This document shows positions 1 through 64,000 of a stretch of DNA of 64,000 bases, one piece after another (position 1 is the first letter of the stretch; every line of letters begins with the position of its first letter). Location of the stretch: contig QWRJ01000002.1 of the NCBI GenBank assembly GCA_003670475.1, positions 34,240 through 98,239 on the forward strand. Direction: 5' to 3'. The notes beneath the pieces were generated by a model that was given only the letters and a program-made list of their open reading frames with translations, made no database searches and was not told the DNA's origin. The position numbers and the translations under genes are program-made. This DNA is from Candidatus Limnocylindrus sp. ZSMar2m-chloro-G89. GTDB taxonomy: Bacteria; Chloroflexota; Limnocylindria; Limnocylindrales; Limnocylindraceae.

Positions 1-1
1 G

Positions 2-481
2 GCGCGGCCTGAGCTTTCAGACTTCGCCCCGCGAATCACCACCATCAAGATCAACCCTGAGAAGATCCGCGACATCATCGGCAAGGGCGGAGCAGTGATC
101 CGCAAGTTGCAGGATGACTTCCAGGTCAATATCAACGTCGAAGATGACGGAACCGTGCAGATCGCGTCAAGCGATCCTGAGCGCACCAAGCGTGCACTCG
201 ATGCCATCAACGGCATCACCAAGGAGGTCGAGGTCGGCACGTTGTATATGGGTAAAGTGACCCGCATCATGGGCTTCGGCTGCTTCGTTGAGATCCTTCC
301 GGGCAAAGAGGGACTCGTCCGAATCAGTGAGCTCGCCGATTACCGTGTCAATACGGTTGAGGATGAGGTTGCCGTTGGTGACGAGATCATGGTGGTCGTC
401 CTTGAGGTTGATCGCCAAGGGCGCGTCAACCTTTCGCGCCGAGCGGCAATGCAGCGCCATAAGGCCGCCCCAAAGGAGTAA
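2..481 (+). CDS. pnp: Polynucleotide phosphorylase (PNPase), C-terminal KH+S1 domains; 5' end truncated by window edge
   Basis: Translation ...[22 protein letters not shown]...[28 protein letters not shown] matches PNPase KH/S1 C-terminus; reading frame is open from nt 2. Confidence 0.85.
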
Positions 482-511
482 CCCCTGAGGCGTCTAAACC
501 TGAGCAGTTAT

Positions 512-549
512 GAGCGACCCGTCGACAGTTCGGCGGGTCGCTCGTTTAT
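512..549 (+). terminator. Rho-independent terminator after pnp
   Basis: 10-bp GC-rich perfect stem GAGCGACCCG/CGGGTCGCTC followed by GTTTATA. Confidence 0.5.
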
Positions 550-558
550 ACTCGCCGT

Positions 559-1626
559 ATGAGTAACCCAGCGAGCGAGCAGACGAAGAGCACGGCGGAC
601 GGCTACGTCGTCGCCGTCGTAGGCGCAACGGGCCTTGTCGGCCGAACGATGATCAGCGTTCTGGAGGAGCGCAACTTCCCTGTGCGCAGGCTTGTCCCAC
701 TCGCCGCCTCTGCCGCTGGCCGCAGCGTCACCTTCCGCGGCGAACAGGTCGCCGTAGCCGAAGCAACGCCTGACGCCTTCCGTGGCGTTGACATTGCGCT
801 CTTTAGCGCCGGGGCTGATGTGAGTCTGCTCCTCGCACCGGAGGCTGCGGCGCGAGGCTGCGCCGTGGTGGATAACTCAAGCGCTTGGCGGATGGATCCA
901 AGCGTGCCGCTTGTCGTCTCCCAGGTGAATGCTGAAACGCTCAAAGAGCATCGCGGGATCATCGCGAATCCGAACTGCTCCACGATGCAGCTCGCACCGC
1001 TTCTGCAGGCGCTCCACGCAGAGGCCGGGCTTCGACGCGTGGTTGTTGCCACGTATCAAGCAGTCTCAGGTGCTGGCGCGGAGTCAGTGAACGATCTGAT
1101 CCAGCAACGAGCGGCCGTTGTGGCGGGGGAGAAGCCTGTCTCGACGATCTATCCACACCCAGTGATCCTCAGCCCAATCCCCGCGATTGACGTCTTCCTT
1201 GAAGACGGATCGACGAAAGAGGAGGAGAAGGTGGTGCGCGAGAGCCGCAAGATCTTGGGCCTGCCAAATCTGCGTATTAGCGCAACCGCTGTGCGCATTC
1301 CAGTGGAGGTGAGTCACTCCGAAGCTGTACACGTAGAGTTAGACCGAGCGATCTCACCTGTCCGTGCACGGACAGTCTTTGCACAGACAGATGGTGTCTT
1401 TGTACAGGATGATCCGTCAACGCATACATACCCACTTGCTGAAACTTCCACCGGTAGTGATGGAATCTTTGTCGGCCGCATCCGTGTTGATGCAAGCGTT
1501 GACCACGGGATTGCCTTCTGGGTGGTGAGTGACAACGTGCGCAAGGGGGCAGCAACGAACGCGGTGCAGATCGCTGAACTGCTCGTGCGGGATCAACTCC
1601 TTTGGGGAAGCGCACCGCGTGCCTGA
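559..1626 (+). CDS. asd: Aspartate-semialdehyde dehydrogenase
   Basis: VAVVGATGLVGR NAD(P)-binding N-terminus and ANPNCSTMQL active-site Cys motif. Confidence 0.9.
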   Translation: MSNPASEQTKSTADGYVVAVVGATGLVGRTMISVLEERNFPVRRLVPLAASAAGRSVTFRGEQVAVAEATPDAFRGVDIALFSAGADVSLLLAPEAAARGCAVVDNSSAWRMDPSVPLVVSQVNAETLKEHRGIIANPNCSTMQLAPLLQALHAEAGLRRVVVATYQAVSGAGAESVNDLIQQRAAVVAGEKPVSTIYPHPVILSPIPAIDVFLEDGSTKEEEKVVRESRKILGLPNLRISATAVRIPVEVSHSEAVHVELDRAISPVRARTVFAQTDGVFVQDDPSTHTYPLAETSTGSDGIFVGRIRVDASVDHGIAFWVVSDNVRKGAATNAVQIAELLVRDQLLWGSAPRA

Positions 1627-2308
1627 CGAGCGAGCTGCGGCGCTCGCCGCGCTTGCCGTAGAGATCGAGGCCTGTCGCGCCTGCCCACTCGGGAGTCAGC
1701 GAACGCAGAGTGTGCCAGGCGAGGGGAGCCCACACGCAGAGCTCCTGCTTGTCGGTGAGGCACCAGGGGCGCATGAAGATGCCGCCGGACGCCCCTTTGT
1801 CGGCGCCGCTGGCAAACTGCTCGACCTCCTCTTGAACCTGATCGGCCTCCAGAGACCGCAGGTCTATATCCTCAATGTCGTCAAGTGTCGCCCCCCAGAG
1901 AACCGTGACCCAGGGCCCACGGAGATCGCCGCCTGCTCAGGGTTCCTCGAGCGTCAGCTCGCCCTCCTGCAGCCGGTCATCATCGCGCCGCTCGGGCGGC
2001 ACGCGCTCCGCGCATTCGCCCCAGAGGCGAAGATCTCGGAGGCCCACGGCGCTCCGTTCCAGGGGGAGACGAGGCAGACGCCGGTGGGGACAACGCTCTT
2101 TCCGCTCTATCACCCGGCGGCGGCACTCCACAACGGGGCGCTCCGCCCAACCCTCGAGCGGGACATGGGAGCGCTCTCGCGTGCCCTCCCAGCAGCACGC
2201 TCAGCGTGGCGAGTTGCTCGCGGAGGGGCAGGGGAGGCTAGTCTGTCTGAGATAGAAGCGGCGGCGGAGCGAGATCAGCTTCGCCTCTTTGAAAGTGAGG
2301 CTCAGTGA
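1619..2308 (+). CDS. Uracil-DNA glycosylase, family 4
   Basis: ACRACPL...GEAPG...HPAAALH family-4 UDG motifs; GTG at 1619 overlaps the asd stop; ORF-track ATG at 1529 would overlap asd by about 100 nt. Confidence 0.75.
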
Positions 2309-4116
2309 ATCAACGGAGTCAGCGTCCACCTGCACGCTCGCAGGGTCAGGCTCAGGGCGGAGGGCGGAGCCAAGGGCGGCCGCAGCCTCGTGCTGCAGCA
2401 CCCGCGCGTCCCACAGGGCAGCGCGCGGCAGTCGGTCGACGTCCCGATCGAGCGGCTCCGAGTGGACCGCCGCTCCGCCTGATTCCGCTCGGCGGGATGG
2501 GTGAGATCGGAAAGAACCTCTACCTCTACGAGTATCAAGAGACGATCATCCTGGTCGACTGCGGACTCGCCTTCCCGGATGAGACCACGCTCGGCGTAGA
2601 CATCATCATTCCCGATATCACGTATCTCCGCGAACGGAAGAGCGCGGTCAAGGCGGTCCTGATCACACACGGACACGAGGATCACGTTGGTGCGTTGCCG
2701 CACATCCTGCCGGAACTCCCTGGCGTCCCTGTCTATGCGAGCACCCTCGCGCGCGGACTCTTGGCCAACAAGCTGAAGGAGTACAAGGTCACGGCGAATC
2801 CGCTGCGACCACTCGACCCTGGCGACCAGATTGAGATTGGGCCGTTCATGATTGAGCCTTTCCGCGTCGGACACTCCATCCCGGATGCGATGGGCTATGC
2901 GATCCACACGCCAGTCGGCACCGTGGTGCACACGGGCGACTTTAAGTTTGACCAGACGCCAGCGGATGGGAAGGCGGCCGACTTTGCGATCCTTGCCCGC
3001 CTCGGCGCGCAGGGGGTCCTTGCGCTCGTCTCCGACAGCACGCGCGCAGAGGCACCCGGATATACGCCGAGCGAGCAGGTGGTAGGGCAGGCCTTCCGCT
3101 CCATCATCAGCGACGCACCTGGGCGCGTGATCGTTGCCACCTTCGCATCAAACATCGCGCGCATTCAGCAGGTGCTTGATGCGGCGGGGGAGTTCCACCG
3201 CAAGGTAGCGGTTGTCGGTCGCTCAATGGAGCAGAACGTTAAAATTGCACGCGACCTCGGCTATCTCACCTTCCCAACGCCGCTGATCGCCAAAGAGGAG
3301 ATCGGGCGACGGAGCAAGGAGCCGCTCGTGATTGCTACGACTGGCGCGCAGGGTGAGCCAATGGCGGGCCTTGCGAAGATGGCGAACGGCGAGCACCGCA
3401 ACGTAGAGATTCAGAACGGCGACACCGTGATCGTCTCGGCGTCGCCAATCCCGGGGAACGAGGAGGCGGTTGGTCGCACGATTGACAACCTCTTCAAGTC
3501 TGGTGCAAACGTGATCTACCACTCCATCGCACAGGTCCACGTCTCCGGGCACGCGTCGCAAGAGGAGCTCAAGATGATGCTCGCGCTGACCAAGCCAAAG
3601 CACTTTGTTCCGATGCACGGCGAGATGCGCATGCAGGTTGCGCACGGTCGCCTCGCAACGCAGATGGGAGTGAGCCCGTCAAACATCTTCATCGCTGATA
3701 ACGGGACGCCGATTGAATTCTATGCCGATGGGAGCGCGCGCCGCGCCACGCCAGTAGCCCACGGTGCGGTTTTCGTTGATGGCTCGTCAGTCGGAGAGAT
3801 CAGCGAGATCGTCTTGCGCGATCGTCGCACCCTTGCAGATGACGGCATCGTGGTGATCTTCGCAACAGTGGATGCACAGTCAGGGAAGCCGATCGGTCGC
3901 CCAGTCCTTGTCACGCGTGGCTTCTTGAACGGCGATGAAGATAACAAGCTGGTTGAGGCGACGATCGATATTGCACTGAAGTCAATCCAGCACAAGGGTG
4001 ACCGGAGCGCGGAGACTGGCCTGATCAAGGCGCAGCTGAGCGAGTCCGTCTCGCGCTTCTTGAATCGTGAGACAAGGCGGCGACCACTCGTCGTACCGGT
4101 TGTCGTAGAGATCTAA
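2305..4116 (+). CDS. rnj: Ribonuclease J with about 55-aa Arg/Gly/Gln/Pro-rich N-terminal extension
   Basis: IPLGGMGEIGKN...HGHEDHVGALP metallo-beta-lactamase/beta-CASP RNase J core; GTG start overlaps the UDG stop (GTGA). Confidence 0.9.
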   Translation: MNQRSQRPPARSQGQAQGGGRSQGRPQPRAAAPARPTGQRAAVGRRPDRAAPSGPPLRLIPLGGMGEIGKNLYLYEYQETIILVDCGLAFPDETTLGVDIIIPDITYLRERKSAVKAVLITHGHEDHVGALPHILPELPGVPVYASTLARGLLANKLKEYKVTANPLRPLDPGDQIEIGPFMIEPFRVGHSIPDAMGYAIHTPVGTVVHTGDFKFDQTPADGKAADFAILARLGAQGVLALVSDSTRAEAPGYTPSEQVVGQAFRSIISDAPGRVIVATFASNIARIQQVLDAAGEFHRKVAVVGRSMEQNVKIARDLGYLTFPTPLIAKEEIGRRSKEPLVIATTGAQGEPMAGLAKMANGEHRNVEIQNGDTVIVSASPIPGNEEAVGRTIDNLFKSGANVIYHSIAQVHVSGHASQEELKMMLALTKPKHFVPMHGEMRMQVAHGRLATQMGVSPSNIFIADNGTPIEFYADGSARRATPVAHGAVFVDGSSVGEISEIVLRDRRTLADDGIVVIFATVDAQSGKPIGRPVLVTRGFLNGDEDNKLVEATIDIALKSIQHKGDRSAETGLIKAQLSESVSRFLNRETRRRPLVVPVVVEI

Positions 4117-4117
4117 C

Positions 4118-6382
4118 GTGGCACGACGAAGTCGTACCCCCCGAGGCCGTGACGGTAGCGGCTCACCCATCGTGAGTGGTGCTGCTGCGCGTACGCTAGT
4201 CTTCCTGCTCTTCGCCGTGACTGGCGTTGTGCTCGCGGTTGGCTTGATCCTTCCGGGACGTGGCCTCCTTGCTGATGCGCTGCGCGACGTCCTCGCCCCC
4301 TGGTTCGGTGCGGGCCGCTGGCTCCTCCCACCAGCACTGATCACGTTCGGCGTCTGGTTTGAGCGGCGAGCAGAGAAGAGCAGGGCCTCGATCCTCCACG
4401 CCGTCCTTGCGATCGCCGCGCTCCCAGCACTCCTCGCAATCATCGAAATCATCTTGCCTGAGCGCGGCGGCCTGATCGGATCAATCGCGGGGAACGGCGT
4501 AGCGAGCCTACTGACACCGATCGGCGCACTTGCAGCGTGGCTCGCCGTCCTTACCGGCATCGGACTGGTGCTGGCAGAGGGACCGGTGCGCAGAGCCTTT
4601 GCCGCACTCTTCGGCGGAGCGAAGGCTGGCGCAATCGCAAGTGCCGAGGCGATCGCGCGCGGCGTAGAGGAGCTCGCTGAGCGACGAGATCAGGCGCAGC
4701 GCGAACGCGAAGCACGCGCTGCGGAAGCTCCTGATGCTGAAGATGCGGCTGGCCAAATAGAGGAGCGTGCTGCACTAGCAACTGATGAACCGGTCAGTAC
4801 CCCGCTACGTGCTCCAGATGCTGCCGCCGTTCCGCTCTCTGCGACCTTTGCGCCAGCACGAACGCCAGGGGCCTCTCTCCGCGATGGCGCATCAGTCAGA
4901 GGTGGCGGAGAGGCACGCGGCGAAGAAGGCGATCGAACGTATACGCTGCCAGACCTCTCCATCCTCGAATCGCGTGCCCCTGCACGATCTGGTGCAGGGA
5001 TGGATCACGATGCGAATAGCAAGATCATCGTCACGAAACTGGCGAGCTTCGGGATCCCAACGCAAGTGGTTGGGATTAACGCTGGCCCCGTCGTCACGCA
5101 GTACGAACTAGAACCGGATCCATCCGTACGCGTCAGCCGCATTGAGGCCGTCTCAGATGACCTGGCGATGGCCCTCTCTGCGCGTTCGATTCGCATCGAG
5201 GCACCAATTCCTGGTCGATCGGTTGTCGGCATTGAGATCCCAAACCGTGATAGCCACCTTGTTGGACTGAAGAGCATCTTTGAGGAGGTCGAATTCAAAG
5301 AGTCAACGGATAGCCTCGTCTTCGCCCTCGGCCGCGATGTTGCGGGCGCCGCACGAGCAACCGATCTTACAAAGATGCCGCACCTGCTCATTGCCGGTGC
5401 AACTGGCTCTGGGAAGAGCGTGATGGTGAATGCACTCATTGCGTCGCTGCTATTCCGTGCGCGACCGCAAGATCTCCGTCTCATCCTTGTTGATCCGAAG
5501 CGCGTTGAGCTCTCCGGATATAACGGCCTGCCGCACCTGCTCGTCCCGGTGATCACAGAATCCGAGAAAGCGGCCGCCGCACTGCGCTGGACGGTCTTCG
5601 AGATGGAGAACCGCTACCGCCTCTTCGCCGAAGCTGGCGCGCGAAACATCGCCGCATATAATGAGAGTCGCGAAGATGAGAACGATCGGCTGCCGTTCAT
5701 TGTGATCATCATTGATGAGCTCGCTGACCTGATGATGCAGGATGGTCGCACAACAGAAGAACCGATCGTCAGAATCGCGCAGAAGGCGCGTGCCACGGGC
5801 ATTCACATGGTCCTCGCTACTCAGCGTCCATCAGTGAATGTAGTGACAGGTCTGATCAAGGCGAACATCCCAAGTCGCATCGCCTTCTCTATGGCGAGCC
5901 AGATTGACTCGCGTACCGTGCTCGATGCGCCGGGCGCTGAAGATCTGATCGGCCGCGGTGACATGCTCTTCCAGCCGTCTGACGCCCCGAAGCCGATCCG
6001 ACTCCAGGGCGTCTTCGTCTCAGACAAAGAGATTGAGGCGGTCGTTTCGCACTGGCGGGCACAGGGACTCCCTGACTATCAGCTCGAGATCATTGAGTCT
6101 GCGCCGAATGCGGGCGGCGCGACCGCATCAACTGCGGACGGTGGTGACCGCGATCGACTCTTCGACGAGGCTGCCGCGGTGATCCAGGAGCACGACCGGG
6201 CATCCGCCTCGCTGCTGCAGCGTCGTCTTCGCATCGGCTATGCACGTGCGGCGCGCATCATTGATCAGTTGGAGGCGGCGGGCTACATCGGCGCGTTTGA
6301 CGGATCGAATGCGCGCACTGTGAACCGAGACGCGGGGGCAAACTCGTCAGCGGGGGGCGAACGAGATGACACTGGACAATGA
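4118..6382 (+). CDS. ftsK: DNA translocase FtsK/SpoIIIE
   Basis: N-terminal TM helices, Ala/Glu-rich linker, LIAGATGSGKS Walker A, C-terminal gamma domain. Confidence 0.9.
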   Translation: MARRSRTPRGRDGSGSPIVSGAAARTLVFLLFAVTGVVLAVGLILPGRGLLADALRDVLAPWFGAGRWLLPPALITFGVWFERRAEKSRASILHAVLAIAALPALLAIIEIILPERGGLIGSIAGNGVASLLTPIGALAAWLAVLTGIGLVLAEGPVRRAFAALFGGAKAGAIASAEAIARGVEELAERRDQAQREREARAAEAPDAEDAAGQIEERAALATDEPVSTPLRAPDAAAVPLSATFAPARTPGASLRDGASVRGGGEARGEEGDRTYTLPDLSILESRAPARSGAGMDHDANSKIIVTKLASFGIPTQVVGINAGPVVTQYELEPDPSVRVSRIEAVSDDLAMALSARSIRIEAPIPGRSVVGIEIPNRDSHLVGLKSIFEEVEFKESTDSLVFALGRDVAGAARATDLTKMPHLLIAGATGSGKSVMVNALIASLLFRARPQDLRLILVDPKRVELSGYNGLPHLLVPVITESEKAAAALRWTVFEMENRYRLFAEAGARNIAAYNESREDENDRLPFIVIIIDELADLMMQDGRTTEEPIVRIAQKARATGIHMVLATQRPSVNVVTGLIKANIPSRIAFSMASQIDSRTVLDAPGAEDLIGRGDMLFQPSDAPKPIRLQGVFVSDKEIEAVVSHWRAQGLPDYQLEIIESAPNAGGATASTADGGDRDRLFDEAAAVIQEHDRASASLLQRRLRIGYARAARIIDQLEAAGYIGAFDGSNARTVNRDAGANSSAGGERDDTGQ

Positions 6383-7646
6383 ACTGGCACAGGGTGGTGC
6401 GCCAGGCATAGGGGCGCGACTCCGCTCCGCACGCGAAGCCCGTGGCCTCAGCTACGAAGCGATAGCAGCGGAACTGCGCATCCGCGTTGTCATCCTTGCC
6501 GCGTTGGAGCGCGAAGATCACGCCGCTCTTCCAGAGCGCGTCTATCTCCTCGGCCACCTTCGCACCTATGCGCGCTACCTTGGACTCGATCCGGCAACCG
6601 TAGCGGCTGGATGGGCCGGTGAACCGAACGCAAAAGAAGAGGCGGGGGAGCGGGTCTGGGGGACGGAGAGACCTGCAACCATGATTGAGCGCGGCCTTCG
6701 CCAGTCGCTCCGCAACCTCCTCAGCCTTGGACTGGTCGGACTTGTTGTCCTTGGCGCGATTGGCTTCCTTGCGGCGCAGGCGATTCGCTTTGCCAGCCCA
6801 CCGGTGATCAGCGTCACCAGCCCAGCTGAAGAGGTGCTCTCGCTTGTGGCGGGAACACCCTCAACCGTTGTTCGGGGCACGGCGGGTGCGGGGACACAGA
6901 TCCTGATCCAGAACGCCGTGGGGGACTCTGTGACTACGCAGGCAGACGCCTCTGGGGTTTGGAGCATTGAGGTCCCTCTAAGCGGCGGACGGAATGAGTT
7001 CGATATCAGTGCCGCAGACCCTGCAACGGGCACCGCGAGTGGAGACCCATCACGCCGCGTCTTCATCGTGGCGCTCCCCAGCAACGACGCGCCAACGCTC
7101 GATGTGCTGAGCCCTACGGCGGGCCTACGGGTGAGCGGTGGGCCGATCCCAATCTCGTTGACGACCCTGCCAAACGCAGAGCTGCTCATTGTCGCGACGA
7201 GTGGTGGTGGCGAGGTGATGAACAGCTCGCTGACCGCTCAGCCTGACGGAAAGGTACAGGGTGACCTCCTCCTCCCAGCCGGTGCATGGCGCCTCACCCT
7301 CCAGGTACGCAGCCCAGGGGGGACGGTGAGTGAGGTGGTTCGTGATGTTGAGGTTGTTTTTGCGGGGGTGACGGTGACCCTCACTGGGAGCGATGGTGCG
7401 ACCTGGGTGCGCATCTGGATCGATGGCGTCGTTGACCCCGGCACTGGACCGAGCGGGATCACGCTTGCGAATGGTGCCACTCGCACCGTTCGCGGTGTGA
7501 GCATGGTGGAGGTTCGATTCGGCAACCCGCGCGGTGCACTGGTTGCACTCAACGGTCGTATGCTTGGCGAGCGAGGGACGGCTGGCGTCCCTGAGAGTTG
7601 GAGCTTCCGCGCTGATGGGCGCGTGCTCAGTTCAAACCGAAAGTAG
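6366..7646 (+). CDS. RodZ-like cytoskeletal protein: HTH + TM + Ig-like repeats + DUF4115
   Basis: N-terminal Xre-type HTH, single TM segment, C-terminal DUF4115-like segment (VTVTLTGSDGATWVRIWIDG...). Confidence 0.55.
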   Translation: MTLDNELAQGGAPGIGARLRSAREARGLSYEAIAAELRIRVVILAALEREDHAALPERVYLLGHLRTYARYLGLDPATVAAGWAGEPNAKEEAGERVWGTERPATMIERGLRQSLRNLLSLGLVGLVVLGAIGFLAAQAIRFASPPVISVTSPAEEVLSLVAGTPSTVVRGTAGAGTQILIQNAVGDSVTTQADASGVWSIEVPLSGGRNEFDISAADPATGTASGDPSRRVFIVALPSNDAPTLDVLSPTAGLRVSGGPIPISLTTLPNAELLIVATSGGGEVMNSSLTAQPDGKVQGDLLLPAGAWRLTLQVRSPGGTVSEVVRDVEVVFAGVTVTLTGSDGATWVRIWIDGVVDPGTGPSGITLANGATRTVRGVSMVEVRFGNPRGALVALNGRMLGERGTAGVPESWSFRADGRVLSSNRK

Positions 7647-7654
7647 GAGGTTGT

Positions 7655-8146
7655 ATGGCGACAGACAACTCGTTCGACGTGGTCTCCGATTTTGATCGCC
7701 AGGAGATGAAGAATGCCCTGGATCAGACCCGGCGGGAGATTGCCACGCGCTATGACTTCCGTGGCGCAACCGCCGAGATTGAGGAGGAGAAGGCTGAACT
7801 CATCATCCGTGTGGATGGCGAGCTCCGGCTGAAGGCGCTCCGTGACATCTTGGAGTCAAAGGCGGTGAAGCGCGGCATTGATCTGCGAACCTTCGGATGG
7901 GGGAAGCCGGAGGCGGCTGGAAGTGAGACGCTTCGGATTCACGTGAAACTTCGTAGCGGTCTCGATGACCCCACGGCGAAGAAGGTGGTGAAGGCGATCC
8001 GCGACACTTTCCCGAAGGTAAAGACACAGATTCAGGGCGAAACTGTCCGTGTGACCGGCAAGTCACGCGATGAGCTGCAGGCGGTGATGGACTCCCTTCG
8101 GAGTATGGAGTTGGACCGACCGCTGCAGTTTGAGAACTATCGCTGA
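7655..8146 (+). CDS. yajQ: YajQ/UPF0234 family nucleotide (c-di-GMP)-binding protein
   Basis: Full-length similarity to the YajQ family (MATDNSFDVVSDFDRQEMKNALDQ...); AGGAGG SD 7 nt upstream. Confidence 0.85.
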   Translation: MATDNSFDVVSDFDRQEMKNALDQTRREIATRYDFRGATAEIEEEKAELIIRVDGELRLKALRDILESKAVKRGIDLRTFGWGKPEAAGSETLRIHVKLRSGLDDPTAKKVVKAIRDTFPKVKTQIQGETVRVTGKSRDELQAVMDSLRSMELDRPLQFENYR

Positions 8147-8156
8147 GGCGAGGCGG

Positions 8157-9686
8157 GTGACACGCTCGATCAACGAGATCGGAGCTGGACTCGCCCCATC
8201 GCGTCCGGGGGCACCGCTCCTCCTCCCGCTCGCCCTCCATATCGTCGGCATCGGCGGCACTGCGGCGACGGGCGCCGCGCTCCACGCAGCGGCACTCGGT
8301 GTATCGGTCACCGGGTGCGACGGCCACCTGAGCCGCGAAACTGCCCTCCTGCTTGAGGCGGCGGGGGTGCAGGTGAGCGATGAGAGAGACCTCACTCCAG
8401 TGGGTCGCGCCACTCTTGTCGCCGTCTCAAAGGCGATCACGAGTACGCAGCCAGATCATCCGCAGCTCCACGCGGCACGGGCTGCTGGCGTCCCGATCGT
8501 CTCCCTGCAGCAGGTGATCGCGGACGCTGCCGCGAGCCGCGGCGCGCCACTCCTCGGCGTTGCGGGGACGCATGGGAAGACGACCTCCACCGGTTGGCTC
8601 CTCGCCGCGCTCCGCGCGTCAGGGCGCGACCTCTCCGCGTTCGTGGGCGGGCCGCTCCCAGCGGGGCAGGGGAGTCCAGCAGGCTCGCCAATCCACCTTG
8701 GAGCCGAGTCGGGCTTCATCGTGGAGGCGGACGAATACGGCGGGAACTTTGACCCCTACGCCGCAGACGCGGCCCTGATCCTCAACGTTGATTGGGATCA
8801 CCCCGACATCTTCGCCGACCGCGCCGCCGTCGTCGCCACGTTTGTCGCTTGGGGTGCGCCAGTCCTTGGACGCGGTGCGCTCGTGGTGAACGTTGCCGAT
8901 GCTGGCGGCGCAGAGGCGGCTGCCGCGCTTGAGCAGCACGACCAGGGGAGCCTCATTCGCTACGCCGTCCGTGCGCACGGACGCGCAGAGACAGTTGCGG
9001 ATGTGACTGCCGATCTTGAACTCGCCTCAACTGGAACGGTGCAGCTCAACAACCTGACGCTGAGCGAGCGGGGGGCTCGACTCGCCCCTGCGCTCGTTGA
9101 GCTGCAGGGGAAGGCGCTGAAGATTGGCCTCCTAGGCGCGCACAACGCGGCGAATGCGCTCGGTGTGGCAACTCTCGCCGCGACATCAGGAGGAACGGGG
9201 GCGGGGATTGCCGCAGCACTCGCCGGCTACCCAGGGGTGGGGCGGCGGATGGAGGTCCGCTATGACCAGAACGGTATCACCGTGCTCGACGACTACGGCC
9301 ACCACCCCACGGCGATTGATGCCACCATCTCCACGGTGCGCCTCCGCTACCCAGGGCGACCACTCATCCTCGCCATTGAACCGCTGACTTACCACCGCAC
9401 CGCGGCACTCCTCCCTGCGCTCGCGCGCTCATGCGCCGCCGCAGACCGGGTCGCGGTTGCCGACATCTTCGCCGTTCGCGATATGGACCTCACAATCACG
9501 AGCGCTGCGAAGCTCGCCGCCGCGATCAGCGCACTAGGGACGCAGGCGGAGGCCCCAGGCTCTGTTGAGGTCACCGCGGACGCCATCTACGCCGCACTTC
9601 CGGAGGGGGCGGTTGTCCTTGTGATGGGCGGAGGGCGCTCTACGGACCTGGCAACTCGACTCGCTGCGGCACTCGCCGCGCGCTAG
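8157..9686 (+). CDS. murC: Mur ligase, MurC-like (UDP-N-acetylmuramate--L-alanine ligase or Mpl)
   Basis: HIVGIGGTAATGAA N-terminus, GTHGKTTSTGWL P-loop, AHNAANALGV; GTG at 8157 with GAGGCGG SD preferred over ORF-track start 8130, which overlaps yajQ. Confidence 0.65.
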   Translation: MTRSINEIGAGLAPSRPGAPLLLPLALHIVGIGGTAATGAALHAAALGVSVTGCDGHLSRETALLLEAAGVQVSDERDLTPVGRATLVAVSKAITSTQPDHPQLHAARAAGVPIVSLQQVIADAAASRGAPLLGVAGTHGKTTSTGWLLAALRASGRDLSAFVGGPLPAGQGSPAGSPIHLGAESGFIVEADEYGGNFDPYAADAALILNVDWDHPDIFADRAAVVATFVAWGAPVLGRGALVVNVADAGGAEAAAALEQHDQGSLIRYAVRAHGRAETVADVTADLELASTGTVQLNNLTLSERGARLAPALVELQGKALKIGLLGAHNAANALGVATLAATSGGTGAGIAAALAGYPGVGRRMEVRYDQNGITVLDDYGHHPTAIDATISTVRLRYPGRPLILAIEPLTYHRTAALLPALARSCAAADRVAVADIFAVRDMDLTITSAAKLAAAISALGTQAEAPGSVEVTADAIYAALPEGAVVLVMGGGRSTDLATRLAAALAAR

Positions 9687-11293
9687 CTCCCTTCAGGTCC
9701 GCCCGAATACTGATCTGGCCGTGGCGGCTCGCTCCCTGCAACGCGCGCGGCGTGCTCTTGCGCAACTGGGCTAACTGGACGGGCGAAGAGTGGGTGCCCC
9801 TCTGAGGTGAGACATCGGCCACTCGCAAGATCCCACTGCCAGCCGTGGATGCTGCAGGTGAGAGTCTCACCATCCTCCGTGCCGAAGCGTGTCAGATCCG
9901 CCTTCATATGCGGGCAGCGCCGCTGCACCTGCCAGCCGTTCAGGTCAAAGGTTCCCTCGGTGGGGCCATTCTCGGCGTAGAAGCCTTCTGCGTACTGGAT
10001 CCGCGCCACGGAGAGGCACTTGAACCAGGTGTAGAGGTAGTCGTTGTAAGAGCCACGCCGCCAGGCGCTGAAGCGCAGCGAGAGGAAGAGCGAGTTGACC
10101 CAGTCATCGGTCCGCGTCCGGACCAGATGATCGAGGAGGAGGCGGGGGATGGTGAAGCGGAAATCAACGTCGCGCCCGTCGTCAGCGACGACTGCGCGCT
10201 CAGAGAAGTCGAGCAACAGGCTGGTGTCGTCAGTCTGAATACGGACCGGCCCGCCGATCCCATCGCAGACGCGCGGGCCGAGCGCCATCAGCGGCTCAAA
10301 CCACGCCTTCATGTCAGCCAGAAGATCCGTGCGAGGTCCCGCCCACGACGCCTTCTCTGCGGCGATACGTGGCGCCACGTCCTTTGCGTACGTGCGCAAG
10401 TACGCCTCCTTATCAGCAAAGACGCTCTGCACAGACAGTTCGCCCTCTAGATGCTGCACGTCAAACCTTTCGCCATCATTAAATGTACCGATGCTCCCAG
10501 GGAGCATCAGGACCGCCTGCTGGCCTGCCTGTTGTAGGTAGTCAACCATCAGGCGCTGATCCGGAAAGATTGAGTCCTCAGCATTGTTGACGTCGTTCCA
10601 CTGGAAGAGCTCATCGTCAAGGAAGCAGGGGGGTCCCGCGGAGGGAATCACGACGCGGGGACTGATGATCTCCACGTAGCGAGCGGCACGGGCGAACTGT
10701 GCGGCGCGCTTCTTCTTTGCGAGCGCCTCCTTGGCGCGTTCAGGGAGTTCGTAGACCATCGGGTACCAGATGGCGCCGCTGAACTGCAGCAGACAGATAT
10801 CAATCGCTCCTTGCACCAAGAGGCGGTCAGGATCGATCGGCCGGCTGTCATTCAGGTTGAGCAGGCGCTCCACACCGTCGTCCACTAGCAGGGCAGAGTC
10901 GCCGATCGGCCCATCTGTTGGCGCTGTGAGCGCCTCAACGACCAGCGTCAGTCCGCCGTGCTGCACAGGGACGCCAGAGACTGTCTCAATGAACCTGCTG
11001 AAGCCGAGCTCAGTGAGCGCCTCGCGCAGCTCAGGGAGCGGGTAGGCGGGGAGGATGACCGTCGCCTCCTTGCTGCACCAGCGGGCAAGCCACTCAGGGT
11101 CGAAATGGTCTCTGTGGAGGTGGCTGATATAGAGGTAGTCCGTGGCGCCTAAGGCGGCGTGATCAAGACCATCGTTTCGTGGGTACGGGAACCAGCCTGC
11201 GTAGTAGGCCGGGTTGAACCAGGGGTCACAGAGGATGGAGCCGTGGGCGGTATGGATCTTCACGCCAGCCTGAGCGATGAATTCGATCCGCAT
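9683..11293 (-). CDS. MBL-fold metallo-hydrolase fused to C-terminal Rieske [2Fe-2S] domain
   Basis: HLHRDH metal-binding motif in the N-terminal MBL fold; C-terminal CPH...(17 aa)...CSIHGW Rieske CxH/CxxH motif. Confidence 0.7.
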   Translation of the reverse strand: MRIEFIAQAGVKIHTAHGSILCDPWFNPAYYAGWFPYPRNDGLDHAALGATDYLYISHLHRDHFDPEWLARWCSKEATVILPAYPLPELREALTELGFSRFIETVSGVPVQHGGLTLVVEALTAPTDGPIGDSALLVDDGVERLLNLNDSRPIDPDRLLVQGAIDICLLQFSGAIWYPMVYELPERAKEALAKKKRAAQFARAARYVEIISPRVVIPSAGPPCFLDDELFQWNDVNNAEDSIFPDQRLMVDYLQQAGQQAVLMLPGSIGTFNDGERFDVQHLEGELSVQSVFADKEAYLRTYAKDVAPRIAAEKASWAGPRTDLLADMKAWFEPLMALGPRVCDGIGGPVRIQTDDTSLLLDFSERAVVADDGRDVDFRFTIPRLLLDHLVRTRTDDWVNSLFLSLRFSAWRRGSYNDYLYTWFKCLSVARIQYAEGFYAENGPTEGTFDLNGWQVQRRCPHMKADLTRFGTEDGETLTCSIHGWQWDLASGRCLTSEGHPLFARPVSPVAQEHAARVAGSEPPRPDQYSGGPEGS

Positions 11294-11374
11294 GGGGAGA
11301 GGATACGCCCTAAGGGGAGATTTCGTGCTCGGCCACCCGATATCTTCGTCACATAACTATCATTATCGGAATCA

Positions 11375-11401
11375 AAAGGGAGGGTCTTGGCGCCTCCCCC
11401 T
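11375..11401 (-). terminator. Putative Rho-independent terminator after hflX
   Basis: Minus-strand GGGAGG-9nt loop-CCTCCC followed by TTTTGAT. Confidence 0.4.
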
Positions 11402-11408
11402 GAGCCCG

Positions 11409-12704
11409 TTAAAGCACTCGGCCGATCGCCCGCCGTTTCAACTGCTGCAGTTCTGCCGCTACATCTGTTGGCGCAAATCCCGTCACATGCAGCGCCGCGT
11501 CCTCATATGCCACCTGGATCCCAGTCCGGGCTCGGAGCGCCTCAACTTCGCCGACCACCCCATACGGGAGCTCGAGGTCGATTGCCACCCCTTGCCGCTG
11601 CAGGACCTCCTCAAGGTGATCCCTGAGCGCTGGAAGGCCATCCCCTGTTGCTGCGGCCACCCGGAGCGCCCCCTCAATAAGCGCGCCGGCATTCGGGCGA
11701 TCGCACTTGTTGGCGACCGCGATACGCGGCTTCTCGTCCACGCCGAGCTCTTCGAGTACCTCCTGCACCGTGGCGCGGTGCTCGGCCCAGTGGCGGTCAG
11801 AGGCGTCGACGACCTCAAGGAGGAGATCGGCGCGTGCAACCTCTTCCAGCGTGGCGCGGAAGGCGTCAACGAGCTGATGTGGCAGCTTGTGAATGAAGCC
11901 CACCGTATCGGTGACGATCGCATGCGCGCCACTAGGAAGGCGTAAGCGTCGACTTGTCGGATCAAGTGTGGCGAAGAGTCGATCCTCAGCGAGTACTGCG
12001 TTGCTCCCAACAAGGCTGTTCAGCAGCGTTGACTTACCAGCGTTGGTGTATCCAACAATTGCCACGGTTGGCACACCGCCAGCTGAACGCGCCCGTGCGC
12101 CAGTTTCGCGACTGCGACGCACCTGGTCAACACGCGCCTTCATGAGCGAGATACGGTCGCGGATCAGGCGGCGGTCAGTTTCAAGTTGCGACTCACCAGG
12201 TCCACGCGTCCCAATACCGCCACCGGTGCGTGAAAGGTGCGTCCACAGCTTTGTGAGGCGCGGGAGTTGGTACTCAAGTTGCGCAAGCTCAACCTGTAGC
12301 CGTCCTTCGTGTGTCCGCGCATGCATCGCAAAGATGTCAAGGATAAGACGGCTTCGGTCAATCACCTTCACCTCAAGGACCTCCTCAAGGCCGCGCTGCT
12401 GCGTTGGTGAAAGTTCATCGTCGGCAATGAGAAGTGTGAATCCAGTCTCCGCCTTTGCGGCAAGTAACTCGCGCGCCTTGCCAGCACCGATATATGTATC
12501 TGGATCGGCGTGCCGTCGCTGCTGCCACTCGGCTCCAACAATTTCAGCGCCAGCGGTACGCGCGAGGCTCGCCAACTCTTCGAGGCTATCCACTGCAGGC
12601 CAGCCAGGATCGTTGCCAGTGTCTACCGCAATCAAGAATGCACGCTCAACTGGTGGGGCAATCTCAATTGGTGCTCGTCGCTGGCGCACTGTGCGCTCCC
12701 CCAC
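11409..12704 (-). CDS. hflX: GTPase HflX
   Basis: GYTNAGKSTLLN G1 motif, DTVGF, NKCD; HflX N-terminal domain. Confidence 0.9.
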   Translation of the reverse strand: MGERTVRQRRAPIEIAPPVERAFLIAVDTGNDPGWPAVDSLEELASLARTAGAEIVGAEWQQRRHADPDTYIGAGKARELLAAKAETGFTLLIADDELSPTQQRGLEEVLEVKVIDRSRLILDIFAMHARTHEGRLQVELAQLEYQLPRLTKLWTHLSRTGGGIGTRGPGESQLETDRRLIRDRISLMKARVDQVRRSRETGARARSAGGVPTVAIVGYTNAGKSTLLNSLVGSNAVLAEDRLFATLDPTSRRLRLPSGAHAIVTDTVGFIHKLPHQLVDAFRATLEEVARADLLLEVVDASDRHWAEHRATVQEVLEELGVDEKPRIAVANKCDRPNAGALIEGALRVAAATGDGLPALRDHLEEVLQRQGVAIDLELPYGVVGEVEALRARTGIQVAYEDAALHVTGFAPTDVAAELQQLKRRAIGRVL

Positions 12705-12705
12705 C

Positions 12706-13683
12706 TTACGCTCCAGTCTGCTCGATCAGCGTCCGTGCAAGCGCGTGAAGATCAGCGGCAACACGTGCAGTGGTCTGGCTGCTGCCGGCATTGATCGTGG
12801 TGCTAATTGGCTCTCCGCGATACCAGGTGCGCTGTCGACGCGCATAGGCCCAACTCCTTCCGCTTGAGTGCGTGATCGCCTTCTCCTCGCTGATCTCACC
12901 GAGACGATACTGCAGCGCTTCGCGGTAGCCAATACCCGAGAGGGCTGGCGTCTCGGCTGGAAGACGGGCTGCAAGCGCCTCTGTCTCTGCAACGAGGCCG
13001 TTCGCAAACTGTGCGGTGGCTCGCTCAGCGATCGCCGTGCGGTGGGCGGCGCTATCTGGCTCGTCAAGAAGGACGTACGCGTTTGGGCCGCTCCACGGCT
13101 CCTCCTCGGTGGCGGTGGGGTCTCCTCCGAGTTGTGCGATCTCGAGCGCGCGCAGCAGTCGCCGTGGGCTCGCGGTCGCAACGGCATCTGCCGCAGCGGC
13201 GTTCAGCCCGCGTAGCTGCACCTCAATGTGCTCGCGCCCCTCTTCGGCAAGCTCACGCTCAAGGCGCGCCCGAAGCTCAGGGTCGTGCGGACGTGCGCCA
13301 CCGGTCAGAAAGCCACGAAGTAACCCTCGGTGATAGAGGCCGGTCCCGCCAACCGCAATGGCGATCTGCGGCGCGCCGCTCGCTGTCGGTGCACTAATCG
13401 CCTCGCGTGCGATCGCGAGCCAGTCGTAGAGGGTGAAGGGTTGATCAGCCTCGGCAACGTCGATCCCTGCGTGGGGGCGACGCGCACGCACCTCAGCTGA
13501 GAGCTTATCCGTGCCGATATCGAACCCACGGAAGACCTGCCGTGAATCGGCAGAGACGAGCGTAAAGCGCACGCCATCACGATCGAGCAGATCGGCGAGG
13601 GCGAGCACCGCAGCACTCTTCCCTACCGCCGTGGGGCCGGCGACGGCGAGGAGGGGCGTTGCCCGCTCAGCGGGCGTAATCAA
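12706..13683 (-). CDS. miaA: tRNA dimethylallyltransferase
   Basis: [12 protein letters not shown]-loop and overall MiaA similarity. Confidence 0.9.
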
Positions 13684-15193
13684 CCGCCCGCGTCTCCCGA
13701 ATCACGGTGACACGAATCTGCCCCGGATATGAGAGCTGCTCCTCAATGCGTTTCACAACGTCACGTGCAATCTCTCGCGCTCGTTCGTCGTCAACGTGAT
13801 CTGGTCGAACGAGGATGCGGACTTCACGTCCAGCCTGAACGGCGTAGACCTTCTCTACCCCCTCAAAGCTCATCGCAATGTTCTGCAGATCCTCAAGGCG
13901 ACGGAGATGTGCTTCGGCCTGGTTGCCGCGAGCGCCTGGTCGTGCGGCGCTGATGGCGTCAGCAACTTGCACAATTGGTGCCTCGCGCGCCGTGCACTCC
14001 ACCTCTTGATGGTGCGCGGCAATCGCGTTGACGATCCCCTCAGGCATGCCGTGACGGCGTGCCAAGTCGGCACCGATTGCGGCGTGTGTCCCCTCAATCT
14101 CATGATCGAGTGCCTTCCCAATGTCATGCAGAAGTCCGCCAACCTTTGCGGCGCGGATATCCATGCCGAGCTCACCAGCAACGGCACCAGCCACCTGTGC
14201 TGTTTCAATTGAGTGCAGCAGCACATTCTGTCCGTACGACGTGCGCCACTGCAGGCGTCCAAGAATGCGGAGTAGCTCAGTTGGAATGCCCGTGACACCA
14301 ACCTCGAGTGCCGCCTCTTCCCCATTCTTCAGTGCAGTGGCGTCAACCTCACCCTGTGCCTTTGCAACAACCTCCTCAATGCGCACGGGATGAATGCGGC
14401 CATCCTGCATCAGTCGGTCAATCGTGACGCGCGCAACCTCTCGTCGCACCGGATCAAAGGAGGAGAGCGTCACCTGCATCGGCGTTTCGTCAATGAGGAG
14501 CTCAACGCCAGTCGCAGCCTCTAGTGCACGAATGTTTCGCCCTTCGCGACCGATGAGGCGGCCCTTCATCTCTTCGCTGGCTAGCTTGATGTGCGTGACG
14601 GAGTGTTCGGTGCTGTGGTCGGCGGCAACGCGCTGCATTGCGGTCAGGATCATGTCGCGGGCTCGATCGCCCGCCTCTTCAGCGGCGCGGCGCTCCAGTG
14701 TTGCGCGGAGTCGATTCGCCTCAGTCTCGGCATCTTCGGTGAGTCGGGCGAGGACCTCCTTGCGGGCCGCCTCTGCATCAAGGCCGGCGACCTCAGCGAG
14801 GCGTGCGTTCACTGAGGCACGCGCCGCCTCTAGGGTGGCCGCCTCCTCGAGAAGTCCGCGCTCGCGTTCAGCAATAGAGACCTCACGCTCTGCAAAGAAA
14901 GTCTCACGCTCGCCGAGTGTGACTTCGCGGAGACGGAAACGCTCGCCTTCTGCAGTGATCTGCTCGCGCTCCTGGCGGAGCCCATCCTCAGCGGCGAGTC
15001 GCATGCGGGAGATCTCCCCCTTCGCGGTGATGATCAGTGCGCTCTGCTGTTGACGCGCCTCTTCCACGATGCTGCGCGCGCGAACGGTGGCGGCACGAAT
15101 GCCCGCGGCGGCGATGAACTGTCGAACAAGGATGCCAAGAGCGAGACCGAATACGACAGCAACTACGGGGAGGACCCCGCCAAGGTTTTCCAT
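13667..15193 (-). CDS. rny: Ribonuclease Y
   Basis: N-terminal TM helix, coiled-coil, KH domain, HD domain ([17 protein letters not shown]). Confidence 0.9.
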
Positions 15194-15340
15194 AGGTTCC
15201 CTTTGCCAGCCGTGCTCCGCGGGCTGGCGCGCGGTAATAGGTCAGTTTTCCAGCCAGGTGGCTGGGGTTGAAGGCTACGACCTCTAGGGGGGAGTGGTCA
15301 AACGCCTCGTGGCGGGGTGCCTGAAGCCTCCTGGCAGGGC

Positions 15341-15919
15341 CTACGCCTCGTCTACGGGCTCCGCAGCGTCGGGCCCCTCCCCCACCTCTGAAAGCCGCTC
15401 CCGCGCAATGCGCCAGGAGAGACCAGATGGAAATCCGCGTCGCGCCAGTGCCTGCGCAACCCGTTGCACCTCTGCGCGGGTGTCGCCACCACGGAGGCGA
15501 ACCTTCGCCGCTGCGGCCCGAGCCGCGCGCTCTTCCGCACCTGTGACCTCAGGCTCTCCAGGCGCCGACTCCGGCACCTCCGCCCGCTCAGCGAGCAGGC
15601 GCGTTGCGATCTCATCCGGCACCCCACGGCGCCGCAGCTCTTGCACTAGCGCCCGATCACCACGCTGTCGTGAGCGGTCACGCGACTCAATCAGCGAGCG
15701 CGCGAGCCGTTCGTCGTCAATGATGCCGATGGCCTCAAGGCGATCTGTTGCGGTGATCACGTGCTCTTCTAGATAGCCCGCGGCGATGAGTCGCTCGACG
15801 AGCGAACGCTTACTCCGTGGGGCGCCAGAGAGCGAACGCGCAGCGGCCTCTAAGACCGCTGCGGCGTCTGCTGCTGCATGGCGCTCCTTGATGAGCGCCG
15901 GATCCTTGCGGCGTCTCAC
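15341..15919 (-). CDS. recX: RecA regulator RecX
   Basis: RecX repeat architecture; immediately downstream of recA. Confidence 0.85.
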   Translation of the reverse strand: MRRRKDPALIKERHAAADAAAVLEAAARSLSGAPRSKRSLVERLIAAGYLEEHVITATDRLEAIGIIDDERLARSLIESRDRSRQRGDRALVQELRRRGVPDEIATRLLAERAEVPESAPGEPEVTGAEERAARAAAAKVRLRGGDTRAEVQRVAQALARRGFPSGLSWRIARERLSEVGEGPDAAEPVDEA

Positions 15920-15931
15920 CGCGCGCCGCGA

Positions 15932-17041
15932 CTACTCCCCGTCGCCAGGAGGTGCAACCGGCACGTCAAGCGTGGCGGTAGCGGCGCGAATCTTCGCGTC
16001 AATCTCTGCGGCGACCGTTGGGTTTGCCTTGAGGAACTCCTTCGACTGCTCGCGACCCTGACCGAGTCGCACCTCGCCGAAGTTGAACCAGGCGCCAGTC
16101 TTGGAGACGATATCTCCCGCAACACCAACGTCCAGGAGGCCACCCTCCATGCTGATCCCTTCACCGTACATGATGTCGAATTCGGCGATGCGGAACGGTG
16201 CCGCAACCTTATTCTTCACCACCTTCACGCGCACACGCGATCCAACGGCCTCAGTGCCAGTCTTGATCGTCTCAATGCGACGAATGTCGAGTCGGACCGA
16301 CGCATAGAACTTGAGCGCGCGACCACCTGGGGTGGTCTCCGGACTGCCGTACATCACACCAATCTTCTCGCGTAGCTGGTTAGTGAAGAGGAGCGTCGTA
16401 TTAGAACGCGCCACCGCACCGGTCAACTTGCGCAACGCTTGGCTCATCAGGCGTGCCTGAATGCCGACGAATGAGTCGCCCATCTCGCCTTCAATTTCCG
16501 CGCGTGGCACGAGTGCCGCCACGGAGTCGATCACGACGATATCCACGCCGCCCGATCGGATCAGCGTTTCAGCGATCTCCAGCGCCTGCTCGCCAGTGTC
16601 TGGCTGTGAGACGAGGAGCTCATCAACGTTCACGCCAGTCGCCGCCGCATAGGCAGAGTCAAGCGCATGCTCAACGTCAATGAAGGCGGCAACACCGCCC
16701 CGACGCTGTGCTTCAGCGATGATGTGCTGGCAGATCGTGGTCTTACCAGAAGACTCCGGCCCAAAGATCTCGCTGATGCGCCCGCGTGGCAAGCCGCCAA
16801 CACCGAGCGCGAGATCCAACGAGATTGCACCGGTTGGAATGGTGTCAACCTCAAGTCGCTCACGCGACCCGAGCTTCATGATCGCCCCGCGACCGAACTG
16901 CTTCTCAATGGTGAGGATTGCGGCATCTACCGCGCGGCTGCGCTCCGTTGACGCCTTCGCATCAACCTTCGCGTCAACTTTCGCTTCAGACTTGTCGGGC
17001 GCCGCCGACTTCGGGCTCTTGCTTTCGCTCTTCTCGGCCAT
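15932..17041 (-). CDS. recA: Recombinase RecA with about 25-aa Lys/Ala/Glu-rich N-terminal extension
   Basis: [18 protein letters not shown]...GPESSGKTT Walker A; canonical RecA throughout. Confidence 0.95.
16955..16990. repeat. 3 x 12-nt imperfect tandem repeat encoding [11 protein letters not shown] in the recA N-terminal extension
   Basis: cttcgcatcaac / cttcgcgtcaac / tttcgcttcaga on the forward strand. Confidence 0.5.
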
Positions 17042-17043
17042 CT

Positions 17044-18291
17044 CTATTCCCTGCCTTCTCTTGCTGTTGCCCTCTGTCGATTGACTCCGCGAAGCCTGCC
17101 ATCCTCGGCGTACCGTGGACGCATCGCGCCGCGAGCGGGCTCTTCGGAGGGCTCATCGCCGACTCCTAAGCGAGGGGTCCCCGGCCCCCCAGCCGCGGCA
17201 CGAAGCCGTGGCAGCTCGGCTGCGAGTGTACCCGAGCGGAGTGCCAACCGAATGGCACGCATGAAGGCGCTGAGGTGGCGCAGGTTGTGGATCGTGAGGA
17301 GGCGGTAGGCGAGCAGCTCCTCCGCACGGAAGAGGTGTGCCAGGTAGGCCCGGCTGAACCTACGGCAGGTTGAGCAGTCACAGAGCGCATCGAGGGGCTG
17401 ATCCTCGTCCAGGTGTCGCGCGTTCCGGAGGTTCATCCTTCCGCCGGTCACCCAGGCCTGGCCGTTTCGCGCCACTCGCGCTGGGAGGACGGAATCAAAG
17501 AGGTCAACGCCGCGCAGTACCGCTTCCAACAGATCAACTGGGGATCCGAGTCCCATCAGGTAGCGCACGCGGTGATCTCCTTGAAGTGCCGCGATCGTTG
17601 CCTCAACCGCCGTGTTGCGCTCCTCTGGTGTCTCGTCACCAGCGAGGCCACCAAGGTTGATCCCCTCAAACGGAAGTGAACGGATATAGCTCGCCGACTC
17701 AGCCCGCAGTTCAGGATCAATGCCCCCCTGCGCAATACCAAAAAGCGCTTGATCCCCCAGCGAGTGCGCACGGAGAGAGCGCACCGCCCACCGATGGGTG
17801 CGCTGCATCGCTCGCAGTACATCGCGGCGCTCACTCGAACCCGGCATCACCGGCTGATCAAACGCCACGGCGATATCTGGACCGAGCGCCTCCTGGATCT
17901 CAATAGAGCGCTCTGGTGTGAAGAGGTGCTGACTCCCATCTAAGTGGCTGTGGAATCGCGCCCCCTCTTCACGGATGCGCATCAGCGGACCGAGTGAGAC
18001 CACCTGAAAGCCGCCCGAATCCGTCAGCATCGGCTTACTCCACGCCGCAAACTTGTTGAGGCCACCGAGCCGCTTAATCCGCTCGTGTCCAGGCCGCAGG
18101 TAGAGGTGATACGTGTTCGCCAAAATGATCTGCGCTCCGATGCCATGCAGATCATCTGGGTCGAGCGACTTCACGGTGGCATTGGTACCGACAGGCATGA
18201 AGTCGGGGGTTTCAACGACGCCGTGCGGCAGCGTGAGCGTGCCAGCACGAGCGTTTGAGTCGGGGTCGGTTGCCGTGACGCTAAAACGCAG
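17044..18291 (-). CDS. tgt: Queuine tRNA-ribosyltransferase; conserved N-terminus lies upstream of the first ATG with no ATG/GTG/TTG in frame
   Basis: ORF-track ATG at 18198 gives MPVGT..., but in-frame upstream codons encode [31 protein letters not shown], which aligns to residues 1-32 of E. coli Tgt; the codon aligned to Met1 is CTG (18291-18289). Confidence 0.75.
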
Positions 18292-18356
18292 TGAACGCTC
18301 TGCGCGCGGTGGAAGTGTCGCTGGATCAGAGAGTGCGGCGAGCCGCGCGCTCTCGC

Positions 18357-19361
18357 TCAGCTCCCACTCCAGAGCGAGGCGCTTCCGCGACCGAGATGCG
18401 TCCGACCGCGCTCGGTAACCACGCGACCCTGAGGTGTGCGATCAAGGAAGCCGATGCGCAACAGGAATGGCTCAAACACATCCTCAAGTGTGTCTGGCGA
18501 CTCACCCAGGAGTGCCGCCATGGCGGCAACGCCGACCGGTCCCCCATCAAACTTGTCGAGCATCATCTGCAGCAGTTTTCGATCGGTGGCATCAAGGCCA
18601 GCATCGTCAATCTGCAGGCCAACAAGTGCCTTCGCGGCGCGCTCTAGCGTGATCTCACTCGACCCAGCGACCTGCACCTCGTCGCGCACGCGACGAAGGA
18701 GGCGGTTGGCAATGCGCGGCGTGCCGCGACTTCGTGCCGCAATGAGTGCCGCCGCATCGCCTGTGATGCTGACACCAAGGATTCCTGCGGAGCGTTGCAC
18801 GATTGCGGTGAGTTCGTCGTCGGCATAGAAGTCGAGTCGCTGCACCGCGCCGAATCGATCACGCAGTGGTGCTGAGAGCATGCCGATGCGTGTGGTCGCA
18901 CCGATGAGCGTGAATGGGGGCACCTCAAGGCGGAGCGGCTGCGCGGAGGGGCCCTTCCCGATCACGATGTCAATGGAGCGATCCTCCATCGCCGGATAGA
19001 GCACTTCTTCTACGGCGCGGCCGAGACGGTGAATCTCATCAATAAAGAGCACCTGCCGCGGGACAAGGTTCGTCAAGATCGCGGCAAGATCTCCGCCATG
19101 ATCAATGGCGGTGCCAGAGGTGAAGCGAATCTGCACACCGAGCTCGTGCGCAACGATTGCAGCAAGCGTCGTCTTCCCGAGGCCGGGTGGTCCGTGCAAG
19201 AGAAGGTGATCTGCCGCCTCACCGCGCTCGCGCGCAGCCTGTAGCAGGGTGGTCAGCGAACGCTTTGCCTCACCCTGGCCGATGTACTCGCCGAGCGACG
19301 CTGGGCGCAGTGTCGCCTCAAGGCTTCGCTCTTCCCCCTCGTTGATCTGCGGCTCACTCAC
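18357..19361 (-). CDS. ruvB: Holliday junction helicase RuvB
   Basis: [12 protein letters not shown] Walker A, AAA+ RuvB. Confidence 0.95.
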
Positions 19362-19381
19362 GCGTCCCCTCCCCCGCCACC

Positions 19382-19978
19382 TTACGCGCGCTCGCGGAGC
19401 GCGGCACGGAGTCGCTCATCAAGTGGTGCGCTTCGTAGCGAAGCATCCGCCTCAACGAGTGTGGCAAGTTCACGCGCGTCGCGCGGCGGGAAGCCGAGGC
19501 TGCGGAGCGCGGCGGCAAGATCAGAGCTACCAGCACTTCGAGGAGCGTCAGGAGTGCCGCTAACTTCCGCGGCATCACGGGCGATGCGATCACGCAGCTC
19601 CAAGATGATGCGCGCGGCGAGTCGGCGACCGACACCGGGCGCAGTTGCGAGCAGCTTCTCGTCGCCGTCCACGAGTCCGCGACGGAGCGTCTCCGCTCCA
19701 TGTGTTCCGAGCAGCGCAAGGGCGACCTTCGGTCCAACCCCGCTCACATCAAGGAGCGTGGCGAAGAGTCGCTCCTGATCGCGACTGGTGAAACCAACAA
19801 GCCCTTCGCTATCTTCGCGAACAAGGTGATGAAGATAGAGCTCAACCTTCGCACCTTCAGTGAGCGAGCTGATCAGTTGTGGCAGGACGCGGATACGCAG
19901 GCCGAGCCCGTTGCTCTGCACCACGACGGCATCATCCTCAATCCAACTGACGCTTCCAGCAATGAACGCGTACATCAC
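19382..19978 (-). CDS. ruvA: Holliday junction branch-migration protein RuvA
   Basis: OB fold + HhH pairs ([13 protein letters not shown]). Confidence 0.9.
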
Positions 19979-20565
19979 TACGCTCGCTCCCCGCGGAGCG
20001 CCTTACGCACTGCGCGATCAAAGCCACTCTCAACAGCGGCGCCAGAGGCGGCCGAGCGATCAAGGCGCGCAGAACCAGAGCCTGTGAGTCCACGTGCAGC
20101 GCCACCACCCCAGATTGCGAGCGCCAACGCATCGGACGCGTCATCTGGAGTTGGTGCGCGCTCAAGCGCAAGAAGTCGTGTCACGGCACGCGTGACCGCA
20201 CCCTTCGCAGCGCGGCCATCTCCTGCGATCGCTCGCTTCATCTCCGAAGGGGTGGCTTCAACAAGATCAATCTTCAGTTCCGCGGCAATCATGAGCGCAA
20301 CACCACGCGCCGCAGCAACAGCAACCGCCGATTGCACGTTCCCCTGGCTGAAGATGCGCTCGATCGCGATGCGGTCAGGCTTCTCGCTTCGCGCAATCTG
20401 CCGAAGTTCGGTGTGAATCTGAAGAAGACGTTCACCAAGTCCAAGCGATGCTGAGGTGGTGATGACGCCGTGACGCAGGTGCTTCGGACGATCGCCGCCA
20501 CTCTCCACCAGCCCCCAACCGAAGGTTGCGGTGCCAGGGTCCAAGCCGAGGACCCGCAGCTTCAT
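19978..20565 (-). CDS. ruvC: Holliday junction resolvase RuvC
   Basis: LGLDPGTATFGWGLV catalytic Asp N-terminus. Confidence 0.9.
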   Translation of the reverse strand: MKLRVLGLDPGTATFGWGLVESGGDRPKHLRHGVITTSASLGLGERLLQIHTELRQIARSEKPDRIAIERIFSQGNVQSAVAVAAARGVALMIAAELKIDLVEATPSEMKRAIAGDGRAAKGAVTRAVTRLLALERAPTPDDASDALALAIWGGGAARGLTGSGSARLDRSAASGAAVESGFDRAVRKALRGERA

Positions 20566-21302
20566 CGCGTCAGCTCGGCGAAGAGTTCAGACGAGAGCTC
20601 AAAATTGGCGGTGACGCGCTGGACATCGTCAAGCTCTTCCAACGCATCAATCAGCTTCATATTCTTTCGGGCATCGTCGGCGTTCACGTCAATAGTGGAC
20701 TTTGCCACGATGCTCGCCTCAGCAGACTTCACCGAGACGCCGGCCGCCTCAAGCCCAGCGCGAACCGTCTCAATGGATGCTGGGTCGGCATAGACGAAGA
20801 CGCTGCCGCTATCTTCGTCAACGTCGTCCGCGCCAGCCTCAATCGCCGCCTCGCCCACCGTCGCCAGCGCGCCGCTGCACTCAATGACGCCGCGCGCCTC
20901 AAACTGCCAGGCCACCGCACCGCTGCTTGCAAGTGATCCACCCGCCTTGGTGAAGAGACTGCGCACATCAGATGCGGTGCGATTGCGATTATCTGTGGCC
21001 GCCTCTACAAGGACGGCCACGCCGCCCGGGCCGTAGCCCTCATAGGTGATCTCTTCATAGGCATCGCTCTGCCCAAGGCCCGCGGCACGCTCAATAGCGC
21101 GCTTGATGTTGTCGTTCGGCATGTTGAGCGATCGACCCTTATCTACGGCGAGCCGAAGGCGCGGGTTGGATGCCGGGTCAGGGCCGCTGATACGTGCCGC
21201 GATAGTGATCTCGCGTGAGACCTTAGTGAACTGGGCGGCACGCTTTGCGTCGGTTGCCCCCTTCGCGCGCTTGATCGTTGACCATTTTGAATGTCCAGAC
21301 AT
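20562..21302 (-). CDS. yebC: YebC/PmpR family transcriptional regulator
   Basis: MSGHSKWSTIKRAKGATDAKR canonical N-terminus; start set at internal Met; classic yebC-ruvC linkage. Confidence 0.85.
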   Translation of the reverse strand: MSGHSKWSTIKRAKGATDAKRAAQFTKVSREITIAARISGPDPASNPRLRLAVDKGRSLNMPNDNIKRAIERAAGLGQSDAYEEITYEGYGPGGVAVLVEAATDNRNRTASDVRSLFTKAGGSLASSGAVAWQFEARGVIECSGALATVGEAAIEAGADDVDEDSGSVFVYADPASIETVRAGLEAAGVSVKSAEASIVAKSTIDVNADDARKNMKLIDALEELDDVQRVTANFELSSELFAELTR

Positions 21303-21324
21303 GCTCGGAGTATAGGCGAGCGGC

Positions 21325-22632
21325 TCAGCCGGCTCGCAGCATCCTGTAGTCGCGCCGACCCTTCCGTAGGAGGAGTGAGCCATCTGCGAGTCGGGCGAAG
21401 CTGCTGGCGCTGGCTACGGGATCCCCCGCTGCCTCACCGTTGACGCTGATGCCCCCCTGCTCCACCAGACGTCGCGCCTCACTCTTGGAGGTGGCGAAAC
21501 CGGCAGCACTGACAAGATCGAGCAGGGTTGCATCGGCGCCTGACGGGAGGGGCGCCGTTGGGATCTCAGCGGCGAGTGTTGCAAGGCCCGCGGCGTCAAG
21601 CGCACGCGGATCGGAGCCGCGACCATCTGGGCCGCCGAAGAGTGTCTCGGCAACCGCGCGCACACGCAGCTCTTCATTCTCGCCGTGCACCAGCGTGGTG
21701 ACTGCGGTGGCGAGTCGGCGCTGGCCGTTTCGTGCGCCAGGGTTCTTCGCATGATCTGCGAGTAGTTCACTGATTGCTTCGGTTGAATCAAGCGTCAGGC
21801 GCTGAAGGAGCCCTTCCAGCCCTTCGTCTGGCTGGTCCATGAAGAACTGTCGGAAGGCGAAGGTGCTAGTGCGCTCTGTGCTGAGCCAGACCGCCCCCTC
21901 CGCCGTCTTGCCGAACTTCTCACCACTCTTTGCGAGTAGCAGCGGATAGCAGAGTCCGAAGGCGAGCTGCGAACCCTCACGACCGTCGCCGTCGACACGG
22001 CGGATCAGCTCTGAGCCAGCAGTGATGTTCCCCCACTGGTCACTCCCGCCCATCTGAAGCTCAACACCGTGCAGCTTGCGTAGCATCAGGAAGTCATAAC
22101 TCTGCAGCAGCATGTAGCTGAACTCGGTGAAGGAGAGACCCCCCTCAAGTCGACTCTTGACCGAGTCCTTCGCCAGCATGTAGCTAACGGTGAGATGCTT
22201 CCCGGTGTCGCGGAGGAAGTCAATCATGCCGAGGCCGCCGAGCCACTCAAGATTATCAAGGAGCAGTGCGCCAGAGGCCCCTGAGAAGTCGAGCAGCCTG
22301 CCCAGCTGCCCGCCGATTGATGCGCGATTCGCATCAAGCGTGGCACGATCGAGAAGGTTCCGTTCGGCTGATCGTCCAGAGGGATCGCCGATCATCCCAG
22401 TGCCACCGCCAACAAGTGCAATCGGCCGGCCGCCGTGCAACTGCAGTCGTCGTAGCGCAAGGACGCCCATCAAGTGGCCGACGTGAAGCGAATCGGCGCT
22501 TGGGTCAAAACCGATATACGCAGCAATTGACGGCGACGCGACGAGACGCTCATCAAGGCCAGCACTCACCTCGTGGATGAGACCGCGCTGAGCGAAGTCG
22601 GCGAGGAGCGTGGAGCGATGCGAAGCGATCAC
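21325..22632 (-). CDS. tyrS: Tyrosine--tRNA ligase
   Basis: HVGHL (HIGH) motif, KFGKT (KMSKS) motif, C-terminal S4 domain. Confidence 0.9.
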   Translation of the reverse strand: MIASHRSTLLADFAQRGLIHEVSAGLDERLVASPSIAAYIGFDPSADSLHVGHLMGVLALRRLQLHGGRPIALVGGGTGMIGDPSGRSAERNLLDRATLDANRASIGGQLGRLLDFSGASGALLLDNLEWLGGLGMIDFLRDTGKHLTVSYMLAKDSVKSRLEGGLSFTEFSYMLLQSYDFLMLRKLHGVELQMGGSDQWGNITAGSELIRRVDGDGREGSQLAFGLCYPLLLAKSGEKFGKTAEGAVWLSTERTSTFAFRQFFMDQPDEGLEGLLQRLTLDSTEAISELLADHAKNPGARNGQRRLATAVTTLVHGENEELRVRAVAETLFGGPDGRGSDPRALDAAGLATLAAEIPTAPLPSGADATLLDLVSAAGFATSKSEARRLVEQGGISVNGEAAGDPVASASSFARLADGSLLLRKGRRDYRMLRAG

Positions 22633-22652
22633 GACCCTATGCTACCGTCAGA

Positions 22653-25223
22653 GTGATGAGCATGGCTGGTTCGCACCGCCCTGAGGGTTCCCCACGAGCG
22701 CGTCGCCGTAGCGGCGGGCTGGCGGTACTCCTCCCCCTGGCACTCTTCGCGATCAGCCTCTTCATTGCCGTCATCGCATATGTAGGCACTATCCGGGTCT
22801 ACGACCGCGTGGTGACCGATCTCCCCGACCCTCGCGACCTTGACTCTATCGTGCTCGGTGAGAACTCTGGGGTCTTTGATCGCACTGGGAGCGTGAAGCT
22901 CGCGGACTTCGGCACCGACCTGCGCGAGACGATCGACTTTGATCAAATTCCGAGCATCATCATCGACACCACCACCGTCATTGAAGATAAGACCTACTGG
23001 CAGAACTCTGGCTTTGACCCGCTCGGCTTTATCGCCGCCGCCCTGGACACGCTTGGTGGATCCGGTCGCGGAGGCTCCACCATCACCCAGCAGCTGGTGC
23101 GCGGCATTCTCTTGCCTGACACAGCCTTCCAGGGGAGTATCTACGAGCGCAAGGTGAAGGAGATCATCCAGGCGATCCGCCTCACCCAGGAGTTCCCAGG
23201 GCGCGATGGGAAAGAGCAGATCATCACCGCCTACATGAACAACAACTACTACGGCTCACGTGCCTACGGCATTCGTGCAGCGGCAACCGAATACTTCGGC
23301 ATCTCTGATCTCACCCTGCTCACCCTGGGCCAGGCGGCGCTCCTCGCCGCCATCCCACAAGCACCGAGTGAATTTGACCTGCGCCTCGCCGCAGTTCGTG
23401 GAGAAGATGGACTACTCCACGTCCCGTTGGATAGCCCTGTAGTTCAGCGTCGCACCACAGTACTTAACCTCCTGCGTAACGCCAAAAGCGATGGCATCCC
23501 GCTTGAAACCCCCGACATCACTGATGAGGAGATTGATGCCGCCGCAACGGAGAGCATCACCCTGATTGAGCCGCCCCTCCGCAAGGTGCGCGCACCACAC
23601 TTCATCAACATTGTTCGCGAGGCGGCGGCTGGAATTGTCTGCCCAGACGATCCAAGCGTCTGCACCAAGCTCGACACCGACGGCTACAAGATCATCACCA
23701 CGCTCGATTGGTCGATGCAACAGAGCGCGGATAAGTGGGCTGCTGCTGTCCTCTCCGCTGAGATGGCGGACTACAAGCCGTATCTGGCCTCGCTGGGCAT
23801 CCCAAAGCCGACAGATTGGCTGAAGAAGATGCGTGGTGCCAATATTCATAACGCGGCGATCGTCACGATGGATGCCCGCACCGGAGATATGCTCGCCTAC
23901 ACTGGTTCGGCCGACTACTACGCCACCTCAATCACTTCCGCCTTCCAGCCAGAGTACGACGTGCTGAAGGCGTATCGACAGCCGGGGTCAGCAATCAAGC
24001 CAATCATCTATGGCTATGCGCTCCAGGAGCGTGCGGTGACGCCGGCAACTATCTTCATGGACGTACCGGTCGACTTCGGTGAGGGCTGGACGCCTGGCGA
24101 ATGGGACAACCTTGAGCGCGGACCTGTGACCATGCGCCATGCCCTCCAGGGGTCGCTCAACATTCCCGCGGTCAAGACGGCGATCCGCACCGGCGCCGAC
24201 CAGATCTGGCGCGACATGCGTGACGGCGTCTTCAAGTTCCTCGGGGAGGATAATTACGCTGGCGCCTCTATTGCGATCGGCACGCTAGAGGCACGCTACG
24301 TGGATCTTCTTTCCGCGTACGGCGCGCTCGCAAGCCAGGGCGATACAGTACCCAGACGCTACGTGCTCCGAATTGAGGACCGCAACGGTGACGTCATCTG
24401 GAAGGCGGCCACGCCGTCAAGCGAGCGACGCAGCGTCATGGAGCCAGCGGTTGCCGACCTCGTCACCAACATCATCGCCGCGAATACTGATCCGTCGCAG
24501 AACCCGGTCTGGGCGTCGCGCCGTCTCATCGCTGCGAGCGGGAAACGTCGCCCCGCCACCTTCAAGACCGGAACAACGGACCAGGCGAAGGATCTCGCCG
24601 CCTTCGGCTATCTCGCCGCTCCCACAAACCCTGACGCGCAACATCTCGTGACAGGCGTATGGACGGGGAACTCCGATGCCACGCCTGCCACCGTGCTCTC
24701 GCTTTCAGCCGCTGGGGGCCTCTGGCAGTCCTACTTTACGGAGATCACACGCGACCTTCCGATCGCTCAGTTCAAAGATCCAGAGGGGCTTGAGCAGGTG
24801 GTCATTGACGCCAACACGGGCGAGCTCCCCGGCCCCTGCACCACTGCGACGATCTCTGAGTACTTCCTGCCTGGCACCGCCCCAACCACCTCATGCAGCA
24901 CCTTCCGCACGCTCGCCGTTGATCAAGCAAGCGGACTTCTCTGGGATAGCTCCTGCAGCAGCACGCGCATTGAGAAGGTGTTCATGGATCTCAGCCTGCT
25001 GGAGACAGAGTGGCCGACTTGGCAGGCGGCAAACATTGAGTGGGCGGAGCGGGCACGCCAAGGGATCAATGTGATCGGCGGCGCACGACTCGGTGCAACG
25101 ACCTACTTCTACGAGTCCTACTGGCGACCGAACGGCAACACGTGGGGTGGCGACATTGCGCCAACTCGCTCCTGCAGTTCACCACCGCCGCCGCCTGCAC
25201 CAACAGCAGCACCGAGCCCGTAA
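22653..25223 (+). CDS. Class A penicillin-binding protein (transglycosylase + transpeptidase) with Pro-rich C-terminal tail
   Basis: N-terminal TM anchor, GT51 motifs (EDKTYWQNSG, ITQQLVR), transpeptidase SxxK (PGSAIKP), C-terminal SSPPPPAPTAAPSP. Confidence 0.85.
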   Translation: MMSMAGSHRPEGSPRARRRSGGLAVLLPLALFAISLFIAVIAYVGTIRVYDRVVTDLPDPRDLDSIVLGENSGVFDRTGSVKLADFGTDLRETIDFDQIPSIIIDTTTVIEDKTYWQNSGFDPLGFIAAALDTLGGSGRGGSTITQQLVRGILLPDTAFQGSIYERKVKEIIQAIRLTQEFPGRDGKEQIITAYMNNNYYGSRAYGIRAAATEYFGISDLTLLTLGQAALLAAIPQAPSEFDLRLAAVRGEDGLLHVPLDSPVVQRRTTVLNLLRNAKSDGIPLETPDITDEEIDAAATESITLIEPPLRKVRAPHFINIVREAAAGIVCPDDPSVCTKLDTDGYKIITTLDWSMQQSADKWAAAVLSAEMADYKPYLASLGIPKPTDWLKKMRGANIHNAAIVTMDARTGDMLAYTGSADYYATSITSAFQPEYDVLKAYRQPGSAIKPIIYGYALQERAVTPATIFMDVPVDFGEGWTPGEWDNLERGPVTMRHALQGSLNIPAVKTAIRTGADQIWRDMRDGVFKFLGEDNYAGASIAIGTLEARYVDLLSAYGALASQGDTVPRRYVLRIEDRNGDVIWKAATPSSERRSVMEPAVADLVTNIIAANTDPSQNPVWASRRLIAASGKRRPATFKTGTTDQAKDLAAFGYLAAPTNPDAQHLVTGVWTGNSDATPATVLSLSAAGGLWQSYFTEITRDLPIAQFKDPEGLEQVVIDANTGELPGPCTTATISEYFLPGTAPTTSCSTFRTLAVDQASGLLWDSSCSSTRIEKVFMDLSLLETEWPTWQAANIEWAERARQGINVIGGARLGATTYFYESYWRPNGNTWGGDIAPTRSCSSPPPPPAPTAAPSP

Positions 25224-25236
25224 CTCAAGCAGGCGG

Positions 25237-25410
25237 CTAAAGCAGCGCGATCGTCACACCATCGCGTCCTGGTGTGTCCGCATCTCTCACCTCGCGCACT
25301 TCAGAGAGTTCGCGGAGACGGCGGCGAACCGCGTCACGCAGTGCGCCAGTCCCCACGCCGTGAATGATCTCCAAGCGTTCCCCGCCGGCAAGGAGGAGCG
25401 CATCAATCCG
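25237..25410 (-). other. mutS2: Remainder of the MutS2 Smr domain in a different reading frame (frameshift at about 25403-25408)
   Basis: Frame B encodes IDALLLAGGERLEIIHGVGTGALRDAVRRRL...GVTIALL*, matching the Smr consensus (LDDALLAG...IIHGKGTG); deleting a single T (fwd A at about 25405) fuses the frames to give ...ALEADDALLLAGG... Confidence 0.7.
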
Positions 25411-27565
25411 CCTCGAGTGCAACGAGCGCATCCTCAACGCGCGCTCCACGTAGATCAAGTCGTGCAACGGCATCTGCTGGAGCACTCGGTCGACCAACTG
25501 GAACTGCGCTCCGCTTCTGTCGCCCAATAACCCTAGCGATCTCGCTCCGTCCAACCTCTAGTCGCATAGAGCCGAGCGCCACACTGATGCTGCCTTCGCC
25601 GTCAAGGGCGAGCACCTCACCGCGCGCACCGCTTCGTAGCTGCACCTCATCGCCAACCGCTACGGCGCTGGTCTCCGTCTCCCCCGCCTGCACCTCTTCG
25701 CGCAGTCGCTCCTCATCGCGTGCAAGCGCTGATCGCACTGCATCTGCCGCGGAGGCAACGGTCGGCGTGAGGCTGCCGTCCGCCAGAGTTGCCCGAAGCT
25801 GCTCAACCTGCGTTAGCAGCTGCGCCGCAGCGGCCGCCGCCTGCGCGCTCGCCGTACGACGCGCCTCATGTAGCTCATCCTGAGCAAGCCGCCGCGTAGT
25901 AACCGCCTCCTGCAGCGCCTCGTCTGCGCGACGCTGTAAGCCCTCCGCAACGCGCTCTGCCTCAAGGGCCGACTGACGCGACGCTGCGGCGGCAGTGAGT
26001 GATGCGTCAAGCGCCACCCCCTGATCGCTCCGTCGTGCTTGACCCGCCGTAAGGAGTGATGCTGGGAGCCCGAGCCGCTCAGCGATCGCAAAGGCCTGTG
26101 AGCCACCAGGGGTTCCAATGATGAGTCGATACGTTGGCCGCAGCGTGGCGAGATCAAACTCCACCGCACCGTTCACAACTCCTGGGGTGACGTGGGCATA
26201 CTGCTTCAGCTCGGCGAAGTGACTTGTAGCAAGGAGACGCATGCCGCGAGCGCGGAAGTCATCAATGATTGCAGCGGCGAGCGCAGCACCTTCGGCTGGA
26301 TCGGTCCCCGCCCCCGCTTCGTCGAGAAGGATCAGATCGCCGCGCTCCGCCCCCGCATGAATGCGCAGGATGGAGGTGAGATGCCCTGAGAAGGTTGAGA
26401 GGCTCTGCGCGATTGATTGGTCATCACCAATGTCGGCCCAGACACCGCCAGTTGGCGGCATTCCTGAGCCAGCATCCGCAGAGATTGGAAGCCCGGAATG
26501 ATGCATTGCAGTCAGGAGTCCGACCGTCTTCAGCGCCACCGTCTTGCCCCCAGTATTCGGTCCAGTGATCAGCAGCACGCGCTGCGCGGTACTGAGCTCT
26601 AGGTCAATAGGAACAACGGTACCGAGCAAGAGCGGGTGTCGGGCTCGGCGCAGCGCCAGCAGGTCATCACTTCGCGAGTCGGCAAAGTTCCAGTCCCCCT
26701 CCGCCGCAGCGTCAGCCGTTGCACGCGCAAGATCAATCTCAGTCAGTCGCTCAAGGTTCAGGCGAAGTGCGGGCGCCTCTGCAGCAACCAGAGCCGTCAA
26801 CGCAGCGTAGATGCGTGCCTCCTCTGCAGTAACGGCACTCTCCGCCTCGCGGGCCGCATTGCCGAGTTCAACGACCGCAAGAGGCTCGATCCAGATCGTC
26901 TGCCCCGTCGCACTTGAATCGTGCACAATCCCGGGCACCTTCGACTTTGCCTCAGCGCGCACTGGCAGCACGTAGCGCCCGTTGCGCAGCGTCACAATCG
27001 GCTCTTGCAAGTAGGGGCTGTACTCCTTCGCATGAGCGAGGCCCTCCAGGCGAGTTCTCAGACGCTCCAGCGCGACGCGATGGTTGGCGCGCAAGCTACC
27101 AAGCATGGGCGAGGCGGCATCGCTCAGCGTCCCGTCTGGCGCAAGTGAACGATCAAGTTGACCGCGCAGCGTCCGGATCGGTGCGATCTCCTCGGCGACT
27201 CGCTGCAAGAGCGGCCCGCCAGCGGCGAGTTCGCCGCCCAAGCGATCCCCTACGCGCAGTGTCTCAGCAACGGCGAAGAGCGCGCCGCCATCAAGGGTGC
27301 CCCCCTTCTCCGCACGATCAAGTGCCGGACGAAGATCCGCCGCTCCACCGATATGCGGATCTGCACCATCACGGCGCAGCGCTCCGATCTCCACCGTCAT
27401 TGTGCGTCGTCGATCAGCGGCTGGATCAGCAAGTGCCGGTCGAATCGCCAGGGCCGCCTCACGAGATGGGGCGAAGCCGCAGCGCACAGCGATCAGCGAG
27501 AGGACGGCGCTCCACTCAAGCCGCGCAAGAGAGCGCTCATCGTAGTGACGAATCGTGCGCGCCAT
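25403..27565 (-). CDS. mutS2: Endonuclease MutS2 (frame A; terminates 12 residues into the Smr domain)
   Basis: GPNTGGKTV Walker A, MutS domains; C-terminus ends ...LDLRGARVEDALVALEAD* = first strand of Smr. Confidence 0.9.
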   Translation of the reverse strand: MARTIRHYDERSLARLEWSAVLSLIAVRCGFAPSREAALAIRPALADPAADRRRTMTVEIGALRRDGADPHIGGAADLRPALDRAEKGGTLDGGALFAVAETLRVGDRLGGELAAGGPLLQRVAEEIAPIRTLRGQLDRSLAPDGTLSDAASPMLGSLRANHRVALERLRTRLEGLAHAKEYSPYLQEPIVTLRNGRYVLPVRAEAKSKVPGIVHDSSATGQTIWIEPLAVVELGNAAREAESAVTAEEARIYAALTALVAAEAPALRLNLERLTEIDLARATADAAAEGDWNFADSRSDDLLALRRARHPLLLGTVVPIDLELSTAQRVLLITGPNTGGKTVALKTVGLLTAMHHSGLPISADAGSGMPPTGGVWADIGDDQSIAQSLSTFSGHLTSILRIHAGAERGDLILLDEAGAGTDPAEGAALAAAIIDDFRARGMRLLATSHFAELKQYAHVTPGVVNGAVEFDLATLRPTYRLIIGTPGGSQAFAIAERLGLPASLLTAGQARRSDQGVALDASLTAAAASRQSALEAERVAEGLQRRADEALQEAVTTRRLAQDELHEARRTASAQAAAAAAQLLTQVEQLRATLADGSLTPTVASAADAVRSALARDEERLREEVQAGETETSAVAVGDEVQLRSGARGEVLALDGEGSISVALGSMRLEVGRSEIARVIGRQKRSAVPVGRPSAPADAVARLDLRGARVEDALVALEAD

Positions 27566-27572
27566 CGGGCCG

Positions 27573-28124
27573 CTACGGACGCAAGATCTGCTGCAACTCA
27601 GGCGGGAGTGAGGAGCCGATCAGCGTCCAAATGAACGGATACACGATTCCACGCAAGAGGCCGGCCGACTGTGACGCAGCACTCGCGACGGCGAGTGATC
27701 CGAGCGGCTCTGGCGCTGGGGCGAGAAAAGTCCCCGTCGCTTCAAGAAGGAAGAGGATCGCGCTGCAGAAGAGGAGTGCCTGTGCCAGTCCCAGCACTGC
27801 ACCAACAAGCGAGTCAAACAGTCCGAGGCGGAGCGCCTGCAAGAGCGTGCGCAGTGCGTTGCCGAGCAGCCAGGCTGCGATACCGAGGAGGATCCAGGCC
27901 GCCCCGACCAAGATCAGCAGGCTCACGAGTCGTGCATCAACATCCGGAAGAAGCGCTGAGACAACCTCCGAAATCGGAGCACGCCCCTGTGCCGCAAGGA
28001 AGAGCCCAGCAACTGTTGCGAGGGTTGAGATGATCATCCGTGAAGCGCCCCTCCCCCAGCCCCACCAGGTGCCAAGGACGGCTGAGATCAGGACAACCGC
28101 ATCAACGGCGACGCTGAGGCTCAT
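27573..28124 (-). CDS. cvpA: CvpA family membrane protein
   Basis: Four TM helices, CvpA-like topology; lies between pheT and mutS2 as in many Terrabacteria. Confidence 0.7.
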   Translation of the reverse strand: MSLSVAVDAVVLISAVLGTWWGWGRGASRMIISTLATVAGLFLAAQGRAPISEVVSALLPDVDARLVSLLILVGAAWILLGIAAWLLGNALRTLLQALRLGLFDSLVGAVLGLAQALLFCSAILFLLEATGTFLAPAPEPLGSLAVASAASQSAGLLRGIVYPFIWTLIGSSLPPELQQILRP

Positions 28125-30607
28125 TGCGTTTCGGCGCCGCGCACCTTTGTTCCGTAGCGCTTCGCGGCAGTTGTAGTGAAGGCGTCAACCTCGGCTGTGA
28201 TCGCGCCGTCGAGCGCGGCTGCGGCATCTGGCTGGAAGGTGAAGCGCAGCCCAACGGAGCGTTCACCAGGCGCCATCCCTCCACCCGCGAAGAGATCAAA
28301 AAGTTCCACTGATACAGCCAACTTCACCGACTCCCTCGCTAGAGCAACAAGGTCACCAATCAGGACGCCAGCGGGGGCGGCGAGTGCAACGTCGCGCTGG
28401 ATTGGTGGTGTCCCTGGTGGGAGGAGCACACGACGAACAGCTGGCTGCCCACTGCTGAGACCGTGCAGCGCAAGCTCCGTCATCAGGATGCGTGGCGCAG
28501 GCCGCCACTCAGCTGCCGCTGGATGCAACTCTCCGATCAGCCCAGCGATGCCTTCGCCAGTAGCGCGCGCCGAACGCCCTGGATGCAACAGCGTTGCGTC
28601 GCCCGCTTCGAGTGGGAGGTAGCGCGGCGTTGCGTTGCAGAGTGAGGCGACCGAAGCGACCAGTCGCTTCAGCTCATCAAGGTCCCAGAGGCGTGGTGCG
28701 CCACCTGGCGCGGCGGCGGCGATCTCGCCCCAGACAACGATGCCGAGGCGCGTCCACTCCGTTGGTCCACCCTTGGTGCCGCCGTATCCACGGCCGATCT
28801 CAAAGAGTGCGCCGCTGAGTGCGCCGTATCGAAGGTTCGCCTCCGCGCGGTCGAGCAGGCTCGGCAAGAGCGAGCGACGGAGTTGATCATGGTCGGCAGA
28901 GAGCGGATTGCTGAGCAGGAGCGTCTCGCTCGCCGCTGCACCCTCGCGCTCGGCGAGTGGACCGGTGACAAGGCCGACAGGCTCAGCGTGTCGATCACTT
29001 AGCGCTGGAGAGACCAGCGCATGCGTCACCGCTTCGCTCAGCCCCTGGGCGGCGAGCGAGGTGCGCACCTGATCGCGTAGCGCGGTTGGCTGCGGAAGGT
29101 AGCCAGGAAGGTCGCGTCCGGGCAGCGTTGGTGTGATGCGGTCGTATCCGTAAAGCCGCGCCACCTCTTCGGCAATGTCGGCCTCAAGCTCCAGATCGCG
29201 CCGCCATGGTGGCACTACTGCGAGCAAGCTCTCCCCCTTCGCAGCGCTCACCGCTCGCTTGCTCGTGACTGGAACACTCGTCGCCCCCTTTGCCTCGGTC
29301 ACGCTGATCGCAATGCCCGCGAGGAGCTTGCTCTGTTCGGCGTCAGGAATGCTCACGCCGATCAGCTGGCGCACGCGCTCAGGACGGAAGGCGAGTTCAC
29401 GTGTCTGACCGACCGCCTTCGGATCACTGTCGAGCTGGCCGCGACGCGCCGTGCCACCCGCCCATGTCGTAATCAGAGCCGCAACCTGATCCGCTGCGAG
29501 TGACGCAAGGTCAAGCTCCTGGCCACGCTCAAAGCGGTGCGATGCCTCCGAGCGGAGACTGTGTCGCTGTGCGCTGCGCCGAATCGTCGTTGGGGCGAAG
29601 ACGGCACTCTCAATGACCACGCTCTTCGTGGCGGCGGAGACTTCACTTGAGGCGCCACCCATCACGCCGGCGAGGGCGAGCGCGGCGCGCTCATCAGCGA
29701 CCACAAGATCGCTCGCATCAAGGGTCCGCTGCACATGGTCGAGCGTCTCAAGCTGCTCCTTCGCCTTCGCCTGACGAATCTGGATGCCAGTGCCAACTGC
29801 GGCGCGATCGAAGGCGTGGGTCGGCTTCCCAAGTTCGAGCATGATGTAGTTCGTCGCGTCCACCACGTTAGAGATGGAGCGGAGACCCGCCGCCTTCAGG
29901 CGCATCTGGATCGCATCTGGGGCTGCGGCGACCGTAACGCCATCCACAACGCGTAGCACCACGCGCGGCGCAAGCGCAGGGTCGGCAACGGTGAGCTTCA
30001 GGCCCTCCCCAACCTCACTTGAGCCTTCGGTGAGTTTCCGTGCGGCGTACTTCACCGGTGAACCGGTAATCGCCCCCACCTCACGTGCCAGGCCAAGCAG
30101 CGAGAGGAGGTCGCCACGATTCGGCTTCACATCAACGTCAATGACGTCTTCACCAAGGTAGTCACTGATCGGCACGCCGAGTGGCGCCTTCGCGTCAAGG
30201 ATCAAGATACCGTCGCCATCGTCAGTTGCGTCGAGCTCTGCGCCAGAGCAGAGCATCCCTTCCGATGCAACCCCCATCTTCTCCGCACGCTCAATCAGTC
30301 GTCCATCTGGCATCAGCGCGCCGACAAGCGCAACAGGGACGCGCTGCCCAGCGGCGATATTGCGCGCGCCGCAGACCACCTCAAGTACCTGATCTTTTCC
30401 GATGCGCACCTTGGTCAGCTGCAGACGATCGGCGCGAGGGTGTGGCGAAACTTCAAGGAGCTCGCCTACGACCATCTTCCCCCAGTTGCCGCCCCATCGC
30501 TCAAGGCCGCGAACCTCAAGTCCGCGCAGGGTGAGCGCATCGGCGAGCTGCTCGGGTGTGAGCTGCACATCAACGAACTCGCGAAGCCAGGAGAGCGGCA
30601 CCCTCAT
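28121..30607 (-). CDS. pheT: Phenylalanine--tRNA ligase beta subunit
   Basis: MRVPLSWLREFVDV canonical N-terminus; B3/4, B5 and FDX-ACB domains. Confidence 0.95.
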   Translation of the reverse strand: MRVPLSWLREFVDVQLTPEQLADALTLRGLEVRGLERWGGNWGKMVVGELLEVSPHPRADRLQLTKVRIGKDQVLEVVCGARNIAAGQRVPVALVGALMPDGRLIERAEKMGVASEGMLCSGAELDATDDGDGILILDAKAPLGVPISDYLGEDVIDVDVKPNRGDLLSLLGLAREVGAITGSPVKYAARKLTEGSSEVGEGLKLTVADPALAPRVVLRVVDGVTVAAAPDAIQMRLKAAGLRSISNVVDATNYIMLELGKPTHAFDRAAVGTGIQIRQAKAKEQLETLDHVQRTLDASDLVVADERAALALAGVMGGASSEVSAATKSVVIESAVFAPTTIRRSAQRHSLRSEASHRFERGQELDLASLAADQVAALITTWAGGTARRGQLDSDPKAVGQTRELAFRPERVRQLIGVSIPDAEQSKLLAGIAISVTEAKGATSVPVTSKRAVSAAKGESLLAVVPPWRRDLELEADIAEEVARLYGYDRITPTLPGRDLPGYLPQPTALRDQVRTSLAAQGLSEAVTHALVSPALSDRHAEPVGLVTGPLAEREGAAASETLLLSNPLSADHDQLRRSLLPSLLDRAEANLRYGALSGALFEIGRGYGGTKGGPTEWTRLGIVVWGEIAAAAPGGAPRLWDLDELKRLVASVASLCNATPRYLPLEAGDATLLHPGRSARATGEGIAGLIGELHPAAAEWRPAPRILMTELALHGLSSGQPAVRRVLLPPGTPPIQRDVALAAPAGVLIGDLVALARESVKLAVSVELFDLFAGGGMAPGERSVGLRFTFQPDAAAALDGAITAEVDAFTTTAAKRYGTKVRGAETQ

Positions 30608-31617
30608 CGCAGACCTCGCAGCATGCGCAGGTCGTTCTCAAGGAAGGCGCGCAGATCAGGGATCTCGTGTCGGAGCATCGCAATTCGCTCAACACCAAGT
30701 CCAAACGCAAAGCCCTGATGGGTCTCCGGGTCAATACCACCATTCTCTAGAACAATTGGATGGACCATGCCGGCGCCGAGAATCGTCATCCAGCCGTCCT
30801 TTGCGCCGCCCCACGAAACATCAACGGCAACAGATGGTTCGGTGAACGGATAGTAGCCAGGACGGAAGCGCGTCCGTGTGCTCGGGCCGAAGAGGCCGCG
30901 CGCCAACTCATCGAGGATGCCCTTCAAGTCGGCGAGGGTGGTGCCGCGATCAACGAGGAGCCCCTCAACCTGATGGAACTCAAAGCCGTGGCTGGCGTCG
31001 ACCGCTTCATAGCGGAAGCAGCGGCCAGGAAGGATCACACGAATCGGTGGCTGCACGGCGCGCATCGTTCGGATCTGCCCTGGCGACGTGTGCGTGCGGA
31101 GGAGTCGACCCGGTTCACGGAGATAGAGCGTGTCCCAGAGATCGCGCGACGGGTGGTCTTCAGGGATGTTGAGCAGCTGGAAGTTTGTGACGTCGTCCTC
31201 AACCTCTTGACCTTCGGCAACGGTGAAGCCGAATGAGGCCATGATCCGCGCGATCGCAGCGATCGTCTCAGGAATTGGATGAAGAGAACCAACCTGCGGG
31301 AGCGGTCCAGGTGCCGTAGGGTCAGCCGACTCTGCAGTGATCAGTGCGGTCAACTCCGCCGCACCAGCAGCGCCTCGTCGATTGCTCAGCGCAGCATCAA
31401 TAGCGGCGCGCACCTCATTCGCAATCGCACCAATCTTTGGACGATCCTCTGCGGAGAGTGCCCCGATCCCTCGGAGGAGATCGGTCAGTGCGCCGCGCTT
31501 GCCGAGGAGTGAAGAGCCGAGATCGTCAAGGGCGGCGCTTGTTTCGGCCGCACCGATCTTTGCGATCGACTCAGTTTGGAGGGTACGGAGTTGCTTCTCG
31601 AGTGCCGCGAGCTCCAC
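30604..31617 (-). CDS. pheS: Phenylalanine--tRNA ligase alpha subunit
   Basis: Class II aaRS motifs 1-3 (HPSRDLWDTLY, FRPGYYPFTEPS, GFAFGLGVERIAM). Confidence 0.95.
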   Translation of the reverse strand: MELAALEKQLRTLQTESIAKIGAAETSAALDDLGSSLLGKRGALTDLLRGIGALSAEDRPKIGAIANEVRAAIDAALSNRRGAAGAAELTALITAESADPTAPGPLPQVGSLHPIPETIAAIARIMASFGFTVAEGQEVEDDVTNFQLLNIPEDHPSRDLWDTLYLREPGRLLRTHTSPGQIRTMRAVQPPIRVILPGRCFRYEAVDASHGFEFHQVEGLLVDRGTTLADLKGILDELARGLFGPSTRTRFRPGYYPFTEPSVAVDVSWGGAKDGWMTILGAGMVHPIVLENGGIDPETHQGFAFGLGVERIAMLRHEIPDLRAFLENDLRMLRGLR

Positions 31618-31634
31618 GGCTGCGACCTAGCGCG

Positions 31635-31985
31635 TCAGGCGCGCTTCGCTACGTCCGCGACCGCAGTGAAGGCCGCAGCATCGCGAACGGCGAGGTCAGC
31701 CAACATCTTCCGGTCGATCGCAACGTCGTTGCGCTTCAGGCCGGCAATAAAGACGGAGTAGGAGAGGCCGTTCAGTCGAGCGGCTGCGTTCACGCGGTGA
31801 ATCCAGAGCTCACGCATCTGGCGCTTGCGCTGCTGTCGGTCACGTGTTGCGTAGGCGAGCGCGTGAAGGAGTGCCTCACGAGCTGGACGAATGAGCTTGG
31901 AGCGCGTACCACGACGCCCAGAGGCCGCTTCGAGCAGGCGCTTATGGCGCTTATGACCAGCAACTCCGCGCTTTACTCGTGCCAT
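31635..31985 (-). CDS. rplT: 50S ribosomal protein L20
   Basis: [16 protein letters not shown]... Confidence 0.95.
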
Positions 31986-32009
31986 GCGTGCTCCTCTCCT
32001 CTACGCCGC

Positions 32010-32210
32010 TCAGCCGCCGTACGGCAGCAGGCGTGAGATCTGATTGTGATGGGTGTTGCCAAGCACCGACTTCCCCGAGTAGCGGCGGATGCGGCGCTGT
32101 GACTTGATTTCAAGGTGGTGACCGCGCCACGCCATGACGTGGATCGGCTTACCTGTGCCGGTGAAGCCGATGCGCTTCGAGGCCCCCTTGTGCGTCTTCA
32201 TCTTTGGCAT
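32010..32210 (-). CDS. rpmI: 50S ribosomal protein L35
   Basis: MPKMKTHKGASKRIGFTGTGK... Confidence 0.95.
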   Translation of the reverse strand: MPKMKTHKGASKRIGFTGTGKPIHVMAWRGHHLEIKSQRRIRRYSGKSVLGNTHHNQISRLLPYGG

Positions 32211-32211
32211 G

Positions 32212-32796
32212 TCACTCCCCTTCGGATGAGCTGGTGGTTGGTTCGGCTAGCGTAGCGGAACTTGCCGCGGACGCCTCCCGAGCCTTCGGTTTCGCCAATG
32301 CTAGCAGTTGGATCGAGAGGAAGCGTCCCTCGAGGAGCGGGGGGCGTTCCAGCTGGGAGACGTCCGATAGCCCCTCCACGACCCTGGTCAAGATCCCCTG
32401 CCCGATCTCAGGGTGGGTCATCTCACGGCCACGGAACTTGACCGAGAACTTGACCCGGTCCCCAGCCGAGAGGAACTTGTGGGCCTGGCGGATCTTGGTC
32501 TGGAGGTCGGCCTCTCCAATCTTCGGGGTGCAGCGGAGCTCCTTCAGGTCGGCCGTCTTCTGGCGCTTCTTGGAGTCCTTCTCCTTCTTCTGCAACTCGT
32601 ACTTGTACTGCCCGTAGTTGAGGTATTTGCAGACTGGTGGGGCTGACGTGGGGGCGACCTCTACAAGGTCAAGCCCGCGCTCTTGCGCCTGCCGAAGGGC
32701 TTCGTGTGTGGGGAGAACGCCGAGTTGGTTTCCATCTTCGTCGAGGACGCGCACCTGTGGCACGCGGATTTGAAGATTGATCCGCAAGTCCTTAAT
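32212..32796 (-). CDS. infC: Translation initiation factor IF-3, predicted AUU start codon
   Basis: IF3 N- and C-domains; in-frame ATT (32796-32794) gives (M)KDLRINLQIRV...; GAGGG SD 8 nt upstream; a stop lies 2 codons further upstream; ORF-track TTG at 32787 has no usable SD spacing. Confidence 0.85.
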   Translation of the reverse strand: MKDLRINLQIRVPQVRVLDEDGNQLGVLPTHEALRQAQERGLDLVEVAPTSAPPVCKYLNYGQYKYELQKKEKDSKKRQKTADLKELRCTPKIGEADLQTKIRQAHKFLSAGDRVKFSVKFRGREMTHPEIGQGILTRVVEGLSDVSQLERPPLLEGRFLSIQLLALAKPKAREASAASSATLAEPTTSSSEGE

Positions 32797-32891
32797 CGGC
32801 TACACCCTCACGATCGTCTGTATCACTCCCTGCGGAGACCTTCCACGGGGGCGGCAAGCGTAGCACCTTGAGGCACGGGAGGACTTCTCGC

Positions 32892-34757
32892 TCACGAGGC
32901 GCTTCGCGAGGCGGCCTTTGCGGCGAGTGTGGCGGCAAGCGCCTCCCAGCTCGTTGCTGGCTCCTGCGTGCCGTCACGCCAGCGAGGGGCGGCCCCACCC
33001 GCTTCAATCTCCTTATCGCCGAGGACGAGCATGAGCGGAACCTTCTGCTCCTGCGCAAGGCGAATCTTGTTCTGCATCCGCGCAGAAGATGCATCAACGG
33101 AGACGCGAATCCCCGCGGCGCGAAGTGTTGCGGCGCCAGCGGCAGCCGCCTCTTCGTGGCGATCAGAGATTGGGATGATCACGACCTGCTCAGGTGCGAG
33201 CCAGAAGGGGAAGGCGCCGGCGTAGTGCTCCACCAAGATGCCGATGAAGCGCTCAAGCGAACCGTAAATAGCGCGGTGAATCGCGATCGGTCGGACACGC
33301 TCCCCCGCCTCATCCACATACTCAAGGTCGAAGCGCTCAGGGAGCATCGCAAGGTCCACCTGAATCGTTGCCGTCTGCCACTCACGGCCGAGTGCGTCGC
33401 GCACGATGATGTCGATCTTTGGCGCGTAGAAGGCACCGTCGCCCGCGTTGAGGCGCCACTTGGCGCCAGATCGCTTCAGCGCCGATTCAATCATCGCTTC
33501 GGCCTTCTCCCAGAGCTTCGGATCGCCGAGCGCCTTTGCAGGCTTCGTGGAGAAGACGAGCTCGACGGGGAGATCAAACCAGCCATAGACCGTGGCGACT
33601 TCACCGAGTAGGGCGTCGATCTCGCTCTCAATCTGATCTGGTCGCACGTAGATGTGCCCGTCGTCCTGAATGAAGTGGCGCACGCGCGTCAGGCCGCTCA
33701 GCGTCCCAGAGAGTTCGTTGCGGTGCAGTCGCCCGTACTCTGCGAGGCGCAGCGGGAGGTCGCGGTAGCTGCGTGTCTTTGTCTTGTAAATGACGGTGCT
33801 CTCCGGACAGTTCATCGGCTTCAGGCTGAACTGCTCACCTTCAGATTCAATGACGAACATGTTTTCGCGGTAGAGCTCCCAGTGTCCCGACTGCTCCCAG
33901 AGACGCTTGCTGACAATGATCGGCGTGGAGATCTCCTGATAACCGCGCGCGTCTTGTAGCTCGCGCATCGCGCCCTCAAGTGTGCGCCAGAGGAGTTGCC
34001 CCTTCGGGTGCCAGAAGGCGCTGCCGGGGGAGACATCATGGAAGGAGAAGAGGTCGAGCGCCACACCGAGTCGTCGGTGATCACGCTTCTTCATCTCATC
34101 GCGACGCCAGATGAACTGATCGAGCTCCTCCTGTGTGTCCCAGGCAGTCCCGTAGATGCGCTGCAACATCGGCCGATCGCTCTTGCCACGCCAGTACGCA
34201 CCAGCGACTGAGAGGAGTTTGTACGGGCCGATCTTGCCGCTGCTCTCCACATGCGGGCCACGACAGAGATCCTGGAATTCGCCGTGCGTGTAGGTGGTGA
34301 CGTTCGGCTTCGGTTGACCCGCCGTTGCAGCCTTGGTGGCGAGATCATCCATGATCTCGATCTTGAACGTCTGATCGAGCTTCACGAGCTGCGCGCGCGC
34401 ATCATCAAATGAGTGCTCATCCAACTTAAACGTGTGATCCGCGGCGACGCTCTTCGCCATCTCCGTTTCGATTGAGGCGAGGTCCTCTGGCGTCAGTGGG
34501 CGCTCGAGGAGGAAGTCGTAGTAGAAGCCGTCGGTGATGGCGGGGCCAATGCCAAGCTTCACGCCGGGGAAGAGGCGCATCACCGCCTCAGCCATCACGT
34601 GTGCGGCGGAGTGGCGCATGCGGCCGAAGTGATCAGCGGCGCCAGCGTCGAGGAGTTCGTCGGCTGAGCCACGCGCAGGCGCGGCGAGGAGCTCCTCTTC
34701 GAGTGCCGCCTGGACCGCCTCTTCAGCCATTCGTTGCTCCCCTGCCTCCTCAATCAT
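32892..34757 (-). CDS. thrS: Threonine--tRNA ligase (no TGS N-domain visible; start at MIEEAG or MAEEAV)
   Basis: Class II aaRS core and C-terminal anticodon-binding domain; first Met of the ORF (34799) would overlap tRNA-Val. Confidence 0.9.
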   Translation of the reverse strand: MIEEAGEQRMAEEAVQAALEEELLAAPARGSADELLDAGAADHFGRMRHSAAHVMAEAVMRLFPGVKLGIGPAITDGFYYDFLLERPLTPEDLASIETEMAKSVAADHTFKLDEHSFDDARAQLVKLDQTFKIEIMDDLATKAATAGQPKPNVTTYTHGEFQDLCRGPHVESSGKIGPYKLLSVAGAYWRGKSDRPMLQRIYGTAWDTQEELDQFIWRRDEMKKRDHRRLGVALDLFSFHDVSPGSAFWHPKGQLLWRTLEGAMRELQDARGYQEISTPIIVSKRLWEQSGHWELYRENMFVIESEGEQFSLKPMNCPESTVIYKTKTRSYRDLPLRLAEYGRLHRNELSGTLSGLTRVRHFIQDDGHIYVRPDQIESEIDALLGEVATVYGWFDLPVELVFSTKPAKALGDPKLWEKAEAMIESALKRSGAKWRLNAGDGAFYAPKIDIIVRDALGREWQTATIQVDLAMLPERFDLEYVDEAGERVRPIAIHRAIYGSLERFIGILVEHYAGAFPFWLAPEQVVIIPISDRHEEAAAAGAATLRAAGIRVSVDASSARMQNKIRLAQEQKVPLMLVLGDKEIEAGGAAPRWRDGTQEPATSWEALAATLAAKAASRSAS

Positions 34758-34758
34758 T

Positions 34759-34836
34759 GTGGTGGGCGGTATAGGACTCGAACCTACGACCTCAGCCATG
34801 TCAAGGCTGCGCTCTAACCAACTGAGCTAACCGCCC
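34759..34836 (-). tRNA. tRNA-Val (anticodon GAC), CCA encoded
   Basis: Minus strand GGGCGGTTAGCTCAGTTGGTTAGAGCGCAGCCTTGACATGGCTGAGGTCGTAGGTTCGAGTCCTATACCGCCCACCA; 7-bp acceptor stem, anticodon-loop TTGACAT. Confidence 0.8.
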
Positions 34837-34871
34837 GAGGTCCCTGAGGATAGCCGATACACTCCCCGCCT

Positions 34872-35774
34872 ATGAGTGGTGAGAGCGGAGACCCCCTGGG
34901 AGCGCGTGCGGCGAGTGACCCGCTGATCGTCTGCGTCGGCGACCTGATTGATGAGATCGCCGTTCGCCTCACGGCACCCTGGCGGCGTGGCAGCGACGCA
35001 GCGGCGCAGATCAGCCGACGACGTGGCGGGAGCGCAGCGAATGTCGCCGTCGCTGCGGCAGCTGCGGGCGGACGGGCTCGCTTCATTGGTGCGATCGGCA
35101 GCGACACAACTGGCGATGCACTTGCGGCGGCGCTGCTCGCCGCTGGCGTGGAGCCGCTCCTTCAACGTGACGGACGCAGCCCCTCCATCATCGTGATCGT
35201 TGAGCCAGACGGTGAGCGCACCATGCTCCCCGACCGTGGCGTTGCGATGACGCTGACGCACCCCGGCCCAGCGGCACTCAGCGGCGCCGCTTGGCTCCAC
35301 GCACCCGCCTACTCCCTCATCGGCGAACCGCTTGGCGCCACAACCAACGCGCTCTTCCGAGAAGCCGTCAACGCAGGGATCGCCACTTCGCTCGATGCCT
35401 CCTCCGTTGGCGCACTCGCCGCATGGGGAGCGGAGGAGAGTCGCAGACGCTTCGGCGAAACTGGCGCATCACTCCTCTTCGCCAATGAAGAGGAGGTTGA
35501 GTACCTGGATTTAATCGAGCGACCGATCCCGAACATGACCCTGATCGTGAAGCGTGGGGCGGGCGTTGCCGAGGTGCGCGATCCTCACGGACGCCTCGTC
35601 GCCACGCTCCCAGCACCGCCGCTCAGCGAGGCGGTCGATACAACTGGAGCTGGCGATGCATTTGCAGGCGGCTTCGCAGTTGCACGCGCAGGAGGCACAG
35701 CGTGGGAAGATGCGCTGCGCGCTGGACACCGTGCCGCGAGCGCACACCTGATGGAACAGCAGAAGCGGGGTTGA
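34872..35774 (+). CDS. psuK: PfkB-family carbohydrate kinase, probable pseudouridine kinase (PsuK/YeiC-like)
   Basis: Ribokinase fold with DTTGAGDAFAGGF motif; start codon 1 nt after the stop of its upstream neighbour's pair partner psuG. Confidence 0.65.
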   Translation: MSGESGDPLGARAASDPLIVCVGDLIDEIAVRLTAPWRRGSDAAAQISRRRGGSAANVAVAAAAAGGRARFIGAIGSDTTGDALAAALLAAGVEPLLQRDGRSPSIIVIVEPDGERTMLPDRGVAMTLTHPGPAALSGAAWLHAPAYSLIGEPLGATTNALFREAVNAGIATSLDASSVGALAAWGAEESRRRFGETGASLLFANEEEVEYLDLIERPIPNMTLIVKRGAGVAEVRDPHGRLVATLPAPPLSEAVDTTGAGDAFAGGFAVARAGGTAWEDALRAGHRAASAHLMEQQKRG

Positions 35775-35775
35775 G

Positions 35776-36696
35776 ATGATCGTTCGATGTTCGTCCGAGG
35801 TTGCCGCGGCACTCAGTGAGGGGCGCCCTGTCGTTGCGCTTGAGTCAACGATCACCTCAGCACTCGGACTCCCCGCCCCACACAACCGTGACTGTTTTGC
35901 CAGAGTCAACGCGGCGATTCGCGCCGAGGGTGCAGTCCCCGCGCTCACTGGTCTCCTTGATGGTCAGCTCGTGGCGGGCGTGGAACCTGGCGAAGAGGAT
36001 CGGCTCCTCAACGCAACGCAGAAGCTTGCGGAGCGTGATCTTTATGGTGCGATGGCGGCGCGCCTCGACGCTGGCGTCAGCACCGTTTCAGCAACGGTCG
36101 CAATCGCCCATCTCGCTGGCATCCGCATCTTCGCCACGGGCGGCATTGGCGGCGTGCACCGCGGCGCAGAGCAGAGCTTTGACGTCTCATCTGACCTTGG
36201 CGCCATGGCACGTCACCCAGTCGCCGTGGTGAGTGCAGGGGCGAAGGCCTTCCTTGATCTTGCCAAGACACTTGAAGTGCTTGAGACGCTCAGCGTCCCT
36301 GTTGTCGGTTACCAGACGAATGAGTTCCCCGCCTTCTGGAGCCGCAGCAGCGGGCTAAAGATTGCACACCGTGTAGAGACGCCAGACGCGATCGCCGCCA
36401 CGATGAACGCGGCGCGCGATGCAGGGTGGCCAGGGGGCCTCCTCATCGCCAATCCGATCCCTCGTGCCGACGAAATCCCAGCCGCTGAGATTGCCGCCGC
36501 AATTGAAGAGGGCCTTGCCACTGCAGCGGCAGCTGGAGCAACCGGCCCAGCGGCAACTCCGCGCATCCTCGCCGCGATTGCAGCGGCGACTGCATCGCGC
36601 TCCATTCCGGCAAACCTTGCACTCGCAGCGTCAAACGCATCGCTTGCGGCAAAGGTCGCCGTTGCGCTCTCGCGCATGGGCGGAGTTCGGAACTAG
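35776..36696 (+). CDS. psuG: Pseudouridine-5'-phosphate glycosidase
   Basis: RPVVALESTITS N-terminal motif and overall YeiN/PsuG similarity. Confidence 0.85.
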   Translation: MIVRCSSEVAAALSEGRPVVALESTITSALGLPAPHNRDCFARVNAAIRAEGAVPALTGLLDGQLVAGVEPGEEDRLLNATQKLAERDLYGAMAARLDAGVSTVSATVAIAHLAGIRIFATGGIGGVHRGAEQSFDVSSDLGAMARHPVAVVSAGAKAFLDLAKTLEVLETLSVPVVGYQTNEFPAFWSRSSGLKIAHRVETPDAIAATMNAARDAGWPGGLLIANPIPRADEIPAAEIAAAIEEGLATAAAAGATGPAATPRILAAIAAATASRSIPANLALAASNASLAAKVAVALSRMGGVRN

Positions 36697-36706
36697 GCGT
36701 CTGGAA

Positions 36707-38053
36707 CTAAGCGTGCGGCGCCGTTGCGCTGCGTCGCGGACCACGCAGGATTGAGAGCAGCGCAACTACCGCGATCAAGATCCCCACGCCGAGGAGCGTA
36801 TTCGTTGCGCCAATCGCATCGGCGATCGGTCCGACCGCAATGATCGGCGCGAAGCTGCCAAGGCTCACCAGCATGTTGAGCACACCAAAGACACGCCCAC
36901 GCACCTCCTCTGGCAGCTCCTCCTGGAGCGCCGTCTGGGCTGGAATGGCGACGAGGCCATAAGAGGCACCAGCAAAGTAGGCGACGAAGATCACCGTAGC
37001 GAGCGCTGACGCACCACTTCCGATCGGAAGTCCGCCGAGCACGCTGGCGCCATCAGAGATCGCACGGCTGATCGGCTCGGCAAGCGCAAGGAGCGCGAGG
37101 CCGGCGCCAACACCGAGCAGCCCCCCTTCAATGAGGCGACGGCGAGAGATTGCCTGTCCCCAACTGTTCAGCGCCAAGATTCCCGTGACCACACCGAGCC
37201 CTATTGGCAGGACGATCAACCAGAAGTCGCGAGCCTCAAGTCCGAGCGCATTCGCGACGTACTCCGGCCCAAGGACGCCCATCAGTCCAACCACGCTTGC
37301 GGCAATTGAAAGATAGGTGAGCGACCAGAGGACAGAGCCGTTCGCACGGATGTAGCGCAGCCCCACCATGAGTTCAGATGATGTTGTTCGCGTCGACTCA
37401 CGTGTTGAGGCGCGCAAGCCCGCCGCGTGTGCAGCGGGTGGCGCTGCAGGGAGGCCCACACAAAGGATTCCAGCGATCAGGAAGAGCCCCGCGACGAACA
37501 CGATGGCTGCCTCTGGTCCGGCGATGCGCACAACGGCGGGACCGAGCAGCGCAAAGCCGAGCGCGAAGGCTGCATTCAGGGTGAAGGTGAAGAGTCCATT
37601 TGCTGAGGTGAGCTGATCGCGTCGGACGAGGAGCGGGATCATCGCAAGCTCCGCCGGCGCGAAGAGCGTCGTCATCAAGCTCGCAAAGATGTTCAGCAGC
37701 ATGACAGTCCCAAGCGAGTCGACGCTACCAAGCATCAGGAAGAAGGCGGCGGCGCGCGAAAGGTTCGCCACGACCAAGACGAGTCGCTTATCAAGTCGAT
37801 CGACCCAGACGCCAGAGATCGGCGAGAGGAGGACGGCGGGGACGAGGAAGCTCAAGAAGAGGAGGCTCAACGCCGAAGTGGAGCCACTCCGCTCCGCAAC
37901 GAGGACGGTGAGCCCGTAGAGGACAACGTTGCCGCCGATCTGCGTGAGGAGTTGGGCGATCCAGAGGCGCAGGAAGGCCCCGTTTCGAAGCACCCCCACA
38001 TCTGGGGGCTGCTGGAAGTCAGGGATCTCCTTCTTGATCTGTGACTCGCTCAC
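36707..38053 (-). CDS. MFS transporter (12 TM)
   Basis: MFS topology and composition; GTG start with GGAGG SD. Confidence 0.7.
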   Translation of the reverse strand: MSESQIKKEIPDFQQPPDVGVLRNGAFLRLWIAQLLTQIGGNVVLYGLTVLVAERSGSTSALSLLFLSFLVPAVLLSPISGVWVDRLDKRLVLVVANLSRAAAFFLMLGSVDSLGTVMLLNIFASLMTTLFAPAELAMIPLLVRRDQLTSANGLFTFTLNAAFALGFALLGPAVVRIAGPEAAIVFVAGLFLIAGILCVGLPAAPPAAHAAGLRASTRESTRTTSSELMVGLRYIRANGSVLWSLTYLSIAASVVGLMGVLGPEYVANALGLEARDFWLIVLPIGLGVVTGILALNSWGQAISRRRLIEGGLLGVGAGLALLALAEPISRAISDGASVLGGLPIGSGASALATVIFVAYFAGASYGLVAIPAQTALQEELPEEVRGRVFGVLNMLVSLGSFAPIIAVGPIADAIGATNTLLGVGILIAVVALLSILRGPRRSATAPHA

Positions 38054-38062
38054 ACCGCCTCC

Positions 38063-38094
38063 ATCCTGCCGCTTCCTGATCCTGCCGCTTCCTA
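38063..38094. repeat. Perfect 2 x 16-bp tandem direct repeat (atcctgccgcttcctN) abutting the 3' end of tRNA-Arg
   Basis: atcctgccgcttcctg followed by atcctgccgcttccta, seen directly in the sequence. Confidence 0.6.
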
Positions 38095-38170
38095 TGGTGC
38101 CCCCGGCCGGAATCGAACCGACGACGCCCGCCTTAGGACGGCGGCGCTCTATCCACTGAGCTACGGGGGC
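38095..38170 (-). tRNA. tRNA-Arg (anticodon CCU), CCA encoded
   Basis: Minus strand GCCCCCGTAGCTCAGTGGATAGAGCGCCGCCGTCCTAAGGCGGGCGTCGTCGGTTCGATTCCGGCCGGGGGCACCA. Confidence 0.8.
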
Positions 38171-38212
38171 CCGTCAAGATGGTAGCCCAGCGCCGCGTGG
38201 GAGAATACGGGG

Positions 38213-38482
38213 ATGGAGACGCGCAGCATCACCCTCTACAGCCGCCCTGAGTGCGGACTCTGCGTGGAGGCTCTTGAGGCCCTCCGCCAGATCGTGGCCG
38301 CCTCCCCCACTCCGCTCGTCATCAACGAGGTCAACGTTGAGGGAGATCCAGTGCTGCACCAGCGCCTCCTCACGGAGATTCCCGCTGTTGAATACGGCGG
38401 TCAACTCCTCTCGCACGCAACGAGTCGGATGCGCATTGCAACGTTCATCGCCAACGTTGATGACGCGGTGCAGCATGTCTGA
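38213..38482 (+). CDS. Glutaredoxin-like small thioredoxin-fold protein (CGLC motif)
   Basis: YSRPECGLCVEA CxxC motif at the N-terminus, 89 aa. Confidence 0.6.
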   Translation: METRSITLYSRPECGLCVEALEALRQIVAASPTPLVINEVNVEGDPVLHQRLLTEIPAVEYGGQLLSHATSRMRIATFIANVDDAVQHV

Positions 38483-39167
38483 GGTCAGCCTCCTCACTGC
38501 AGTTGCGGCGGGACTCTTGAGCTTCCTCTCGCCGTGCGTTCTTCCGCTCGTCCCCGCATACCTTGGCCGACTCGCATCGCTAGCGAACGGTGAGTCGGCA
38601 ACACTTCACGCGCTCCTCTTTGTGACTGGCTTCACCGCCCTCTTCACCCTCCTCGGCGTAGGCGCCGCATACGCAGGCGGCGCAATCGGATCAATCCTGC
38701 CGATTGTCCAACTCCCACTCGGACTCGCTGTCTTCTTCGGTGGCTTGCACCTTGCAGGCGTTGTGCGCATCCCGATCCTTGATCGCAGCCAGGCGCCACA
38801 TAAATATGCCGCCGCTGGGCGAAGTGGCAGCCTCCTCCTTGGCGCCGCATTTGCACTGGCGTGGACGCCATGCATCGGCATTGTGCTCGGCTCAATTCTT
38901 GCGCTCGCCGCAACAGGGAGCGATCCACTCGGCTCGGTTGCACTCCTACTCAGCTACAGTGCGGGGCTCGGCCTCCCATTCATTGCGCTCGGAGTTGTTG
39001 CGCAGCGAAGTGCTGACCGACTCCCTGCACTCCTCTCACGCCTGCGAAAAGGGACGCGCCTCGTTGGTCGCGTTGGCGGCCTCCTCGTTGCAGCGATCGG
39101 ACTCGCGATCGCCGCCGGACTCCTCCCAACGCTGGCGCGCATCCTTCCGGGACTCCAAGGGCTCTAG
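38475..39167 (+). CDS. ccdA: Cytochrome c-type biogenesis / thiol-disulfide transporter CcdA (DsbD family)
   Basis: SFLSPCVLPLVPAYLG motif, 6 TM helices; ATG overlaps the upstream stop (ATGTCTGA). Confidence 0.8.
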   Translation: MSEVSLLTAVAAGLLSFLSPCVLPLVPAYLGRLASLANGESATLHALLFVTGFTALFTLLGVGAAYAGGAIGSILPIVQLPLGLAVFFGGLHLAGVVRIPILDRSQAPHKYAAAGRSGSLLLGAAFALAWTPCIGIVLGSILALAATGSDPLGSVALLLSYSAGLGLPFIALGVVAQRSADRLPALLSRLRKGTRLVGRVGGLLVAAIGLAIAAGLLPTLARILPGLQGL

Positions 39168-39170
39168 TAC

Positions 39171-39791
39171 GTGGAGATGATTGGACCGTTCCCTCGACGA
39201 ACACTCGTCCGAATCGGCGCACTCGCACTCCTTGCCGCCGCACTCCTCGCGCTCGCGGGCACAAACATCCCAACGAGCACCAACCCTCCGCTCGGCATCA
39301 ACGCCGATGGGCGCTACGTGATTGATCCTGCGGCGACCGGGCCCGTGATCGATAGCGAGTTCACCATCCCCGCCGAATCGCTCCTTGCAAACGGCAGCAC
39401 CTACGGCAAGGTGATGGATGTGCGTGTGGCTGCAGGGCTTCCGCCGGTCCAACTCATCATCGTTGACCTCTTCGCCACCTGGTGCCCGCCGTGCCAGCAG
39501 GAGACGCCGATCCTTCGCGCGTTTGATCGCGCCTATCGCGAGCGAGGACTCCAGATCATCGGCATCTCCGTGCAAGAGCTCCAAGGGAGTGTGGCCGCCT
39601 ATGCGGAACGCTACGGGCTGGAGTATCCGATCGTTATGGATGTGGATGGTGCGCTCTTTCGTGCCGCGTCGGCGGGTGGCCTCCCAACAAAGGTCCTGCT
39701 CGATCCGAGCGGTCGCGTCCTCGCCGTCTTGCCGAGGCCCTTCACCGCAGCCGACGGCGCAACGCTGATTGAGCCGCTCTTAACTCCGTAG
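39171..39791 (+). CDS. TlpA/ResA-like thiol-disulfide oxidoreductase
   Basis: WCPPCQQE thioredoxin motif, N-terminal signal/TM segment. Confidence 0.8.
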   Translation: MEMIGPFPRRTLVRIGALALLAAALLALAGTNIPTSTNPPLGINADGRYVIDPAATGPVIDSEFTIPAESLLANGSTYGKVMDVRVAAGLPPVQLIIVDLFATWCPPCQQETPILRAFDRAYRERGLQIIGISVQELQGSVAAYAERYGLEYPIVMDVDGALFRAASAGGLPTKVLLDPSGRVLAVLPRPFTAADGATLIEPLLTP

Positions 39792-39813
39792 CGAAGTCTG
39801 CTTGGTGGCGTCG

Positions 39814-40674
39814 CTATTCGGCAACAAAGCGGAAGCGATCGCGATCCGCAACAAGGTGGCCGACTGGTGCCGCTAGCTCATGGCTCTGCACGATGAGCCA
39901 ATGCTCTGCCGCAGCCTCGGCAAAGATTGCCGCCTTCGCATCAACGGAGACCCAGGCCGCGTCGTCAAACGCGGTCACCCAGCGAGGGTTCGCCTGCCAG
40001 GGACGCATGAAGAGGTCGCCCATGAAGAGCAGCGTCCGTTCGCTGCCACGCATGATCGTCGCCTGAGATCCAGGCGTATGCCCGCCAAGTAGACGCAGCT
40101 CAACCTGCGGGAGGAGTTGTCGTTCCGAGATGAACGGTTCCGGCTCCGATTCGGCAAAGAGCGCCTGCAGGAGCGGCGCATCGTAGGCGGCGCGGGCCCG
40201 CGCCGAACGACTCGCCACCGCATCAATCTCCGCCTGCGGCGCTACGATCGTCGCCTTCGGGAAGGCGGCGGCTCCGCTGCTGGTGACGAGGCCGCCAGCA
40301 TGGTCGCGATGCAGATGGCTTGGCAGGACGTAGCGCAGCGCATCTGGATCTATTCGCGCCGTAAGGAGCGCATCGCGCGCGCTCACGGAGTGCACCACCT
40401 CATCCTGCTGTGTGTTTCCTGCGGCGAGCATCCCGGTCTCGAGCAGCAGGTTTGCTTCACTAGTCTGGACATGGAGAAGGTTGAGCGACTGCAGCAGGCG
40501 TGACGCAGCATCAATCTCAGCGTGAACGAGCGACTCCCATGTGGTGCGCGGCACAGGGCCGAAGATGGCACCAGCATCGCTACGGAAGGTTCCGATCTGC
40601 AGGAGATCGACCGTCACCCCACCCAGATCAATACGGCGAGGTGGTTGCGGTCCACTCAACGGAGCGGCGCTCAT
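39814..40674 (-). CDS. MBL-fold metallo-hydrolase (lactonase-like)
   Basis: SHLHRDHAGG metal-binding motif. Confidence 0.65.
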   Translation of the reverse strand: MSAAPLSGPQPPRRIDLGGVTVDLLQIGTFRSDAGAIFGPVPRTTWESLVHAEIDAASRLLQSLNLLHVQTSEANLLLETGMLAAGNTQQDEVVHSVSARDALLTARIDPDALRYVLPSHLHRDHAGGLVTSSGAAAFPKATIVAPQAEIDAVASRSARARAAYDAPLLQALFAESEPEPFISERQLLPQVELRLLGGHTPGSQATIMRGSERTLLFMGDLFMRPWQANPRWVTAFDDAAWVSVDAKAAIFAEAAAEHWLIVQSHELAAPVGHLVADRDRFRFVAE

Positions 40675-40677
40675 CCC

Positions 40678-41271
40678 CTACGAGCGCTCGGTCTCACGTC
40701 GCGTGGCATCAAAGTCAACGTGGATGGCGGATGCGGTTGGCTCCGTCTGTCCCTGATAGCGACTGCGCAACTCCTTGCTGCCATATGGCTGATCCACGGT
40801 GCTTGACATGCGGTGGAAGGAGATCTGGCCGATCTTCATTCCGGGGTAGAGGGCGATCGGGAGTCGCGCAACGTTGCCGAGCTCAAGCGTCAGGTTTCCG
40901 ACCCAACCCGGATCAACGTATCCGGCGGTTGAGTGGATCAAGAGGCCGAGCCGACCGAGTGATGACTTCCCATCGAGTCGGCCGAGGAGTGCGTTGCCAA
41001 CACTGATCCGCTCAAGTGTCTGTCCTAAGACGAACTCACCTGGATGCAACATAAAGCGCTCACCTTCTCCCACTACCTCAAGGTCGGTGAGCTCCGGCTG
41101 ATCAGCACGCGGATCAATGTAGCCGTATCGGTTATTACGAAAGACACGGAAGGTGCGGTCAAGGTGCAGGTCAATTGAGGCTGGCTGCACATCGCGATCA
41201 TCAAACGGCTCGACCGCAATCTCGCCAGAGACGAGTGCAGCGCGCAGGTCGCGATCAGAGAGGACGCTCAC
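40678..41271 (-). CDS. dcd: dCTP deaminase
   Basis: Full-length Dcd similarity (ASIDLHLD..., dUTPase-like fold). Confidence 0.9.
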   Translation of the reverse strand: MSVLSDRDLRAALVSGEIAVEPFDDRDVQPASIDLHLDRTFRVFRNNRYGYIDPRADQPELTDLEVVGEGERFMLHPGEFVLGQTLERISVGNALLGRLDGKSSLGRLGLLIHSTAGYVDPGWVGNLTLELGNVARLPIALYPGMKIGQISFHRMSSTVDQPYGSKELRSRYQGQTEPTASAIHVDFDATRRETERS

Positions 41272-41774
41272 GCTTCGCTCTCCACAGAAGGTCGACGGCG
41301 GCGCTTTCCGCCACCGGCCCCCTTCTCCTCTACAAGCGTGTCCACTTCGCGCTTCAGGGTGGCGAGGTCCTCAAACGACTGGTAGACACTCGCGAATCGG
41401 ATATAGCCGATCTGATCAATCTCGCGCAGCGCCGCCATGGCGAGTGCGCCGATACGCGCCGTAGAGATCTCCGTTGATCCGCTAGCACGAATCTGCGCCT
41501 CAATCGCCTCCATTGCGCGCTCTGGCGCATCAACGGGGACTGGGCGACGTGCAAGTGCGGTGCGTAGGCCGTCGAGCAGCTTCAGCGCGTCGTACTCCTC
41601 GCGCAAACCGGAGCGCTTCACCACGTAGAGCTTGGCGAGTTCGGCGCGCTCATAGGTGGTGACGCGAGTGCCGCAGATACGGCAGGCACGGCGACGACGG
41701 ATGACGCTCCCCTCATCGAGGTCGCGTGAGTCCACCACCCGCGTGTCGGGCTCTTTGCAGGACGGACAGCGCAC
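41268..41774 (-). CDS. nrdR: Transcriptional repressor NrdR
   Basis: MRCPSCKEPDTRVVDSR zinc ribbon + ATP-cone. Confidence 0.9.
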   Translation of the reverse strand: MRCPSCKEPDTRVVDSRDLDEGSVIRRRRACRICGTRVTTYERAELAKLYVVKRSGLREEYDALKLLDGLRTALARRPVPVDAPERAMEAIEAQIRASGSTEISTARIGALAMAALREIDQIGYIRFASVYQSFEDLATLKREVDTLVEEKGAGGGKRRRRPSVESEA

Positions 41775-41870
41775 CCAGCCTCCTCGTCTCTCCCACCCAT
41801 TGTGGTGGTACGCCGAGTCTACACACGCTCTAGCGCCCCTGAGTAGCCCTGAGGGAGGCGCGACGTGCGC

Positions 41871-42374
41871 TCAGCCGTGGTCGAAAGGCCCTGCGATCGT
41901 CTCGCAGGCGTGCTCGAGCACCGGGAGAAGGATGGCGAGGCCGTCCCGAACGGCACCACTGCCGCCCGGCATGTTCACAATCAGACTGCCGCGCAGCACG
42001 CCTGCAACGCCGCGCGAGAGGATCGCCGCCGGTGTCTGCGAACGACCGAGCATGCGAATTGCTTCTGGAATGCCAGGGATCTCTCGCTCAAGGAGCGGCT
42101 TCGTTGCGTCTGGCGTCACATCACGCGGCGTCAGTCCCGTCCCGCCAGTGGTCAAGATGACGTTGACACTCCCCGCGCGTTCACTGAGTAGCGCACTGAT
42201 CTGGTCGCGCTCGTCGGGAACCGTTGCACGGGAGACCTCCCAGCCGTGCGCCTCCATCGCGGCGGCGGCAAGGGTCCCGGAGCGATCTTCGCGCGTCCCA
42301 GCGGAGACTGAGTCGCTCACCGTGACAATAAGGACGCTGCGCTTCTCGTCAGCCATCTCGCCTCCACGTGCCAC
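41871..42374 (-). CDS. mogA: Molybdenum cofactor biosynthesis protein MogA/MoaB
   Basis: TTGGTGLTPRD motif. Confidence 0.85.
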   Translation of the reverse strand: MARGGEMADEKRSVLIVTVSDSVSAGTREDRSGTLAAAAMEAHGWEVSRATVPDERDQISALLSERAGSVNVILTTGGTGLTPRDVTPDATKPLLEREIPGIPEAIRMLGRSQTPAAILSRGVAGVLRGSLIVNMPGGSGAVRDGLAILLPVLEHACETIAGPFDHG

Positions 42375-42834
42375 TCGCGCCGCCGGACTTCTCTAACAAC
42401 TGCGTTGGCCCAATGACCGCTCCGCGGTCAATCGCCTTGATCATGTCGTAGACGGTAAGCGCGGCAACTGAGGCGGCGGTGAGTGCCTCCATCTCTACTC
42501 CCGTCTGTCCGGTGCAGTGCACCTCGGCACGGATCGTTACCGCACCAGCGACACGATCCACCGAACAGTCAACCTGCACCAGTGAGAGGGCGAGTGGGTG
42601 GCAGAGTGGGATCAGCTCGGCGGTGCGCTTCGCCGCCTGGACGCCGGCGAGTTCGGCGGTGCTGAGGACCGCACCCTTCGGTGTCTCTTTGCGCTCAATC
42701 AGATCAAGTACTTCGCTGGAGACGGTAACGCGGCTCTCAGCAACGGCGCGCCGATCGGTGATGGGCTTTGCGCCAACATCAACCATCGTCGCGCGCCCGT
42801 CAGCGCCAACATGCGTGAGGCGTCGCTCTTCCAT
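42349..42834 (-). CDS. moaC: Cyclic pyranopterin monophosphate synthase accessory protein MoaC
   Basis: LTHVGADGRATMVDVGAK...LIPLCHPL MoaC motifs. Confidence 0.9.
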   Translation of the reverse strand: MEERRLTHVGADGRATMVDVGAKPITDRRAVAESRVTVSSEVLDLIERKETPKGAVLSTAELAGVQAAKRTAELIPLCHPLALSLVQVDCSVDRVAGAVTIRAEVHCTGQTGVEMEALTAASVAALTVYDMIKAIDRGAVIGPTQLLEKSGGASGTWRRDG

Positions 42835-42843
42835 GCGCTGATC

Positions 42844-44274
42844 CTAGCCGTTTGGCGCGGTGATGCGACGTGATGCGCGCGGAAGTGGATGCAGCTCAAT
42901 CGCTTCGCCAGCGGCGTATTCGCCGACCTCTTCTGGCACGACCCCCAAATAGTCGGTCCGCGCCAGCACTGAGACCTGATGGCTCCCCTGCTCCCCTGCC
43001 AGTCGTACCCGCACGCGACCTGAAGGATCGTGCAGCGGTGCACCATCTTCATCGCGGAGTGCAGCGAGGCGAAGGAAGGAGCGCCTCCCAAGCGGACTCT
43101 CGACGCGCTCCTCAAGCAGTCCCACAGCTCGTAGCCCGCGTGCCGGTCGTCCAGCAAGCGCCCGAAGGAGTGGGAGCGCAACCTCAACGCCTACGACAAA
43201 CGCACTCACCGGATTCCCAGGGAGGCCGATTGCCCAGAGTGCACCGTCGCCACCAGCGCGCCGTCGACCGAGGAGCAGTGGCTTCCCCGGCTGAATTGCA
43301 AGGCGCCAGACGACCAACTCAAAATGCGTTGCGAGCGCTGCACCAACATGATCGTGCGCCCCCACGCTGACTCCTCCTGTTGTCACCAGGAGGTCAGCCT
43401 GCGCGGCGAGCGCCGCAACGACCGCGCCGGTTGCCTCCGCCGTATCGCCAACATGTGCACGCGCAACAACCTCGCCCCCTTCGGCGGCAATCAGCGCAGC
43501 GAGAGCGGGGCCATTACTGTCGCGAATTCCTCCATCAGCCGCGTTGTTGAGCAGTTCGTCGCCTGTCGTTAGAAGCGCAACCCTTGGTCGCCGCACCAGG
43601 GAGAGATCCGCTGCGCCACTCGAAAAGATGACGGCGAGCAGCCCAGCATCAATAGCTGCACCAGCTTCAGCGAGAAGACTCCCCACGCGCTGATCCTCAC
43701 CGCGTCGGCGAATGTGCGCACCGACTTTGACGCCACCGCTCACCCATACATGCGCTGGAAGCTGCGCTGGGACGCGCTGCAGTAGTACTCCGCCGCGATC
43801 TGGATCCGCGATGCTGCTCCGCTCCACAGGGATCACCGTCGTGCCGCCTTGTGGAATCGGTGCTCCAGTTGCGATGCGCTGACACTCCCCATCGCGCAGC
43901 GGCGTGGCACTGAGTGCGTGACCTGCAGCCGCATCTCCAACACAGGTCAATCGGCGCGGTGCGCCGCTGGACGCTTCAGCTGCATCAGCCAACGTCGTAA
44001 CCCAGCCATCCATTGCCGAAACATCAAATGGGGGGTGATCAACAGCCGCGCAGAGCGGCTCGGCGAGCGTCCGCCCGATCAGCGAGGCGGCCGTCTCATC
44101 GCTGACTGCGATTCGCTCCGCAGGGAGCGGCGTGACCTGCGCCAAGAGGCGGACAAGAAGATCGTCAATCCGCTCAAGCTCCGCTGGAACCGGCTCGCTC
44201 ACTGCAGGCTCTGGAGCAGAAGGATTGAGGCGATCGCTCCGAGCGGTGCGTTGAGCCAGAGGAATCGGCGCCAT
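42844..44274 (-). CDS. moeA: Molybdopterin molybdenumtransferase MoeA (true start probably about 30 codons inside the ORF)
   Basis: MoeA domains incl. MogA-like central domain TTGGVSVGAHD; ORF-track start would overlap the upstream gene by 76 nt. Confidence 0.85.
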   Translation of the reverse strand: MAPIPLAQRTARSDRLNPSAPEPAVSEPVPAELERIDDLLVRLLAQVTPLPAERIAVSDETAASLIGRTLAEPLCAAVDHPPFDVSAMDGWVTTLADAAEASSGAPRRLTCVGDAAAGHALSATPLRDGECQRIATGAPIPQGGTTVIPVERSSIADPDRGGVLLQRVPAQLPAHVWVSGGVKVGAHIRRRGEDQRVGSLLAEAGAAIDAGLLAVIFSSGAADLSLVRRPRVALLTTGDELLNNAADGGIRDSNGPALAALIAAEGGEVVARAHVGDTAEATGAVVAALAAQADLLVTTGGVSVGAHDHVGAALATHFELVVWRLAIQPGKPLLLGRRRAGGDGALWAIGLPGNPVSAFVVGVEVALPLLRALAGRPARGLRAVGLLEERVESPLGRRSFLRLAALRDEDGAPLHDPSGRVRVRLAGEQGSHQVSVLARTDYLGVVPEEVGEYAAGEAIELHPLPRASRRITAPNG

Positions 44275-45743
44275 GCAGCACGGGCCGCCCCCCAGTTTGG
44301 CCTCCCACGAAGAAGTGGGAGCACCGAGCAGCCGCTTGCGATCGGAATAGCCGCAGCGAGCTGCATCAGCACGGACGGCTGAGCCAAGAGTGGCAGCGCG
44401 GCGAGCAGATAGGCCAGCAGAATCACCCGCGAGGTGCGGCGCTCCCCAAGCAGTGTTGCGACTGTGGCAATCCCGCTTCGCTTGTCAGCCGACACATCTT
44501 GCAGCGCACCAAGCGCATGGCTCGCAACGCCCCAGAGCGCAAGCGCCAGAAGCGGCGCAATCCACGCCGAATCCAGCGTGACGCCGAGGAGGAGCCCTGC
44601 GATCGGCGGGATCAGGAAGTGTATTGAGGAGACAACGGAGTCAAGGAGCGGGACCGCACGCGCCCGTACGAACCAAGGAGCGCTGTAGAGCGTTGCAAAG
44701 AGGATCGCAATGAGCGGCATAAGGTTCGCCGGCGCAGGGAGGGCGATCGCCATAATCAGCGCTGGCACCAGACCTGCAGCCACGAGTGCAACGCGAAGTG
44801 GAGCGAGGTCGCGCCCGCGAAGGAGCGCACCCTCCGCACCACCCTTGCGCGGATTTGCCGCGTCACTGGCACGGTCATAAAGATCATTGATGCCGTAGAG
44901 GTAGAGGTTGTACCCAGCTCCCCACCAGAGGATCGGAGCAAGCAGCCATCCGCCGAGCGCCTCCCCAGCACCGGCCGCAAGCACGCCTCCAACGAATGGG
45001 AGCGCGGTGTTCACCCAGGAGATTGGCCGCGCAGCGAGGAAGATCCTCCATGCGCTCCCCTCCCCTAGCAGCACCTCTGCACGCAAGCGCAACGCCACAC
45101 CTGCGAGCCCGACGGCATAAAGAAGATCCTCGACCGGCGCTGTGCCAAGCAAGACGCCACTACGTGGCTCCCCTGGATACGTCAGCACTCCTAGGTAGCA
45201 GAGCACGTTATCGAAGATCAGTGTCAACACGATGAAGACGAACGCAGCGACGCGCGTACCATGATCGCGCCGCAGTAGTTGCGCAGCAAGCGCCACCCCC
45301 GCTCCAGCAAGCACTCCAGCTGCAACGCTGTATTCAGCACCACTCAGGATCGCCAGCAGCAACCCGCCACTCAGTGCGCCAATGCAGGCATCAAACACGC
45401 CACGGCGAAGTCCCAGTGTGACGCGACTCGCAACCCTCCCCTTCCCGAAGGCATCCGCAACAACCACAAGGAGTGATGTGATGCCGAAGAGGAGGAGTGG
45501 CTCTTCAATTGGGAACCCGCGACCGAGAGGGCCAGCGCCAGGGAGGGAGAGTGCCGTTGCGCTAGAAGGAGTCGCAAACCATCCCCGCGCGAGCCCAACC
45601 GTATCTACGAGCAGAAAGCCAATTGTCGTTGCGATCACAACTGGAAGAAGCACGTCGCGTCGCATCTGCCGACTCCAGCGCAGCGCAAGGCCACGGATGC
45701 CAACGATCGAGCCGATGATCGAAAGCAGATAGAGCGCGCTCAT
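44199..45743 (-). CDS. Fusion protein: two lycopene-cyclase-domain (CrtYcd-like) repeats + UbiA-family prenyltransferase; candidate carotenoid elongase/cyclase
   Basis: PxE(E/D) cyclase-domain motifs (GFPIEEPLLLFG; APVEDLLYAVG) in two N-terminal 3-TM repeats; UbiA Asp-rich motifs NDLYDRASD and DVSADKRSGIAT in the C-terminal half. Confidence 0.65.
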   Translation of the reverse strand: MSALYLLSIIGSIVGIRGLALRWSRQMRRDVLLPVVIATTIGFLLVDTVGLARGWFATPSSATALSLPGAGPLGRGFPIEEPLLLFGITSLLVVVADAFGKGRVASRVTLGLRRGVFDACIGALSGGLLLAILSGAEYSVAAGVLAGAGVALAAQLLRRDHGTRVAAFVFIVLTLIFDNVLCYLGVLTYPGEPRSGVLLGTAPVEDLLYAVGLAGVALRLRAEVLLGEGSAWRIFLAARPISWVNTALPFVGGVLAAGAGEALGGWLLAPILWWGAGYNLYLYGINDLYDRASDAANPRKGGAEGALLRGRDLAPLRVALVAAGLVPALIMAIALPAPANLMPLIAILFATLYSAPWFVRARAVPLLDSVVSSIHFLIPPIAGLLLGVTLDSAWIAPLLALALWGVASHALGALQDVSADKRSGIATVATLLGERRTSRVILLAYLLAALPLLAQPSVLMQLAAAIPIASGCSVLPLLRGRPNWGAARAAWRRFLWLNAPLGAIASILLLQSLQ

Positions 45744-46490
45744 CTATCGCCTCCGTCGTCGTGCGGCACGAAAGCCGGCCGCCGCGGTAACGACTAGCAC
45801 GGCACAGAATCCGATCGCTGCCGCCACCCAGAAGGTTTCGGGGTAGAGCCGCACCAGGCGATCCGTTGCAGGATTAAATGTCCAGGTCCCTGCTGGGAAG
45901 AGCAGCTGATGTGCTGCGGTGAACGTTGCATCAAAGGCGAAGAGGAAGGCGCCTCCAACGAGCGCAGCTCCCGCACCAAGCAGCACCGCTCCATCGCGAA
46001 CCCCTCGCAGCACCCATCGTCTTCGTCGAATGGCGAGCACTGAGAGAAGAGCAAGCGCACCTGCGCCGAAAAGAACGAGTCCGCGAAAGAGCAGACCGAC
46101 ATCCACAAGGTGCGAGCGTTCAGCAGCGCTCAAGAAGATCTCGTCGCCCAGTTGTGCGTCAAAGGCTCCACCGAAGAGGAGATCGCGTACCAGCGCATCA
46201 GAGAGCGCATACGCAGTCGGTGCTTCAACGCCGAGAAGGGCGGGGGCGCTCGCAAGGTCGAGCAGCGCATGGACGACGGGTGGAAGAAGGAAGAGGAGTA
46301 GCGTGAGGGCGAGCAGCGCAACCAGTACCGCAACGGCCAGCAGCGCTCGCCGCGCTACGCGGCGCAACGCTTTCACGCGTCGACGAGGACGCGACCCTGC
46401 TCCCACCATGACCTGACTGAGAGGGGATCTGGCGCAACTCGTCCAAGCAGCACTGCCGCTCGCGTTACCGCAGCCTGAAAGTCTCCCCAC
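45744..46490 (-). CDS. 4-TM integral membrane protein of unknown function (possibly DUF1461/TIGR01906-like)
   Basis: Four predicted hydrophobic helices; stop abuts the start of the downstream fusion gene. Confidence 0.45.
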   Translation of the reverse strand: MGRLSGCGNASGSAAWTSCARSPLSQVMVGAGSRPRRRVKALRRVARRALLAVAVLVALLALTLLLFLLPPVVHALLDLASAPALLGVEAPTAYALSDALVRDLLFGGAFDAQLGDEIFLSAAERSHLVDVGLLFRGLVLFGAGALALLSVLAIRRRRWVLRGVRDGAVLLGAGAALVGGAFLFAFDATFTAAHQLLFPAGTWTFNPATDRLVRLYPETFWVAAAIGFCAVLVVTAAAGFRAARRRRR

Positions 46491-46762
46491 TCGCTCTCCG
46501 CGAGTACCTGGATCCCGGGGTAACCCGCCGCTGCGAGCAACTGATGTTCCGATGGGCCGAAGAAGGCAAGATTCAGGAGCAGCGCTTCATCACGCCACTC
46601 GCCAACATCGGCAAGGGAGGCGTCGGTCTGGTCGGCGAGGGTCTGGCGACGCGTTGGCGTCTCGCTCCGTTCAAGGAGGAGGCCCGTCGTGAAGATCCCC
46701 TGCGCCTCAAGGCGCGCGAGGTGGACCGGCTCAATGCGGGTGAGCTGAACGATCGCTGGCAT
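46373..46762 (-). CDS. Small soluble protein, tentatively DUF4332 (tandem HhH-like repeats)
   Basis: MPAIVQLTRIEPVHLARLEAQGIFTTGLLLE and LNLAFFGPSEHQLLAAAGYPGIQVLAE repeat pattern; start placed at internal Met. Confidence 0.4.
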   Translation of the reverse strand: MPAIVQLTRIEPVHLARLEAQGIFTTGLLLERSETPTRRQTLADQTDASLADVGEWRDEALLLNLAFFGPSEHQLLAAAGYPGIQVLAESEWGDFQAAVTRAAVLLGRVAPDPLSVRSWWEQGRVLVDA

Positions 46763-46863
46763 CAGTACCTCCTCGCGGCATCGTAGCGCCTCCCCCCTCA
46801 CAGGCGTGCCGAGGTGGGCAAATTGTTACAATCACCAGCCTGCGCAACGCCTCGGGGGCAACG

Positions 46864-46891
46864 CGAAACTTTCGGTCGTTTGCGCCATAAT
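46864..46891 (+). promoter_or_regulatory. Putative rhodopsin promoter: 11-bp palindrome CGAAACTTTCG at the -35 position + CATAAT -10
   Basis: Palindrome at about 46864-46874, CATAAT at about 46886-46891, about 45 nt upstream of the rhodopsin ATG. Confidence 0.3.
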
Positions 46892-46936
46892 CAGCCCAGC
46901 GGTGCGTTGTGCCGTAAACAAGGTTAGGGAGGGTCA

Positions 46937-47680
46937 ATGAGTCCAGAGATGGGATATCAGTTGGTCTATAACTTTATGTCCCTCGCCATCGCGGCGATGG
47001 GTGCGAGCTTCTTCTTCTTCGTCTCCGCAAGGGGATCGCTGAAGGAAGGGAACCGCATGGCAGTCACGCTGTCAGCCACTGTTGTGCTGATCGCGTTCTA
47101 TCACTACGTCCGCATCTTCGACTCGTGGGTCGCCACGGCGGGTGTCGGAAATCCAGGCGCGTTCAACGAGGGCTACCGCTACGTTGACTGGCTCCTCACG
47201 GTGCCACTCCTCGTCGCAGAGTTGATCCTCGTCCTTCGCTTGGACAAGAAGGTTGAGAGCAAGCTGATCCAGCGAAATGTGCTCTACGCCTTCCTCATGA
47301 TCGCAACCGGATACATCGGCGAGCTGGATGTCCAGACCTCCGTGGTTCTTGACTCCTCACGCACGATCTGGGGCGCTATCAGCACGATCTTCTTCGTCCT
47401 GATCCTGCGCGACCTCTTCGGTGGCATCGAGGCCTCCTTCAAGAGGCAGAGCAAGGAGATCCAGGGGATCTTCAAGGTACTTCGCGTTGTGCTTATCGCC
47501 ACGTGGGGTGTCTACCCAATCGCCTATCTCCTTCCAACGATTTCGACCAGCCTCGGCCTGACGGCTGGGGACGGCCTCGTGCTAAAGCAGATTGGTTACA
47601 CGATCGCGGACATCCTGGCGAAGCCAGGCTACGGTCTCCTCATTTGGAAGATCGCAACCCTGAAGAACTCAGGCCGCTAA
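46937..47680 (+). CDS. Type-1 microbial rhodopsin, DTE motif (predicted light-driven outward proton pump), xanthorhodopsin-like antenna-site Gly
   Basis: Helix C RYVDWLLTVPLLVAE (D84/T88/E95); helix G DILAK (D225, Schiff-base K229); retinal pocket WGVYP; W145-G146 where bR has W137-W138; 7 TM helices; GGGAGGG SD. Confidence 0.85.
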   Translation: MSPEMGYQLVYNFMSLAIAAMGASFFFFVSARGSLKEGNRMAVTLSATVVLIAFYHYVRIFDSWVATAGVGNPGAFNEGYRYVDWLLTVPLLVAELILVLRLDKKVESKLIQRNVLYAFLMIATGYIGELDVQTSVVLDSSRTIWGAISTIFFVLILRDLFGGIEASFKRQSKEIQGIFKVLRVVLIATWGVYPIAYLLPTISTSLGLTAGDGLVLKQIGYTIADILAKPGYGLLIWKIATLKNSGR

Positions 47681-47715
47681 ATCGATCAAACACGCGACTC
47701 GTGTCGCGTAGAGAA

Positions 47716-47745
47716 GGCCCGGGGGAGACCCCGGGCCTTTTCATT
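47716..47745 (+). terminator. Strong Rho-independent terminator after the rhodopsin gene
   Basis: GGCCCGGGG-GAGA-CCCCGGGCC followed by TTTTCATTT. Confidence 0.7.
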
Positions 47746-47792
47746 TCCTGCCGATGCTGGGGCTTGAGCACGCCACGCGCTACGCTGCGGCT

Positions 47793-48071
47793 ATGTCGCA
47801 GCAGAAGAATCCGACGCAGGCCCGCTTCCGAGTGCGCTGGCGCTACTTCGTCACACTAGCCTCCCTCTGCGCGGTGGCTGCCGTGTTTCCGATCCTTCTC
47901 GTTGCCGCGCACTTCACACTCAACGGCTTCAAAGGGAACGCGTTTGATGAGAACGGCTACGGCGTATTCCTATGGCTCCTCATCATCACCGTGCCGTTTA
48001 GCATCGCTGCCTTCGTGCTCGGCACCATCGTCGGTGCGCTCGTTGAGATCGTGCGCTACATACGCCGATAA
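47793..48071 (+). CDS. Small 2-TM hypothetical membrane protein
   Basis: ORF with two hydrophobic helices; no recognisable family. Confidence 0.35.
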
Positions 48072-48127
48072 CTGCACGTATTGGGTTGAATCTGTTGCTT
48101 CGCATTCGAGCGGAGCAGTGGTCGGAG

Positions 48128-48204
48128 CGACAGGATTTGAACCTGCGACCTCTTGCCCCCCAGGCAAGCGCGCTACCAAGCTGCGCTACGCTCCGTTCGA
48201 TTTG
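48128..48204 (-). tRNA. tRNA-Pro (anticodon GGG), CCA encoded
   Basis: Minus strand CGGAGCGTAGCGCAGCTTGGTAGCGCGCTTGCCTGGGGGGCAAGAGGTCGCAGGTTCAAATCCTGTCGCTCCGACCA. Confidence 0.8.
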
Positions 48205-48232
48205 TGAGCCGGGATTCTAGCAGCGCTCGTGG

Positions 48233-49231
48233 CTAGTGCCACTCCCCTGTTGGAGCGCGGCCCAAAAGTCCTTGGGCGAGACGCTCAATAGAGACGCCGT
48301 GTTCAAGTGCGGCAACCACCGCGGCGGTGATGGGAATCTCCACGCCGAGCTTTGCGGCGAGCTGTAGCGCGCCATGCGCGGTAGGGATCCCCTCAACGGT
48401 CGCGCCGATCTTCTCCACGGCGGCAGCGACGGGCATTCCAGAGGCGAGCAGCTCGCCAAGACGTGCATTGCGCGAGCCGGTATTTGATGCGGTGAGCGCA
48501 AGGTCACCAATGCCGGCGAGTCCGAAGGCGGTTTCGCTGCGTCCACCGCACGCCTCAGCGAGTCGCGCCATCTCCGCAACACCACGCGCTAAGAGGGCGG
48601 CGGCGGCATTCTCACCGTAGCCGAGAGAGCGGATAGCGCTCACGGCGATCGCGAGCACATTCTTCAGCGATCCTGAGATCTCAACGCCGATCGGGTCATC
48701 GCTCAGGTAGAGGCGGAACGTGGGGCGGGCAAGGAGTTGCAGCACTGCGTCGCGGCCCTCACCACGTGCGGCGAGTACCGCTGCGGCCGGCTTCCCTGCG
48801 GCGATCTCCCCTGCAAGGTTCGGCCCAGAGAGGATCAGGATGGATGCCGGATTGGCCCCAGCGGCAGCCGCAGACTCCGAGGTGCGCTCCCCCTCTCGGC
48901 TGAGCCCCTTGGAGGCGATCACGATCTTCGCGGCGCCAGCCCCTGCACGCGGCAGAGCGTGTCGAATTGCGTCTGACGGCACGGCGATCACCAGAAGGTC
49001 CCCTGCGCCGAGTGGAGCAAGCTCCTCTTCAGTTGAGCGCACGCGGACCGATGGAGAGAGCGTGGCGCCAGCAAGGCGGCGGGGATTCTGATGGCTCGCG
49101 GAGATCGCCGCCGCCTCAGCGGCGGTGTGTGCGATCAGCTCAATCTCGGCGGTGGGTGTGCCTTCTTGCGGATGGCTCCAGAGTGCGGCGAGCGCGGTCC
49201 CCCAGGCGCCAGCGCCAAGGATGCGAATCAT
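48233..49231 (-). CDS. gpsA: NAD(P)H-dependent glycerol-3-phosphate dehydrogenase
   Basis: ILGAGAWGTALA Rossmann N-terminus; GpsA core. Confidence 0.9.
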   Translation of the reverse strand: MIRILGAGAWGTALAALWSHPQEGTPTAEIELIAHTAAEAAAISASHQNPRRLAGATLSPSVRVRSTEEELAPLGAGDLLVIAVPSDAIRHALPRAGAGAAKIVIASKGLSREGERTSESAAAAGANPASILILSGPNLAGEIAAGKPAAAVLAARGEGRDAVLQLLARPTFRLYLSDDPIGVEISGSLKNVLAIAVSAIRSLGYGENAAAALLARGVAEMARLAEACGGRSETAFGLAGIGDLALTASNTGSRNARLGELLASGMPVAAAVEKIGATVEGIPTAHGALQLAAKLGVEIPITAAVVAALEHGVSIERLAQGLLGRAPTGEWH

Positions 49232-50664
49232 CGAGAGCCGCCTCCGGTGCGCCCGCCACCCTTGCCACGCTCACGACCCTCTTCGGCGGAGCGCTCGCGC
49301 ACCACGATCCGGATCGGCGTGCCGTTGAGCGGGTAGCGCTCACGAATCTGATTCTCAAGGAAGCGCTGCCAGCTGAAGTGCACCTGCGCTGCGTTGCGGG
49401 CGAAGAGGACAAAGGTGGGGGGCGGCGTGGCCGCCTGCGCCGCGTAGAGGATCTTCGGTCGCTTACTCCCGCTATGCACCGGCCCCTGCCGAGCGACCGC
49501 CTCGGCGACTAGGCGATTCAGCGCGCCTGTTGGGATGCGCAGCTGCCGCGCGTCAGCCGCCGCGATCGCCGCATCAAGCACCTTCGTGGCGCGAAGTCCG
49601 GTCAGTGCAGAGATGGAGACGATCGTCGCAAAGTCAAGGAAGGGCGCCTGGCGGCGAATCAGGCCCATCGCCGTGTCAAAGGTGAAACCGTCTTTATCAA
49701 CCAGGTCCCACTTATTCATCACGATGACGAGCCCCTTCCCAGCGTCAATCACCGAACCCGCTACATGAAGGTCCTGCGCCTGGAGTCCTGTCGATGCGTC
49801 AATGATCAGCAGCGCAACATCGGCGCGATCAAGGGCCGCGACGGAACGGACGGTGGCGTACTTCTCTGCAACAGGTCCTGAAGCGATCTTGCCGCGACGC
49901 TTGATCCCCGCCGTGTCAACGAGCGTGATGTGACGGCCGGCGTGTTCAATCTGGTCATCGATCGCGTCGCGCGTTGTTCCTGGCACATCGCTCACCACCG
50001 TTCGCTCCTCGCCGAGGAGTTGGTTTAGGAGGCTCGACTTACCAACGTTTGGGCGACCAACAATCGCCACCGTTACTTCGCCCTCGCGTGTCTGCACGCC
50101 ACTATCCACAGGGAGGCCGCGCAGGCTCTCAATAAGCACGTCAAGCAGGTCGCCCGAGCCGATCCCATGCTGCGCGCTGACTGGATAAATCGCATCAAAG
50201 CCGAGTGAGGCAAACTCGTGCGAAGCGCGCTCGCGATCAATGTTGTCCGCCTTATTCGCGGCGAGGAGGATCGGCTTCCCGCTCTTGCGCAGCAGTAGCG
50301 CCACCTCGGCGTCGCCTGGGTTTGGGCCGGTTGCGGCATCCACCACCAGGATGATGAGATCGGCGTTCGTTACGGCGATCCGCGCCTGATCCTGTACCGC
50401 GACGTCAATCACGTCCCCCTGTGACGGTTGCATCCCGCCAGTGTCAACGAGACGGAAGCGGAAGCCGTTCCAGTCGGCGATTGCGATCAGTCGATCGCGT
50501 GTTGTCCCTGCGCGATCCTCAACCACGGCGCGGCGCTCGCCAACGAAACGATTGAAGAGCGTACTCTTCCCAACGTTCGGGCGGCCAACCAGTGCAACGA
50601 GCGGCAGTCGCTCCTGCGTGATCTCCTCCACCGCGATCCCTGCGCGCTCAGAGCGCCGGGTCAC
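49228..50664 (-). CDS. der: Ribosome-biogenesis GTPase Der/EngA (tandem GTPase domains + KH-like)
   Basis: Two G domains (GRPNVGKS x2). Confidence 0.9.
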   Translation of the reverse strand: MTRRSERAGIAVEEITQERLPLVALVGRPNVGKSTLFNRFVGERRAVVEDRAGTTRDRLIAIADWNGFRFRLVDTGGMQPSQGDVIDVAVQDQARIAVTNADLIILVVDAATGPNPGDAEVALLLRKSGKPILLAANKADNIDRERASHEFASLGFDAIYPVSAQHGIGSGDLLDVLIESLRGLPVDSGVQTREGEVTVAIVGRPNVGKSSLLNQLLGEERTVVSDVPGTTRDAIDDQIEHAGRHITLVDTAGIKRRGKIASGPVAEKYATVRSVAALDRADVALLIIDASTGLQAQDLHVAGSVIDAGKGLVIVMNKWDLVDKDGFTFDTAMGLIRRQAPFLDFATIVSISALTGLRATKVLDAAIAAADARQLRIPTGALNRLVAEAVARQGPVHSGSKRPKILYAAQAATPPPTFVLFARNAAQVHFSWQRFLENQIRERYPLNGTPIRIVVRERSAEEGRERGKGGGRTGGGSR

Positions 50665-51617
50665 TGGGTGTCCGAAGTGCTAAGTGATGTGGTGCGGTAC
50701 TGCGGCGTTGCCGCGGCGGCGAGCGCCTCATGCGCAATCTCTGCTGCCTTGACCTTCATGCCCTCCGTGCCAGCAAGCTGAACGATGGTTCGAACGACCA
50801 CCTCAAGGTCTTCAATCGGGGTGCTCGTGCCACCGGTTACCCCCACACGCTTCACGCCAGAAAACTGTGCCGCATCGGTGAGATCCTTGGCAGATTCGAT
50901 CTGTAGTGCGCGCGTCCCATTGATCTCGCAGAGTCGCGTCAACTCTTTTGTGTTGGCGCTCTTGCTCCCGCCAACAACGACCATCAGGTCAACCTCTCGC
51001 GCCGCCTCCAGCGTGTCCTCTTGACGACGGATGGTGACGGGGCAGACGGTGTTTACCACCTTGAGTTCATGACAGCGTGAGACCATGAAGGCGGCGAGGC
51101 GCTCAAACTTCCATGGCGGTTGCGTTGACTGCGTGATCAGCGCCATCCGCTTTCGGCGTGGGATCTTGACCCAGTCCTCCTCTTCGTCAACCAGGATTGC
51201 GTTCGGCGCGAATCCAAGGAGCCCCACAACCTCCGGGTGGTTCGGCGTTCCAAGGAGCACAATGTCGTACCCCTCGTCCACGAGCTTCGCCAACTCACGA
51301 TGCTCCTGCACCACCCAGGTGCAGGTCCCGTCAATCACCTCAAGGCCACGACTCACTGCACGCTCCAGCACTTCAGGGGTGACGCCATGTGCGCGGATCA
51401 CCACCGCCGCACCCTCCTTCACCTGATCAAGGCTCTCAACGTTTTCAATGCCGCGCTGATGCAGGTCGGCGATCAGCCCCTCGTTGTGCACCACATGGCC
51501 GAGCGTGTGGGTCGCCTTCCCCTCCGCACTCGCAAGTTTCGCCTTATCAATCGCCTCACGGACGCCATAACAGACGCCGGTACGGCGGGCGATACTGATG
51601 CTCTCAACGCTTCCCAT
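50661..51617 (-). CDS. ispH: 4-hydroxy-3-methylbut-2-enyl diphosphate reductase
   Basis: CYGVREAI..., conserved Cys ligands (GTCTWV; NTVCPV). Confidence 0.9.
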   Translation of the reverse strand: MGSVESISIARRTGVCYGVREAIDKAKLASAEGKATHTLGHVVHNEGLIADLHQRGIENVESLDQVKEGAAVVIRAHGVTPEVLERAVSRGLEVIDGTCTWVVQEHRELAKLVDEGYDIVLLGTPNHPEVVGLLGFAPNAILVDEEEDWVKIPRRKRMALITQSTQPPWKFERLAAFMVSRCHELKVVNTVCPVTIRRQEDTLEAAREVDLMVVVGGSKSANTKELTRLCEINGTRALQIESAKDLTDAAQFSGVKRVGVTGGTSTPIEDLEVVVRTIVQLAGTEGMKVKAAEIAHEALAAAATPQYRTTSLSTSDTQ

Positions 51618-51716
51618 GCGCCGATTATCCCCTAGTCGGCTCCTCGGAGTCCCAGCCACGCGTCAGGCGGCGCGCAGGAGGCTCTCTGGGCCCCCAGCAG
51701 GGGCGAAACCTGCGGC

Positions 51717-52370
51717 TTAGGGGCGGCGGTAGTCGGCGGGGAGGAGGGCTGCGACTGCGTCGTGGATCGCTGCGCTCACCGTGGCGAGCTCTGGGCGCTC
51801 ACCCACTGGGTGCGTGAAGCGGAGTGGTGCGCCGATCGTCAAACGCACCTGGTCTACGCGGCGTGGGAGCAGTGCGCCTGGCGCCCACATCCGCTCCGTT
51901 CCACTCACCGCAACGGGGAGGACTGGTACGCCGCTGCGCAGCGCCAACAGCGCAACGCCATCACGGAATTCGCCGATGCGCCCATCTCGTGAGCGCGTCC
52001 CCTCTGGATAGATGCCGAGCACCTGGCCGTTACGCAGCACACTCTCCGCTAAGCGGAAGGCTTCGAGATCGGCGCTCCCCCTGCGCACACCGAAGACACC
52101 GTTGATGCGCAGGAAGCTCCCGAGGAGCGGCCAACGCAGCGCCTCCGCCTTCCCCATCCAATTGATGGCGCGGCCCGTTGCTGGCGTCAGCCAACAAGCG
52201 AGAAAGACAGGGTCAACCCAGGAGATATGGTTGCCAGCAAGGATGAAACCACCTTGGCGCGGAAGGTGCTCGAGTCCATCGACAGCCACCTCGCGTGCAA
52301 GGCGCCGAATCACCCATGCGCCGAACGCATCGGAGAGTCGCATGCCGAGTGGTGGACGCTCCAGCCCCAT
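51717..52370 (-). CDS. plsC: 1-acyl-sn-glycerol-3-phosphate acyltransferase
   Basis: NHISWVDP (HxxxxD) and YPEGTRS motifs. Confidence 0.8.
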   Translation of the reverse strand: MGLERPPLGMRLSDAFGAWVIRRLAREVAVDGLEHLPRQGGFILAGNHISWVDPVFLACWLTPATGRAINWMGKAEALRWPLLGSFLRINGVFGVRRGSADLEAFRLAESVLRNGQVLGIYPEGTRSRDGRIGEFRDGVALLALRSGVPVLPVAVSGTERMWAPGALLPRRVDQVRLTIGAPLRFTHPVGERPELATVSAAIHDAVAALLPADYRRP

Positions 52371-52377
52371 CTGCGCG

Positions 52378-53064
52378 CTAGCGACGAACCTGGCGCACGA
52401 TCAGGTCAACCACGTCAGTGAGACCGAGATCGTCGGTCAGAATGACCTGCGCATCGTCGGCGGCGCGAAGTGGCGCAACGGCTCTCGTGCGATCCTCCTG
52501 ATCTCGTGCCACAAGGCTCCGCAGTGCTTCGTGATGCTCGACTGATTCCGCCGCATATCCACGCTGCAGCGCCCGACGCAGCGCCCTCGCCTCAGCAGAT
52601 GCGTCAAGGAAGAACTTATGGCGCGCTTCTGGATAAACAACCGTCCCAATATCTCGCCCGGCCAAGACCACACCACCACGCATCGCAATCTCGCGTTGAA
52701 TGGTGCGCAGTGCGGCTCGCACATCTGCGAGAGCAGCAACGGCGGCAACCGCCCGCTCCACCGCCTCGCTCTCGAGTTCGCTCGCAGCAAAGTTCCGGTC
52801 ATCAACAATGATTGAGGCACCGCCGCTCTCAAGGTCAACGTCGGTAAGGTGCGCGAGCTGCACCACCTGCTCAATCTGTGCCGCACTCAACTTGTCAGAT
52901 CCAGCCAGCGCATCGAGCTGCGCGCCCGCATCGAGCGCTGCGCGTGTGACGGCGCGGTAGAGCAGTCCAGTGTCGAGGAAGCCGTAGCCGAGCTCTGCCG
53001 CAACTCGTGTGCCGACGCTACTCTTCCCGCTTGAGGCGGGTCCGTCGATTGCAACCTGTGTCAT
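52378..53064 (-). CDS. cmk: Cytidylate kinase
   Basis: IAIDGPASSGKSS P-loop. Confidence 0.9.
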   Translation of the reverse strand: MTQVAIDGPASSGKSSVGTRVAAELGYGFLDTGLLYRAVTRAALDAGAQLDALAGSDKLSAAQIEQVVQLAHLTDVDLESGGASIIVDDRNFAASELESEAVERAVAAVAALADVRAALRTIQREIAMRGGVVLAGRDIGTVVYPEARHKFFLDASAEARALRRALQRGYAAESVEHHEALRSLVARDQEDRTRAVAPLRAADDAQVILTDDLGLTDVVDLIVRQVRR

Positions 53065-53076
53065 CGTCGCACTCGC

Positions 53077-53904
53077 TCAGCCCGCAGCGCGGCTGCCGAC
53101 CGCAAGGAGGATGCTGCCGAGCTCCCTGCGCTCGTCTGCCTCAAGCGGCCGTGATGCGCCAACCTGAATTCCTGCGAGATGGACGGGGCCAAAGGAGATG
53201 CGGATCAGGCGACGAACCGGCCGACTAATCGCACCGTAGAGGCGGCGAACCTCATGGTGGCGCCCTTCGCCGAGTGCGATGTAACTCCACTGTGCGGGAT
53301 CGGACCCGTCATCAAGCACATCCGCTGGGAGTTGGTCTTCTGGTCGAATGTCGCGCGCATCAAGCGCACGCGCCCAGCCATCTGTGAGGCGAATGCCCGC
53401 GCGGAGTCGTGTCTGCTCTGCGTGACCGAGCGGCTGGTCACACATCACCGCGTACCCGCGCTGGAGCCCAGCACGTGGATGTGCAATTGGTGAGACGAGT
53501 CGACGTTCTGGCGTAAGCAGAAGCAGCCCCTCACTCTCACGGTCGAGCCGGCCGATAGAGAGCATGCGCGTCGCACGCTCTTCGCCAAAGAGTGGTGTCA
53601 GCGCCTGCGGCAGCGTGATCTCGGCGTGTGGATCGGCGTGTGTGGTGGTCACCCCCCACGGCTTATGCCAAGCGAGGAGTTCGGCGCCACCGAGTGGATC
53701 GCTCGTGTCGACTACGATTGCGCTACGAGCCTGTAACGACTCTCCGTCAAGCTCGAGTGGCGTTGAGGGCTCAAAGCGCTCGCCGAGCTCTACCTTTCGC
53801 CCAGCGCTCGTGACACGCTGCGCAGCGATCGCAGCGTCTGCGCCGCGGCGGGAGAGTCCAGAGCGTTCGGCAACGAGGACGTTGACGCGGATGAGGTCAG
53901 TCAG
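53077..53904 (-). CDS. rluB: Pseudouridine synthase RluB/RsuA family (S4 + catalytic domain); start probably CTG at 53904
   Basis: S4 domain (LIRVNVLVAERSGLSRRGA), GRLDRESEGLLLLT catalytic motif; AAGGAG SD 6 nt before a CTG that overlaps the scpB stop (CTGACTGA); ORF-track ATG 54027 overlaps scpB by 130 nt. Confidence 0.75.
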   Translation of the reverse strand: MTDLIRVNVLVAERSGLSRRGADAAIAAQRVTSAGRKVELGERFEPSTPLELDGESLQARSAIVVDTSDPLGGAELLAWHKPWGVTTTHADPHAEITLPQALTPLFGEERATRMLSIGRLDRESEGLLLLTPERRLVSPIAHPRAGLQRGYAVMCDQPLGHAEQTRLRAGIRLTDGWARALDARDIRPEDQLPADVLDDGSDPAQWSYIALGEGRHHEVRRLYGAISRPVRRLIRISFGPVHLAGIQVGASRPLEADERRELGSILLAVGSRAAG

Positions 53905-54559
53905 CGAGCGCTCCTTCGCCAGCCGGCGAACTTGGCCCTTCGGCGTCGTCCGTATCCGCCGCCCCCCTACCACCTGGCGCTTCGCTGGCGAGTTGCAGGT
54001 GGAGGAGTGATTCAGCATCCCCTTCAAGTGCGGGGAGATCGGTCAACGAAGAGAGTCCAAACTTCCGCAAGAACTCGAGCGTTGTTGCGTAACGGTGCGG
54101 GCGCCCAGCGGTCTCAAGGCGATCAACCTCCTCAATGAGGCCACGCTCAAGCAAGACGCGAAGGCCGTAGTCGGCATCAACGCCGCGGATCTCTTCAATC
54201 CCCGCCTTCGTCACCGGCTGCCGATAGGCAATCACGGTGAGCGTCTCTAGTGGGGCTGCGGTCATATCGGAACCGCCAGTGCCGATCCATGCCAACACGG
54301 CGCGCGCCTGCTCTGGGCCACTCGTCAGCTGCAACTCATCGCCGTGCGTCAGCAGGGTGATCCCACGGCTGGTGAGGCCCTTCTGCAGTTCGGTCACTAG
54401 TCGGTCGAATGCGGCGCGATCCGCCTCAAGCAGTTTCGCCGCCTCCTTACGTGTCAGGGGTCGATCGACAACGAAGAGGAGTGCCTCAAGGTCTGCGGCG
54501 GTTGCGGGGTGTGTGCGCTCAGGGAGGTTCACCTTCGCCTGGCGCTTCTCGTCGCTCAT
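53897..54559 (-). CDS. scpB: Segregation and condensation protein B
   Basis: ScpB winged-helix repeats (LEALLFVVDRPL...). Confidence 0.85.
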   Translation of the reverse strand: MSDEKRQAKVNLPERTHPATAADLEALLFVVDRPLTRKEAAKLLEADRAAFDRLVTELQKGLTSRGITLLTHGDELQLTSGPEQARAVLAWIGTGGSDMTAAPLETLTVIAYRQPVTKAGIEEIRGVDADYGLRVLLERGLIEEVDRLETAGRPHRYATTLEFLRKFGLSSLTDLPALEGDAESLLHLQLASEAPGGRGAADTDDAEGPSSPAGEGALAD

Positions 54560-54590
54560 CGCTCCTCCTCTTGCATAGATCACTCGCTCG

Positions 54591-55448
54591 CTATGCGCTC
54601 GCGCGCTCGGTAATGATGATCGGTCCCCAGAGAGTCTGCTGGCTCACCTCAACTTCATGGCGCTTTGAGAGTTCCAGGAGGGCGAGGAAGGTCACGGCAA
54701 TGAACGAACGATCCTTACGGCCGCCGAGGAGTGTCTCGAGATCAACGCCAACAAGTCCGTTGAGCCGCACCGCTTCACGGATCGCGGCGAGCCGGTCACC
54801 AATAGAAACCTTCAGGCCGACTGGTGCCATCGCCAGCGCGGCGAGTGGGCGCCGGCGCGCGGCAATTCTGGACATCGCGCGAGCGAGTCGACGCGGGTCG
54901 GACTGCACCGGAACGAGTGGCTCGGTGAAGACCGGCTTCGGCTGCGGCAGGAGGCGTGTCGGCTGCTCACGCTGCCAGAGCGGCATCAGCATGCGATCGC
55001 CAAGCACGCGCGCAGCATCGCGGAAGACGCGGTAGCGCACCAGTCGCGCACGCAGATCGACCGCGTCATCAACATCATCAAGATCGTTCGCCTCAAGCGC
55101 CGCTGCCGTGATCGGTCGCGGTAGAAGGGCGCGACTCTTCAACACGATGAGCTGCGCTGCAACCGAGACGAATGCAGAGAGTGTCTCTAGGCGATCGTCT
55201 GGGATCTCTGCGAAGAAGCGGAGGAACTCGTCGGCGAACGGTGCAAGCGGAACGCGGCAGACATCAAGTTCGTCGCGCTCGATGAGCGCCAGGAGAAGAC
55301 CGTACGGGCCGCTGAATTCACCGAGCGCCACATAGGAGCGGGTGCGACCGAAGAGGCCACCCTGCTCACGGCGGAAGACGACCCCCTCAATATCAGCAAC
55401 GGCGGGATCCGGAAGTTCAAACCCCTCTGCAATCACCGAACGGTTCAT
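54591..55448 (-). CDS. scpA: Segregation and condensation protein A
   Basis: ScpA kleisin family similarity; GGGAGGGGGGA SD. Confidence 0.85.
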   Translation of the reverse strand: MNRSVIAEGFELPDPAVADIEGVVFRREQGGLFGRTRSYVALGEFSGPYGLLLALIERDELDVCRVPLAPFADEFLRFFAEIPDDRLETLSAFVSVAAQLIVLKSRALLPRPITAAALEANDLDDVDDAVDLRARLVRYRVFRDAARVLGDRMLMPLWQREQPTRLLPQPKPVFTEPLVPVQSDPRRLARAMSRIAARRRPLAALAMAPVGLKVSIGDRLAAIREAVRLNGLVGVDLETLLGGRKDRSFIAVTFLALLELSKRHEVEVSQQTLWGPIIITERASA

Positions 55449-55524
55449 CTCACTCCCCCCTCCCGCCTCAGGTGAGAGGATACGCGCACCGCGCCGCTCG
55501 CGGGGGCAGGGAGCGCGCCGCGGC

Positions 55525-56166
55525 TCATTCAGGGCCTAACAGGAGTTCCGTTAGACCGAAGCTGAGGCTACCGAGAAGGCTGCCAAGCGGGGTGAAGAAG
55601 ATGATCGCAATCACGATCGGGAAGGCGAAGCGTGAGGCGCTCACCCCCTCTACTTGATCAGCGAGGCGTGGGGAGAGTAACCCGAGCAGGCCGACGAGGA
55701 CCGCGCGTCCATCAAAAGGCGGGATCGGCAGCAGGTTCAGGAAGAAGAGTGCCACGTTGTAGTAGGTGAAATACAGCAGGAAGAAAGCGATGAAATCTGG
55801 CAGCAAGGGGCCATCAAGGACGCGGTAGAGTCCCGCAACCACTACGGCAAGGAGGAGGTTGCTAATCGGCCCAGCGAGCGCCACGGTTGCCCATCCAAGA
55901 GCGCCGCCTCGTAAACTTTGGGGCAACACTGGCGTCGGCTTTGCCCAACCAATCATCCAGCCCCCAGAGATCGCAGAGAGGATAAGAAGTCCGGCTCCGA
56001 GTGGATCAATGTGCCGACGCGGATCAAGCGAAACACGGCCGAGGGCACGCGCATGTCCATCACCCAGCCGCCACGCTGTGGCGGCGTGCGCCGCTTCATG
56101 AACAGGGAAGCTAATGATCAATAGAAGCACCGCTGCGGCAAGGGAACCAATCGTCTCTGCGTCCAT
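55525..56166 (-). CDS. Site-2 protease family (M50) membrane metalloprotease
   Basis: HEAAHA HExxH motif in a TM helix, multiple TM segments. Confidence 0.7.
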   Translation of the reverse strand: MDAETIGSLAAAVLLLIISFPVHEAAHAATAWRLGDGHARALGRVSLDPRRHIDPLGAGLLILSAISGGWMIGWAKPTPVLPQSLRGGALGWATVALAGPISNLLLAVVVAGLYRVLDGPLLPDFIAFFLLYFTYYNVALFFLNLLPIPPFDGRAVLVGLLGLLSPRLADQVEGVSASRFAFPIVIAIIFFTPLGSLLGSLSFGLTELLLGPE

Positions 56167-56182
56167 ATCCCAATCCTATCGC

Positions 56183-57124
56183 TTAGGCGCGTGGATGGGC
56201 GCGCTTATACGCGTCGCGGACGTGGCTCCCGAGCAGGTGCGTGTAGAGCTGCGTTGTGGCGATATCGGCGTGCCCGAGCAGTTCTTGGACCACGCGAAGG
56301 TCGGCGCCGCCATCAAGGAGGTGCGTCGCAAACGAGTGCCGCAACGTGTGCGGGTGAATCTCCCTGCCGAGACCGGCGGCACTGGCGGCGGTTCGGATCG
56401 CCGTCCACGCCGCCTCACGGCGAAGGCGAGCGCCACCACGCGCCAGCAGGAGCGCCGATGGCTCAGGGGCTGCGGCACCGCTTCGAGCAGAAGCCCCAGC
56501 ATGCGCGGCGCGTCCTCCGTCTAGATATGTCCGCACAGCATCAGCCGCCGGCTCTCCGATCGGGACCACCCGTTCACGCCGTCCCTTACCAAAAAGTCGC
56601 ACTGTCCCCTCAGCGAGATCAATCCCATCAAGATTGAGATCTACGATCTCGCTGACACGGCCGCCTGATCCGTAGAGCAGCTCGCCGAGTGCACGCGCGC
56701 GCTGCGCATCAGCTGTTGCAAGTTCGCCGCTGTCACGCGGAGCAGCGAGCGCCACCAGTAGTCGTTCCACTTCGTCCGGTCGCAGCACGGCGGGGAGGCT
56801 GCGTCGCGTGCGCGGCAGATCAATCTCGCCACTCAGCGACCGCGTCAGCTCACCCTCCCCCTCTGCAAATCGGTAGAGGACACGGAGCGCTGCGGCGCGG
56901 CGACGCTTGGTGGCGACGGCAACGTTCGCATCGGCCAGCCACTCCTGTGCCGCCTTCGCATCACTGCGCCAAGCCTCTCCCACACCGAGCGATGCGGCAA
57001 ACGAACGGTAGTCGCCACGGTAGGCCTCAAGCGTGCGCGGTGAGAGGTTCCGCTCCACGCTGAGGTAAACGAGGCACGAAGCAATGATGCGATCAAGCGG
57101 ACTACTCGACGCCGTGCCGCTCAT
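56183..57124 (-). CDS. xerD: Tyrosine recombinase XerC/XerD family (chromosome dimer resolution)
   Basis: R...HxxR...Y catalytic residues (HTLRHSFATHLL...LGHADIATTQLYTHL). Confidence 0.8.
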   Translation of the reverse strand: MSGTASSSPLDRIIASCLVYLSVERNLSPRTLEAYRGDYRSFAASLGVGEAWRSDAKAAQEWLADANVAVATKRRRAAALRVLYRFAEGEGELTRSLSGEIDLPRTRRSLPAVLRPDEVERLLVALAAPRDSGELATADAQRARALGELLYGSGGRVSEIVDLNLDGIDLAEGTVRLFGKGRRERVVPIGEPAADAVRTYLDGGRAAHAGASARSGAAAPEPSALLLARGGARLRREAAWTAIRTAASAAGLGREIHPHTLRHSFATHLLDGGADLRVVQELLGHADIATTQLYTHLLGSHVRDAYKRAHPRA

Positions 57125-58815
57125 GATCCGTTACGGCCCGCCTTCACCAGCAGCTCGCGTGCAGCCGCCTCGGCACCACTCCCAGCGCCGTCTCCAGCGA
57201 GCATCGAGGCGAGTTCAGCGACACGCTCAGCGTCAGAGAGACGTCGCACTTGCGTGATGGTGCGTCCACCCTCCTCGCGCTTTGACACATACAGGTGCAC
57301 GTCGGCTTGTGCCGCAACTTGTGGAAGGTGGGTGACGCAGAGGACCTGATGCTGCGTAGCGATGCGCTTCAAGCTCCGACCGAGCGTCTCACCCGCTCGC
57401 CCACCGAGCCCAGCATCAATCTCATCAAAGATCAGTGTCCGTCCCTCACTCGCGTCACTGAGCGCCTCCTCCAGCGCGAGGGAGACACGACTCAACTCAC
57501 CACCAGAGGCGATCTTCGCGATGGGGGCGGCGGGCTCACCAGCATTCGGCGCGAAGAGGTACTCAACCTCATCTCCGCCACTGCGATCAACGAGGCACGG
57601 CACGCCATCGACAAGTGGATCGTCGCCCCCGCCACGACGGGGCTGCAGATCAATCTCAAACGTGGGTGGCAGGGCGAGCGCACTGAGCGCGGTATTCACC
57701 GCCTTCTTCAAACTGCTCGCCCCTGCAGTTCTCGCAGCACGCAGCTTCAGCGCCAGTGCGCCAATCTGCGCCGCAAGTTCGGCACGTTCCTTGGTGATCG
57801 CCCCCTGACGTGTTGCCGCCCCCTCAAGTCGTTGCACTTCAGCGGCGGCGCGCTCCAGCGCTTCAGCAAGACCGGACTCATCGGTGCGGAACCTTCGCTC
57901 AAGCGAGAGGATCAGGCCGAGTCGCTCCTCAATTTCTGCAACTGGACGCGCCGGCGCCTCGGCGGCGCCACGTCCAGCAACGTCGCGTGCAAGGTCATCA
58001 ATCTCAATCGCTAGTGCGCTGATCCGCTCTGCTAGTGCCGCCGCACCCTCGTCCAGCTTGCGCAGCTCCCCCGCCGTGCGGTCCAAAAGGCGCGATTGGC
58101 CCCGCATCCCCGCATCATCTCCATCAAGGAGCTCAAGGATCTCGCCACGGAGCGTCTCAATACGGTCGCCACTGGATGCGCGACGCAACTCTTCGCGAAG
58201 CCGCTCCCCTTCACCTGGTTCAACCGCCGCAGCGAGGAGATCATCGCGTTCAGCGCGCGCAATGACCAGCAGCGCCTCACGACGAGCGTCGTCACCGCCG
58301 AGCGCCTCAAACTCACTCAGAAGGCTCGCCCGCGCGTCAACGAGTCCCCCGATCTCTTCGCGAAGCGGCAGGCTCTTCGACCAGCGATCAAGTAGATCGC
58401 GCTGACGGGATCGATCACCGAGCCGCTGCTGATCATGTTGGCCGTGGATTTCAATGCGTGGTGCCACCTCGGCGGCGAGTCGTCCGATCGTGACGAGTTC
58501 ATCATCGATGCGCGCCACCGAACGCCCCTCCGCGTGAACTTCGCGCACGATGATCTGTTCGCCGCCTTCGCCGCTCATCAGGAGGTCGACTCGCAACCGA
58601 TCCTCACCAGTACGAATCGCTCCAGCATCTGCACGCGCGCCACGTGCCAGAGCAAGGGCATCCACGATGAGACTCTTTCCGGCGCCCGTCTCGCCCGTCA
58701 GGACGGTGAGGCCGGGACCGAACTCTACGCGTACGGCATCAATGATGGCGAGCCCAGCAACGCCAAGCTCACGAATCTGTGAGCCGCCCACCGCGCTACC
58801 CTTCGCCGCACTCAC
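57121..58815 (-). CDS. recN: DNA repair protein RecN
   Basis: LTGETGAGKS Walker A, long coiled coil, ABC signature. Confidence 0.9.
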   Translation of the reverse strand: MSAAKGSAVGGSQIRELGVAGLAIIDAVRVEFGPGLTVLTGETGAGKSLIVDALALARGARADAGAIRTGEDRLRVDLLMSGEGGEQIIVREVHAEGRSVARIDDELVTIGRLAAEVAPRIEIHGQHDQQRLGDRSRQRDLLDRWSKSLPLREEIGGLVDARASLLSEFEALGGDDARREALLVIARAERDDLLAAAVEPGEGERLREELRRASSGDRIETLRGEILELLDGDDAGMRGQSRLLDRTAGELRKLDEGAAALAERISALAIEIDDLARDVAGRGAAEAPARPVAEIEERLGLILSLERRFRTDESGLAEALERAAAEVQRLEGAATRQGAITKERAELAAQIGALALKLRAARTAGASSLKKAVNTALSALALPPTFEIDLQPRRGGGDDPLVDGVPCLVDRSGGDEVEYLFAPNAGEPAAPIAKIASGGELSRVSLALEEALSDASEGRTLIFDEIDAGLGGRAGETLGRSLKRIATQHQVLCVTHLPQVAAQADVHLYVSKREEGGRTITQVRRLSDAERVAELASMLAGDGAGSGAEAAARELLVKAGRNGS

Positions 58816-59645
58816 CGCGGAAGGAGGTCAACCTTCTGGCGCACAAGGTCCCAGAAGGGTGCAAGTCCGTCGATCTCTGCAAAGCGAATTGGCGCCGCCG
58901 CTGCCGCAACCGTCACGCGATCGCCAGGCTCGAGCGGCTCGTCGATCCAACCATCAATAGAGATGACCGCCTCCTCCCCTGCAACTACGGTGCAGGTGAC
59001 GCTCTGCTCTCCAGGGACAACAACCGAGCGAAGGGTTGCAAGGTATGCGGCGATCGGTGTGACGATGATGTTGCGGCTCAGTGGATCAAGGATCGGTCCG
59101 CCAGCGGAGAAGGAGTAGCCAGTTGACCCAGTTGGCGATGAGATCACCACGCCATCGGCGATGTAGGTGGCAAGGTGACTCTCGCCAATCGCAACATCGA
59201 GGCGCACGACGCGTGGAAGGCGCCCTCGCGCAACGACCACATCATTCAGCGCGGTGAAGGTGCGCGTTGCCCCCTTTACGCGATGGACCACAGCGCTGAG
59301 TGCCATGCGCTCCTGGATGCGCCACTTCCCATCAGCGAAGGCCTGCAGCGCCACTGCGAGTTGGAAGCTCTCCGAGCGGGCGAGGAAGCCAATCTTCCCG
59401 AGATTCACCCCAAGGAGTGGGACGCCATGCGCTGCAACGGCGGCGGCGGCGCGGAGGAAGGTGCCGTCACCACCAAGTGAGAAGAGCACCTCACTCCCGG
59501 GGAGCGCTTTTGCAATGCTCTCCTGCTCCTCTGCGGCGAAGCCCCAGTGCTCGATGCCGTGGGCGGCACACCAACCGGCGGCCTCATCCCACGCCTCAAG
59601 GGCGAGATCGCTCGTAGGGTTATAGACAAAACCGAAGCGGCGCAT
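58812..59645 (-). CDS. nadK: NAD kinase
   Basis: GGDGT motif (LGGDGTFLRAA), NLGKIGFL; start set at MRRFGFVYNP. Confidence 0.85.
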   Translation of the reverse strand: MRRFGFVYNPTSDLALEAWDEAAGWCAAHGIEHWGFAAEEQESIAKALPGSEVLFSLGGDGTFLRAAAAVAAHGVPLLGVNLGKIGFLARSESFQLAVALQAFADGKWRIQERMALSAVVHRVKGATRTFTALNDVVVARGRLPRVVRLDVAIGESHLATYIADGVVISSPTGSTGYSFSAGGPILDPLSRNIIVTPIAAYLATLRSVVVPGEQSVTCTVVAGEEAVISIDGWIDEPLEPGDRVTVAAAAAPIRFAEIDGLAPFWDLVRQKVDLLPR

Positions 59646-59717
59646 GGCGCCATCATCGCATAGGAGGAGTGCACGGTCGCGTACTACGCCTCGCCGAGCG
59701 AGGCGCACGCGGGGTGG

Positions 59718-61715
59718 CTATCGAGCGCGGCGTGCCCCCCATGCGGCGCGGATCTGGCGTTCAATCCCCGCCTCGTCCAGACCGATCAGCGTACGCAGCG
59801 CTGAGACGCTTCCGTGGTCCACGAAGGCGCCAGCTGGAATGCCGATGCTGAGCAGCGTGGCGCTGATCGGCTCACCTGTTGCCGCCTGATCCGCGGCGAG
59901 CGACTCAGCGACCGCTCCACCAAATCCACCCGCAGTGACGCTCTCCTCCAGCGTGACGATCATCTTGCTGCTGCGACCGAGACGTCGATAGAGCGCATCA
60001 TCAATCGGGCTCGCCCAGATGGCATTGACAACACCAACGGAGAGCCCGGATCCGCGCAGCTGCTCAGCCACGCGAAGCCCACGCTGCACGATCGGGCCGA
60101 AGCCAACAATCACGATGTCGCTCCCCTCGGCGAGCGTCTCCGCCTTTCCGACTGGAATTGGACGCGGTTCACGCGGAGCGACGCCCTCAATGCTGTCGCG
60201 CGGATAGTGCAGCGCAAATGGATGGTCTTGCGCAAGTGCCGTACGGACAAGGGCGCGAATCTCCTGCTCATCCTTCGGTGAGGCAATGACGAGACGCGGG
60301 ATCTGACGCTGTGCGGTGAGCGTGAACATCCCCTGATGGCTGGTGCCATCTTCGCCAACGAGGCCGGCGCGGTCCACCCCAAAGAGCACTGGCTGGTCGT
60401 TCTGGCAGGCGTCATGGACGATCTGGTCCCATGCGCGCTGCAAGAAGGTTGAGTAGATCGCAACCACCGGACGACCGCCGCCCATCGCAATCCCCGTTGC
60501 GGTTGCAACGGCGTGCTGTTCTGCAATCCCAACGTCATAGAAGCGATCGGGATATGCGGCCGCAAACTTGTCAAGGCCAGTCCCTGTAGGCATACCGGCG
60601 GTGATCGCCACGATGCGGCGATCGTCCGCAGCCGCGGCGATCACTTCAGCAGCGAAGAGCGCTGTGTAGTTCGGTCGTTTTGGCGCAGGTGCCTCTGGAA
60701 CACTGCCACTCTTCCCGTATGAATCCGTTGGAACGCCGACCTCCATCTTCGGGAGCGCTGCGCCGTGGAAGGTGATCGGATCCGCCTCAGCGGGACGGTA
60801 GCCGCGACCCTTCTGCGTCCGCACATGCACGATCACCGGACCTGGCATGGCGAAGGCGGCGTTGAAGGCCTCCTCCATCTGCATCCGGTCATGGCCATCA
60901 AGAACACCGACATAGGTGATGCCGAGATCCTCAAAGAGACGTCCAGGCTCCTGCACGAATGAGACAACGGAGCGTCTCAGGCTCTTTGAGAGGCTCAACA
61001 GCTTGTTGCCAATCAGCGGAAGGGATCCGACAAACTTGTCATACCCGCTCTTACTCCCACGCCATGTCTTTGAGAGCTTCACCTTGGAGAGATACGTGGA
61101 GATCGCGCCAACGGTTGGGGAGATGGACATCTCGTTGTCGTTCAGCACAATCAGCATCTTGGTCTGGCGATGCCCGATGTCATTGAGCGCTTCCAGGCTG
61201 AGCCCACTCATCAGCGCCGCGTCGCCCACAACCACCGCAATCTTTTCACTCCCGCCGCGCACATCGCGTGCCAAGGCAAGGCCCTGACCAATAGAGATGC
61301 CCGTCCCCGCATGGCCACCATCAAAGACGTCATGCGGCGATTCTGTTCGTCGCGGGAAGCCACCAATTCCGCCGAGTTGACGCAAGCTACCGAATCGCGC
61401 GAGGCGACCGGTGAGGAGCTTGTGCGGATACGCCTGATGCCCAGTGTCAAAGACGATGCGATCCACCGGTGAGGCCATCACGTGATGAAGTGCGATCGTC
61501 AACTCCACCACGCCGAGGCTTGGGCCGAGGTGGCCGCCAGTCACTGCGGTGGTTGCGATGATCGCAGTGCGAAGCTGCTCACCGATCTGGTTGAGCTCGG
61601 CGCCGGAGAGTCCCTTCAGGTCCTCAGGGCCCTCAAGGCGCGCGAGGAGCGAGTCGGCGCCGACCGCGCGCAGCGCAACCCCTTCGTCCACCCCTGGCTT
61701 CGTCACCGCACTCAT
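59718..61715 (-). CDS. dxs: 1-deoxy-D-xylulose-5-phosphate synthase
   Basis: TPP-binding GDG...N motif, transketolase-like domains. Confidence 0.95.
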   Translation of the reverse strand: MSAVTKPGVDEGVALRAVGADSLLARLEGPEDLKGLSGAELNQIGEQLRTAIIATTAVTGGHLGPSLGVVELTIALHHVMASPVDRIVFDTGHQAYPHKLLTGRLARFGSLRQLGGIGGFPRRTESPHDVFDGGHAGTGISIGQGLALARDVRGGSEKIAVVVGDAALMSGLSLEALNDIGHRQTKMLIVLNDNEMSISPTVGAISTYLSKVKLSKTWRGSKSGYDKFVGSLPLIGNKLLSLSKSLRRSVVSFVQEPGRLFEDLGITYVGVLDGHDRMQMEEAFNAAFAMPGPVIVHVRTQKGRGYRPAEADPITFHGAALPKMEVGVPTDSYGKSGSVPEAPAPKRPNYTALFAAEVIAAAADDRRIVAITAGMPTGTGLDKFAAAYPDRFYDVGIAEQHAVATATGIAMGGGRPVVAIYSTFLQRAWDQIVHDACQNDQPVLFGVDRAGLVGEDGTSHQGMFTLTAQRQIPRLVIASPKDEQEIRALVRTALAQDHPFALHYPRDSIEGVAPREPRPIPVGKAETLAEGSDIVIVGFGPIVQRGLRVAEQLRGSGLSVGVVNAIWASPIDDALYRRLGRSSKMIVTLEESVTAGGFGGAVAESLAADQAATGEPISATLLSIGIPAGAFVDHGSVSALRTLIGLDEAGIERQIRAAWGARRAR

Positions 61716-61990
61716 CCCTCGTCCTCGTCATCAAGGTCGAGATCATCTAGGTCACCATCTGGGAGAAGCTCCTCTACGCGCAGCCGCGCGGCATCGAGTT
61801 GCTGCTGGGCGTGCTGCTGCAGCTTCACGCCGCGCTCAAAACTCGTGACCGCAACCTCAAGTCCACCCTCTTGTGACTCAAGCTGTCCAACAACGTCACG
61901 CAGTTCGCGCATCGTCTCTTCAAAATCGCTCGGAAGGCCAGCTGATGACCCCTTGTGAGAAGCCGACTGCTTAAGACGCTTTGCCGCCAT
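61712..61990 (-). CDS. xseB: Exodeoxyribonuclease VII small subunit
   Basis: FEETMRELRDVVGQLE... XseB family. Confidence 0.85.
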   Translation of the reverse strand: MAAKRLKQSASHKGSSAGLPSDFEETMRELRDVVGQLESQEGGLEVAVTSFERGVKLQQHAQQQLDAARLRVEELLPDGDLDDLDLDDEDEG

Positions 61991-63146
61991 CTCGACCCCC
62001 CTTTCCGCTCTTCGTCACCTGTGCGCCAATTTCGCCATCGCCAAGCCGGACCCGAATCACGGTTCCAGCTGGCGCCTGTCGCCACGAGCGTACGAGACTT
62101 CCATCACTTCCCTCAACCATCGCATATCCACGAGAGAGGACGGCGAGTGGCGAGAGGGCGCCGAGGAGGATGCCAGCCTGCTGCACCCCTTCGAGGGCGT
62201 CGCGAAGGTGGCCGCGGACGGCTCGGCTCAGGTCGTCGGCGGTGAGGGCGAGACGCTCTTCGGCTCGCTCAAGACGTGTTGCTGGACCGGCCGCAACAAG
62301 GGCGCGGCGCTCGCTCTCAAACGCCGCGGCGGCGCGCGTGATCAGGATCTCCACGGCGTCTCGAGCGCGCACGGCAAGTTGCAGTGGCAGTCGACGCACC
62401 GCATCAAGGTTCGGCGCGAGGCGCGCCGCACCAATGCTTGGCGTTCCCGCGCGATCGTCGGCGACAAGATCGGCAAGCGTAATGTCAGATTCGTGCCCAA
62501 CAGCGGAGAGGACTGGTAGCTCGGAGGCCGCGATCGCTCGCAGCACCACTTCGCTGCTGAAGGCGGCAAGGTCGTCGCTCGATCCACCACCGCGTGCAAG
62601 AAGGATCACCGCCGGCGCATCAGAACGCCCAGCACGGTGTTCGTCTTTCGCCAACTTGTTTGCTCGCTGGATTCCATCAACGATCTCCGCGGGTGCTGTA
62701 GCCCCTTGGACGGCGGTGTGCACCAGCACAAGGCGCGACTGTGGCGCCGCGTACCGTAGCACGCGCAACACATCGTGCAGCACCGCGCCAGATTTAGAGG
62801 TCACCAGCGCAATGCCTTCTGGCGCAACAGGGATAGGACGCTTTCGCGCCGCGTCAAAGAGCCCCTCCGCTTGCAGCCGCTGCTTCAGCGCCTCCAGCTC
62901 CTTGGAGAGGAGGCCCATCCCACCCGGACGGAAGATGGCGCTCGCGATCATCTGGTAGCGACTGCGCGGCGCATAGAGATCGATTCGCCCAACAAGGAGA
63001 ACTACCTCCCCGACAACTGGCGTCTCTTCGCCCGGTCGGATGCTGCCGCGGAAGCGAACGCACTCAAGGGTTGACTCGGCGTCGCGAAGTGTCAGGTACT
63101 CGTGGCCTGCTGAGCTGCGCATGCTGCTCTGCACCTCGCCGACCAC
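61971..63146 (-). CDS. xseA: Exodeoxyribonuclease VII large subunit; conserved N-terminus continues upstream of the GTG at 63146
   Basis: OB fold + catalytic domain; upstream in-frame codons (to about 63207) encode LITQPAPEEALSVSDVAARIRAQITEDPLLSSCTV, aligning with residues 1-30 of E. coli XseA. Confidence 0.8.
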   Translation of the reverse strand: MVGEVQSSMRSSAGHEYLTLRDAESTLECVRFRGSIRPGEETPVVGEVVLLVGRIDLYAPRSRYQMIASAIFRPGGMGLLSKELEALKQRLQAEGLFDAARKRPIPVAPEGIALVTSKSGAVLHDVLRVLRYAAPQSRLVLVHTAVQGATAPAEIVDGIQRANKLAKDEHRAGRSDAPAVILLARGGGSSDDLAAFSSEVVLRAIAASELPVLSAVGHESDITLADLVADDRAGTPSIGAARLAPNLDAVRRLPLQLAVRARDAVEILITRAAAAFESERRALVAAGPATRLERAEERLALTADDLSRAVRGHLRDALEGVQQAGILLGALSPLAVLSRGYAMVEGSDGSLVRSWRQAPAGTVIRVRLGDGEIGAQVTKSGKGGRDGGKAS

Positions 63147-63244
63147 CGTGCACGACGAAAGAAGCGGATCCTCTGTGATCTGCGCCCGGATGCGCGCAGC
63201 AACGTCAGAGACGCTGAGTGCCTCCTCGGGGGCAGGCTGCGTGA

Positions 63245-63802
63245 TCAGACGCGCGTCTGATACTCGCCGGTTCGCGTATCAACGCGAATCAGGTCGCCAA
63301 CGCTGACAAAGAGGGGCACCTGCACCACAAGTCCGGTCTCGAGCGTTGCCGCCTTGCGCGCACCGGTCGCCGTGTCACCCGCGAAACCAGGATCGGTCTC
63401 AGTGACAACGAGGTCAATGTTGATCGGCAACTCTACTCCGAGCGTCTCCTCTTCATAACTGATGCGCTCAAGGATGAGGTTGTCCTTGATGTAATCCTTC
63501 GCCTCGCCGAGCTGTTCGCCTGTGATCACGAACTGGTCGTAGTTAGAGGTGTCCATAAAGGTGTAGTCGTTCCCGTCCGAGAAGAGGAACTGCGCTGGGC
63601 GGCGCTCCAGCGTGGCGCGCGGGAACTTCTCCCCGGCCTGGAAGGTCTTCTCAACGATTGACTGCTTCCGAACGTTGCGGAACTTGATGCGCACCTGCGC
63701 TGAGCCACGTCCAACCTTGATGTGGTGGTACTCGAGGATCTGCCAGAGCTCCCCCTCAAGCTCAATGACGACACCCTTCTTCAGTTCGCCGGTTGAAATC
63801 AT
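63245..63802 (-). CDS. efp: Elongation factor P
   Basis: MISTGELKKG...KVGRGSA EF-P with conserved modification-loop Lys. Confidence 0.9.
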   Translation of the reverse strand: MISTGELKKGVVIELEGELWQILEYHHIKVGRGSAQVRIKFRNVRKQSIVEKTFQAGEKFPRATLERRPAQFLFSDGNDYTFMDTSNYDQFVITGEQLGEAKDYIKDNLILERISYEEETLGVELPINIDLVVTETDPGFAGDTATGARKAATLETGLVVQVPLFVSVGDLIRVDTRTGEYQTRV

Positions 63803-63883
63803 CTGGCTCCCCCTCTCTTGCGGCCGCACGGCCGCTCGGCCAGGACCCTGTCTTGACGCTCAGTCTAGCCGTCAGCCCGTGAT

Positions 63884-64000
63884 CAGGGGGGCGGACGGGA
63901 AGAGGGTCAGCGTGCGCAGGCTACGCCCCGCAAGGTCAACAGCGACCAGATCCTCAATGCGAATACCAATCCGATCTTCCAGGTAGATACCAGGCTCAAC
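63884..64000 (-). CDS. C-terminal 38 aa of an Xaa-Pro aminopeptidase/dipeptidase (M24B); 5' portion beyond window
   Basis: ...GIRIEDLVAVDLAGRSLRTLTLFPSAP* resembles PepP/YqhT C-terminus; a yqhT-efp linkage is conserved in Bacillus. Confidence 0.45.

Follow-up and report, generated by a model that had tools for sequence, protein, structure and literature searches.

Introduction

Lycopene beta-cyclases of the fusion type CrtYc-CrtYd are found in Sulfolobus, Algoriphagus and haloarchaea, and the fungal proteins CrtYB/CarRP join a cyclase to phytoene synthase. Each lycopene cyclase domain repeat is expected to carry a PxE(E/D) acidic motif. In UbiA structures, the Asp-rich motifs NDxxDxxxD and DxxxD bind Mg-diphosphate. 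For C50 carotenoids, the closest described precedent is lbtBC of Dietzia, in which one cyclase subunit is fused with the elongase (PMC6393565, PMC6669644). LbtBC works together with LbtA, in E. coli (PMC6393565); the pair from Dietzia sp. CQ4 belongs to the C.p.450 pathway of Tao et al. 2007, as that work is cited in PMC6393565 and PMC6669644.

Some freshwater bacteria combine genes of this kind with a rhodopsin. Aurantimicrobium minutum KNC and Rhodoluna lacicola have a xanthorhodopsin-like rhodopsin with crtYe/Yf/crtEb and without blh (PMC7734400). A. minutum lacks crtYc/Yd as well, yet makes retinal, and the authors proposed an unknown route leading from a cyclic C50 carotenoid to retinal (PMC7734400). 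Limnocylindraceae, the family studied here, are numerous in lakes, have streamlined genomes and acquired rhodopsins on colonising fresh water (PMC6169038, PMC13212565).

A three-part fusion protein

The window, meaning the whole 64-kb stretch of Limnocylindrus DNA analysed, encodes a protein of 514 aa identical to RLT31817.1 of Candidatus Limnocylindrus sp. ZSMar2m-chloro-G89, recorded as "hypothetical protein". Its features are as follows.

44199..45743, minus strand: whole fusion gene, ATG start, 514 aa plus stop; CrtYe-like part, linker helix, CrtYf-like part, CrtEb-like part
45444..45743, minus strand: repeat 1, CrtYe/LbtA-like first cyclase subunit type, aa 1-100 (tblastn, N1 profile, AF2, dN/dS)
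45501..45512, minus strand: PIEE motif of repeat 1 (aa 78-81), where its helix 3 begins; P78, E80 and E81 invariant
45342..45443, minus strand: linker, aa 101-134, with one extra helix at 112-133 (AF2); least conserved portion of the protein
45060..45341, minus strand: repeat 2, CrtYf/LbtB-like second cyclase subunit type, aa 135-228 (profiles, tblastn)
45126..45137, minus strand: PVED motif of repeat 2 (aa 203-206), where its helix 3 begins; P203, E205 and D206 invariant
44202..45047, minus strand: UbiA-superfamily prenyltransferase half, CrtEb-like lycopene elongase type, aa 233-514 (PF01040, NF009608, fold, tree)
44862..44888, minus strand: first Asp-rich motif NDLYDRASD, aa 286-294; N286, D287, D290 and D294 invariant
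44484..44498, minus strand: second Asp-rich motif DVSAD, aa 416-420; D416 and D420 invariant

A sequence-only reading of this DNA had proposed the reading frame and quoted four motifs from it. All four are present: GFPIEEPLLLFG at aa 76-87, APVEDLLYAVG at aa 202-212, NDLYDRASD, and DVSADKRSGIAT at aa 416-427. The frame lies on the minus strand, a detail that reading had left out. The order of parts in the protein is the crtYe-crtYf-crtEb gene order of C50 carotenoid clusters, as seen in Microbacterium and in a cluster from Chloroflexota. A confident AF2 model (pLDDT 83.8, pTM 0.83) has 3+1+3 helices followed by a UbiA fold, with predicted helices at 2-23, 29-53 and 80-100 in repeat 1 and at 137-159, 161-183 and 204-227 in repeat 2. 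In this model the linker helix would give both three-helix repeats the same orientation in the membrane.

Distribution and selection

An exhaustive search of 1.84 billion representatives found the three-part fusion to be a single family, carried by 18 GTDB species that are all Limnocylindria or unclassified Chloroflexota MAGs. Full-length homologs across these species are 514-525 aa long and 41-94% identical. The four catalytic motifs show no variation in 29 full-length sequences; those of the two cyclase repeats stay invariant in the three most divergent members too. Mean pairwise identity is 27% in the linker, against 58-66% in the other parts. The ratio dN/dS is 0.05-0.13 for repeat 1, 0.05-0.17 for both repeats and 0.05-0.22 for all three modules.

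Separate genes in relatives overlap by a few bases (see also PMC6393565), so that single-base errors could join them, and a frameshift, a misassembly or a decaying pseudogene might in principle unite three genes in one long ORF. The exact window protein, however, was found on 166 contigs from several sources, and the full-length architecture recurs in 18 GTDB species with its own dedicated linker helix; the fusion is therefore not an assembly artefact. It is natural and under purifying selection, and the chance of an artefactual origin, effectively refuted by these conservation data, is negligible.

The UbiA half

A C-terminal UbiA prenyltransferase with both Asp-rich motifs had been proposed, and this reading holds. 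PF01040 matches aa 248-497 with E 1e-19 and 71.3 bits, above its gathering score of 34.2. Foldseek aligns this half with 4TQ3, 4OD5 and 7BPU at TM-scores of 0.63-0.70 (normalised to target) and probability 1.00. The best NCBIfam model is NF009608 (PRK13105), at 203.7 bits, 13 bits short of its curated cut-off of 217; the next models score 126 and 103. Reference scores against the same model are 437 for CrtEb from the canonical C50 cluster of Microbacterium, 425-478 for double fusions and 285 for the Chloroflexota protein in which CrtEb is joined to a GT2 glycosyltransferase. Phylogeny, one of the checks suggested at the outset, agrees: in a neighbor-joining tree, 100 of 100 bootstraps recover the fusions as a monophyletic group, and 100 of 100 place them with CrtEb-type proteins, away from the PRK12875-type outgroup. 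They appear as sister to the Chloroflexota Eb-GT2 clade with only 37% bootstrap.

Source annotations read 4-hydroxybenzoate polyprenyltransferase or generic UbiA family prenyltransferase, and the fusion gene lies apart from crtB and crtI; neither gene occurs in the 64-kb window, in its 10-kb extensions or at any Limnocylindria fusion locus. Both facts would suit a prenyl acceptor other than a carotenoid (a quinone, a lipid or another aromatic compound), the likeness to CrtEb then reflecting membership of the superfamily and nothing further. We consider this very unlikely. Heme O synthase and MenA models are absent from the matches of this half, and the UbiA, ChlG and DGGGP-synthase models, among the models listed, score 17-27 bits against 204 for the CrtEb model, so these results do not count against the sequence-only reading. 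The tree places the protein on the CrtEb side, and its partners in the chain are carotenoid cyclase subunits in crt-cluster gene order. Colinearity, NF009608 and the tree thus agree with the core proposal of two heterodimeric-type cyclase subunits and a CrtEb/LyeJ-type UbiA protein in one polypeptide.

The two cyclase repeats

Library models recognize the cyclase half poorly, and of the two HMMs proposed for the search, TIGR03462 and PF01040, only PF01040 scores above its cut-off in the window protein. Repeat 2 of the window protein stays under the curated cut-offs, with 21.1 and 25.5 bits against 27 for PF18916 and 31.7 against 39.4 for TIGR03462. Other family members pass the PF18916 cut-off, homolog P0021 with 31.4 bits and L028 with 29.2. 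For repeat 1, searches with five members gave no library HMM match, even with the E limit raised to 10. The cyclase half matched no solved structure, and a profile search with the N-terminal half returned fragments only.

Comparison with separate subunits is more informative. Repeat 2 matches the second subunits of a Chloroflexota C50 cluster (Chl_Y2, tblastn E 5e-8) and of Microbacterium (Mic_crtYf, E 1e-7). Aa 4-89 of the fusion are matched by Chl_Y1, the first cyclase subunit of the Chloroflexota cluster, with a tblastn E of 9e-9, and Mic_crtYe matches repeat 1 at E 0.008. A profile of repeat 2, N2, matches the second subunit in 64 of 64 unrelated loci. The repeat 1 profile, N1, matches the ORF directly upstream of it in 30 of these 64; N1 never fell on the second subunit in the 64 loci, nor N2 on the first. 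The identity of repeat 1 is drawn from the Chl_Y1 match, the N1 matches and the invariant PxEE. Compared directly, the two repeats are not significantly similar (BLASTP E 0.066; hhalign E 0.09, though in correct register). It is therefore homology to two subunit types, rather than similarity between the repeats, that supports the claim of two cyclase repeats with PxE(E/D) motifs.

The weak library scores and the lack of significant internal similarity would both fit a protein in which only the elongase is catalytic, giving an acyclic C45/C50 product of flavuxanthin- or bacterioruberin-like kind, with the cyclase-like half as a membrane scaffold or substrate-binding module, an alternative that the sequence-only reading itself had raised. 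An authentic C50-cluster first subunit scores weakly as well, however: Chl_Y1 reaches only 26.3 bits (E 8e-6) against TIGR03462, under the 39.4 cut-off. PxEE and PxED, and with them D47/D178 and Y5/Y138, are invariant even in sequences whose cyclase half is as little as 33% identical to that of the window protein, and dN/dS in the repeats is as low as in the UbiA half. A mere scaffold is accordingly disfavored, and we regard it as improbable.

Supply of lycopene

The proposal to look for crtB, crtI and crtE elsewhere in the genome was productive for the first two at the level of the lineage. CrtI clusters carry the name Candidatus Limnocylindrus, with crtB immediately 3' of crtI. This crtI-crtB locus is separate from the fusion, on a contig of the lineage, not necessarily from the genome to which the window belongs. 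It is syntenic (Acs, IclR, crtI, crtB) with a Chloroflexota locus that keeps Y1-Y2-Eb before crtI, and in that cluster the cyclase and elongase genes are still separate. Neither crtE nor blh was located.

A divergently transcribed rhodopsin

Upstream of the fusion gene lie the following features.

46937..47680, plus strand: xanthorhodopsin-type proton-pump rhodopsin, RLT31820.1 (PF01036 E 4e-40; 3DDL E 9e-54), divergent partner of the fusion
45744..46490, minus strand: Lit-family membrane protein (PF07314/TIGR01906), whose stop codon abuts the fusion ATG
46373..46801, minus strand: DUF4332 protein, first gene of an apparent operon of DUF4332, Lit-like and fusion genes
46823..46830, minus strand: TGTAACAA, a conserved element between the rhodopsin gene and the operon, 22 bp before the start of the DUF4332 gene

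The sequence-only reading had overlooked the adjoining rhodopsin, which we judge the more interesting part. It is closest to xanthorhodopsin. An alignment with 3DDL shows the D-T-E motif (VDW...LLT...AEL), the Schiff-base Lys (LAKPGYG) and a Gly aligned with residue 156 of xanthorhodopsin ("TIWGAIS" against "GLWGFLS"), the Gly that we take to be the contact site of the carotenoid ring. The divergent rhodopsin-fusion pair is found at every Limnocylindria locus with enough flank, in three unrelated neighborhoods. The Lit-like gene is co-operonic with the fusion in most family members and missing from three divergent loci; where it starts is uncertain, as its longest ORF runs into the DUF4332 gene. 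TGTAACAA may serve as a promoter element of the extended -10 type or as an operator.

A rhodopsin needs retinal, and neither blh nor a further cyclase gene was seen adjoining the rhodopsin or crtI-crtB. The two halves might then not act in sequence: the cyclase half could be a lycopene beta-cyclase that makes C40 beta-carotene, the retinal precursor, while the UbiA half separately elongates part of the pool. Two-repeat fusion cyclases that make beta-carotene are described from Sulfolobus and Algoriphagus, in work cited in PMC2889829, and C40 and C50 cyclases are not told apart by sequence here. Among the loci sampled, however, the detectable relatives of both repeats all lie directly upstream of a CrtEb gene, and a permanent covalent bond to an elongase favors a shared pathway. 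That C50 cyclases accept lycopene is, moreover, not established (PMC7734400). Separate action of this kind seems unlikely.

Proposed function

We propose that a single polypeptide makes a cyclic C50 carotenoid from lycopene, for the rhodopsin or under common regulation with it, and put the probability of this reading, drawn from sequence comparison, at roughly 0.6. Lycopene would come from CrtB and CrtI, encoded at the separate Limnocylindrus locus. The UbiA half would use its two Asp-rich motifs to prenylate C-2 and C-2' of lycopene, the donor being dimethylallyl diphosphate supplied by the MEP pathway. The acyclic C45/C50 intermediate would be handed directly to the covalently linked pseudo-heterodimeric cyclase, whose two PxE(E/D) acidic motifs would close the rings to give a cyclic C50 carotenoid resembling decaprenoxanthin, sarcinaxanthin or C.p.450. 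For the rhodopsin this pigment may be an antenna, a structural or photoprotective partner, or a chromophore precursor. Because the fusion is split from crtI-crtB and kept divergent to a xanthorhodopsin-type pump, we infer that pigment and rhodopsin are produced together and that the pigment probably serves the rhodopsin.

A tentative and somewhat doubtful extension is that the pair forms a two-gene light-harvesting module, the pump directly using the cyclic C50 carotenoid either as an antenna at the Gly opening or as a substrate for blh-independent cleavage. Cleavage, if it occurs, would yield retinal or a ring-prenylated retinal analog, the missing step proposed for A. minutum (PMC7734400). 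The adjacency may instead mean no more than that both genes are regulated by light in common, or were transferred together on one island.

If the proposal holds, a 514-aa protein that performs both C50 end-group steps would be a compact part for pathway engineering, and the fusion would be a naturally occurring system for testing whether a UbiA elongase and a membrane cyclase channel substrate between them. Limnocylindraceae, though streamlined, retain the fusion at the rhodopsin locus, which makes testable the question of what C50-type carotenoid genes do for xanthorhodopsin-like pumps where the known retinal pathway seems absent (PMC7734400). The public names (hypothetical protein, 4-hydroxybenzoate polyprenyltransferase, generic UbiA) would hide such a carotenoid function.

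Comparison with known systems

The fusion-type CrtYc-CrtYd and fungal CrtYB/CarRP proteins, compared by description only, resemble the window fusion in having two lycopene-cyclase-domain repeats per chain, and in the fungal proteins these are likewise joined to another carotenoid enzyme. Both act on C40 lycopene, however, and the fungal partner is phytoene synthase rather than a UbiA elongase.

CrtYe/CrtYf/CrtEb of Corynebacterium glutamicum and CrtE2/CrtYg/CrtYh of Micrococcus luteus, the decaprenoxanthin and sarcinaxanthin systems, comprise the same three protein types as the fusion, with the order crtYe-crtYf-crtEb, the NF009608 model and the cyclase and Asp-rich motifs in common. There the three are separate genes within a crtE-crtB-crtI operon, in Actinomycetota; the UbiA half of the fusion is 32-42% identical to this group and falls below the NF009608 cut-off by the margin given above. 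Among non-fusion relatives, the highest mean identity to the UbiA half (35-41%) belongs to Chloroflexota proteins of about 670-720 aa, such as P0070 in L012, in which CrtEb is fused to a glycosyltransferase (UbiA+GT2). Their locus is syntenic with the Limnocylindrus crtI-crtB locus and has two small cyclase genes directly upstream. Unlike the window fusion, they have a C-terminal glycosyltransferase as partner, their cyclase subunits are separate, and no rhodopsin is nearby.

A. minutum KNC and R. lacicola share with the source of the window a freshwater planktonic life and a xanthorhodopsin-type pump together with C50-type cyclase and elongase genes. They differ in being Actinomycetota with separate genes in a crt cluster that the rhodopsin does not adjoin; no rhodopsin was found within 10 kb of the crt loci in Rhodoluna and Aquiluna.

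Of the 64 loci that encode the nearest relatives of the UbiA half, 62 are clusters with the arrangement crt(E)BI-Ye-Yf-Eb. A two-part fusion of one cyclase subunit with the elongase occurs at 32 of the 64 related loci and in at least 10 library representatives. With this and Dietzia lbtBC, the earlier statement that cyclase subunits and elongase are separate genes in known C50 clusters falls. The companion statement, that no single elongating and cyclising polypeptide had been described, narrows: only the three-part fusion is undescribed, and the two-part precedent is published. LbtBC resembles the window fusion in order and in kind of junction, its second cyclase subunit lying in frame and N-terminal to the elongase. 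LbtBC, however, has 432 aa and needs a separate LbtA, whereas the window protein, at 514 aa, has the first subunit joined on through an added linker helix and is encoded outside any crtEBI cluster, paired with a rhodopsin.

Domain content of the fusion protein

The fusion gene is an open reading frame on the minus strand (44199-45743, ATG start). Its 514-residue product is identical to RLT31817.1, "hypothetical protein DWI65_00965" of Candidatus Limnocylindrus sp. ZSMar2m-chloro-G89, from a freshwater Chloroflexota lineage described as SL56 (PMC6169038). All four motif strings quoted in the sequence-only reading occur in this frame, at residues 76-87, 202-212, 286-294 and 416-427. The exact protein is recorded on 166 contigs, and the notion that the frame is an artefact is rejected as having virtually no chance of being right.

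The proposed UbiA domain is recognized by Pfam at residues 248-497 (E 1e-19, over the gathering score). The lycopene cyclase domain scores below the cut-offs: Pfam matches residues 156-214 at 21 bits (threshold 27), and the NCBIfam model TIGR03462 gives 31.7 bits where 39.4 are required. In the C-terminal half, NF009608/PRK13105 reaches 203.7 bits (cut-off 217), while the other UbiA-type NCBIfam models listed all fall under 30 bits. NF009608 is effectively the CrtEb model, giving 437 bits for the CrtEb of a Microbacterium cluster, 425-478 for proteins in which a CrtYf-like subunit is joined to a CrtEb-like elongase (two-part fusions), and 285 for a Chloroflexota protein in which the UbiA domain is joined to a GT2 domain (Eb-GT2).

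The isolated first repeats of five family members have no Pfam match. Pfam recognizes the first subunits of genuine C50 clusters poorly too, so the missing match is typical rather than alarming. Direct similarity between the repeats is not significant, either by BLASTP (E 0.066, an off-register match of 20 residues) or when the two family profiles are aligned with hhalign (E 0.09, in the right register). The identities of the repeats therefore rest on homology to two types of cyclase subunit.

Homology to separately encoded C50 carotenoid genes

Outside its own family, the UbiA half is closest to 297-residue Microbacterium prenyltransferases and to Chloroflexota UbiA+GT2 proteins of about 700 residues. 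The loci of these relatives are canonical C50 carotenoid clusters, ordered idi-crtE-crtB-crtI-crtYe(109 aa)-crtYf(120 aa)-crtEb in Microbacterium and Y1(102 aa)-Y2(102 aa)-Eb-GT2-crtI-crtB in a Chloroflexota MAG, where Y1 and Y2 are the cyclase subunits. Proteins of both clusters match the window colinearly, all within one reading frame.

Matches of separate cluster proteins to the fusion (tblastn against the window)
Y1 (first subunit): fusion residues 4-89, E 9e-9
CrtYe: fusion residues 35-95, E 0.008
Y2: fusion residues 159-218, E 5e-8
CrtYf: fusion residues 161-231, E 1e-7
CrtEb: fusion residues 234-510, E 2e-36

Family profiles of the two repeats are subunit-specific. In 64 unrelated loci, the repeat 2 profile matched the second subunit in every case and the repeat 1 profile matched the reading frame directly upstream of it in 30, with no cross-match to the other position. 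A further match to Microbacterium CrtYf at 29883-30005, considered as a second cyclase gene in the window, falls inside pheT and was dismissed as chance.

The references for the cyclase half were subunits of C50-type clusters, so these comparisons do not tell a C50 from a C40 type of cyclase. A profile search with the N-terminal half for C40-type relatives returned only three fragments of the fusion's own family. We regard it as unlikely that the product of the cyclase half is C40 beta-carotene, serving retinal formation.

Predicted structure and selection

An AlphaFold2 model of the fusion, built with 29 homologues as input, is confident (pLDDT 83.8, pTM 0.83).

Helical segments of the AlphaFold2 model
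Residues 2-23, 29-53, 80-100: repeat 1
Residues 112-133: linker helix
Residues 137-159, 161-183, 204-227: repeat 2
Residues 240-511: C-terminal helical bundle

The third helix of each repeat opens with an acidic motif, PxEE in repeat 1 and PxED in repeat 2. Y5 and Y138 occupy equivalent N-terminal positions, corresponding to the "LYL" and "EYT" with which the free subunits begin. In the model, the single linker helix, being odd in number, would place both three-helix modules in the same orientation. The C-terminal bundle can be overlaid on solved structures of the UbiA family (target-normalised TM-score 0.63-0.70); a fold search of the PDB found no matching structure for the cyclase half.

Across the family, the UbiA half and repeat 1 are the best conserved parts (mean pairwise identity 66% and 63%), followed by repeat 2 (58%), and the linker is far less conserved (27%). 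Values of dN/dS in the three modules are 0.05-0.22, and the catalytic motifs are invariant in the family; the two cyclase motifs persist even where identity over the cyclase half drops to 33-37%. From this conservation, repeat 1, repeat 2 and the UbiA half all look functional. The same low dN/dS and invariant acidic motifs argue against activity of the elongase alone beside a non-catalytic cyclase-like half, an explanation we consider quite improbable.

Precedent, distribution and phylogeny

The sequence-only reading took cyclase subunits and elongase to be separate genes in known clusters. This does not hold. In Dietzia sp. CQ4, lbtBC joins one cyclase subunit to the elongase in a protein of 432 residues that works with LbtA and was termed unique (PMC6393565; the fusion is also described in PMC6669644). 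When one genome per GTDB species was scanned and reading frames analyzed, LbtBC-like two-part fusions made up 32 of the 64 loci outside Limnocylindria, mostly from Actinomycetota, with one from Sphaerobacteraceae. The two-part fusion is thus common, despite the label given to the Dietzia example.

The three-part form, containing both subunits and the elongase, is rare: of 1.84 billion cluster representatives searched exhaustively by HMM, just three are full-length members (514-519 aa), alongside fragments. Below these, the list continues with two-part fusions, Eb-GT2 fusions and unfused CrtEb-like proteins. Carriers comprise 18 GTDB species, assigned to Candidatus Limnocylindrus, Candidatus Aquidulcis and unclassified Chloroflexota MAGs, with the exception of one freshwater MAG labelled Thermoflexus hugenholtzii.

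In a neighbor-joining tree of UbiA domains, all 100 bootstraps place the three-part fusions together with CrtEb-type proteins, apart from the PRK12875-type outgroup. A prenyl acceptor other than a carotenoid is rejected as very improbable. The three-part fusions are monophyletic, again in 100 of 100 bootstraps; support for the Chloroflexota Eb-GT2 clade as their sister is weak, at 37 of 100. Because of this monophyly, and because none of the 64 other loci joins the two cyclase subunits to each other, the three-part fusion is, on the sequence evidence, a new arrangement of domains in a system already known, and one that arose once.

Other architectures were seen in these searches. Chloroflexota among loci L031-L092 carry the UbiA+GT2 arrangement (about 670-720 aa). 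Protein P0158 (852 aa) has an HpnE/phytoene-desaturase-like N-terminal half and a CrtEb-like UbiA domain. Locus L077, from a MAG labelled Candidatus Saccharibacteria, has a 681-residue reading frame with a CrtEb-like domain, plus crtE, crtB and crtI; carotenoid genes are unexpected for so reduced a lineage, and a binning error may be responsible.

Pairing with a rhodopsin gene

The sequence-only reading makes no mention of a divergently transcribed rhodopsin gene 1.2 kb away from where the fusion gene starts.

Features between the fusion gene and gpsA
45744-46801, minus strand: DUF4332 and Lit-family genes, upstream of the fusion, with stops and starts abutting or overlapping
46823-46830, minus strand: motif TGTAACAA (core TGT-A-ACA), in the shared rhodopsin/operon intergenic region, 22 bp upstream of the DUF4332 start
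46937-47680, plus strand: rhodopsin, RLT31820.1
48119-48195, minus strand: tRNA-Pro(GGG), directly past the rhodopsin 3' end, between rhodopsin and gpsA

The best solved relative of the rhodopsin is Salinibacter xanthorhodopsin (E 9e-54). It carries the D-T-E proton-pump motif and the Schiff-base lysine, and has Gly aligned with xanthorhodopsin residue 156, which we take to be the position giving a carotenoid ring access to retinal. The rhodopsin gene is poorer in GC (57-59%) than the sequence on either side (63-65%), in keeping with the reported gain of rhodopsin by Limnocylindraceae on entering fresh water (PMC13212565).

Most family members share the arrangement rhodopsin <- / -> DUF4332, Lit-like, fusion, within a long conserved housekeeping synteny block, where pairing would alone prove little. 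Three more divergent species present two wholly different neighborhoods.

Neighborhoods in the divergent species
L028: cysK-like <- rhodopsin <- / -> fusion -> nhaA
L025 and L026: fabF, DUF1905, orf, DUF1761 <- rhodopsin <- / -> fusion, <- msrAB

All three lack the DUF4332 and Lit-like genes, leaving rhodopsin and fusion as immediate divergent neighbors. What is conserved is therefore the pair, not its surroundings. In L025, the gene that directly follows rhodopsin (1382-1813, minus strand) encodes a small DUF1761 membrane protein.

Across loci L001-L010 and L013-L030, most Limnocylindraceae carry the DUF4332 and Lit-like genes; the Lit-family membrane protein (PF07314) distantly matches solved Lit 7B0O (E 7e-5). 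The motif TGTAACAA is single-copy in the 64-kb window and keeps its place in six of eight informative loci. One of the six is L028, in which the fusion itself comes next. An extended -10 element and a binding site for a regulator are both possible roles for the motif. tRNA genes often serve as integration sites, so the rhodopsin/fusion block next to this one may be an island acquired as a whole.

Proposed lycopene supply and origin of the locus

tblastn finds no crtB or crtI in the window, nor in 28 Limnocylindria loci; for crtE it gives only a weak match (E 0.021, window 23745-24008). The 10 kb beyond each window end holds housekeeping genes only, with neither crtB nor crtI. A search for them elsewhere, suggested in the sequence-only reading, shows that the lineage has them: CrtI clusters named Candidatus Limnocylindrus have hundreds of members (P0278, P0279, P0275, P0284), 65-68% identical to CrtI of the Chloroflexota C50 cluster (L012), and a Limnocylindrus-like contig, L096 (GC 63.8%; window 63.2%), carries crtI followed by crtB.

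L096 reads acetyl-CoA synthetase remnant, divergent IclR regulator, crtI, crtB; L012 reads Acs <- (MscS) <- IclR <- (aminotransferase) <- / -> Y1, Y2, Eb-GT2, crtI, crtB. Genes common to both are 57-71% identical, and descent from one ancestral locus would be the simplest reading of these sequences. On the simplest reading too, the cyclase-elongase module has gone from the crtI-crtB locus of Limnocylindraceae and is now one fused gene beside rhodopsin; we infer this direction of change. The acetyl-CoA synthetase gene upstream of IclR in L096 (7293-8888) matches over just 532 of 653 residues, and the gene caller's product there is a 295-residue protein on the opposite strand without a Pfam match. 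Probably the gene is decaying, in line with genome streamlining.

The MEP-pathway genes ispH (50661-51659, minus strand) and dxs (59718-61715, minus strand) lie in the window and ispG just past its start (1-257 of the extension L093), so the elongase's DMAPP donor is encoded nearby, inside housekeeping synteny blocks. A crtE or blh gene of the lineage did not turn up. The annotated loci contain no match to PF15461 (Blh), a count that covers loci and makes no statement on whole genomes. L096 also encodes an ABA4-like (PF14108) membrane protein (15126-15581), 3 kb from crtB; ABA4 in plants is linked to neoxanthin synthesis. Elsewhere in the window (9683-11293, minus strand), a 536-residue protein combines a Rieske [2Fe-2S] domain with an SCP2_Rv3818 domain; it is mentioned only with a view to the enzyme that would split a carotenoid into retinal.

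Proposed function and comparison with known systems

The best-supported explanation, with a probability of roughly 0.6, is that the single polypeptide would act as a cyclic-C50-carotenoid synthase using lycopene, genetically coupled to the rhodopsin. That the rhodopsin uses the resulting carotenoid directly, either as an antenna or as a precursor of its chromophore, is a more tentative and rather doubtful proposal.

The significance of the pairing comes from a study of Aurantimicrobium minutum, a freshwater actinobacterium with a xanthorhodopsin-like pump and crtYe/Yf/crtEb, without blh and crtYc/Yd. It still makes retinal, and an unknown pathway via a cyclic C50 carotenoid was proposed (PMC7734400). 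Limnocylindraceae inhabit fresh water too and belong to another phylum. Their genomes independently support a connection of C50-type enzymes with xanthorhodopsin-type pumps, and their rhodopsin and fusion form a two-gene module open to direct testing. Papers on Limnocylindria and their supplements make no mention of SL56/Limnocylindraceae carotenoid or retinal genes.

The fusion belongs to the same system as CrtYe/CrtYf/CrtEb and goes one step further than LbtBC. It differs in being a full fusion with a linker helix, in lying apart from crtEBI, and in its obligatory pairing with a xanthorhodopsin-type pump.

Follow-up and report, generated by a model that had tools for sequence, protein, structure and literature searches.

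The window, that is, the whole stretch of 64,000 nucleotides that was analysed, comes from Ca. Limnocylindrus, a freshwater, uncultured and genome-streamlined lineage of the Chloroflexota. Within it, a rhodopsin gene on the plus strand stands divergent from a minus-strand run consisting, in order, of the genes for a DUF4332 protein, a Lit-family membrane protein and a 514-aa fusion protein, followed by moeA-moaC-mogA; every gene named in a first-pass annotation was found where it had been placed, and the divergent layout described there was borne out. The spacings along the run (5, 0, -4, 9 and -26 nt) agree with the overlap or abutment that had been noticed, but this is a rule of the whole window, in which same-strand neighbors lie a median of 6 nt apart, and not something special to these genes. 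The passage of the run into the Moco genes without a terminator also holds, terminator-like sites being detected by a scan only at chance level (5 versus 4.6 expected), and the tRNA-Pro (GGG) that flanks the other side was located by ARAGORN and Rfam at 48119-48195 on the minus strand.

The rhodopsin (46937..47680, plus strand, 247 aa; Pfam PF01036 Bac_rhodopsin, 138 bits) is, by homology, probably an outward light-driven H+ pump from the xanthorhodopsin clade, and its sequence matches at 100% identity an existing NCBI entry, [quoted passage not shown]. Its best PDB matches, aligned residue by residue, are the Salinibacter ruber xanthorhodopsin (XR; 3DDL, E 9e-54), psXR, GR and Kin4B8; it resembles 3DDL in its 7-TM fold, H-D pair, DTE motif, Schiff-base Lys and fenestration Gly, and the XR relatives Gloeobacter rhodopsin, psXR and Kin4B8 are grouped with 3DDL as the closest systems. 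The key residues are H56, D84/T88/E95 (the DTE motif), D225 and K229 (the Schiff base), while L92 corresponds to green tuning and T201 aligns with M211 of XR and S208 of Kin4B8. The claim of a carotenoid-site Gly was also upheld, since "IWG146AIST" aligns with "LWG156FLST" of XR, which places G146 at XR position 156; the Gly motif is retained in 108 of 120 family members, the 12 others falling outside the search pattern. This rhodopsin was gained within the Limnocylindraceae and is missing from their soil relatives (PMC13212565).

The rhodopsin gene seems to be monocistronic. Behind it, folding predicts an intrinsic terminator (47713..47745, plus strand) with a GC-rich stem of 14 bp and then TTTTCATTT, the fold of 47681-47760 reaching -44.7 kcal/mol (z = -5.6; none of 200 shuffled sequences was equally stable), and its sequence is retained in two related loci, L084 and L005. 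Ahead of it lies a divergent control region of 174 nt (46763..46936), shared with the DUF4332 operon, where the alignment of 10 orthologous spacers reveals the family-wide conservation of TTGTTACA (46823-46830), a word with a single occurrence in the 64-kb window (0.19 expected), which in the Aquidulcis-type clade forms one half of a palindrome, TTGTTACA-N6-TGTAACA; the spacer also contains a -10-like box, CATAAT, at 46886-46891. Together with a GC3 of 0.78, the maximum of the window, these features point to a transcription unit of its own. The flanking 2-TM protein of the first-pass annotation does exist as an ORF of 105 aa (47754..48071, plus strand), but it sits behind the strong terminator within a strain-specific insertion of approximately 367 nt, is found only in L005 (96%), and is missing from L084 (rhodopsin 98% identical) and L001 (94%); it is not part of the rhodopsin/fusion module.

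On the other side of the spacer, the DUF4332 protein (46373..46762, raw ORF to 46801, minus strand; 129 aa, soluble; Pfam PF14229, E 4.6e-11) is 75-90% identical over the family, and its structural model from the single sequence, with a pLDDT of 46, is unusable. The gene that follows it (45744..46367, minus strand, 207 aa), modelled after L001 and L084, abuts the fusion gene. It had been presented, together with the DUF4332 gene, as one of two uncharacterised small proteins co-oriented with the fusion, and the orientation is right, but the supposed 4-TM unknown belongs to the Lit/DUF1461 (TIGR01906) family of membrane proteins (Pfam PF07314, 61 bits, cut-off 24), of which it is a distant member, because the scores for TIGR01906 (57.9 versus a cut-off of 74.8) and for the Lit equivalog (30.6 versus 400) lie under their cut-offs. 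In L003 the DUF4332 gene and the N-terminal part of the Lit gene are deleted, and the rhodopsin and the fusion are both retained.

The fusion gene (44199-45743, minus strand) encodes two cyclase halves and a UbiA elongase in one chain, a membrane protein. Residues 1-125 (45369..45743) form a first cyclase half-domain of CrtYe/LbtA type, with an invariant P78-x-E80-E81, so divergent that it gives 38 matches at E<1e-3 among 1.84 billion proteins; in 45 C50 clusters from Actinobacteria the family HMM picks out the ORF of the first cyclase subunit (best E 3.6e-12), and it also matches the split cyclase subunit in the Chloroflexota clusters L089 and L090 (E 1e-16), which give the top profile score for this half. 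Residues 126-232 (45048..45368) form a second half-domain of CrtYf/LbtB type, with an invariant P203-x-E205-D206, scoring under the cut-off in both Pfam Lycopene_cyc (21 bits) and TIGR03462 (31.7 bits) and matching Glutamicibacter CrtYf at E 9e-11 in BLASTP, and down to E 6e-21 with the family HMM. Residues 233-514 and the stop (44199..45047) correspond to a UbiA-fold prenyltransferase of the lycopene-elongase (CrtEb/LbtC) type (Pfam UbiA, 71 bits; NCBIfam PRK13105, 203.7 bits, just under the cut-off of 217), with the Asp-rich motifs N286-D287-x2-D290-x3-D294 and D416-x3-D420, an AF2 model (pLDDT 78) that matches the UbiA folds 4TQ4 and 4OD4, and 36-44% identity to the CrtEb of idi-crtE-crtB-crtI-crtYe-crtYf-crtEb clusters. 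Both PxE(E/D) motifs and both Asp-rich motifs are invariant among fusions that are 48-75% identical, and the order of the three parts is that of three adjacent genes in the C50 clusters of 45-54 Actinobacteria and two Chloroflexota. The carotenoid enzyme postulated next to the rhodopsin is thus confirmed at the level of homology, and the chain would represent a complete C50-carotenoid finishing machinery, with counterparts of CrtYe/Yf and CrtEb, whose putative product is a cyclic C50 carotenoid with a beta, gamma or epsilon ring, the cyclase preferring either C50 or C40 substrates.

The fusion had been called non-canonical, and it does unite three parts in one chain, a form that searches across 185,579 species genomes and a set of 1.84 billion protein representatives found only in Limnocylindraceae, with no more than 3 full-length representatives; but it is not without precedent. 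In the pathway of Dietzia sp. CQ4 to the C50 beta-cyclic carotenoid C.p.450, which involves LbtA and LbtBC, the latter joins a cyclase subunit in-frame to a lycopene elongase, and the order A, B, elongase is the same as in Limnocylindrus (PMC6393565, PMC6669644). LbtBC therefore shows that a cyclase-elongase fusion can work, and many Actinobacteria have the same in-frame arrangement; however, in Dietzia LbtA is separate, whereas Limnocylindrus has a single chain of 514 aa, only about 40% identical, whose gene lies beside the rhodopsin and away from crtE, crtB and crtI. The nearest actinobacterial homologues of all three parts, with the same gene order, are CrtYe-CrtYf-CrtEb of Corynebacterium glutamicum, which belong to the decaprenoxanthin pathway, and those in the clusters of Microbacterium, Glutamicibacter and Paenarthrobacter, although in the actinobacterial idi-to-crtEb clusters the genes are separate or partly fused.

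Lycopene would be drawn from a second locus, apart from the fusion, with crtI-crtB. Approximately 24 freshwater contigs (GC 0.61-0.66) carry acs<-iclR / crtI->crtB; their ACS and NhaA fall into clusters of at least 90% identity that contain named proteins of Ca. Limnocylindrus, and one member of the CrtI cluster lies on a contig of 951,379 bp, equal in length to a contig with the Lit homologue. In L089, a high-GC relative, acs and iclR are followed by cyclase1-cyclase2-UbiA/GT2-crtI-crtB together. L089 and L090 belong to the same phylum, and their acs, iclR, crtI and crtB flanks match at 57-70% identity (in L089, 70% in ACS and 66% in CrtI), but they differ in their separate cyclase subunits of 102-117 aa, an elongase fused to a GT2 glycosyltransferase, and the lack of a rhodopsin. 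The ancestral order in the Chloroflexota was thus probably cyclase1-cyclase2-elongase(-glycosyltransferase)-crtI-crtB, from which, in the Limnocylindraceae, the first three parts would have disappeared, to be found now as one fused ORF beside a gained rhodopsin. Since the domains of the fusion, which diverges fast (about 50% identity between genera), share just 37-42% identity with their split counterparts in L089, against 66% for CrtI, relocation of the ancestral genes is not distinguishable from foreign replacement.

When co-localisation was checked across relatives, the rhodopsin adjoined the fusion in 23 of 23 informative Limnocylindraceae loci from two genera; however, the whole region of approximately 20 kb is collinear in both genera, and so this adjacency is weak, non-independent evidence of function. 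The Moco genes, moeA (42844-44202, probably starting at GTG), moaC (42349-42834) and mogA (41871-42374), all on the minus strand and assigned by Pfam and NCBIfam, fare worse: the tight coupling of carotenoid and Moco genes that had seemed unusual is not conserved, as moeA and moaC are missing from 15 loci of the Aquidulcis-type sister clade, where mogA comes directly behind the fusion. With this loss and the short gaps of the window, genome compaction accounts for the linkage, and neither the pigment nor the rhodopsin function includes these genes.

In our estimation, with a probability of roughly 0.55, the locus holds a lineage-specific kit for life in the light, composed of an XR pump and a fused C50-carotenoid synthase whose pigment would act in the membrane and in photoprotection. 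The elongase domain would add C5 units at the ends of lycopene, and the two cyclase half-domains would afterwards form rings from the elongated ends.

It has been proposed since 2018 that an XR with an antenna could operate in the Limnocylindrus lineage (PMC6169038), in which case the product of the fusion, a cyclic C50 xanthophyll, would dock a ring in the Gly146 fenestration and pass blue-green excitation to the retinal, in the manner of salinixanthin in XR and of lutein or zeaxanthin in Kin4B8. The retention of the equivalents of the XR carotenoid contacts L148, T160, I205 and Y207, Thr201, polar like its counterpart in rhodopsins that bind hydroxylated xanthophylls, and the invariant adjacency favor this; but that adjacency is confounded by the synteny of the whole region, and the fenestration Gly, on which the possible antenna role of the C50 pigment is founded, occurs in approximately 55% of environmental XRs (preprint 10.1101/2022.08.24.505090), and is, although necessary, not diagnostic of a carotenoid antenna. 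Moreover, other salinixanthin contacts are changed (F157A, N191V, M208L, M211T), and the neighboring pathway, as predicted from its genes, is C50 and not that of a C40 ketocarotenoid or xanthophyll, whereas every demonstrated antenna is a C40 4-keto or 3-hydroxy carotenoid, and C50 rings bear a bulky C5 substituent. Finally, Kin4B8 took its pigments from lake extract, so that fenestrated rhodopsins can bind surrounding xanthophylls and a carotenoid pathway of their own is not required. We therefore regard an antenna as rather unlikely.

Also unlikely is that the two genes are neighbors by descent alone in a compact, highly syntenic genome, as might be argued from the collinear region, the 6-nt gaps, the unrelated Moco genes in the fusion operon (after which come nrdR and dcd), the comparison of the rhodopsin spacer with the crtI promoter, in which no common operator was found, and the lack of any rhodopsin within 8 kb in other Chloroflexota or in any of 54 C50 clusters from Actinobacteria. 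Against this, the rhodopsin and the three-part fusion are restricted to one family, the C50-specific genes left their ancestral operon and landed beside the rhodopsin, and the combination recurs in an unrelated freshwater phylum, where Aurantimicrobium minutum, Rhodoluna and Aquiluna have an XR-like rhodopsin or actinorhodopsin with crtYe/Yf and crtEb (PMC7734400, PMC12422013). These freshwater Microbacteriaceae are, like Limnocylindrus, planktonic freshwater monoderms with an XR-clade pump and a C50 pathway, although their C50 genes are unfused and not reported beside the rhodopsin.

They also suggest that the fusion could supply the chromophore, by providing a ringed precursor that an oxygenase would cut to retinal or an analogue of it; such a route has been hypothesised for A. 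minutum, which makes retinal without blh and with only crtYe/Yf and crtEb, as do freshwater Microbacteriaceae with XR-like rhodopsins and C50 genes (PMC7734400), and, according to the part of that paper which cites Sabehi 2005, a chromophore gene beside an opsin gene is the classical arrangement. The fusion cyclase is, besides, the only carotenoid cyclase found in some 84 kb of chromosome around the rhodopsin and in the crtI-crtB locus. However, central cleavage of a cyclic C50 carotenoid would give a C25 prenylated analogue and not retinal, no oxygenase gene was found in the neighborhood of the rhodopsin and the fusion, and even in Aurantimicrobium the route is a hypothesis, all of which makes this role decidedly improbable. 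That the UbiA domain prenylates a quinone, haem or lipid and the N-terminal domain is a degenerate membrane anchor, as the JGI pipeline name "4-hydroxybenzoate polyprenyltransferase" of some homologues, the scores under curated cut-offs and the fast evolution might suggest, can practically be dismissed given the invariant motifs of both cyclase halves, the match in order to three genes of proven C50 clusters, and best NCBIfam matches to three "prenyltransferase" models, with UbiA/MenA/CyoE/ChlG below 27 bits.

In summary, the preferred reading remains that of a pump and a pigment brought together for life in the light. The two-part LbtBC fusion and the antenna idea for the lineage were known already. 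In the cell, the pump would harvest energy, the cyclic C50 xanthophyll would most likely serve as a membrane and photoprotective pigment, photoprotection being the default assumption, and both may share a light-dependent control through their common divergent spacer.

The 514-aa protein encoded on the minus strand at 44199–45743 can be read, by homology, as three C50-carotenoid enzymes in one chain, in which counterparts of CrtYe/LbtA, CrtYf/LbtB and CrtEb/LbtC follow one another in the order that the separate genes have elsewhere, the type of ring being unreadable from the sequence. Its residues 233–514 have the UbiA prenyltransferase fold (PF01040, 71 bits), with invariant NDxxDxxxD (N286-D287-D290-D294) and DxxxD (D416-D420) motifs, and the predicted structure of the protein (pLDDT 78) is matched by Foldseek to 4TQ4 and 4OD4 (TM 0.6–0.7). 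The NCBIfam models for quinone, haem and chlorophyll prenyltransferases remain below 27 bits, and the top model, PRK13105 “prenyltransferase,” is a near miss (203.7 bits, where the cut-off is 217), for which reason we call the protein elongase-like and not a certified member; its closest homologues are found in carotenoid clusters, beside C50 cyclase subunits, and the same organism has a lycopene supply.

Residues 1–232 comprise two three-helix half-domains of about 100 aa (modelled helices at 2–23, 32–53 and 80–100, then 112–133, 137–159, 161–183 and 204–226), each with the PxE(E/D) signature of the heterodimer-type carotenoid cyclases, and neither P78-I-E80-E81 nor P203-V-E205-D206 varies, even in sequences only 48% identical. 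Curated models recognize the second half only, and below threshold (PF18916, 21.1 vs. 27 bits; TIGR03462, 31.7 vs. 39.4 bits); the family profiles of the halves reach both types of cyclase subunit (E 1e-12 to 1e-21), the nearest stand-alone subunits coming from C50-type clusters, and fused C40-type cyclases (233–249 aa) score only about 10-fold weaker. When relatives were sought across 185,579 species, each represented by a single genome, the closest outside the family were in Actinobacteria (Microbacterium, Leucobacter, Glutamicibacter, Paenarthrobacter, Leifsonia, and others), where the gene matching the fusion stands at the end of an idi-crtE-crtB-crtI-crtYe-crtYf-crtEb cluster. There, the profile of the first half finds the first cyclase-subunit ORF in 45 loci (best E 3.6e-12), and that of the second half finds the second subunit in about 54 (best E 3.6e-18). 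In many actinobacterial loci the second subunit and the elongase share one open frame, as in the LbtBC of Dietzia, whose cyclase part and LbtA together function as a beta-cyclase for C50 carotenoids (PMC6393565, PMC6669644), and it is from these collinear matches, together with the Dietzia arrangement, that the three-part composition of the 514-aa protein is deduced. The shared stop-to-stop frame of second subunit and CrtEb lies at ~7850–9080 of the actinobacterial loci L031, L033, L036, L038, L041, L062, and others, from Paenarthrobacter, Leucobacter, Arachnia and Microbacterium; two-part fusions of the LbtBC type seem to be common, and not peculiar to Dietzia.

Fusions of cyclase and elongase were, then, already known, and what is new is the complete three-part fusion, the fact that it is confined to a single family, and its place beside a rhodopsin, detached from crtI-crtB. 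We found no description of a three-part fusion in Chloroflexota in the published literature. An exhaustive HMMER search with residues 1–232 against 1.84 billion representatives gave 38 matches at E<1e-3, three of them full-length (514–519 aa), and the one of these whose cluster was inspected belongs to Ca. Limnocylindrus; the next matches are 97–123-aa subunits from Micrococcales. In the 185,579-species scan, full-length matches appeared only in MAGs of the Limnocylindrus or Aquidulcis type.

Neither in the 64-kb window nor in the 10 kb past either end was any other crt gene or any retinal gene found. When a metagenome collection was searched with the CrtI proteins from two C50 clusters of Chloroflexota, about 24 lake contigs (61–66% G+C) were recovered with a conserved locus in which crtI-crtB is divergent from a gene for an IclR-type regulator and adjoins acetyl-CoA synthetase, acs (contigs L092–L110 and L161–L168, and L113 at 8875–12479). 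Since the ACS and NhaA of these contigs cluster, at 90% identity, with proteins that bear the name Ca. Limnocylindrus, the lineage carries the lycopene branch at this second locus, which has neither a cyclase nor a UbiA gene. A high-GC relative, L089 (70, 66, and 57% identity in ACS, CrtI, and CrtB, respectively), has the order acs, iclR, cyclase1 (102 aa), cyclase2 (102 aa), UbiA-GT2 fusion, crtI, crtB, and the same five-gene order is found on a second Chloroflexota contig, L090. In these clusters (L089 7391–12665, L090 7343–12732) the UbiA-GT2 protein of 685–730 aa comes after the separate genes of the two cyclase subunits and ahead of crtI-crtB; its elongase-type UbiA part is fused to a glycosyltransferase, whereas in Limnocylindraceae the elongase is joined to both cyclase halves.

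The simplest reading of these arrangements is that the ancestor would have had the whole C50 cluster at one place, and that in Limnocylindraceae the three C50-specific parts would have left it, become a single ORF and lost the glycosyltransferase, this ORF now sitting beside the rhodopsin, itself a gain specific to the family (PMC13212565). Alternatively, instead of a relocation, a foreign copy could have replaced the ancestral C50 genes, which is possible given the low identity of the fusion parts both to the split genes of L089 (37–42%) and to the actinobacterial ones (about 40–44%). As the fusion is some 40% identical to actinobacterial and Chloroflexota split genes alike, an origin by horizontal transfer from Actinobacteria is neither supported nor excluded.

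The setting of the fusion gene was mapped from the listed ORFs, from Pfam and NCBIfam matches, and from the genes called on orthologous contigs, and the genes described by the first-pass annotation are indeed present. On the minus strand, mogA (41871–42374), moaC (42349–42834), and moeA (42844–44202, GTG start) lie downstream of the fusion, and a membrane protein of the Lit/DUF1461 family (45744–46367) and a DUF4332 protein (46373–46762) lie upstream; a 174-nt spacer (46763–46936) separates the latter from the divergent rhodopsin gene (46937–47680, plus strand), which is followed by its terminator (47713–47745), a 105-aa ORF with two transmembrane segments (2-TM; 47754–48071, plus strand), tRNA-Pro (48119–48195, minus strand), and gpsA (48233–49231, minus strand). 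The gene content of the window (60–67% G+C) is almost wholly housekeeping, with a median same-strand gap of 6 nt and gene overlap as the norm, and Rfam finds over the region three tRNAs only, with no riboswitch or other known RNA.

The rhodopsin is 100% identical to the NCBI entry [quoted passage not shown] and has the seven-helix fold of microbial rhodopsins (PF01036, 138 bits). Aligned to the xanthorhodopsin of Salinibacter ruber (XR, PDB 3DDL), it presents the Schiff-base lysine K229 in “ADILAK” (helix G, “ADVLAK” in XR), the DTE motif D84, T88, E95 in “RYVDWLLTVPLLVAE,” and the counter-ion partner H56 in “YHY,” as well as L92 (green tuning) and D225. Its PDB ranking is headed by XR (E 9e-54), psXR, Gloeobacter rhodopsin (GR), Kin4B8, and Thermus rhodopsin (TR), with E values between 1e-54 and 1e-44, while sodium pumps, chloride pumps and proteorhodopsin (PR) are far weaker (E 1e-24 or weaker); by homology the protein would be a proton pump of the xanthorhodopsin clade, nearer to XR, GR, and Kin4B8 than to the PR, NaR, ClR, and BR clades. 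Directly 3′ of the gene, a GC-rich hairpin of 14 bp that has a T tract (-44.7 kcal/mol, z = -5.6) is kept in relatives, and GC3 reaches 0.78, the maximum of the window and close to infC and efp, so that the rhodopsin gene is probably a self-contained and strongly expressed unit. A simple terminator scan had missed this very stable intrinsic terminator.

The order rhodopsin, DUF4332, Lit, fusion is preserved in all 23 loci that reach far enough, from two genera (six further family loci, which end short of the position, fall outside this count), and the conservation of the neighborhood across related genomes is in this sense confirmed. However, the entire ~20 kb is collinear across both clades, so that the adjacency speaks of common descent and not of selection for linkage. 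Identity between the clades falls from ~86% for nrdR, ~83% for the rhodopsin, ~80% for der, ~75% for DUF4332, and 74% for mogA, through 63% for gpsA, to 55–58% for the UbiA part of the fusion, ~52% for Lit, and 41–47% for its cyclase part. Homologue searches with the rhodopsin and with Lit gave, among the matches listed, members of the family only, and no independent neighborhoods.

In one Aquidulcis-type locus (L003, ~9600–9710, corresponding to 6928–7708 of L014) a deletion of ~780 nt has removed DUF4332 along with the first ~120 residues of Lit, with the rhodopsin and the fusion intact, which argues against an essential role of these two proteins for either. The Lit protein passes the broad PF07314 only, with 30.6 bits against the cut-off of 400 of the equivalog NF051877, and a single-sequence structure model of the DUF4332 protein was unusable (pLDDT 46). 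This last protein is 75–90% identical family-wide, nearly at the level of the rhodopsin and far above its operon neighbors Lit and the fusion.

The spacer upstream of DUF4332 contains TTGTTACA (46823–46830), which occurs once only in the window and is found in every rhodopsin/DUF4332 spacer compared, those of L014, L017, L020, and L028 included; in the Aquidulcis-type clade it belongs to a palindrome, TTGTTACA-N6-TGTAACA, after which there is another inverted repeat, TTGCGAAAT...ATTTCGCAA, and together these look like a pair of candidate operator sites. No operator shared between the rhodopsin/DUF4332 and iclR/crtI spacers was found, TTGTTACA being absent from the crtI loci, and a conserved 5′-UTR hairpin upstream of the rhodopsin was judged unconvincing (five RNAalifold pairs, one compensatory). 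Upstream of the Limnocylindraceae crtI, GTCAAT and TACGAT boxes are conserved.

With regard to function, homology gives this lineage a proton pump of the XR type, an elongase-cyclase for C50 carotenoids, and a supply of lycopene, and the product of the fusion would be a cyclic C50 xanthophyll. The role of this pigment is most likely that of photoprotection and of a membrane component, as is generally ascribed to C50 carotenoids (e.g., PMC12422013).

It is also possible that the C50 pigment serves the rhodopsin as an antenna, as the first-pass annotation had proposed, and its carotenoid-site glycine is certainly in place: G146 in “IWG146AIST” stands opposite G156 in the “LWG156FLST” of XR, a small residue at the position that opens the fenestration, and by motif match it is retained in 108 of 120 family members. 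Among the salinixanthin contacts, the equivalents of XR L148, G156, T160, I205, and Y207 are retained, and F157, N191, M208, and M211 are changed to A, V, L, and T. We know of no C50 antenna, which weighs against the proposal. Moreover, about 55% of environmental XRs carry the same glycine, so that it is necessary but insufficient for an antenna-bearing rhodopsin; fenestrated rhodopsins can also take up xanthophylls from their surroundings (preprint 10.1101/2022.08.24.505090). An XR with a possible antenna had already been published for this lineage (PMC6169038).

A minority hypothesis is that the cyclic C50 carotenoid would instead be the source of retinal. The parallel is Aurantimicrobium minutum, which combines an XR-like pump with crtYe/Yf and crtEb and still makes retinal without blh, for which its authors propose that a cyclic C50 carotenoid is cleaved (PMC7734400); the Luna-1 Actinobacteria have the same gene pattern (PMC12422013). 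For the lineage, the supplementary tables of two Limnocylindria papers yielded nothing usable on carotenoids or blh. As blh-independent retinal formation would need some oxygenase, we mention a 536-aa protein (9683–11293, minus strand) in which Pfam, run on its L087 orthologue, points to an SCP2 domain like that of Rv3818 and, at the C terminus, a Rieske [2Fe-2S] motif. That the C50 xanthophyll is tied functionally to the rhodopsin, either as the first C50 XR antenna or as a ringed chromophore precursor by a blh-independent route common to freshwater Actinobacteria, seems unlikely to us, with a probability of roughly one in five.

The observations of the first-pass annotation stood, and its interpretation did so in part. 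Two of its elements had to be abandoned. The coupling to the molybdopterin genes, taken as unusual, is a matter of compaction, given the 6-nt median gap and a coding density of about 95% in a Limnocylindrus MAG (PMC13212565 supplement), and moeA and moaC occur only in the Limnocylindrus-type clade, the fusion being followed directly by mogA in 15 Aquidulcis-type loci; with mogA alone kept there (L014–L029), molybdopterin synthesis may be incomplete in the sister clade. The moeA product itself scores slightly higher with the NCBIfam model Glp (gephyrin-like divisome protein) than with MoeA, both far under their cut-offs. The 2-TM ORF (GC3 0.77), seen as flanking the module, lies behind the rhodopsin terminator, in a strain-specific insertion of ~367 nt (~47751–48118) before the tRNA-Pro, which is present in L005 and missing in L084 and L001, whose rhodopsins are 94–98% identical; the insertion is perhaps the mark of a short variable site beside the tRNA.

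As regards what the locus may mean, a natural three-in-one elongase-cyclase is a handy part for the engineering of C50 pathways, and the case bears both on whether fenestrated xanthorhodopsins can use carotenoids beyond C40 keto or hydroxy xanthophylls and on the source of retinal in freshwater monoderms that have C50 genes, often without blh (PMC7734400). If the pigment were only photoprotective, the find would be nothing out of the ordinary, genes having been fused and reshuffled in the course of genome streamlining. The Limnocylindraceae are abundant and uncultured lake bacteria whose phototrophy is known from gene lists only, and for them the locus offers a compact and clonable test set, made up of an opsin gene and a second gene, of 1.5 kb, with the whole C50 finishing branch, which together would constitute a lineage-specific set for life in the light.

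Follow-up and report, generated by a model that had tools for sequence, protein, structure and literature searches.

The question raised by this locus is whether the fenestrated freshwater xanthorhodopsins (XRs) of monoderm Chloroflexota use a carotenoid antenna and, if so, with which carotenoid. Limnocylindrus (SL56) is an abundant, uncultured and genome-reduced lineage of lake plankton, for which a rhodopsin represents the main habitat-linked gene gain. The opsin found in the 64-kb stretch of DNA analyzed here (the window) is already known: its sequence is identical to GenBank RLT31820.1/RLT49515.1, deposited under the name "xanthorhodopsin [Ca. Limnocylindrus sp. ZSMar2m-chloro-G89]", and is present in exactly the same form on 117 contigs. 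The conservation of its antenna site has also been discussed in print. Mehrshad et al. 2018 described these Chloroflexi rhodopsins as green-tuned, XR-like proteins in which carotenoid-binding residues are conserved, with up to 10 of the 12 salinixanthin-contact residues retained in at least one of them. No experimental study of this or any other Limnocylindrus rhodopsin was found by our literature search. Taken on its own, the opsin offers nothing beyond the published record; only its conserved association with a fused gene of carotenoid synthesis is new.

46937 to 47680, plus strand: xanthorhodopsin-type opsin gene, ATG start, 247 aa (reading of the ORF, profile match and structure alignment).

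An earlier reading made from the sequence alone (the sequence-only reading) had described this 247-aa ORF as carrying all the hallmark residues of type 1 rhodopsins, and a script located each of the residues it named, and also H56, at the expected position (H56, D84, T88, E95, W145, G146, W190-G-V-Y193-P194, D225, and K229). The protein further carries R81 and L92, with RYVDWLLTVPLLVAE as the sequence of helix C and DILAK in helix G. The opsin matches Pfam PF01036 far above chance (E value of 3.6e-40; 138.3 bits against a cut-off of 24.6), its residues 14 to 241 corresponding to profile positions 7 to 222 of 224, while the NCBIfam search of the opsin returned no matching model. The assignments of individual residues were likewise borne out by alignment. 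The DTE motif D84/T88/E95 aligns with D85/T89/D96 of bacteriorhodopsin (BR), helix G D225 and the Schiff-base lysine K229 align with BR D212/K216, and the WxxYP retinal-pocket residues W190/Y193/P194 align with BR W182/Y185/P186. The W145-G146 pair falls at BR W137-W138 in the BLASTP alignment as well (E value of 2e-16). Against XR, the residues H56/R81/D84/T88/E95/G146/D225/K229 map one to one onto H62/R93/D96/T100/E107/G156/D236/K240, and they map in the same way in GR (where K229 corresponds to K257) and Kin4B8 numbering, so that D84 and K229 occupy homologous positions in all four comparisons. The key residues (DTE, H56, R81, G146, D225, K229, and W190/Y193/P194) are invariant among the 120 closest homologues.

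The AlphaFold2 model of the opsin shows seven long helices at low confidence (mean pLDDT of 56.5 and pTM of 0.45), because the alignment of 26 close homologues on which it was built is shallow. Since the model is too poor for viewing a fenestration, we relied on alignments to solved structures. Residues 7 to 244 align with six crystal or cryo-EM structures of the XR type with E values of 1e-43 to 1e-54 (153 to 186 bits), from which the seven-helix fold follows indirectly. The best structural relative is S. ruber xanthorhodopsin (PDB 3DDL; E value of 8.6e-54, 186 bits), and the other matches in the XR clade are psXR (9WFA), 9HFK, GR (6NWD, 1.7e-51), Kin4B8 (7YTB, 7.7e-44), and TR (5AZD). Among them, 9HFK is an equally good match, but no paper was found for its source. 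Scores drop sharply to Na+/Cl− pumps and proteorhodopsins (PRs), with E values of 1e-24 to 1e-21 and 80 to 97 bits: 8JH0 reaches 97 bits, Na+ pumps 88, and GPR 80. BR scores 62 bits. By these structure-match bit scores, which define the clade assignment, a proteorhodopsin sensu stricto was ruled out, since the PR structures (GPR and BPR) score 66 to 80 bits versus 186 for XR and the closest relatives belong to the XR clade. The residues and scores together support the assignment of the predicted protein to the DTE-motif type 1 rhodopsins of the xanthorhodopsin clade with the fenestration Gly.

Compared with S. ruber XR, 110 of the 236 aligned residues are identical (47%), including the DTE motif, the counterparts of the H62-D96 pair, R93, D236, K240, and G156, and the carotenoid contacts T160, A198, G201, I205, and Y207. 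The opsin differs in a B-C loop shorter by about six residues and in its host, which is a genome-reduced freshwater member of the Chloroflexota instead of a halophile and gives no sign of salinixanthin. GR (6NWD) and the Antarctic cyanobacterial psXR (9WFA), both outward H+ pumps with a fenestration, of which the former binds 4-keto carotenoids and the latter lutein, are 50 to 51% identical to the opsin and share its helix-F motif WGVYPIAYLLP. Unlike the opsin, they have an N-terminal extension, a Met on the fenestration floor (M233/M227) in place of T201 and an Asn (N213/N207) in place of V181. Kin4B8 (7YTB/8I2Z) is also a freshwater XR, although it is only 42% identical to the opsin, differs in the E-F and F-G loops, has A205 where the opsin has the bulkier, psXR-like L198, and has a host assigned to Bdellovibrionota, not to Chloroflexota. 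According to our analysis, the opsin is predicted to be an XR-family outward H+ pump of freshwater Ca. Limnocylindrus (Chloroflexota, SL56) in which an antenna is sterically possible, a reading to which we assign a probability of about 85%.

The antenna part of this reading concerns G146, which aligns with XR G156, GR G178, psXR G172, and Kin4B8 G153, is invariant in the 120 homologues and is kept in the divergent loci L022, L023, and L025. As it stands in place of a bulky helix-E Trp or Phe, a fenestration onto the retinal ring is expected, and therefore a carotenoid antenna would be sterically possible. The sequence-only reading had held that this Gly opens the pocket for the 4-keto ring of a carotenoid. 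The opening of the pocket agrees with the same Gly in XR and GR, but the restriction to a 4-keto ring had to be dropped, since 3-hydroxy xanthophylls fit too; since 2022/23, fenestrated XRs and PRs have been reported to bind such xanthophylls, e.g., lutein and zeaxanthin. Carotenoid binding requires the fenestration Gly but is not ensured by it. With it, the opsin possibly operates with a carotenoid antenna.

The alternative that survives best is an XR-type proton pump with retinal only, where the Gly was inherited from the XR clade and no carotenoid is bound or transfers energy. The Gly occurs in about 55% of environmental XRs and is so common among them that it is not a specific adaptation; moreover, Gly-bearing XRs are documented which do not bind the carotenoids tested, namely, the Octadecabacter XR with salinixanthin and psXR with canthaxanthin. 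The opsin also departs from S. ruber XR both in the helix-F slot (N191, L194, and L197 replaced by V181, V184, and I187) and in the ring pocket (F157 and M211 replaced by A147 and T201). Over the 13 compiled XR carotenoid-contact positions, the opsin has seven identical, three conservative, and three different residues (A147, V181, and T201), and such conservation failed to predict binding in other XRs. Against a retinal-only pump, GR binds salinixanthin and echinenone at a similar contact conservation (7 of 12 contact residues shared with XR), every fenestrated XR tested in two of the binding studies bound at least one xanthophyll, and the lineage keeps G146 and the majority of slot residues (T150, A188, G191, I195, Y197, and L198) invariant or nearly invariant. 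The conserved divergent neighbor of the opsin is, in addition, a carotenoid-pathway gene. We deem a pump with retinal only conceivable, but less likely than not.

44199 to 45743, minus strand: probable partner gene encoding a CrtYe-CrtYf-CrtEb fusion of 514 aa, divergent from the opsin gene and 1.2 kb away from it (profile matches and colinearity).

In the protein of the neighboring gene, a lycopene-cyclase-type domain, whose two repeats bear PxEE/PxED motifs, precedes a UbiA lycopene elongase with both Asp-rich motifs. Its Pfam matches are UbiA (1e-19) and Lycopene_cyc (4.9e-4), PF18916 is matched by 27 of the 31 members of the fusion family, and the score for the prenyltransferase model NF009608, 203.7 bits, falls slightly short of the cut-off of 217. 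Invariant residues comprise P78/E80/E81 and P203/E205/D206 as well as N286/D287/D290/D294 and D416/D420. In BLASTP searches, the fusion is colinear with three separate Microbacterium genes, CrtYe (2e-4), CrtYf (3e-7), and CrtEb (4e-42, 40% identity), and the Microbacterium homologue sits in an idi-crtE-crtB-crtI-Ye-Yf-Eb cluster. The fusion is therefore deemed a probable C50 carotenoid cyclase plus lycopene elongase, predicted to convert lycopene into a cyclic C50 carotenoid.

Since the whole region is syntenic, the pairing of the two genes was at first discounted as evidence of linkage. We accepted it because the opsin and fusion genes are directly adjacent in loci L022, L023, and L025 (in L022 and L025, the flanks were confirmed to be unrelated), and the pair is kept in three different genomic contexts. 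Across loci, the opsin remains 80 to 100% identical while the fusion falls to 41 to 45%. The conserved divergent arrangement suggests a functional tie between the carotenoid chemistry of the cell, of the cyclic C50 type, and the pump, and the fusion would thereby be linked to the rhodopsin. The nearest parallel in gene content is found in the XR-like rhodopsin and actinorhodopsin systems of Microbacteriaceae (Aurantimicrobium and Rhodoluna), which are likewise freshwater, genome-reduced photoheterotrophs with an XR-like DTE pump and crtYe/crtYf/crtEb; here, instead, a single chain of 514 aa unites the three proteins, and its gene forms a divergent pair with that of the opsin. None of the actinobacterial crtEb loci retrieved has a rhodopsin within 8 kb. 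A precedent tying an opsin functionally to a UbiA-type lycopene elongase comes from haloarchaea, where bacterioopsin inhibits Lye so that lycopene is diverted towards retinal (Dummer et al. 2011, as summarized in PMC6212597). The haloarchaeal Lye, however, belongs to another domain of life, leads to an acyclic C50 product (bacterioruberin) and is not fused to a cyclase.

The same gene bears on the supply of retinal. The sequence-only reading had noted the absence of retinal-synthesis genes from the window. A scan of all major ORFs of the 64 kb indeed found no blh/brp, diox1, crtB, or crtI, but the statement has to be qualified by the carotenoid fusion gene near the opsin; ispH and dxs are also within the window. 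The supplementary data available for Mehrshad 2018 and for a 2026 Limnocylindria paper show no carotenoid or blh rows for SL56. A second alternative is that the opsin relies on external retinal or on a blh-independent pathway and would function only in part or under certain conditions, a situation reported for Rhodoluna lacicola and Aurantimicrobium minutum. Besides the genes missing from the window, it is favored by the strong reduction of the genome and by two observations of Nakajima et al., namely, rhodopsin-bearing Chloroflexi without blh or diox1 and an actinobacterium with crtYe/Yf/crtEb that lacks blh and still makes retinal; the only carotenoid gene linked to our opsin is of this same C50 type. 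However, the window covers part of the genome and blh may sit elsewhere, as in many genomes of XR subgroup I, and the strong conservation of the opsin across loci, compared with that of the fusion, argues for continuous functional use. On balance, we consider a dependence on external or blh-independent retinal unlikely.

The steps of such a pump are taken from the homologues XR, GR, and Kin4B8. Bound to K229, all-trans retinal would form a protonated Schiff base, whose proton would pass upon photoisomerization to D84, the partner of H56, with R81 and D225 in support. From the cytoplasmic side, E95 would then reprotonate the Schiff base, and the net outward pumping of H+ would add to the proton-motive force of the photoheterotroph. 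The presence of L92 at the PR-105 position predicts green absorption. For this opsin, we infer the pumping, the availability of retinal, and any carotenoid binding along with the identity of the carotenoid. That the protein instead serves as a sensory rhodopsin, pumps inward or transports another ion is highly improbable: although its function is drawn from motifs alone, the DTE motif, His-Asp pair and carboxylate donor E95 are the same as in the characterized outward pumps XR, GR, psXR, and Kin4B8, NQ/NTQ/NDQ-type pumps score far below the XR clade, and no transducer or signaling gene adjoins the opsin.

The region around the opsin gene holds the following confirmed and candidate expression signals.

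46823 to 46831, strand not assigned: near-palindrome TTGTTACAA with a TGTNACA core, candidate operator in the intergenic region between the divergent genes, 113 nt before the opsin start.
46886 to 46891, plus strand: −10-like box CATAAT, candidate promoter element, 51 nt before the start codon.
46927 to 46933, plus strand: Shine-Dalgarno sequence GGGAGGG, read from the sequence, 3 nt before the ATG.
47692 to 47751, plus strand: intrinsic terminator, hairpins at 47692 to 47709 and 47711 to 47742 (14-bp GC-rich stem) followed by a UUUUCAUUU tract.

The strong Shine-Dalgarno sequence claimed for the gene is present, with a spacing of 3 nt that is short yet usable, and when 17 orthologous upstream regions are aligned, a conserved box containing GGAGG is seen. 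A scan for consensus sigma-70 promoters upstream of the opsin gave no full promoter. Of the 17 orthologous regions, 6 have CATAAT or GATAAT between −49 and −53, and 7 others have TACTTA at −53 or −54. The TGTNACA motif is present in 15 of the 17, between −101 and −149, and 9 of these have it as an inverted pair. In the whole window, it occurs once, against an expectation of 6.7 ± 2.6. TTGTNACAA is a candidate protein-binding sequence of the divergent opsin/fusion pair.

We tentatively propose that the opsin and the fusion might form a two-gene light-harvesting module specific to Limnocylindrus-type freshwater Chloroflexota, sharing TGTNACA as a common operator, in which the fusion would provide either a C50 antenna at G146 or the supply or partitioning of retinal precursors; as a whole, we hold this proposal to be doubtful. 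A role in retinal precursors would fit the blh-independent route proposed for Aurantimicrobium or a control of the kind described for haloarchaeal opsin and Lye. Were the cyclic C50 product of the fusion to dock at G146, it would be the first C50 antenna. The pairing represents a compact two-gene system that bears on C50 carotenoids as rhodopsin antennas and on the source of retinal in actinobacteria lacking blh.

Downstream of the opsin gene, a strong terminator had been claimed, which a scan for consensus promoters and terminators did not flag; explicit folding was therefore used. The RNA fold has a ΔG of −44.7 kcal/mol (z = −5.73; 0 of 200 shuffles as stable), and 12 related loci share the 29-nt GC hairpin core at about 96% identity, some of them with a rhodopsin only about 82% identical, so that folding and conservation across loci both confirm the terminator. 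The ORF at 47754 to 48071 (105 aa), lying 3′ of the terminator, was rejected as a conserved gene, as it had no Pfam match, only a subthreshold NCBIfam match and no tblastn match in related loci. Since this ORF is not conserved, the opsin gene is effectively monocistronic, as the sequence-only reading had it. Horizontal transfer as judged from composition was also discarded, since dips similar to that in GC content at the opsin gene (0.57 to 0.60, compared with 0.63 for the window) occur elsewhere. The Rfam scan returned three tRNAs only, and a tRNA-Pro lies 440 bp downstream of the opsin.

The opsin ORF (46937 to 47680, + strand) is present with an ATG start and encodes 247 aa. The sequence-only reading had described it as a DTE rhodopsin with a xanthorhodopsin-type Gly; that observation was confirmed and its interpretation is supported. 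The key residues (H56, D84, T88, E95, W145, G146, D225, and K229) were all verified by script, as was the WxxYP motif (W190-G-V-Y193-P194), and the protein matches PF01036 at 3.6e-40. When it was compared with all PDB sequences, six xanthorhodopsin-clade structures, all aligning over opsin residues 7 to 244, stood apart, and the next matches (Na+/Cl− pumps, proteorhodopsins [PRs], and bacteriorhodopsin [BR]) reached only 60 to 97 bits.

Xanthorhodopsin-clade PDB matches of the opsin
Salinibacter ruber xanthorhodopsin (XR), 3DDL: E value of 8.6e-54, 47% identity
psXR, 9WFA and 9HFK: E value of 2.9e-53
Gloeobacter rhodopsin (GR), 6NWD: E value of 1.7e-51
Kin4B8, 7YTB: E value of 7.7e-44, 42% identity
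Thermus rhodopsin, 5AZD: E value of 1.1e-43

Identity to GR and psXR is 50 to 51%. According to the parsed alignments, opsin H56/R81/D84/T88/E95/G146/D225/K229 correspond to XR H62/R93/D96/T100/E107/G156/D236/K240 and, in the same order, to GR H87/R118/D121/T125/E132/G178/D253/K257, while G146 corresponds to Kin4B8 G153; since these numbers match the published XR, GR, and Kin4B8 numbering, the mapping is validated. Against BR, D84/T88/E95/K229 lie opposite D85/T89/D96/K216 and W145-G146 opposite W137-W138, as had been claimed. Among the 120 database homologues closest to the opsin, none of the mapped residues varies. With Leu (L92) at the PR-105 tuning position, green absorption is predicted. 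An AlphaFold2 model, built with an alignment of 26 close homologues, shows seven helices, but at a pLDDT of 56.5.

By homology with characterized XR-clade pumps, retinal bound at K229 would isomerize, the Schiff-base proton would pass to D84, paired with H56 and helped by R81 and D225, and E95 would return a proton to the Schiff base from the cytoplasm, the net result being outward H+ transport. A non-pump function of the opsin is very improbable. With Gly at position 146, the retinal ring should be exposed, and a carotenoid ring could then dock along helix F.

For the antenna site, 13 salinixanthin-contact residues of S. ruber XR were compiled from the literature. The opsin has the identical residue at seven of them (L138, whose alignment is less certain than that of the other positions, G146, T150, A188, G191, I195, and Y197), three are conservative (V184, I187, and L198), and three differ (A147 for F157, V181 for N191, and T201 for M211). 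GR, which shares 7 of 12 contacts with XR, binds both salinixanthin and echinenone. At the position of T201, Kin4B8 has S208, a polar fenestration floor proposed to favor 3-hydroxy xanthophylls; T201 hints that hydroxylated carotenoid rings may be preferred. The Gly had been said to open the pocket for a 4-keto ring: the Gly itself stands, whereas the 4-keto specificity is too narrow, since the ligands of fenestrated XRs and PRs include lutein and zeaxanthin, and Gly occurs in ~55% of environmental XRs. The Gly alone is also insufficient for an antenna, because the XR of Octadecabacter does not bind salinixanthin and psXR does not bind canthaxanthin. A pump using retinal only, with its Gly idle, is a less likely alternative, though one to be taken seriously.

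Bearing on the antenna reading is the gene divergent to the opsin gene (44199 to 45743, − strand), whose 514-aa product combines a weak lycopene cyclase domain match with a UbiA prenyltransferase. Of 31 aligned family members, 27 match PF18916; the cyclase repeat motifs PxEE (P78, E80, and E81) and PxED (P203, E205, and D206) are invariant, and so are the two Asp-rich motifs of the UbiA domain (N286/D287/D290/D294 and D416/D420). Among stand-alone proteins, the closest homologue of the UbiA part is a Microbacterium protein of 297 aa, encoded in an idi-crtE-crtB-crtI-(109 aa)-(120 aa, PF18916)-UbiA cluster, the classical C50 carotenoid operon. In BLASTP, residues 35 to 95 match Microbacterium CrtYe (2e-4), 161 to 206 match CrtYf (3e-7), and 234 to 510 match CrtEb (40% identity, 4e-42). 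Being colinear with these three separate genes, the protein is by homology a CrtYe-CrtYf-CrtEb fusion, a predicted C50 cyclase plus lycopene elongase; public annotations go no further than "UbiA family prenyltransferase" or "lycopene cyclase domain-containing protein." The pairing hints that the cell may make cyclic C50 carotenoids. In other Chloroflexota, the nearest CrtEb-domain relatives (P0177 to P0191, 427 to 730 aa) are fused to GT2 glycosyltransferase domains without a cyclase, and one is named by JGI "lycopene elongase/hydratase (flavuxanthin-forming)."

When GTDB species genomes were scanned, the kept hits with a full-length fusion all came from Limnocylindrus, "Ca. Aquidulcis," or unnamed Chloroflexota MAGs; almost all other kept hits were Actinomycetota with separate genes. 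Wherever a Limnocylindria locus extends far enough upstream, a rhodopsin lies divergently upstream of the fusion, and none of the actinobacterial loci has one within 8 kb. The whole region is syntenic in most lineages, which by itself says little about a functional link. However, in the related loci L022, L023, and L025 the two genes are immediate divergent neighbors, 135 to 214 bp apart, and in the two whose flanks were scanned these are unrelated to those of the window (PALP enzyme, NhaA, DinB, and a two-component system in L025; FabF, DUF1761, and MsrAB in L022). Retention of the pair in three genomic contexts supports a functional tie. Across loci, the opsin is conserved at 80 to 100% versus 41 to 94% for the fusion. 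One locus with a Limnocylindrus-type opsin and fusion (L018, CAMAXG010000001.1) carries the GTDB title "Thermoflexus hugenholtzii JAD2 isolate MH-08apr19-222," a label that is probably wrong.

The intergenic region and the opsin transcription unit contain the following features.
46823 to 46831, upstream of the opsin in the divergent intergenic region: near-palindrome TTGTTACAA with a TGTNACA core
46927 to 46933, + strand: Shine-Dalgarno sequence GGGAGGG, 3 bases 5′ of the opsin ATG
47692 to 47709, + strand: opsin terminator hairpin 1 (RNA folding)
47711 to 47742, + strand: opsin terminator hairpin 2, followed by a U-tract (RNA folding)

TGTNACA occurs once in the 64-kb window versus 6.7 ± 2.6 expected. 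Of 17 orthologous regions upstream of the opsin, 15 contain it, and 9 of these have it as an inverted pair; its distance 5′ from the opsin start is 101 to 149 nt in L001, L003, L008, L010, L011, L013, L015, L016, L018, L020, and L024 to L027. TTGTTACAA is a candidate operator in the region shared by both genes. The strong terminator previously claimed was borne out by folding (dG of −44.7 kcal/mol, z = −5.7, 0 of 200 shuffles folding equally well), and a simple consensus scanner made no call of it. Its stem is unusually strongly conserved, 47714 to 47742 being ~96% identical over 28 to 29 nt in 12 related loci, even where the opsin protein is only ~82% identical. An ORF at 47754 to 48071 (+; 105 aa, two hydrophobic stretches), between the terminator and tRNA-Pro, gave no Pfam match and a single subthreshold NCBIfam match, had no counterpart by tblastn in the related loci, and is probably a nongene or strain specific. 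As the upstream gene is on the opposite strand, the opsin gene is effectively monocistronic, in agreement with the sequence-only reading. The fusion appears embedded in an operon with molybdenum cofactor genes, judging by the head-to-tail packing of 42844 to 46801 (−; DUF4332, Lit-like TIGR01906 membrane protein, fusion, MoeA, MoaC, and MoCF-domain gene), where the Lit-like stop codon touches the fusion start (45744/45743). MoeA and MoaC are absent in L003 and L006 to L009, and the DUF4332 and Lit genes in L022, L023, and L025.

The major ORFs in the 64 kb were all scanned against Pfam. No blh, crtB, or crtI was found, in line with the earlier remark on blh. Two MEP pathway genes, listed here with the tRNA downstream of the opsin, supply isoprenoid precursors and are not retinal specific.
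48119 to 48195, − strand: tRNA-Pro (GGG), 440 bp downstream of the opsin
50661 to 51659, − strand: ispH (LytB), 3 kb from the opsin
59718 to 61715, − strand: dxs, 12 kb from the opsin

A pump relying on exogenous or unconventional retinal, compatible with the main reading of an XR-type outward proton pump, is rather unlikely. Aurantimicrobium minutum, with an XR-like pump and crtYe/Yf/crtEb, makes retinal without blh. In Halobacterium, apo-opsin inhibits lycopene elongase. By analogy, these precedents make the opsin-fusion pairing worth testing.

The opsin finding is correct but already known, as the exact 247-aa sequence is deposited (RLT31820.1/RLT49515.1, [quoted passage not shown]) and Mehrshad et al. 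2018 (PMC6169038) placed the rhodopsins of freshwater Chloroflexi, SL56 included, nearest xanthorhodopsins, green tuned, with as many as 10 of the 12 residues that bind salinixanthin conserved, explicitly proposing a carotenoid antenna. The sequence was found on 117 contigs. According to a 2026 study, Limnocylindraceae gained proton-pumping rhodopsins as their main habitat-linked acquisition. The literature searched contained neither an experimental characterization of this opsin nor a description of the opsin/C50-enzyme fusion pair, whose conservation is a modest increment over what is known.

The window is a housekeeping chromosomal region (recA, ruvABC, tRNA synthetases, Moco genes, gpsA, der, scpAB, and xerC/D-like), in which Rfam detected three tRNAs only. 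GC content at 46800 to 48200 is 0.57 to 0.60 versus 0.63, with similar dips at other sites, so there is no clear compositional sign of recent transfer. Elsewhere, the product of 9683 to 11293 (−; 536 aa) has both a Rieske [2Fe-2S] domain and an Rv3818-like SCP2 domain (4.5e-43).
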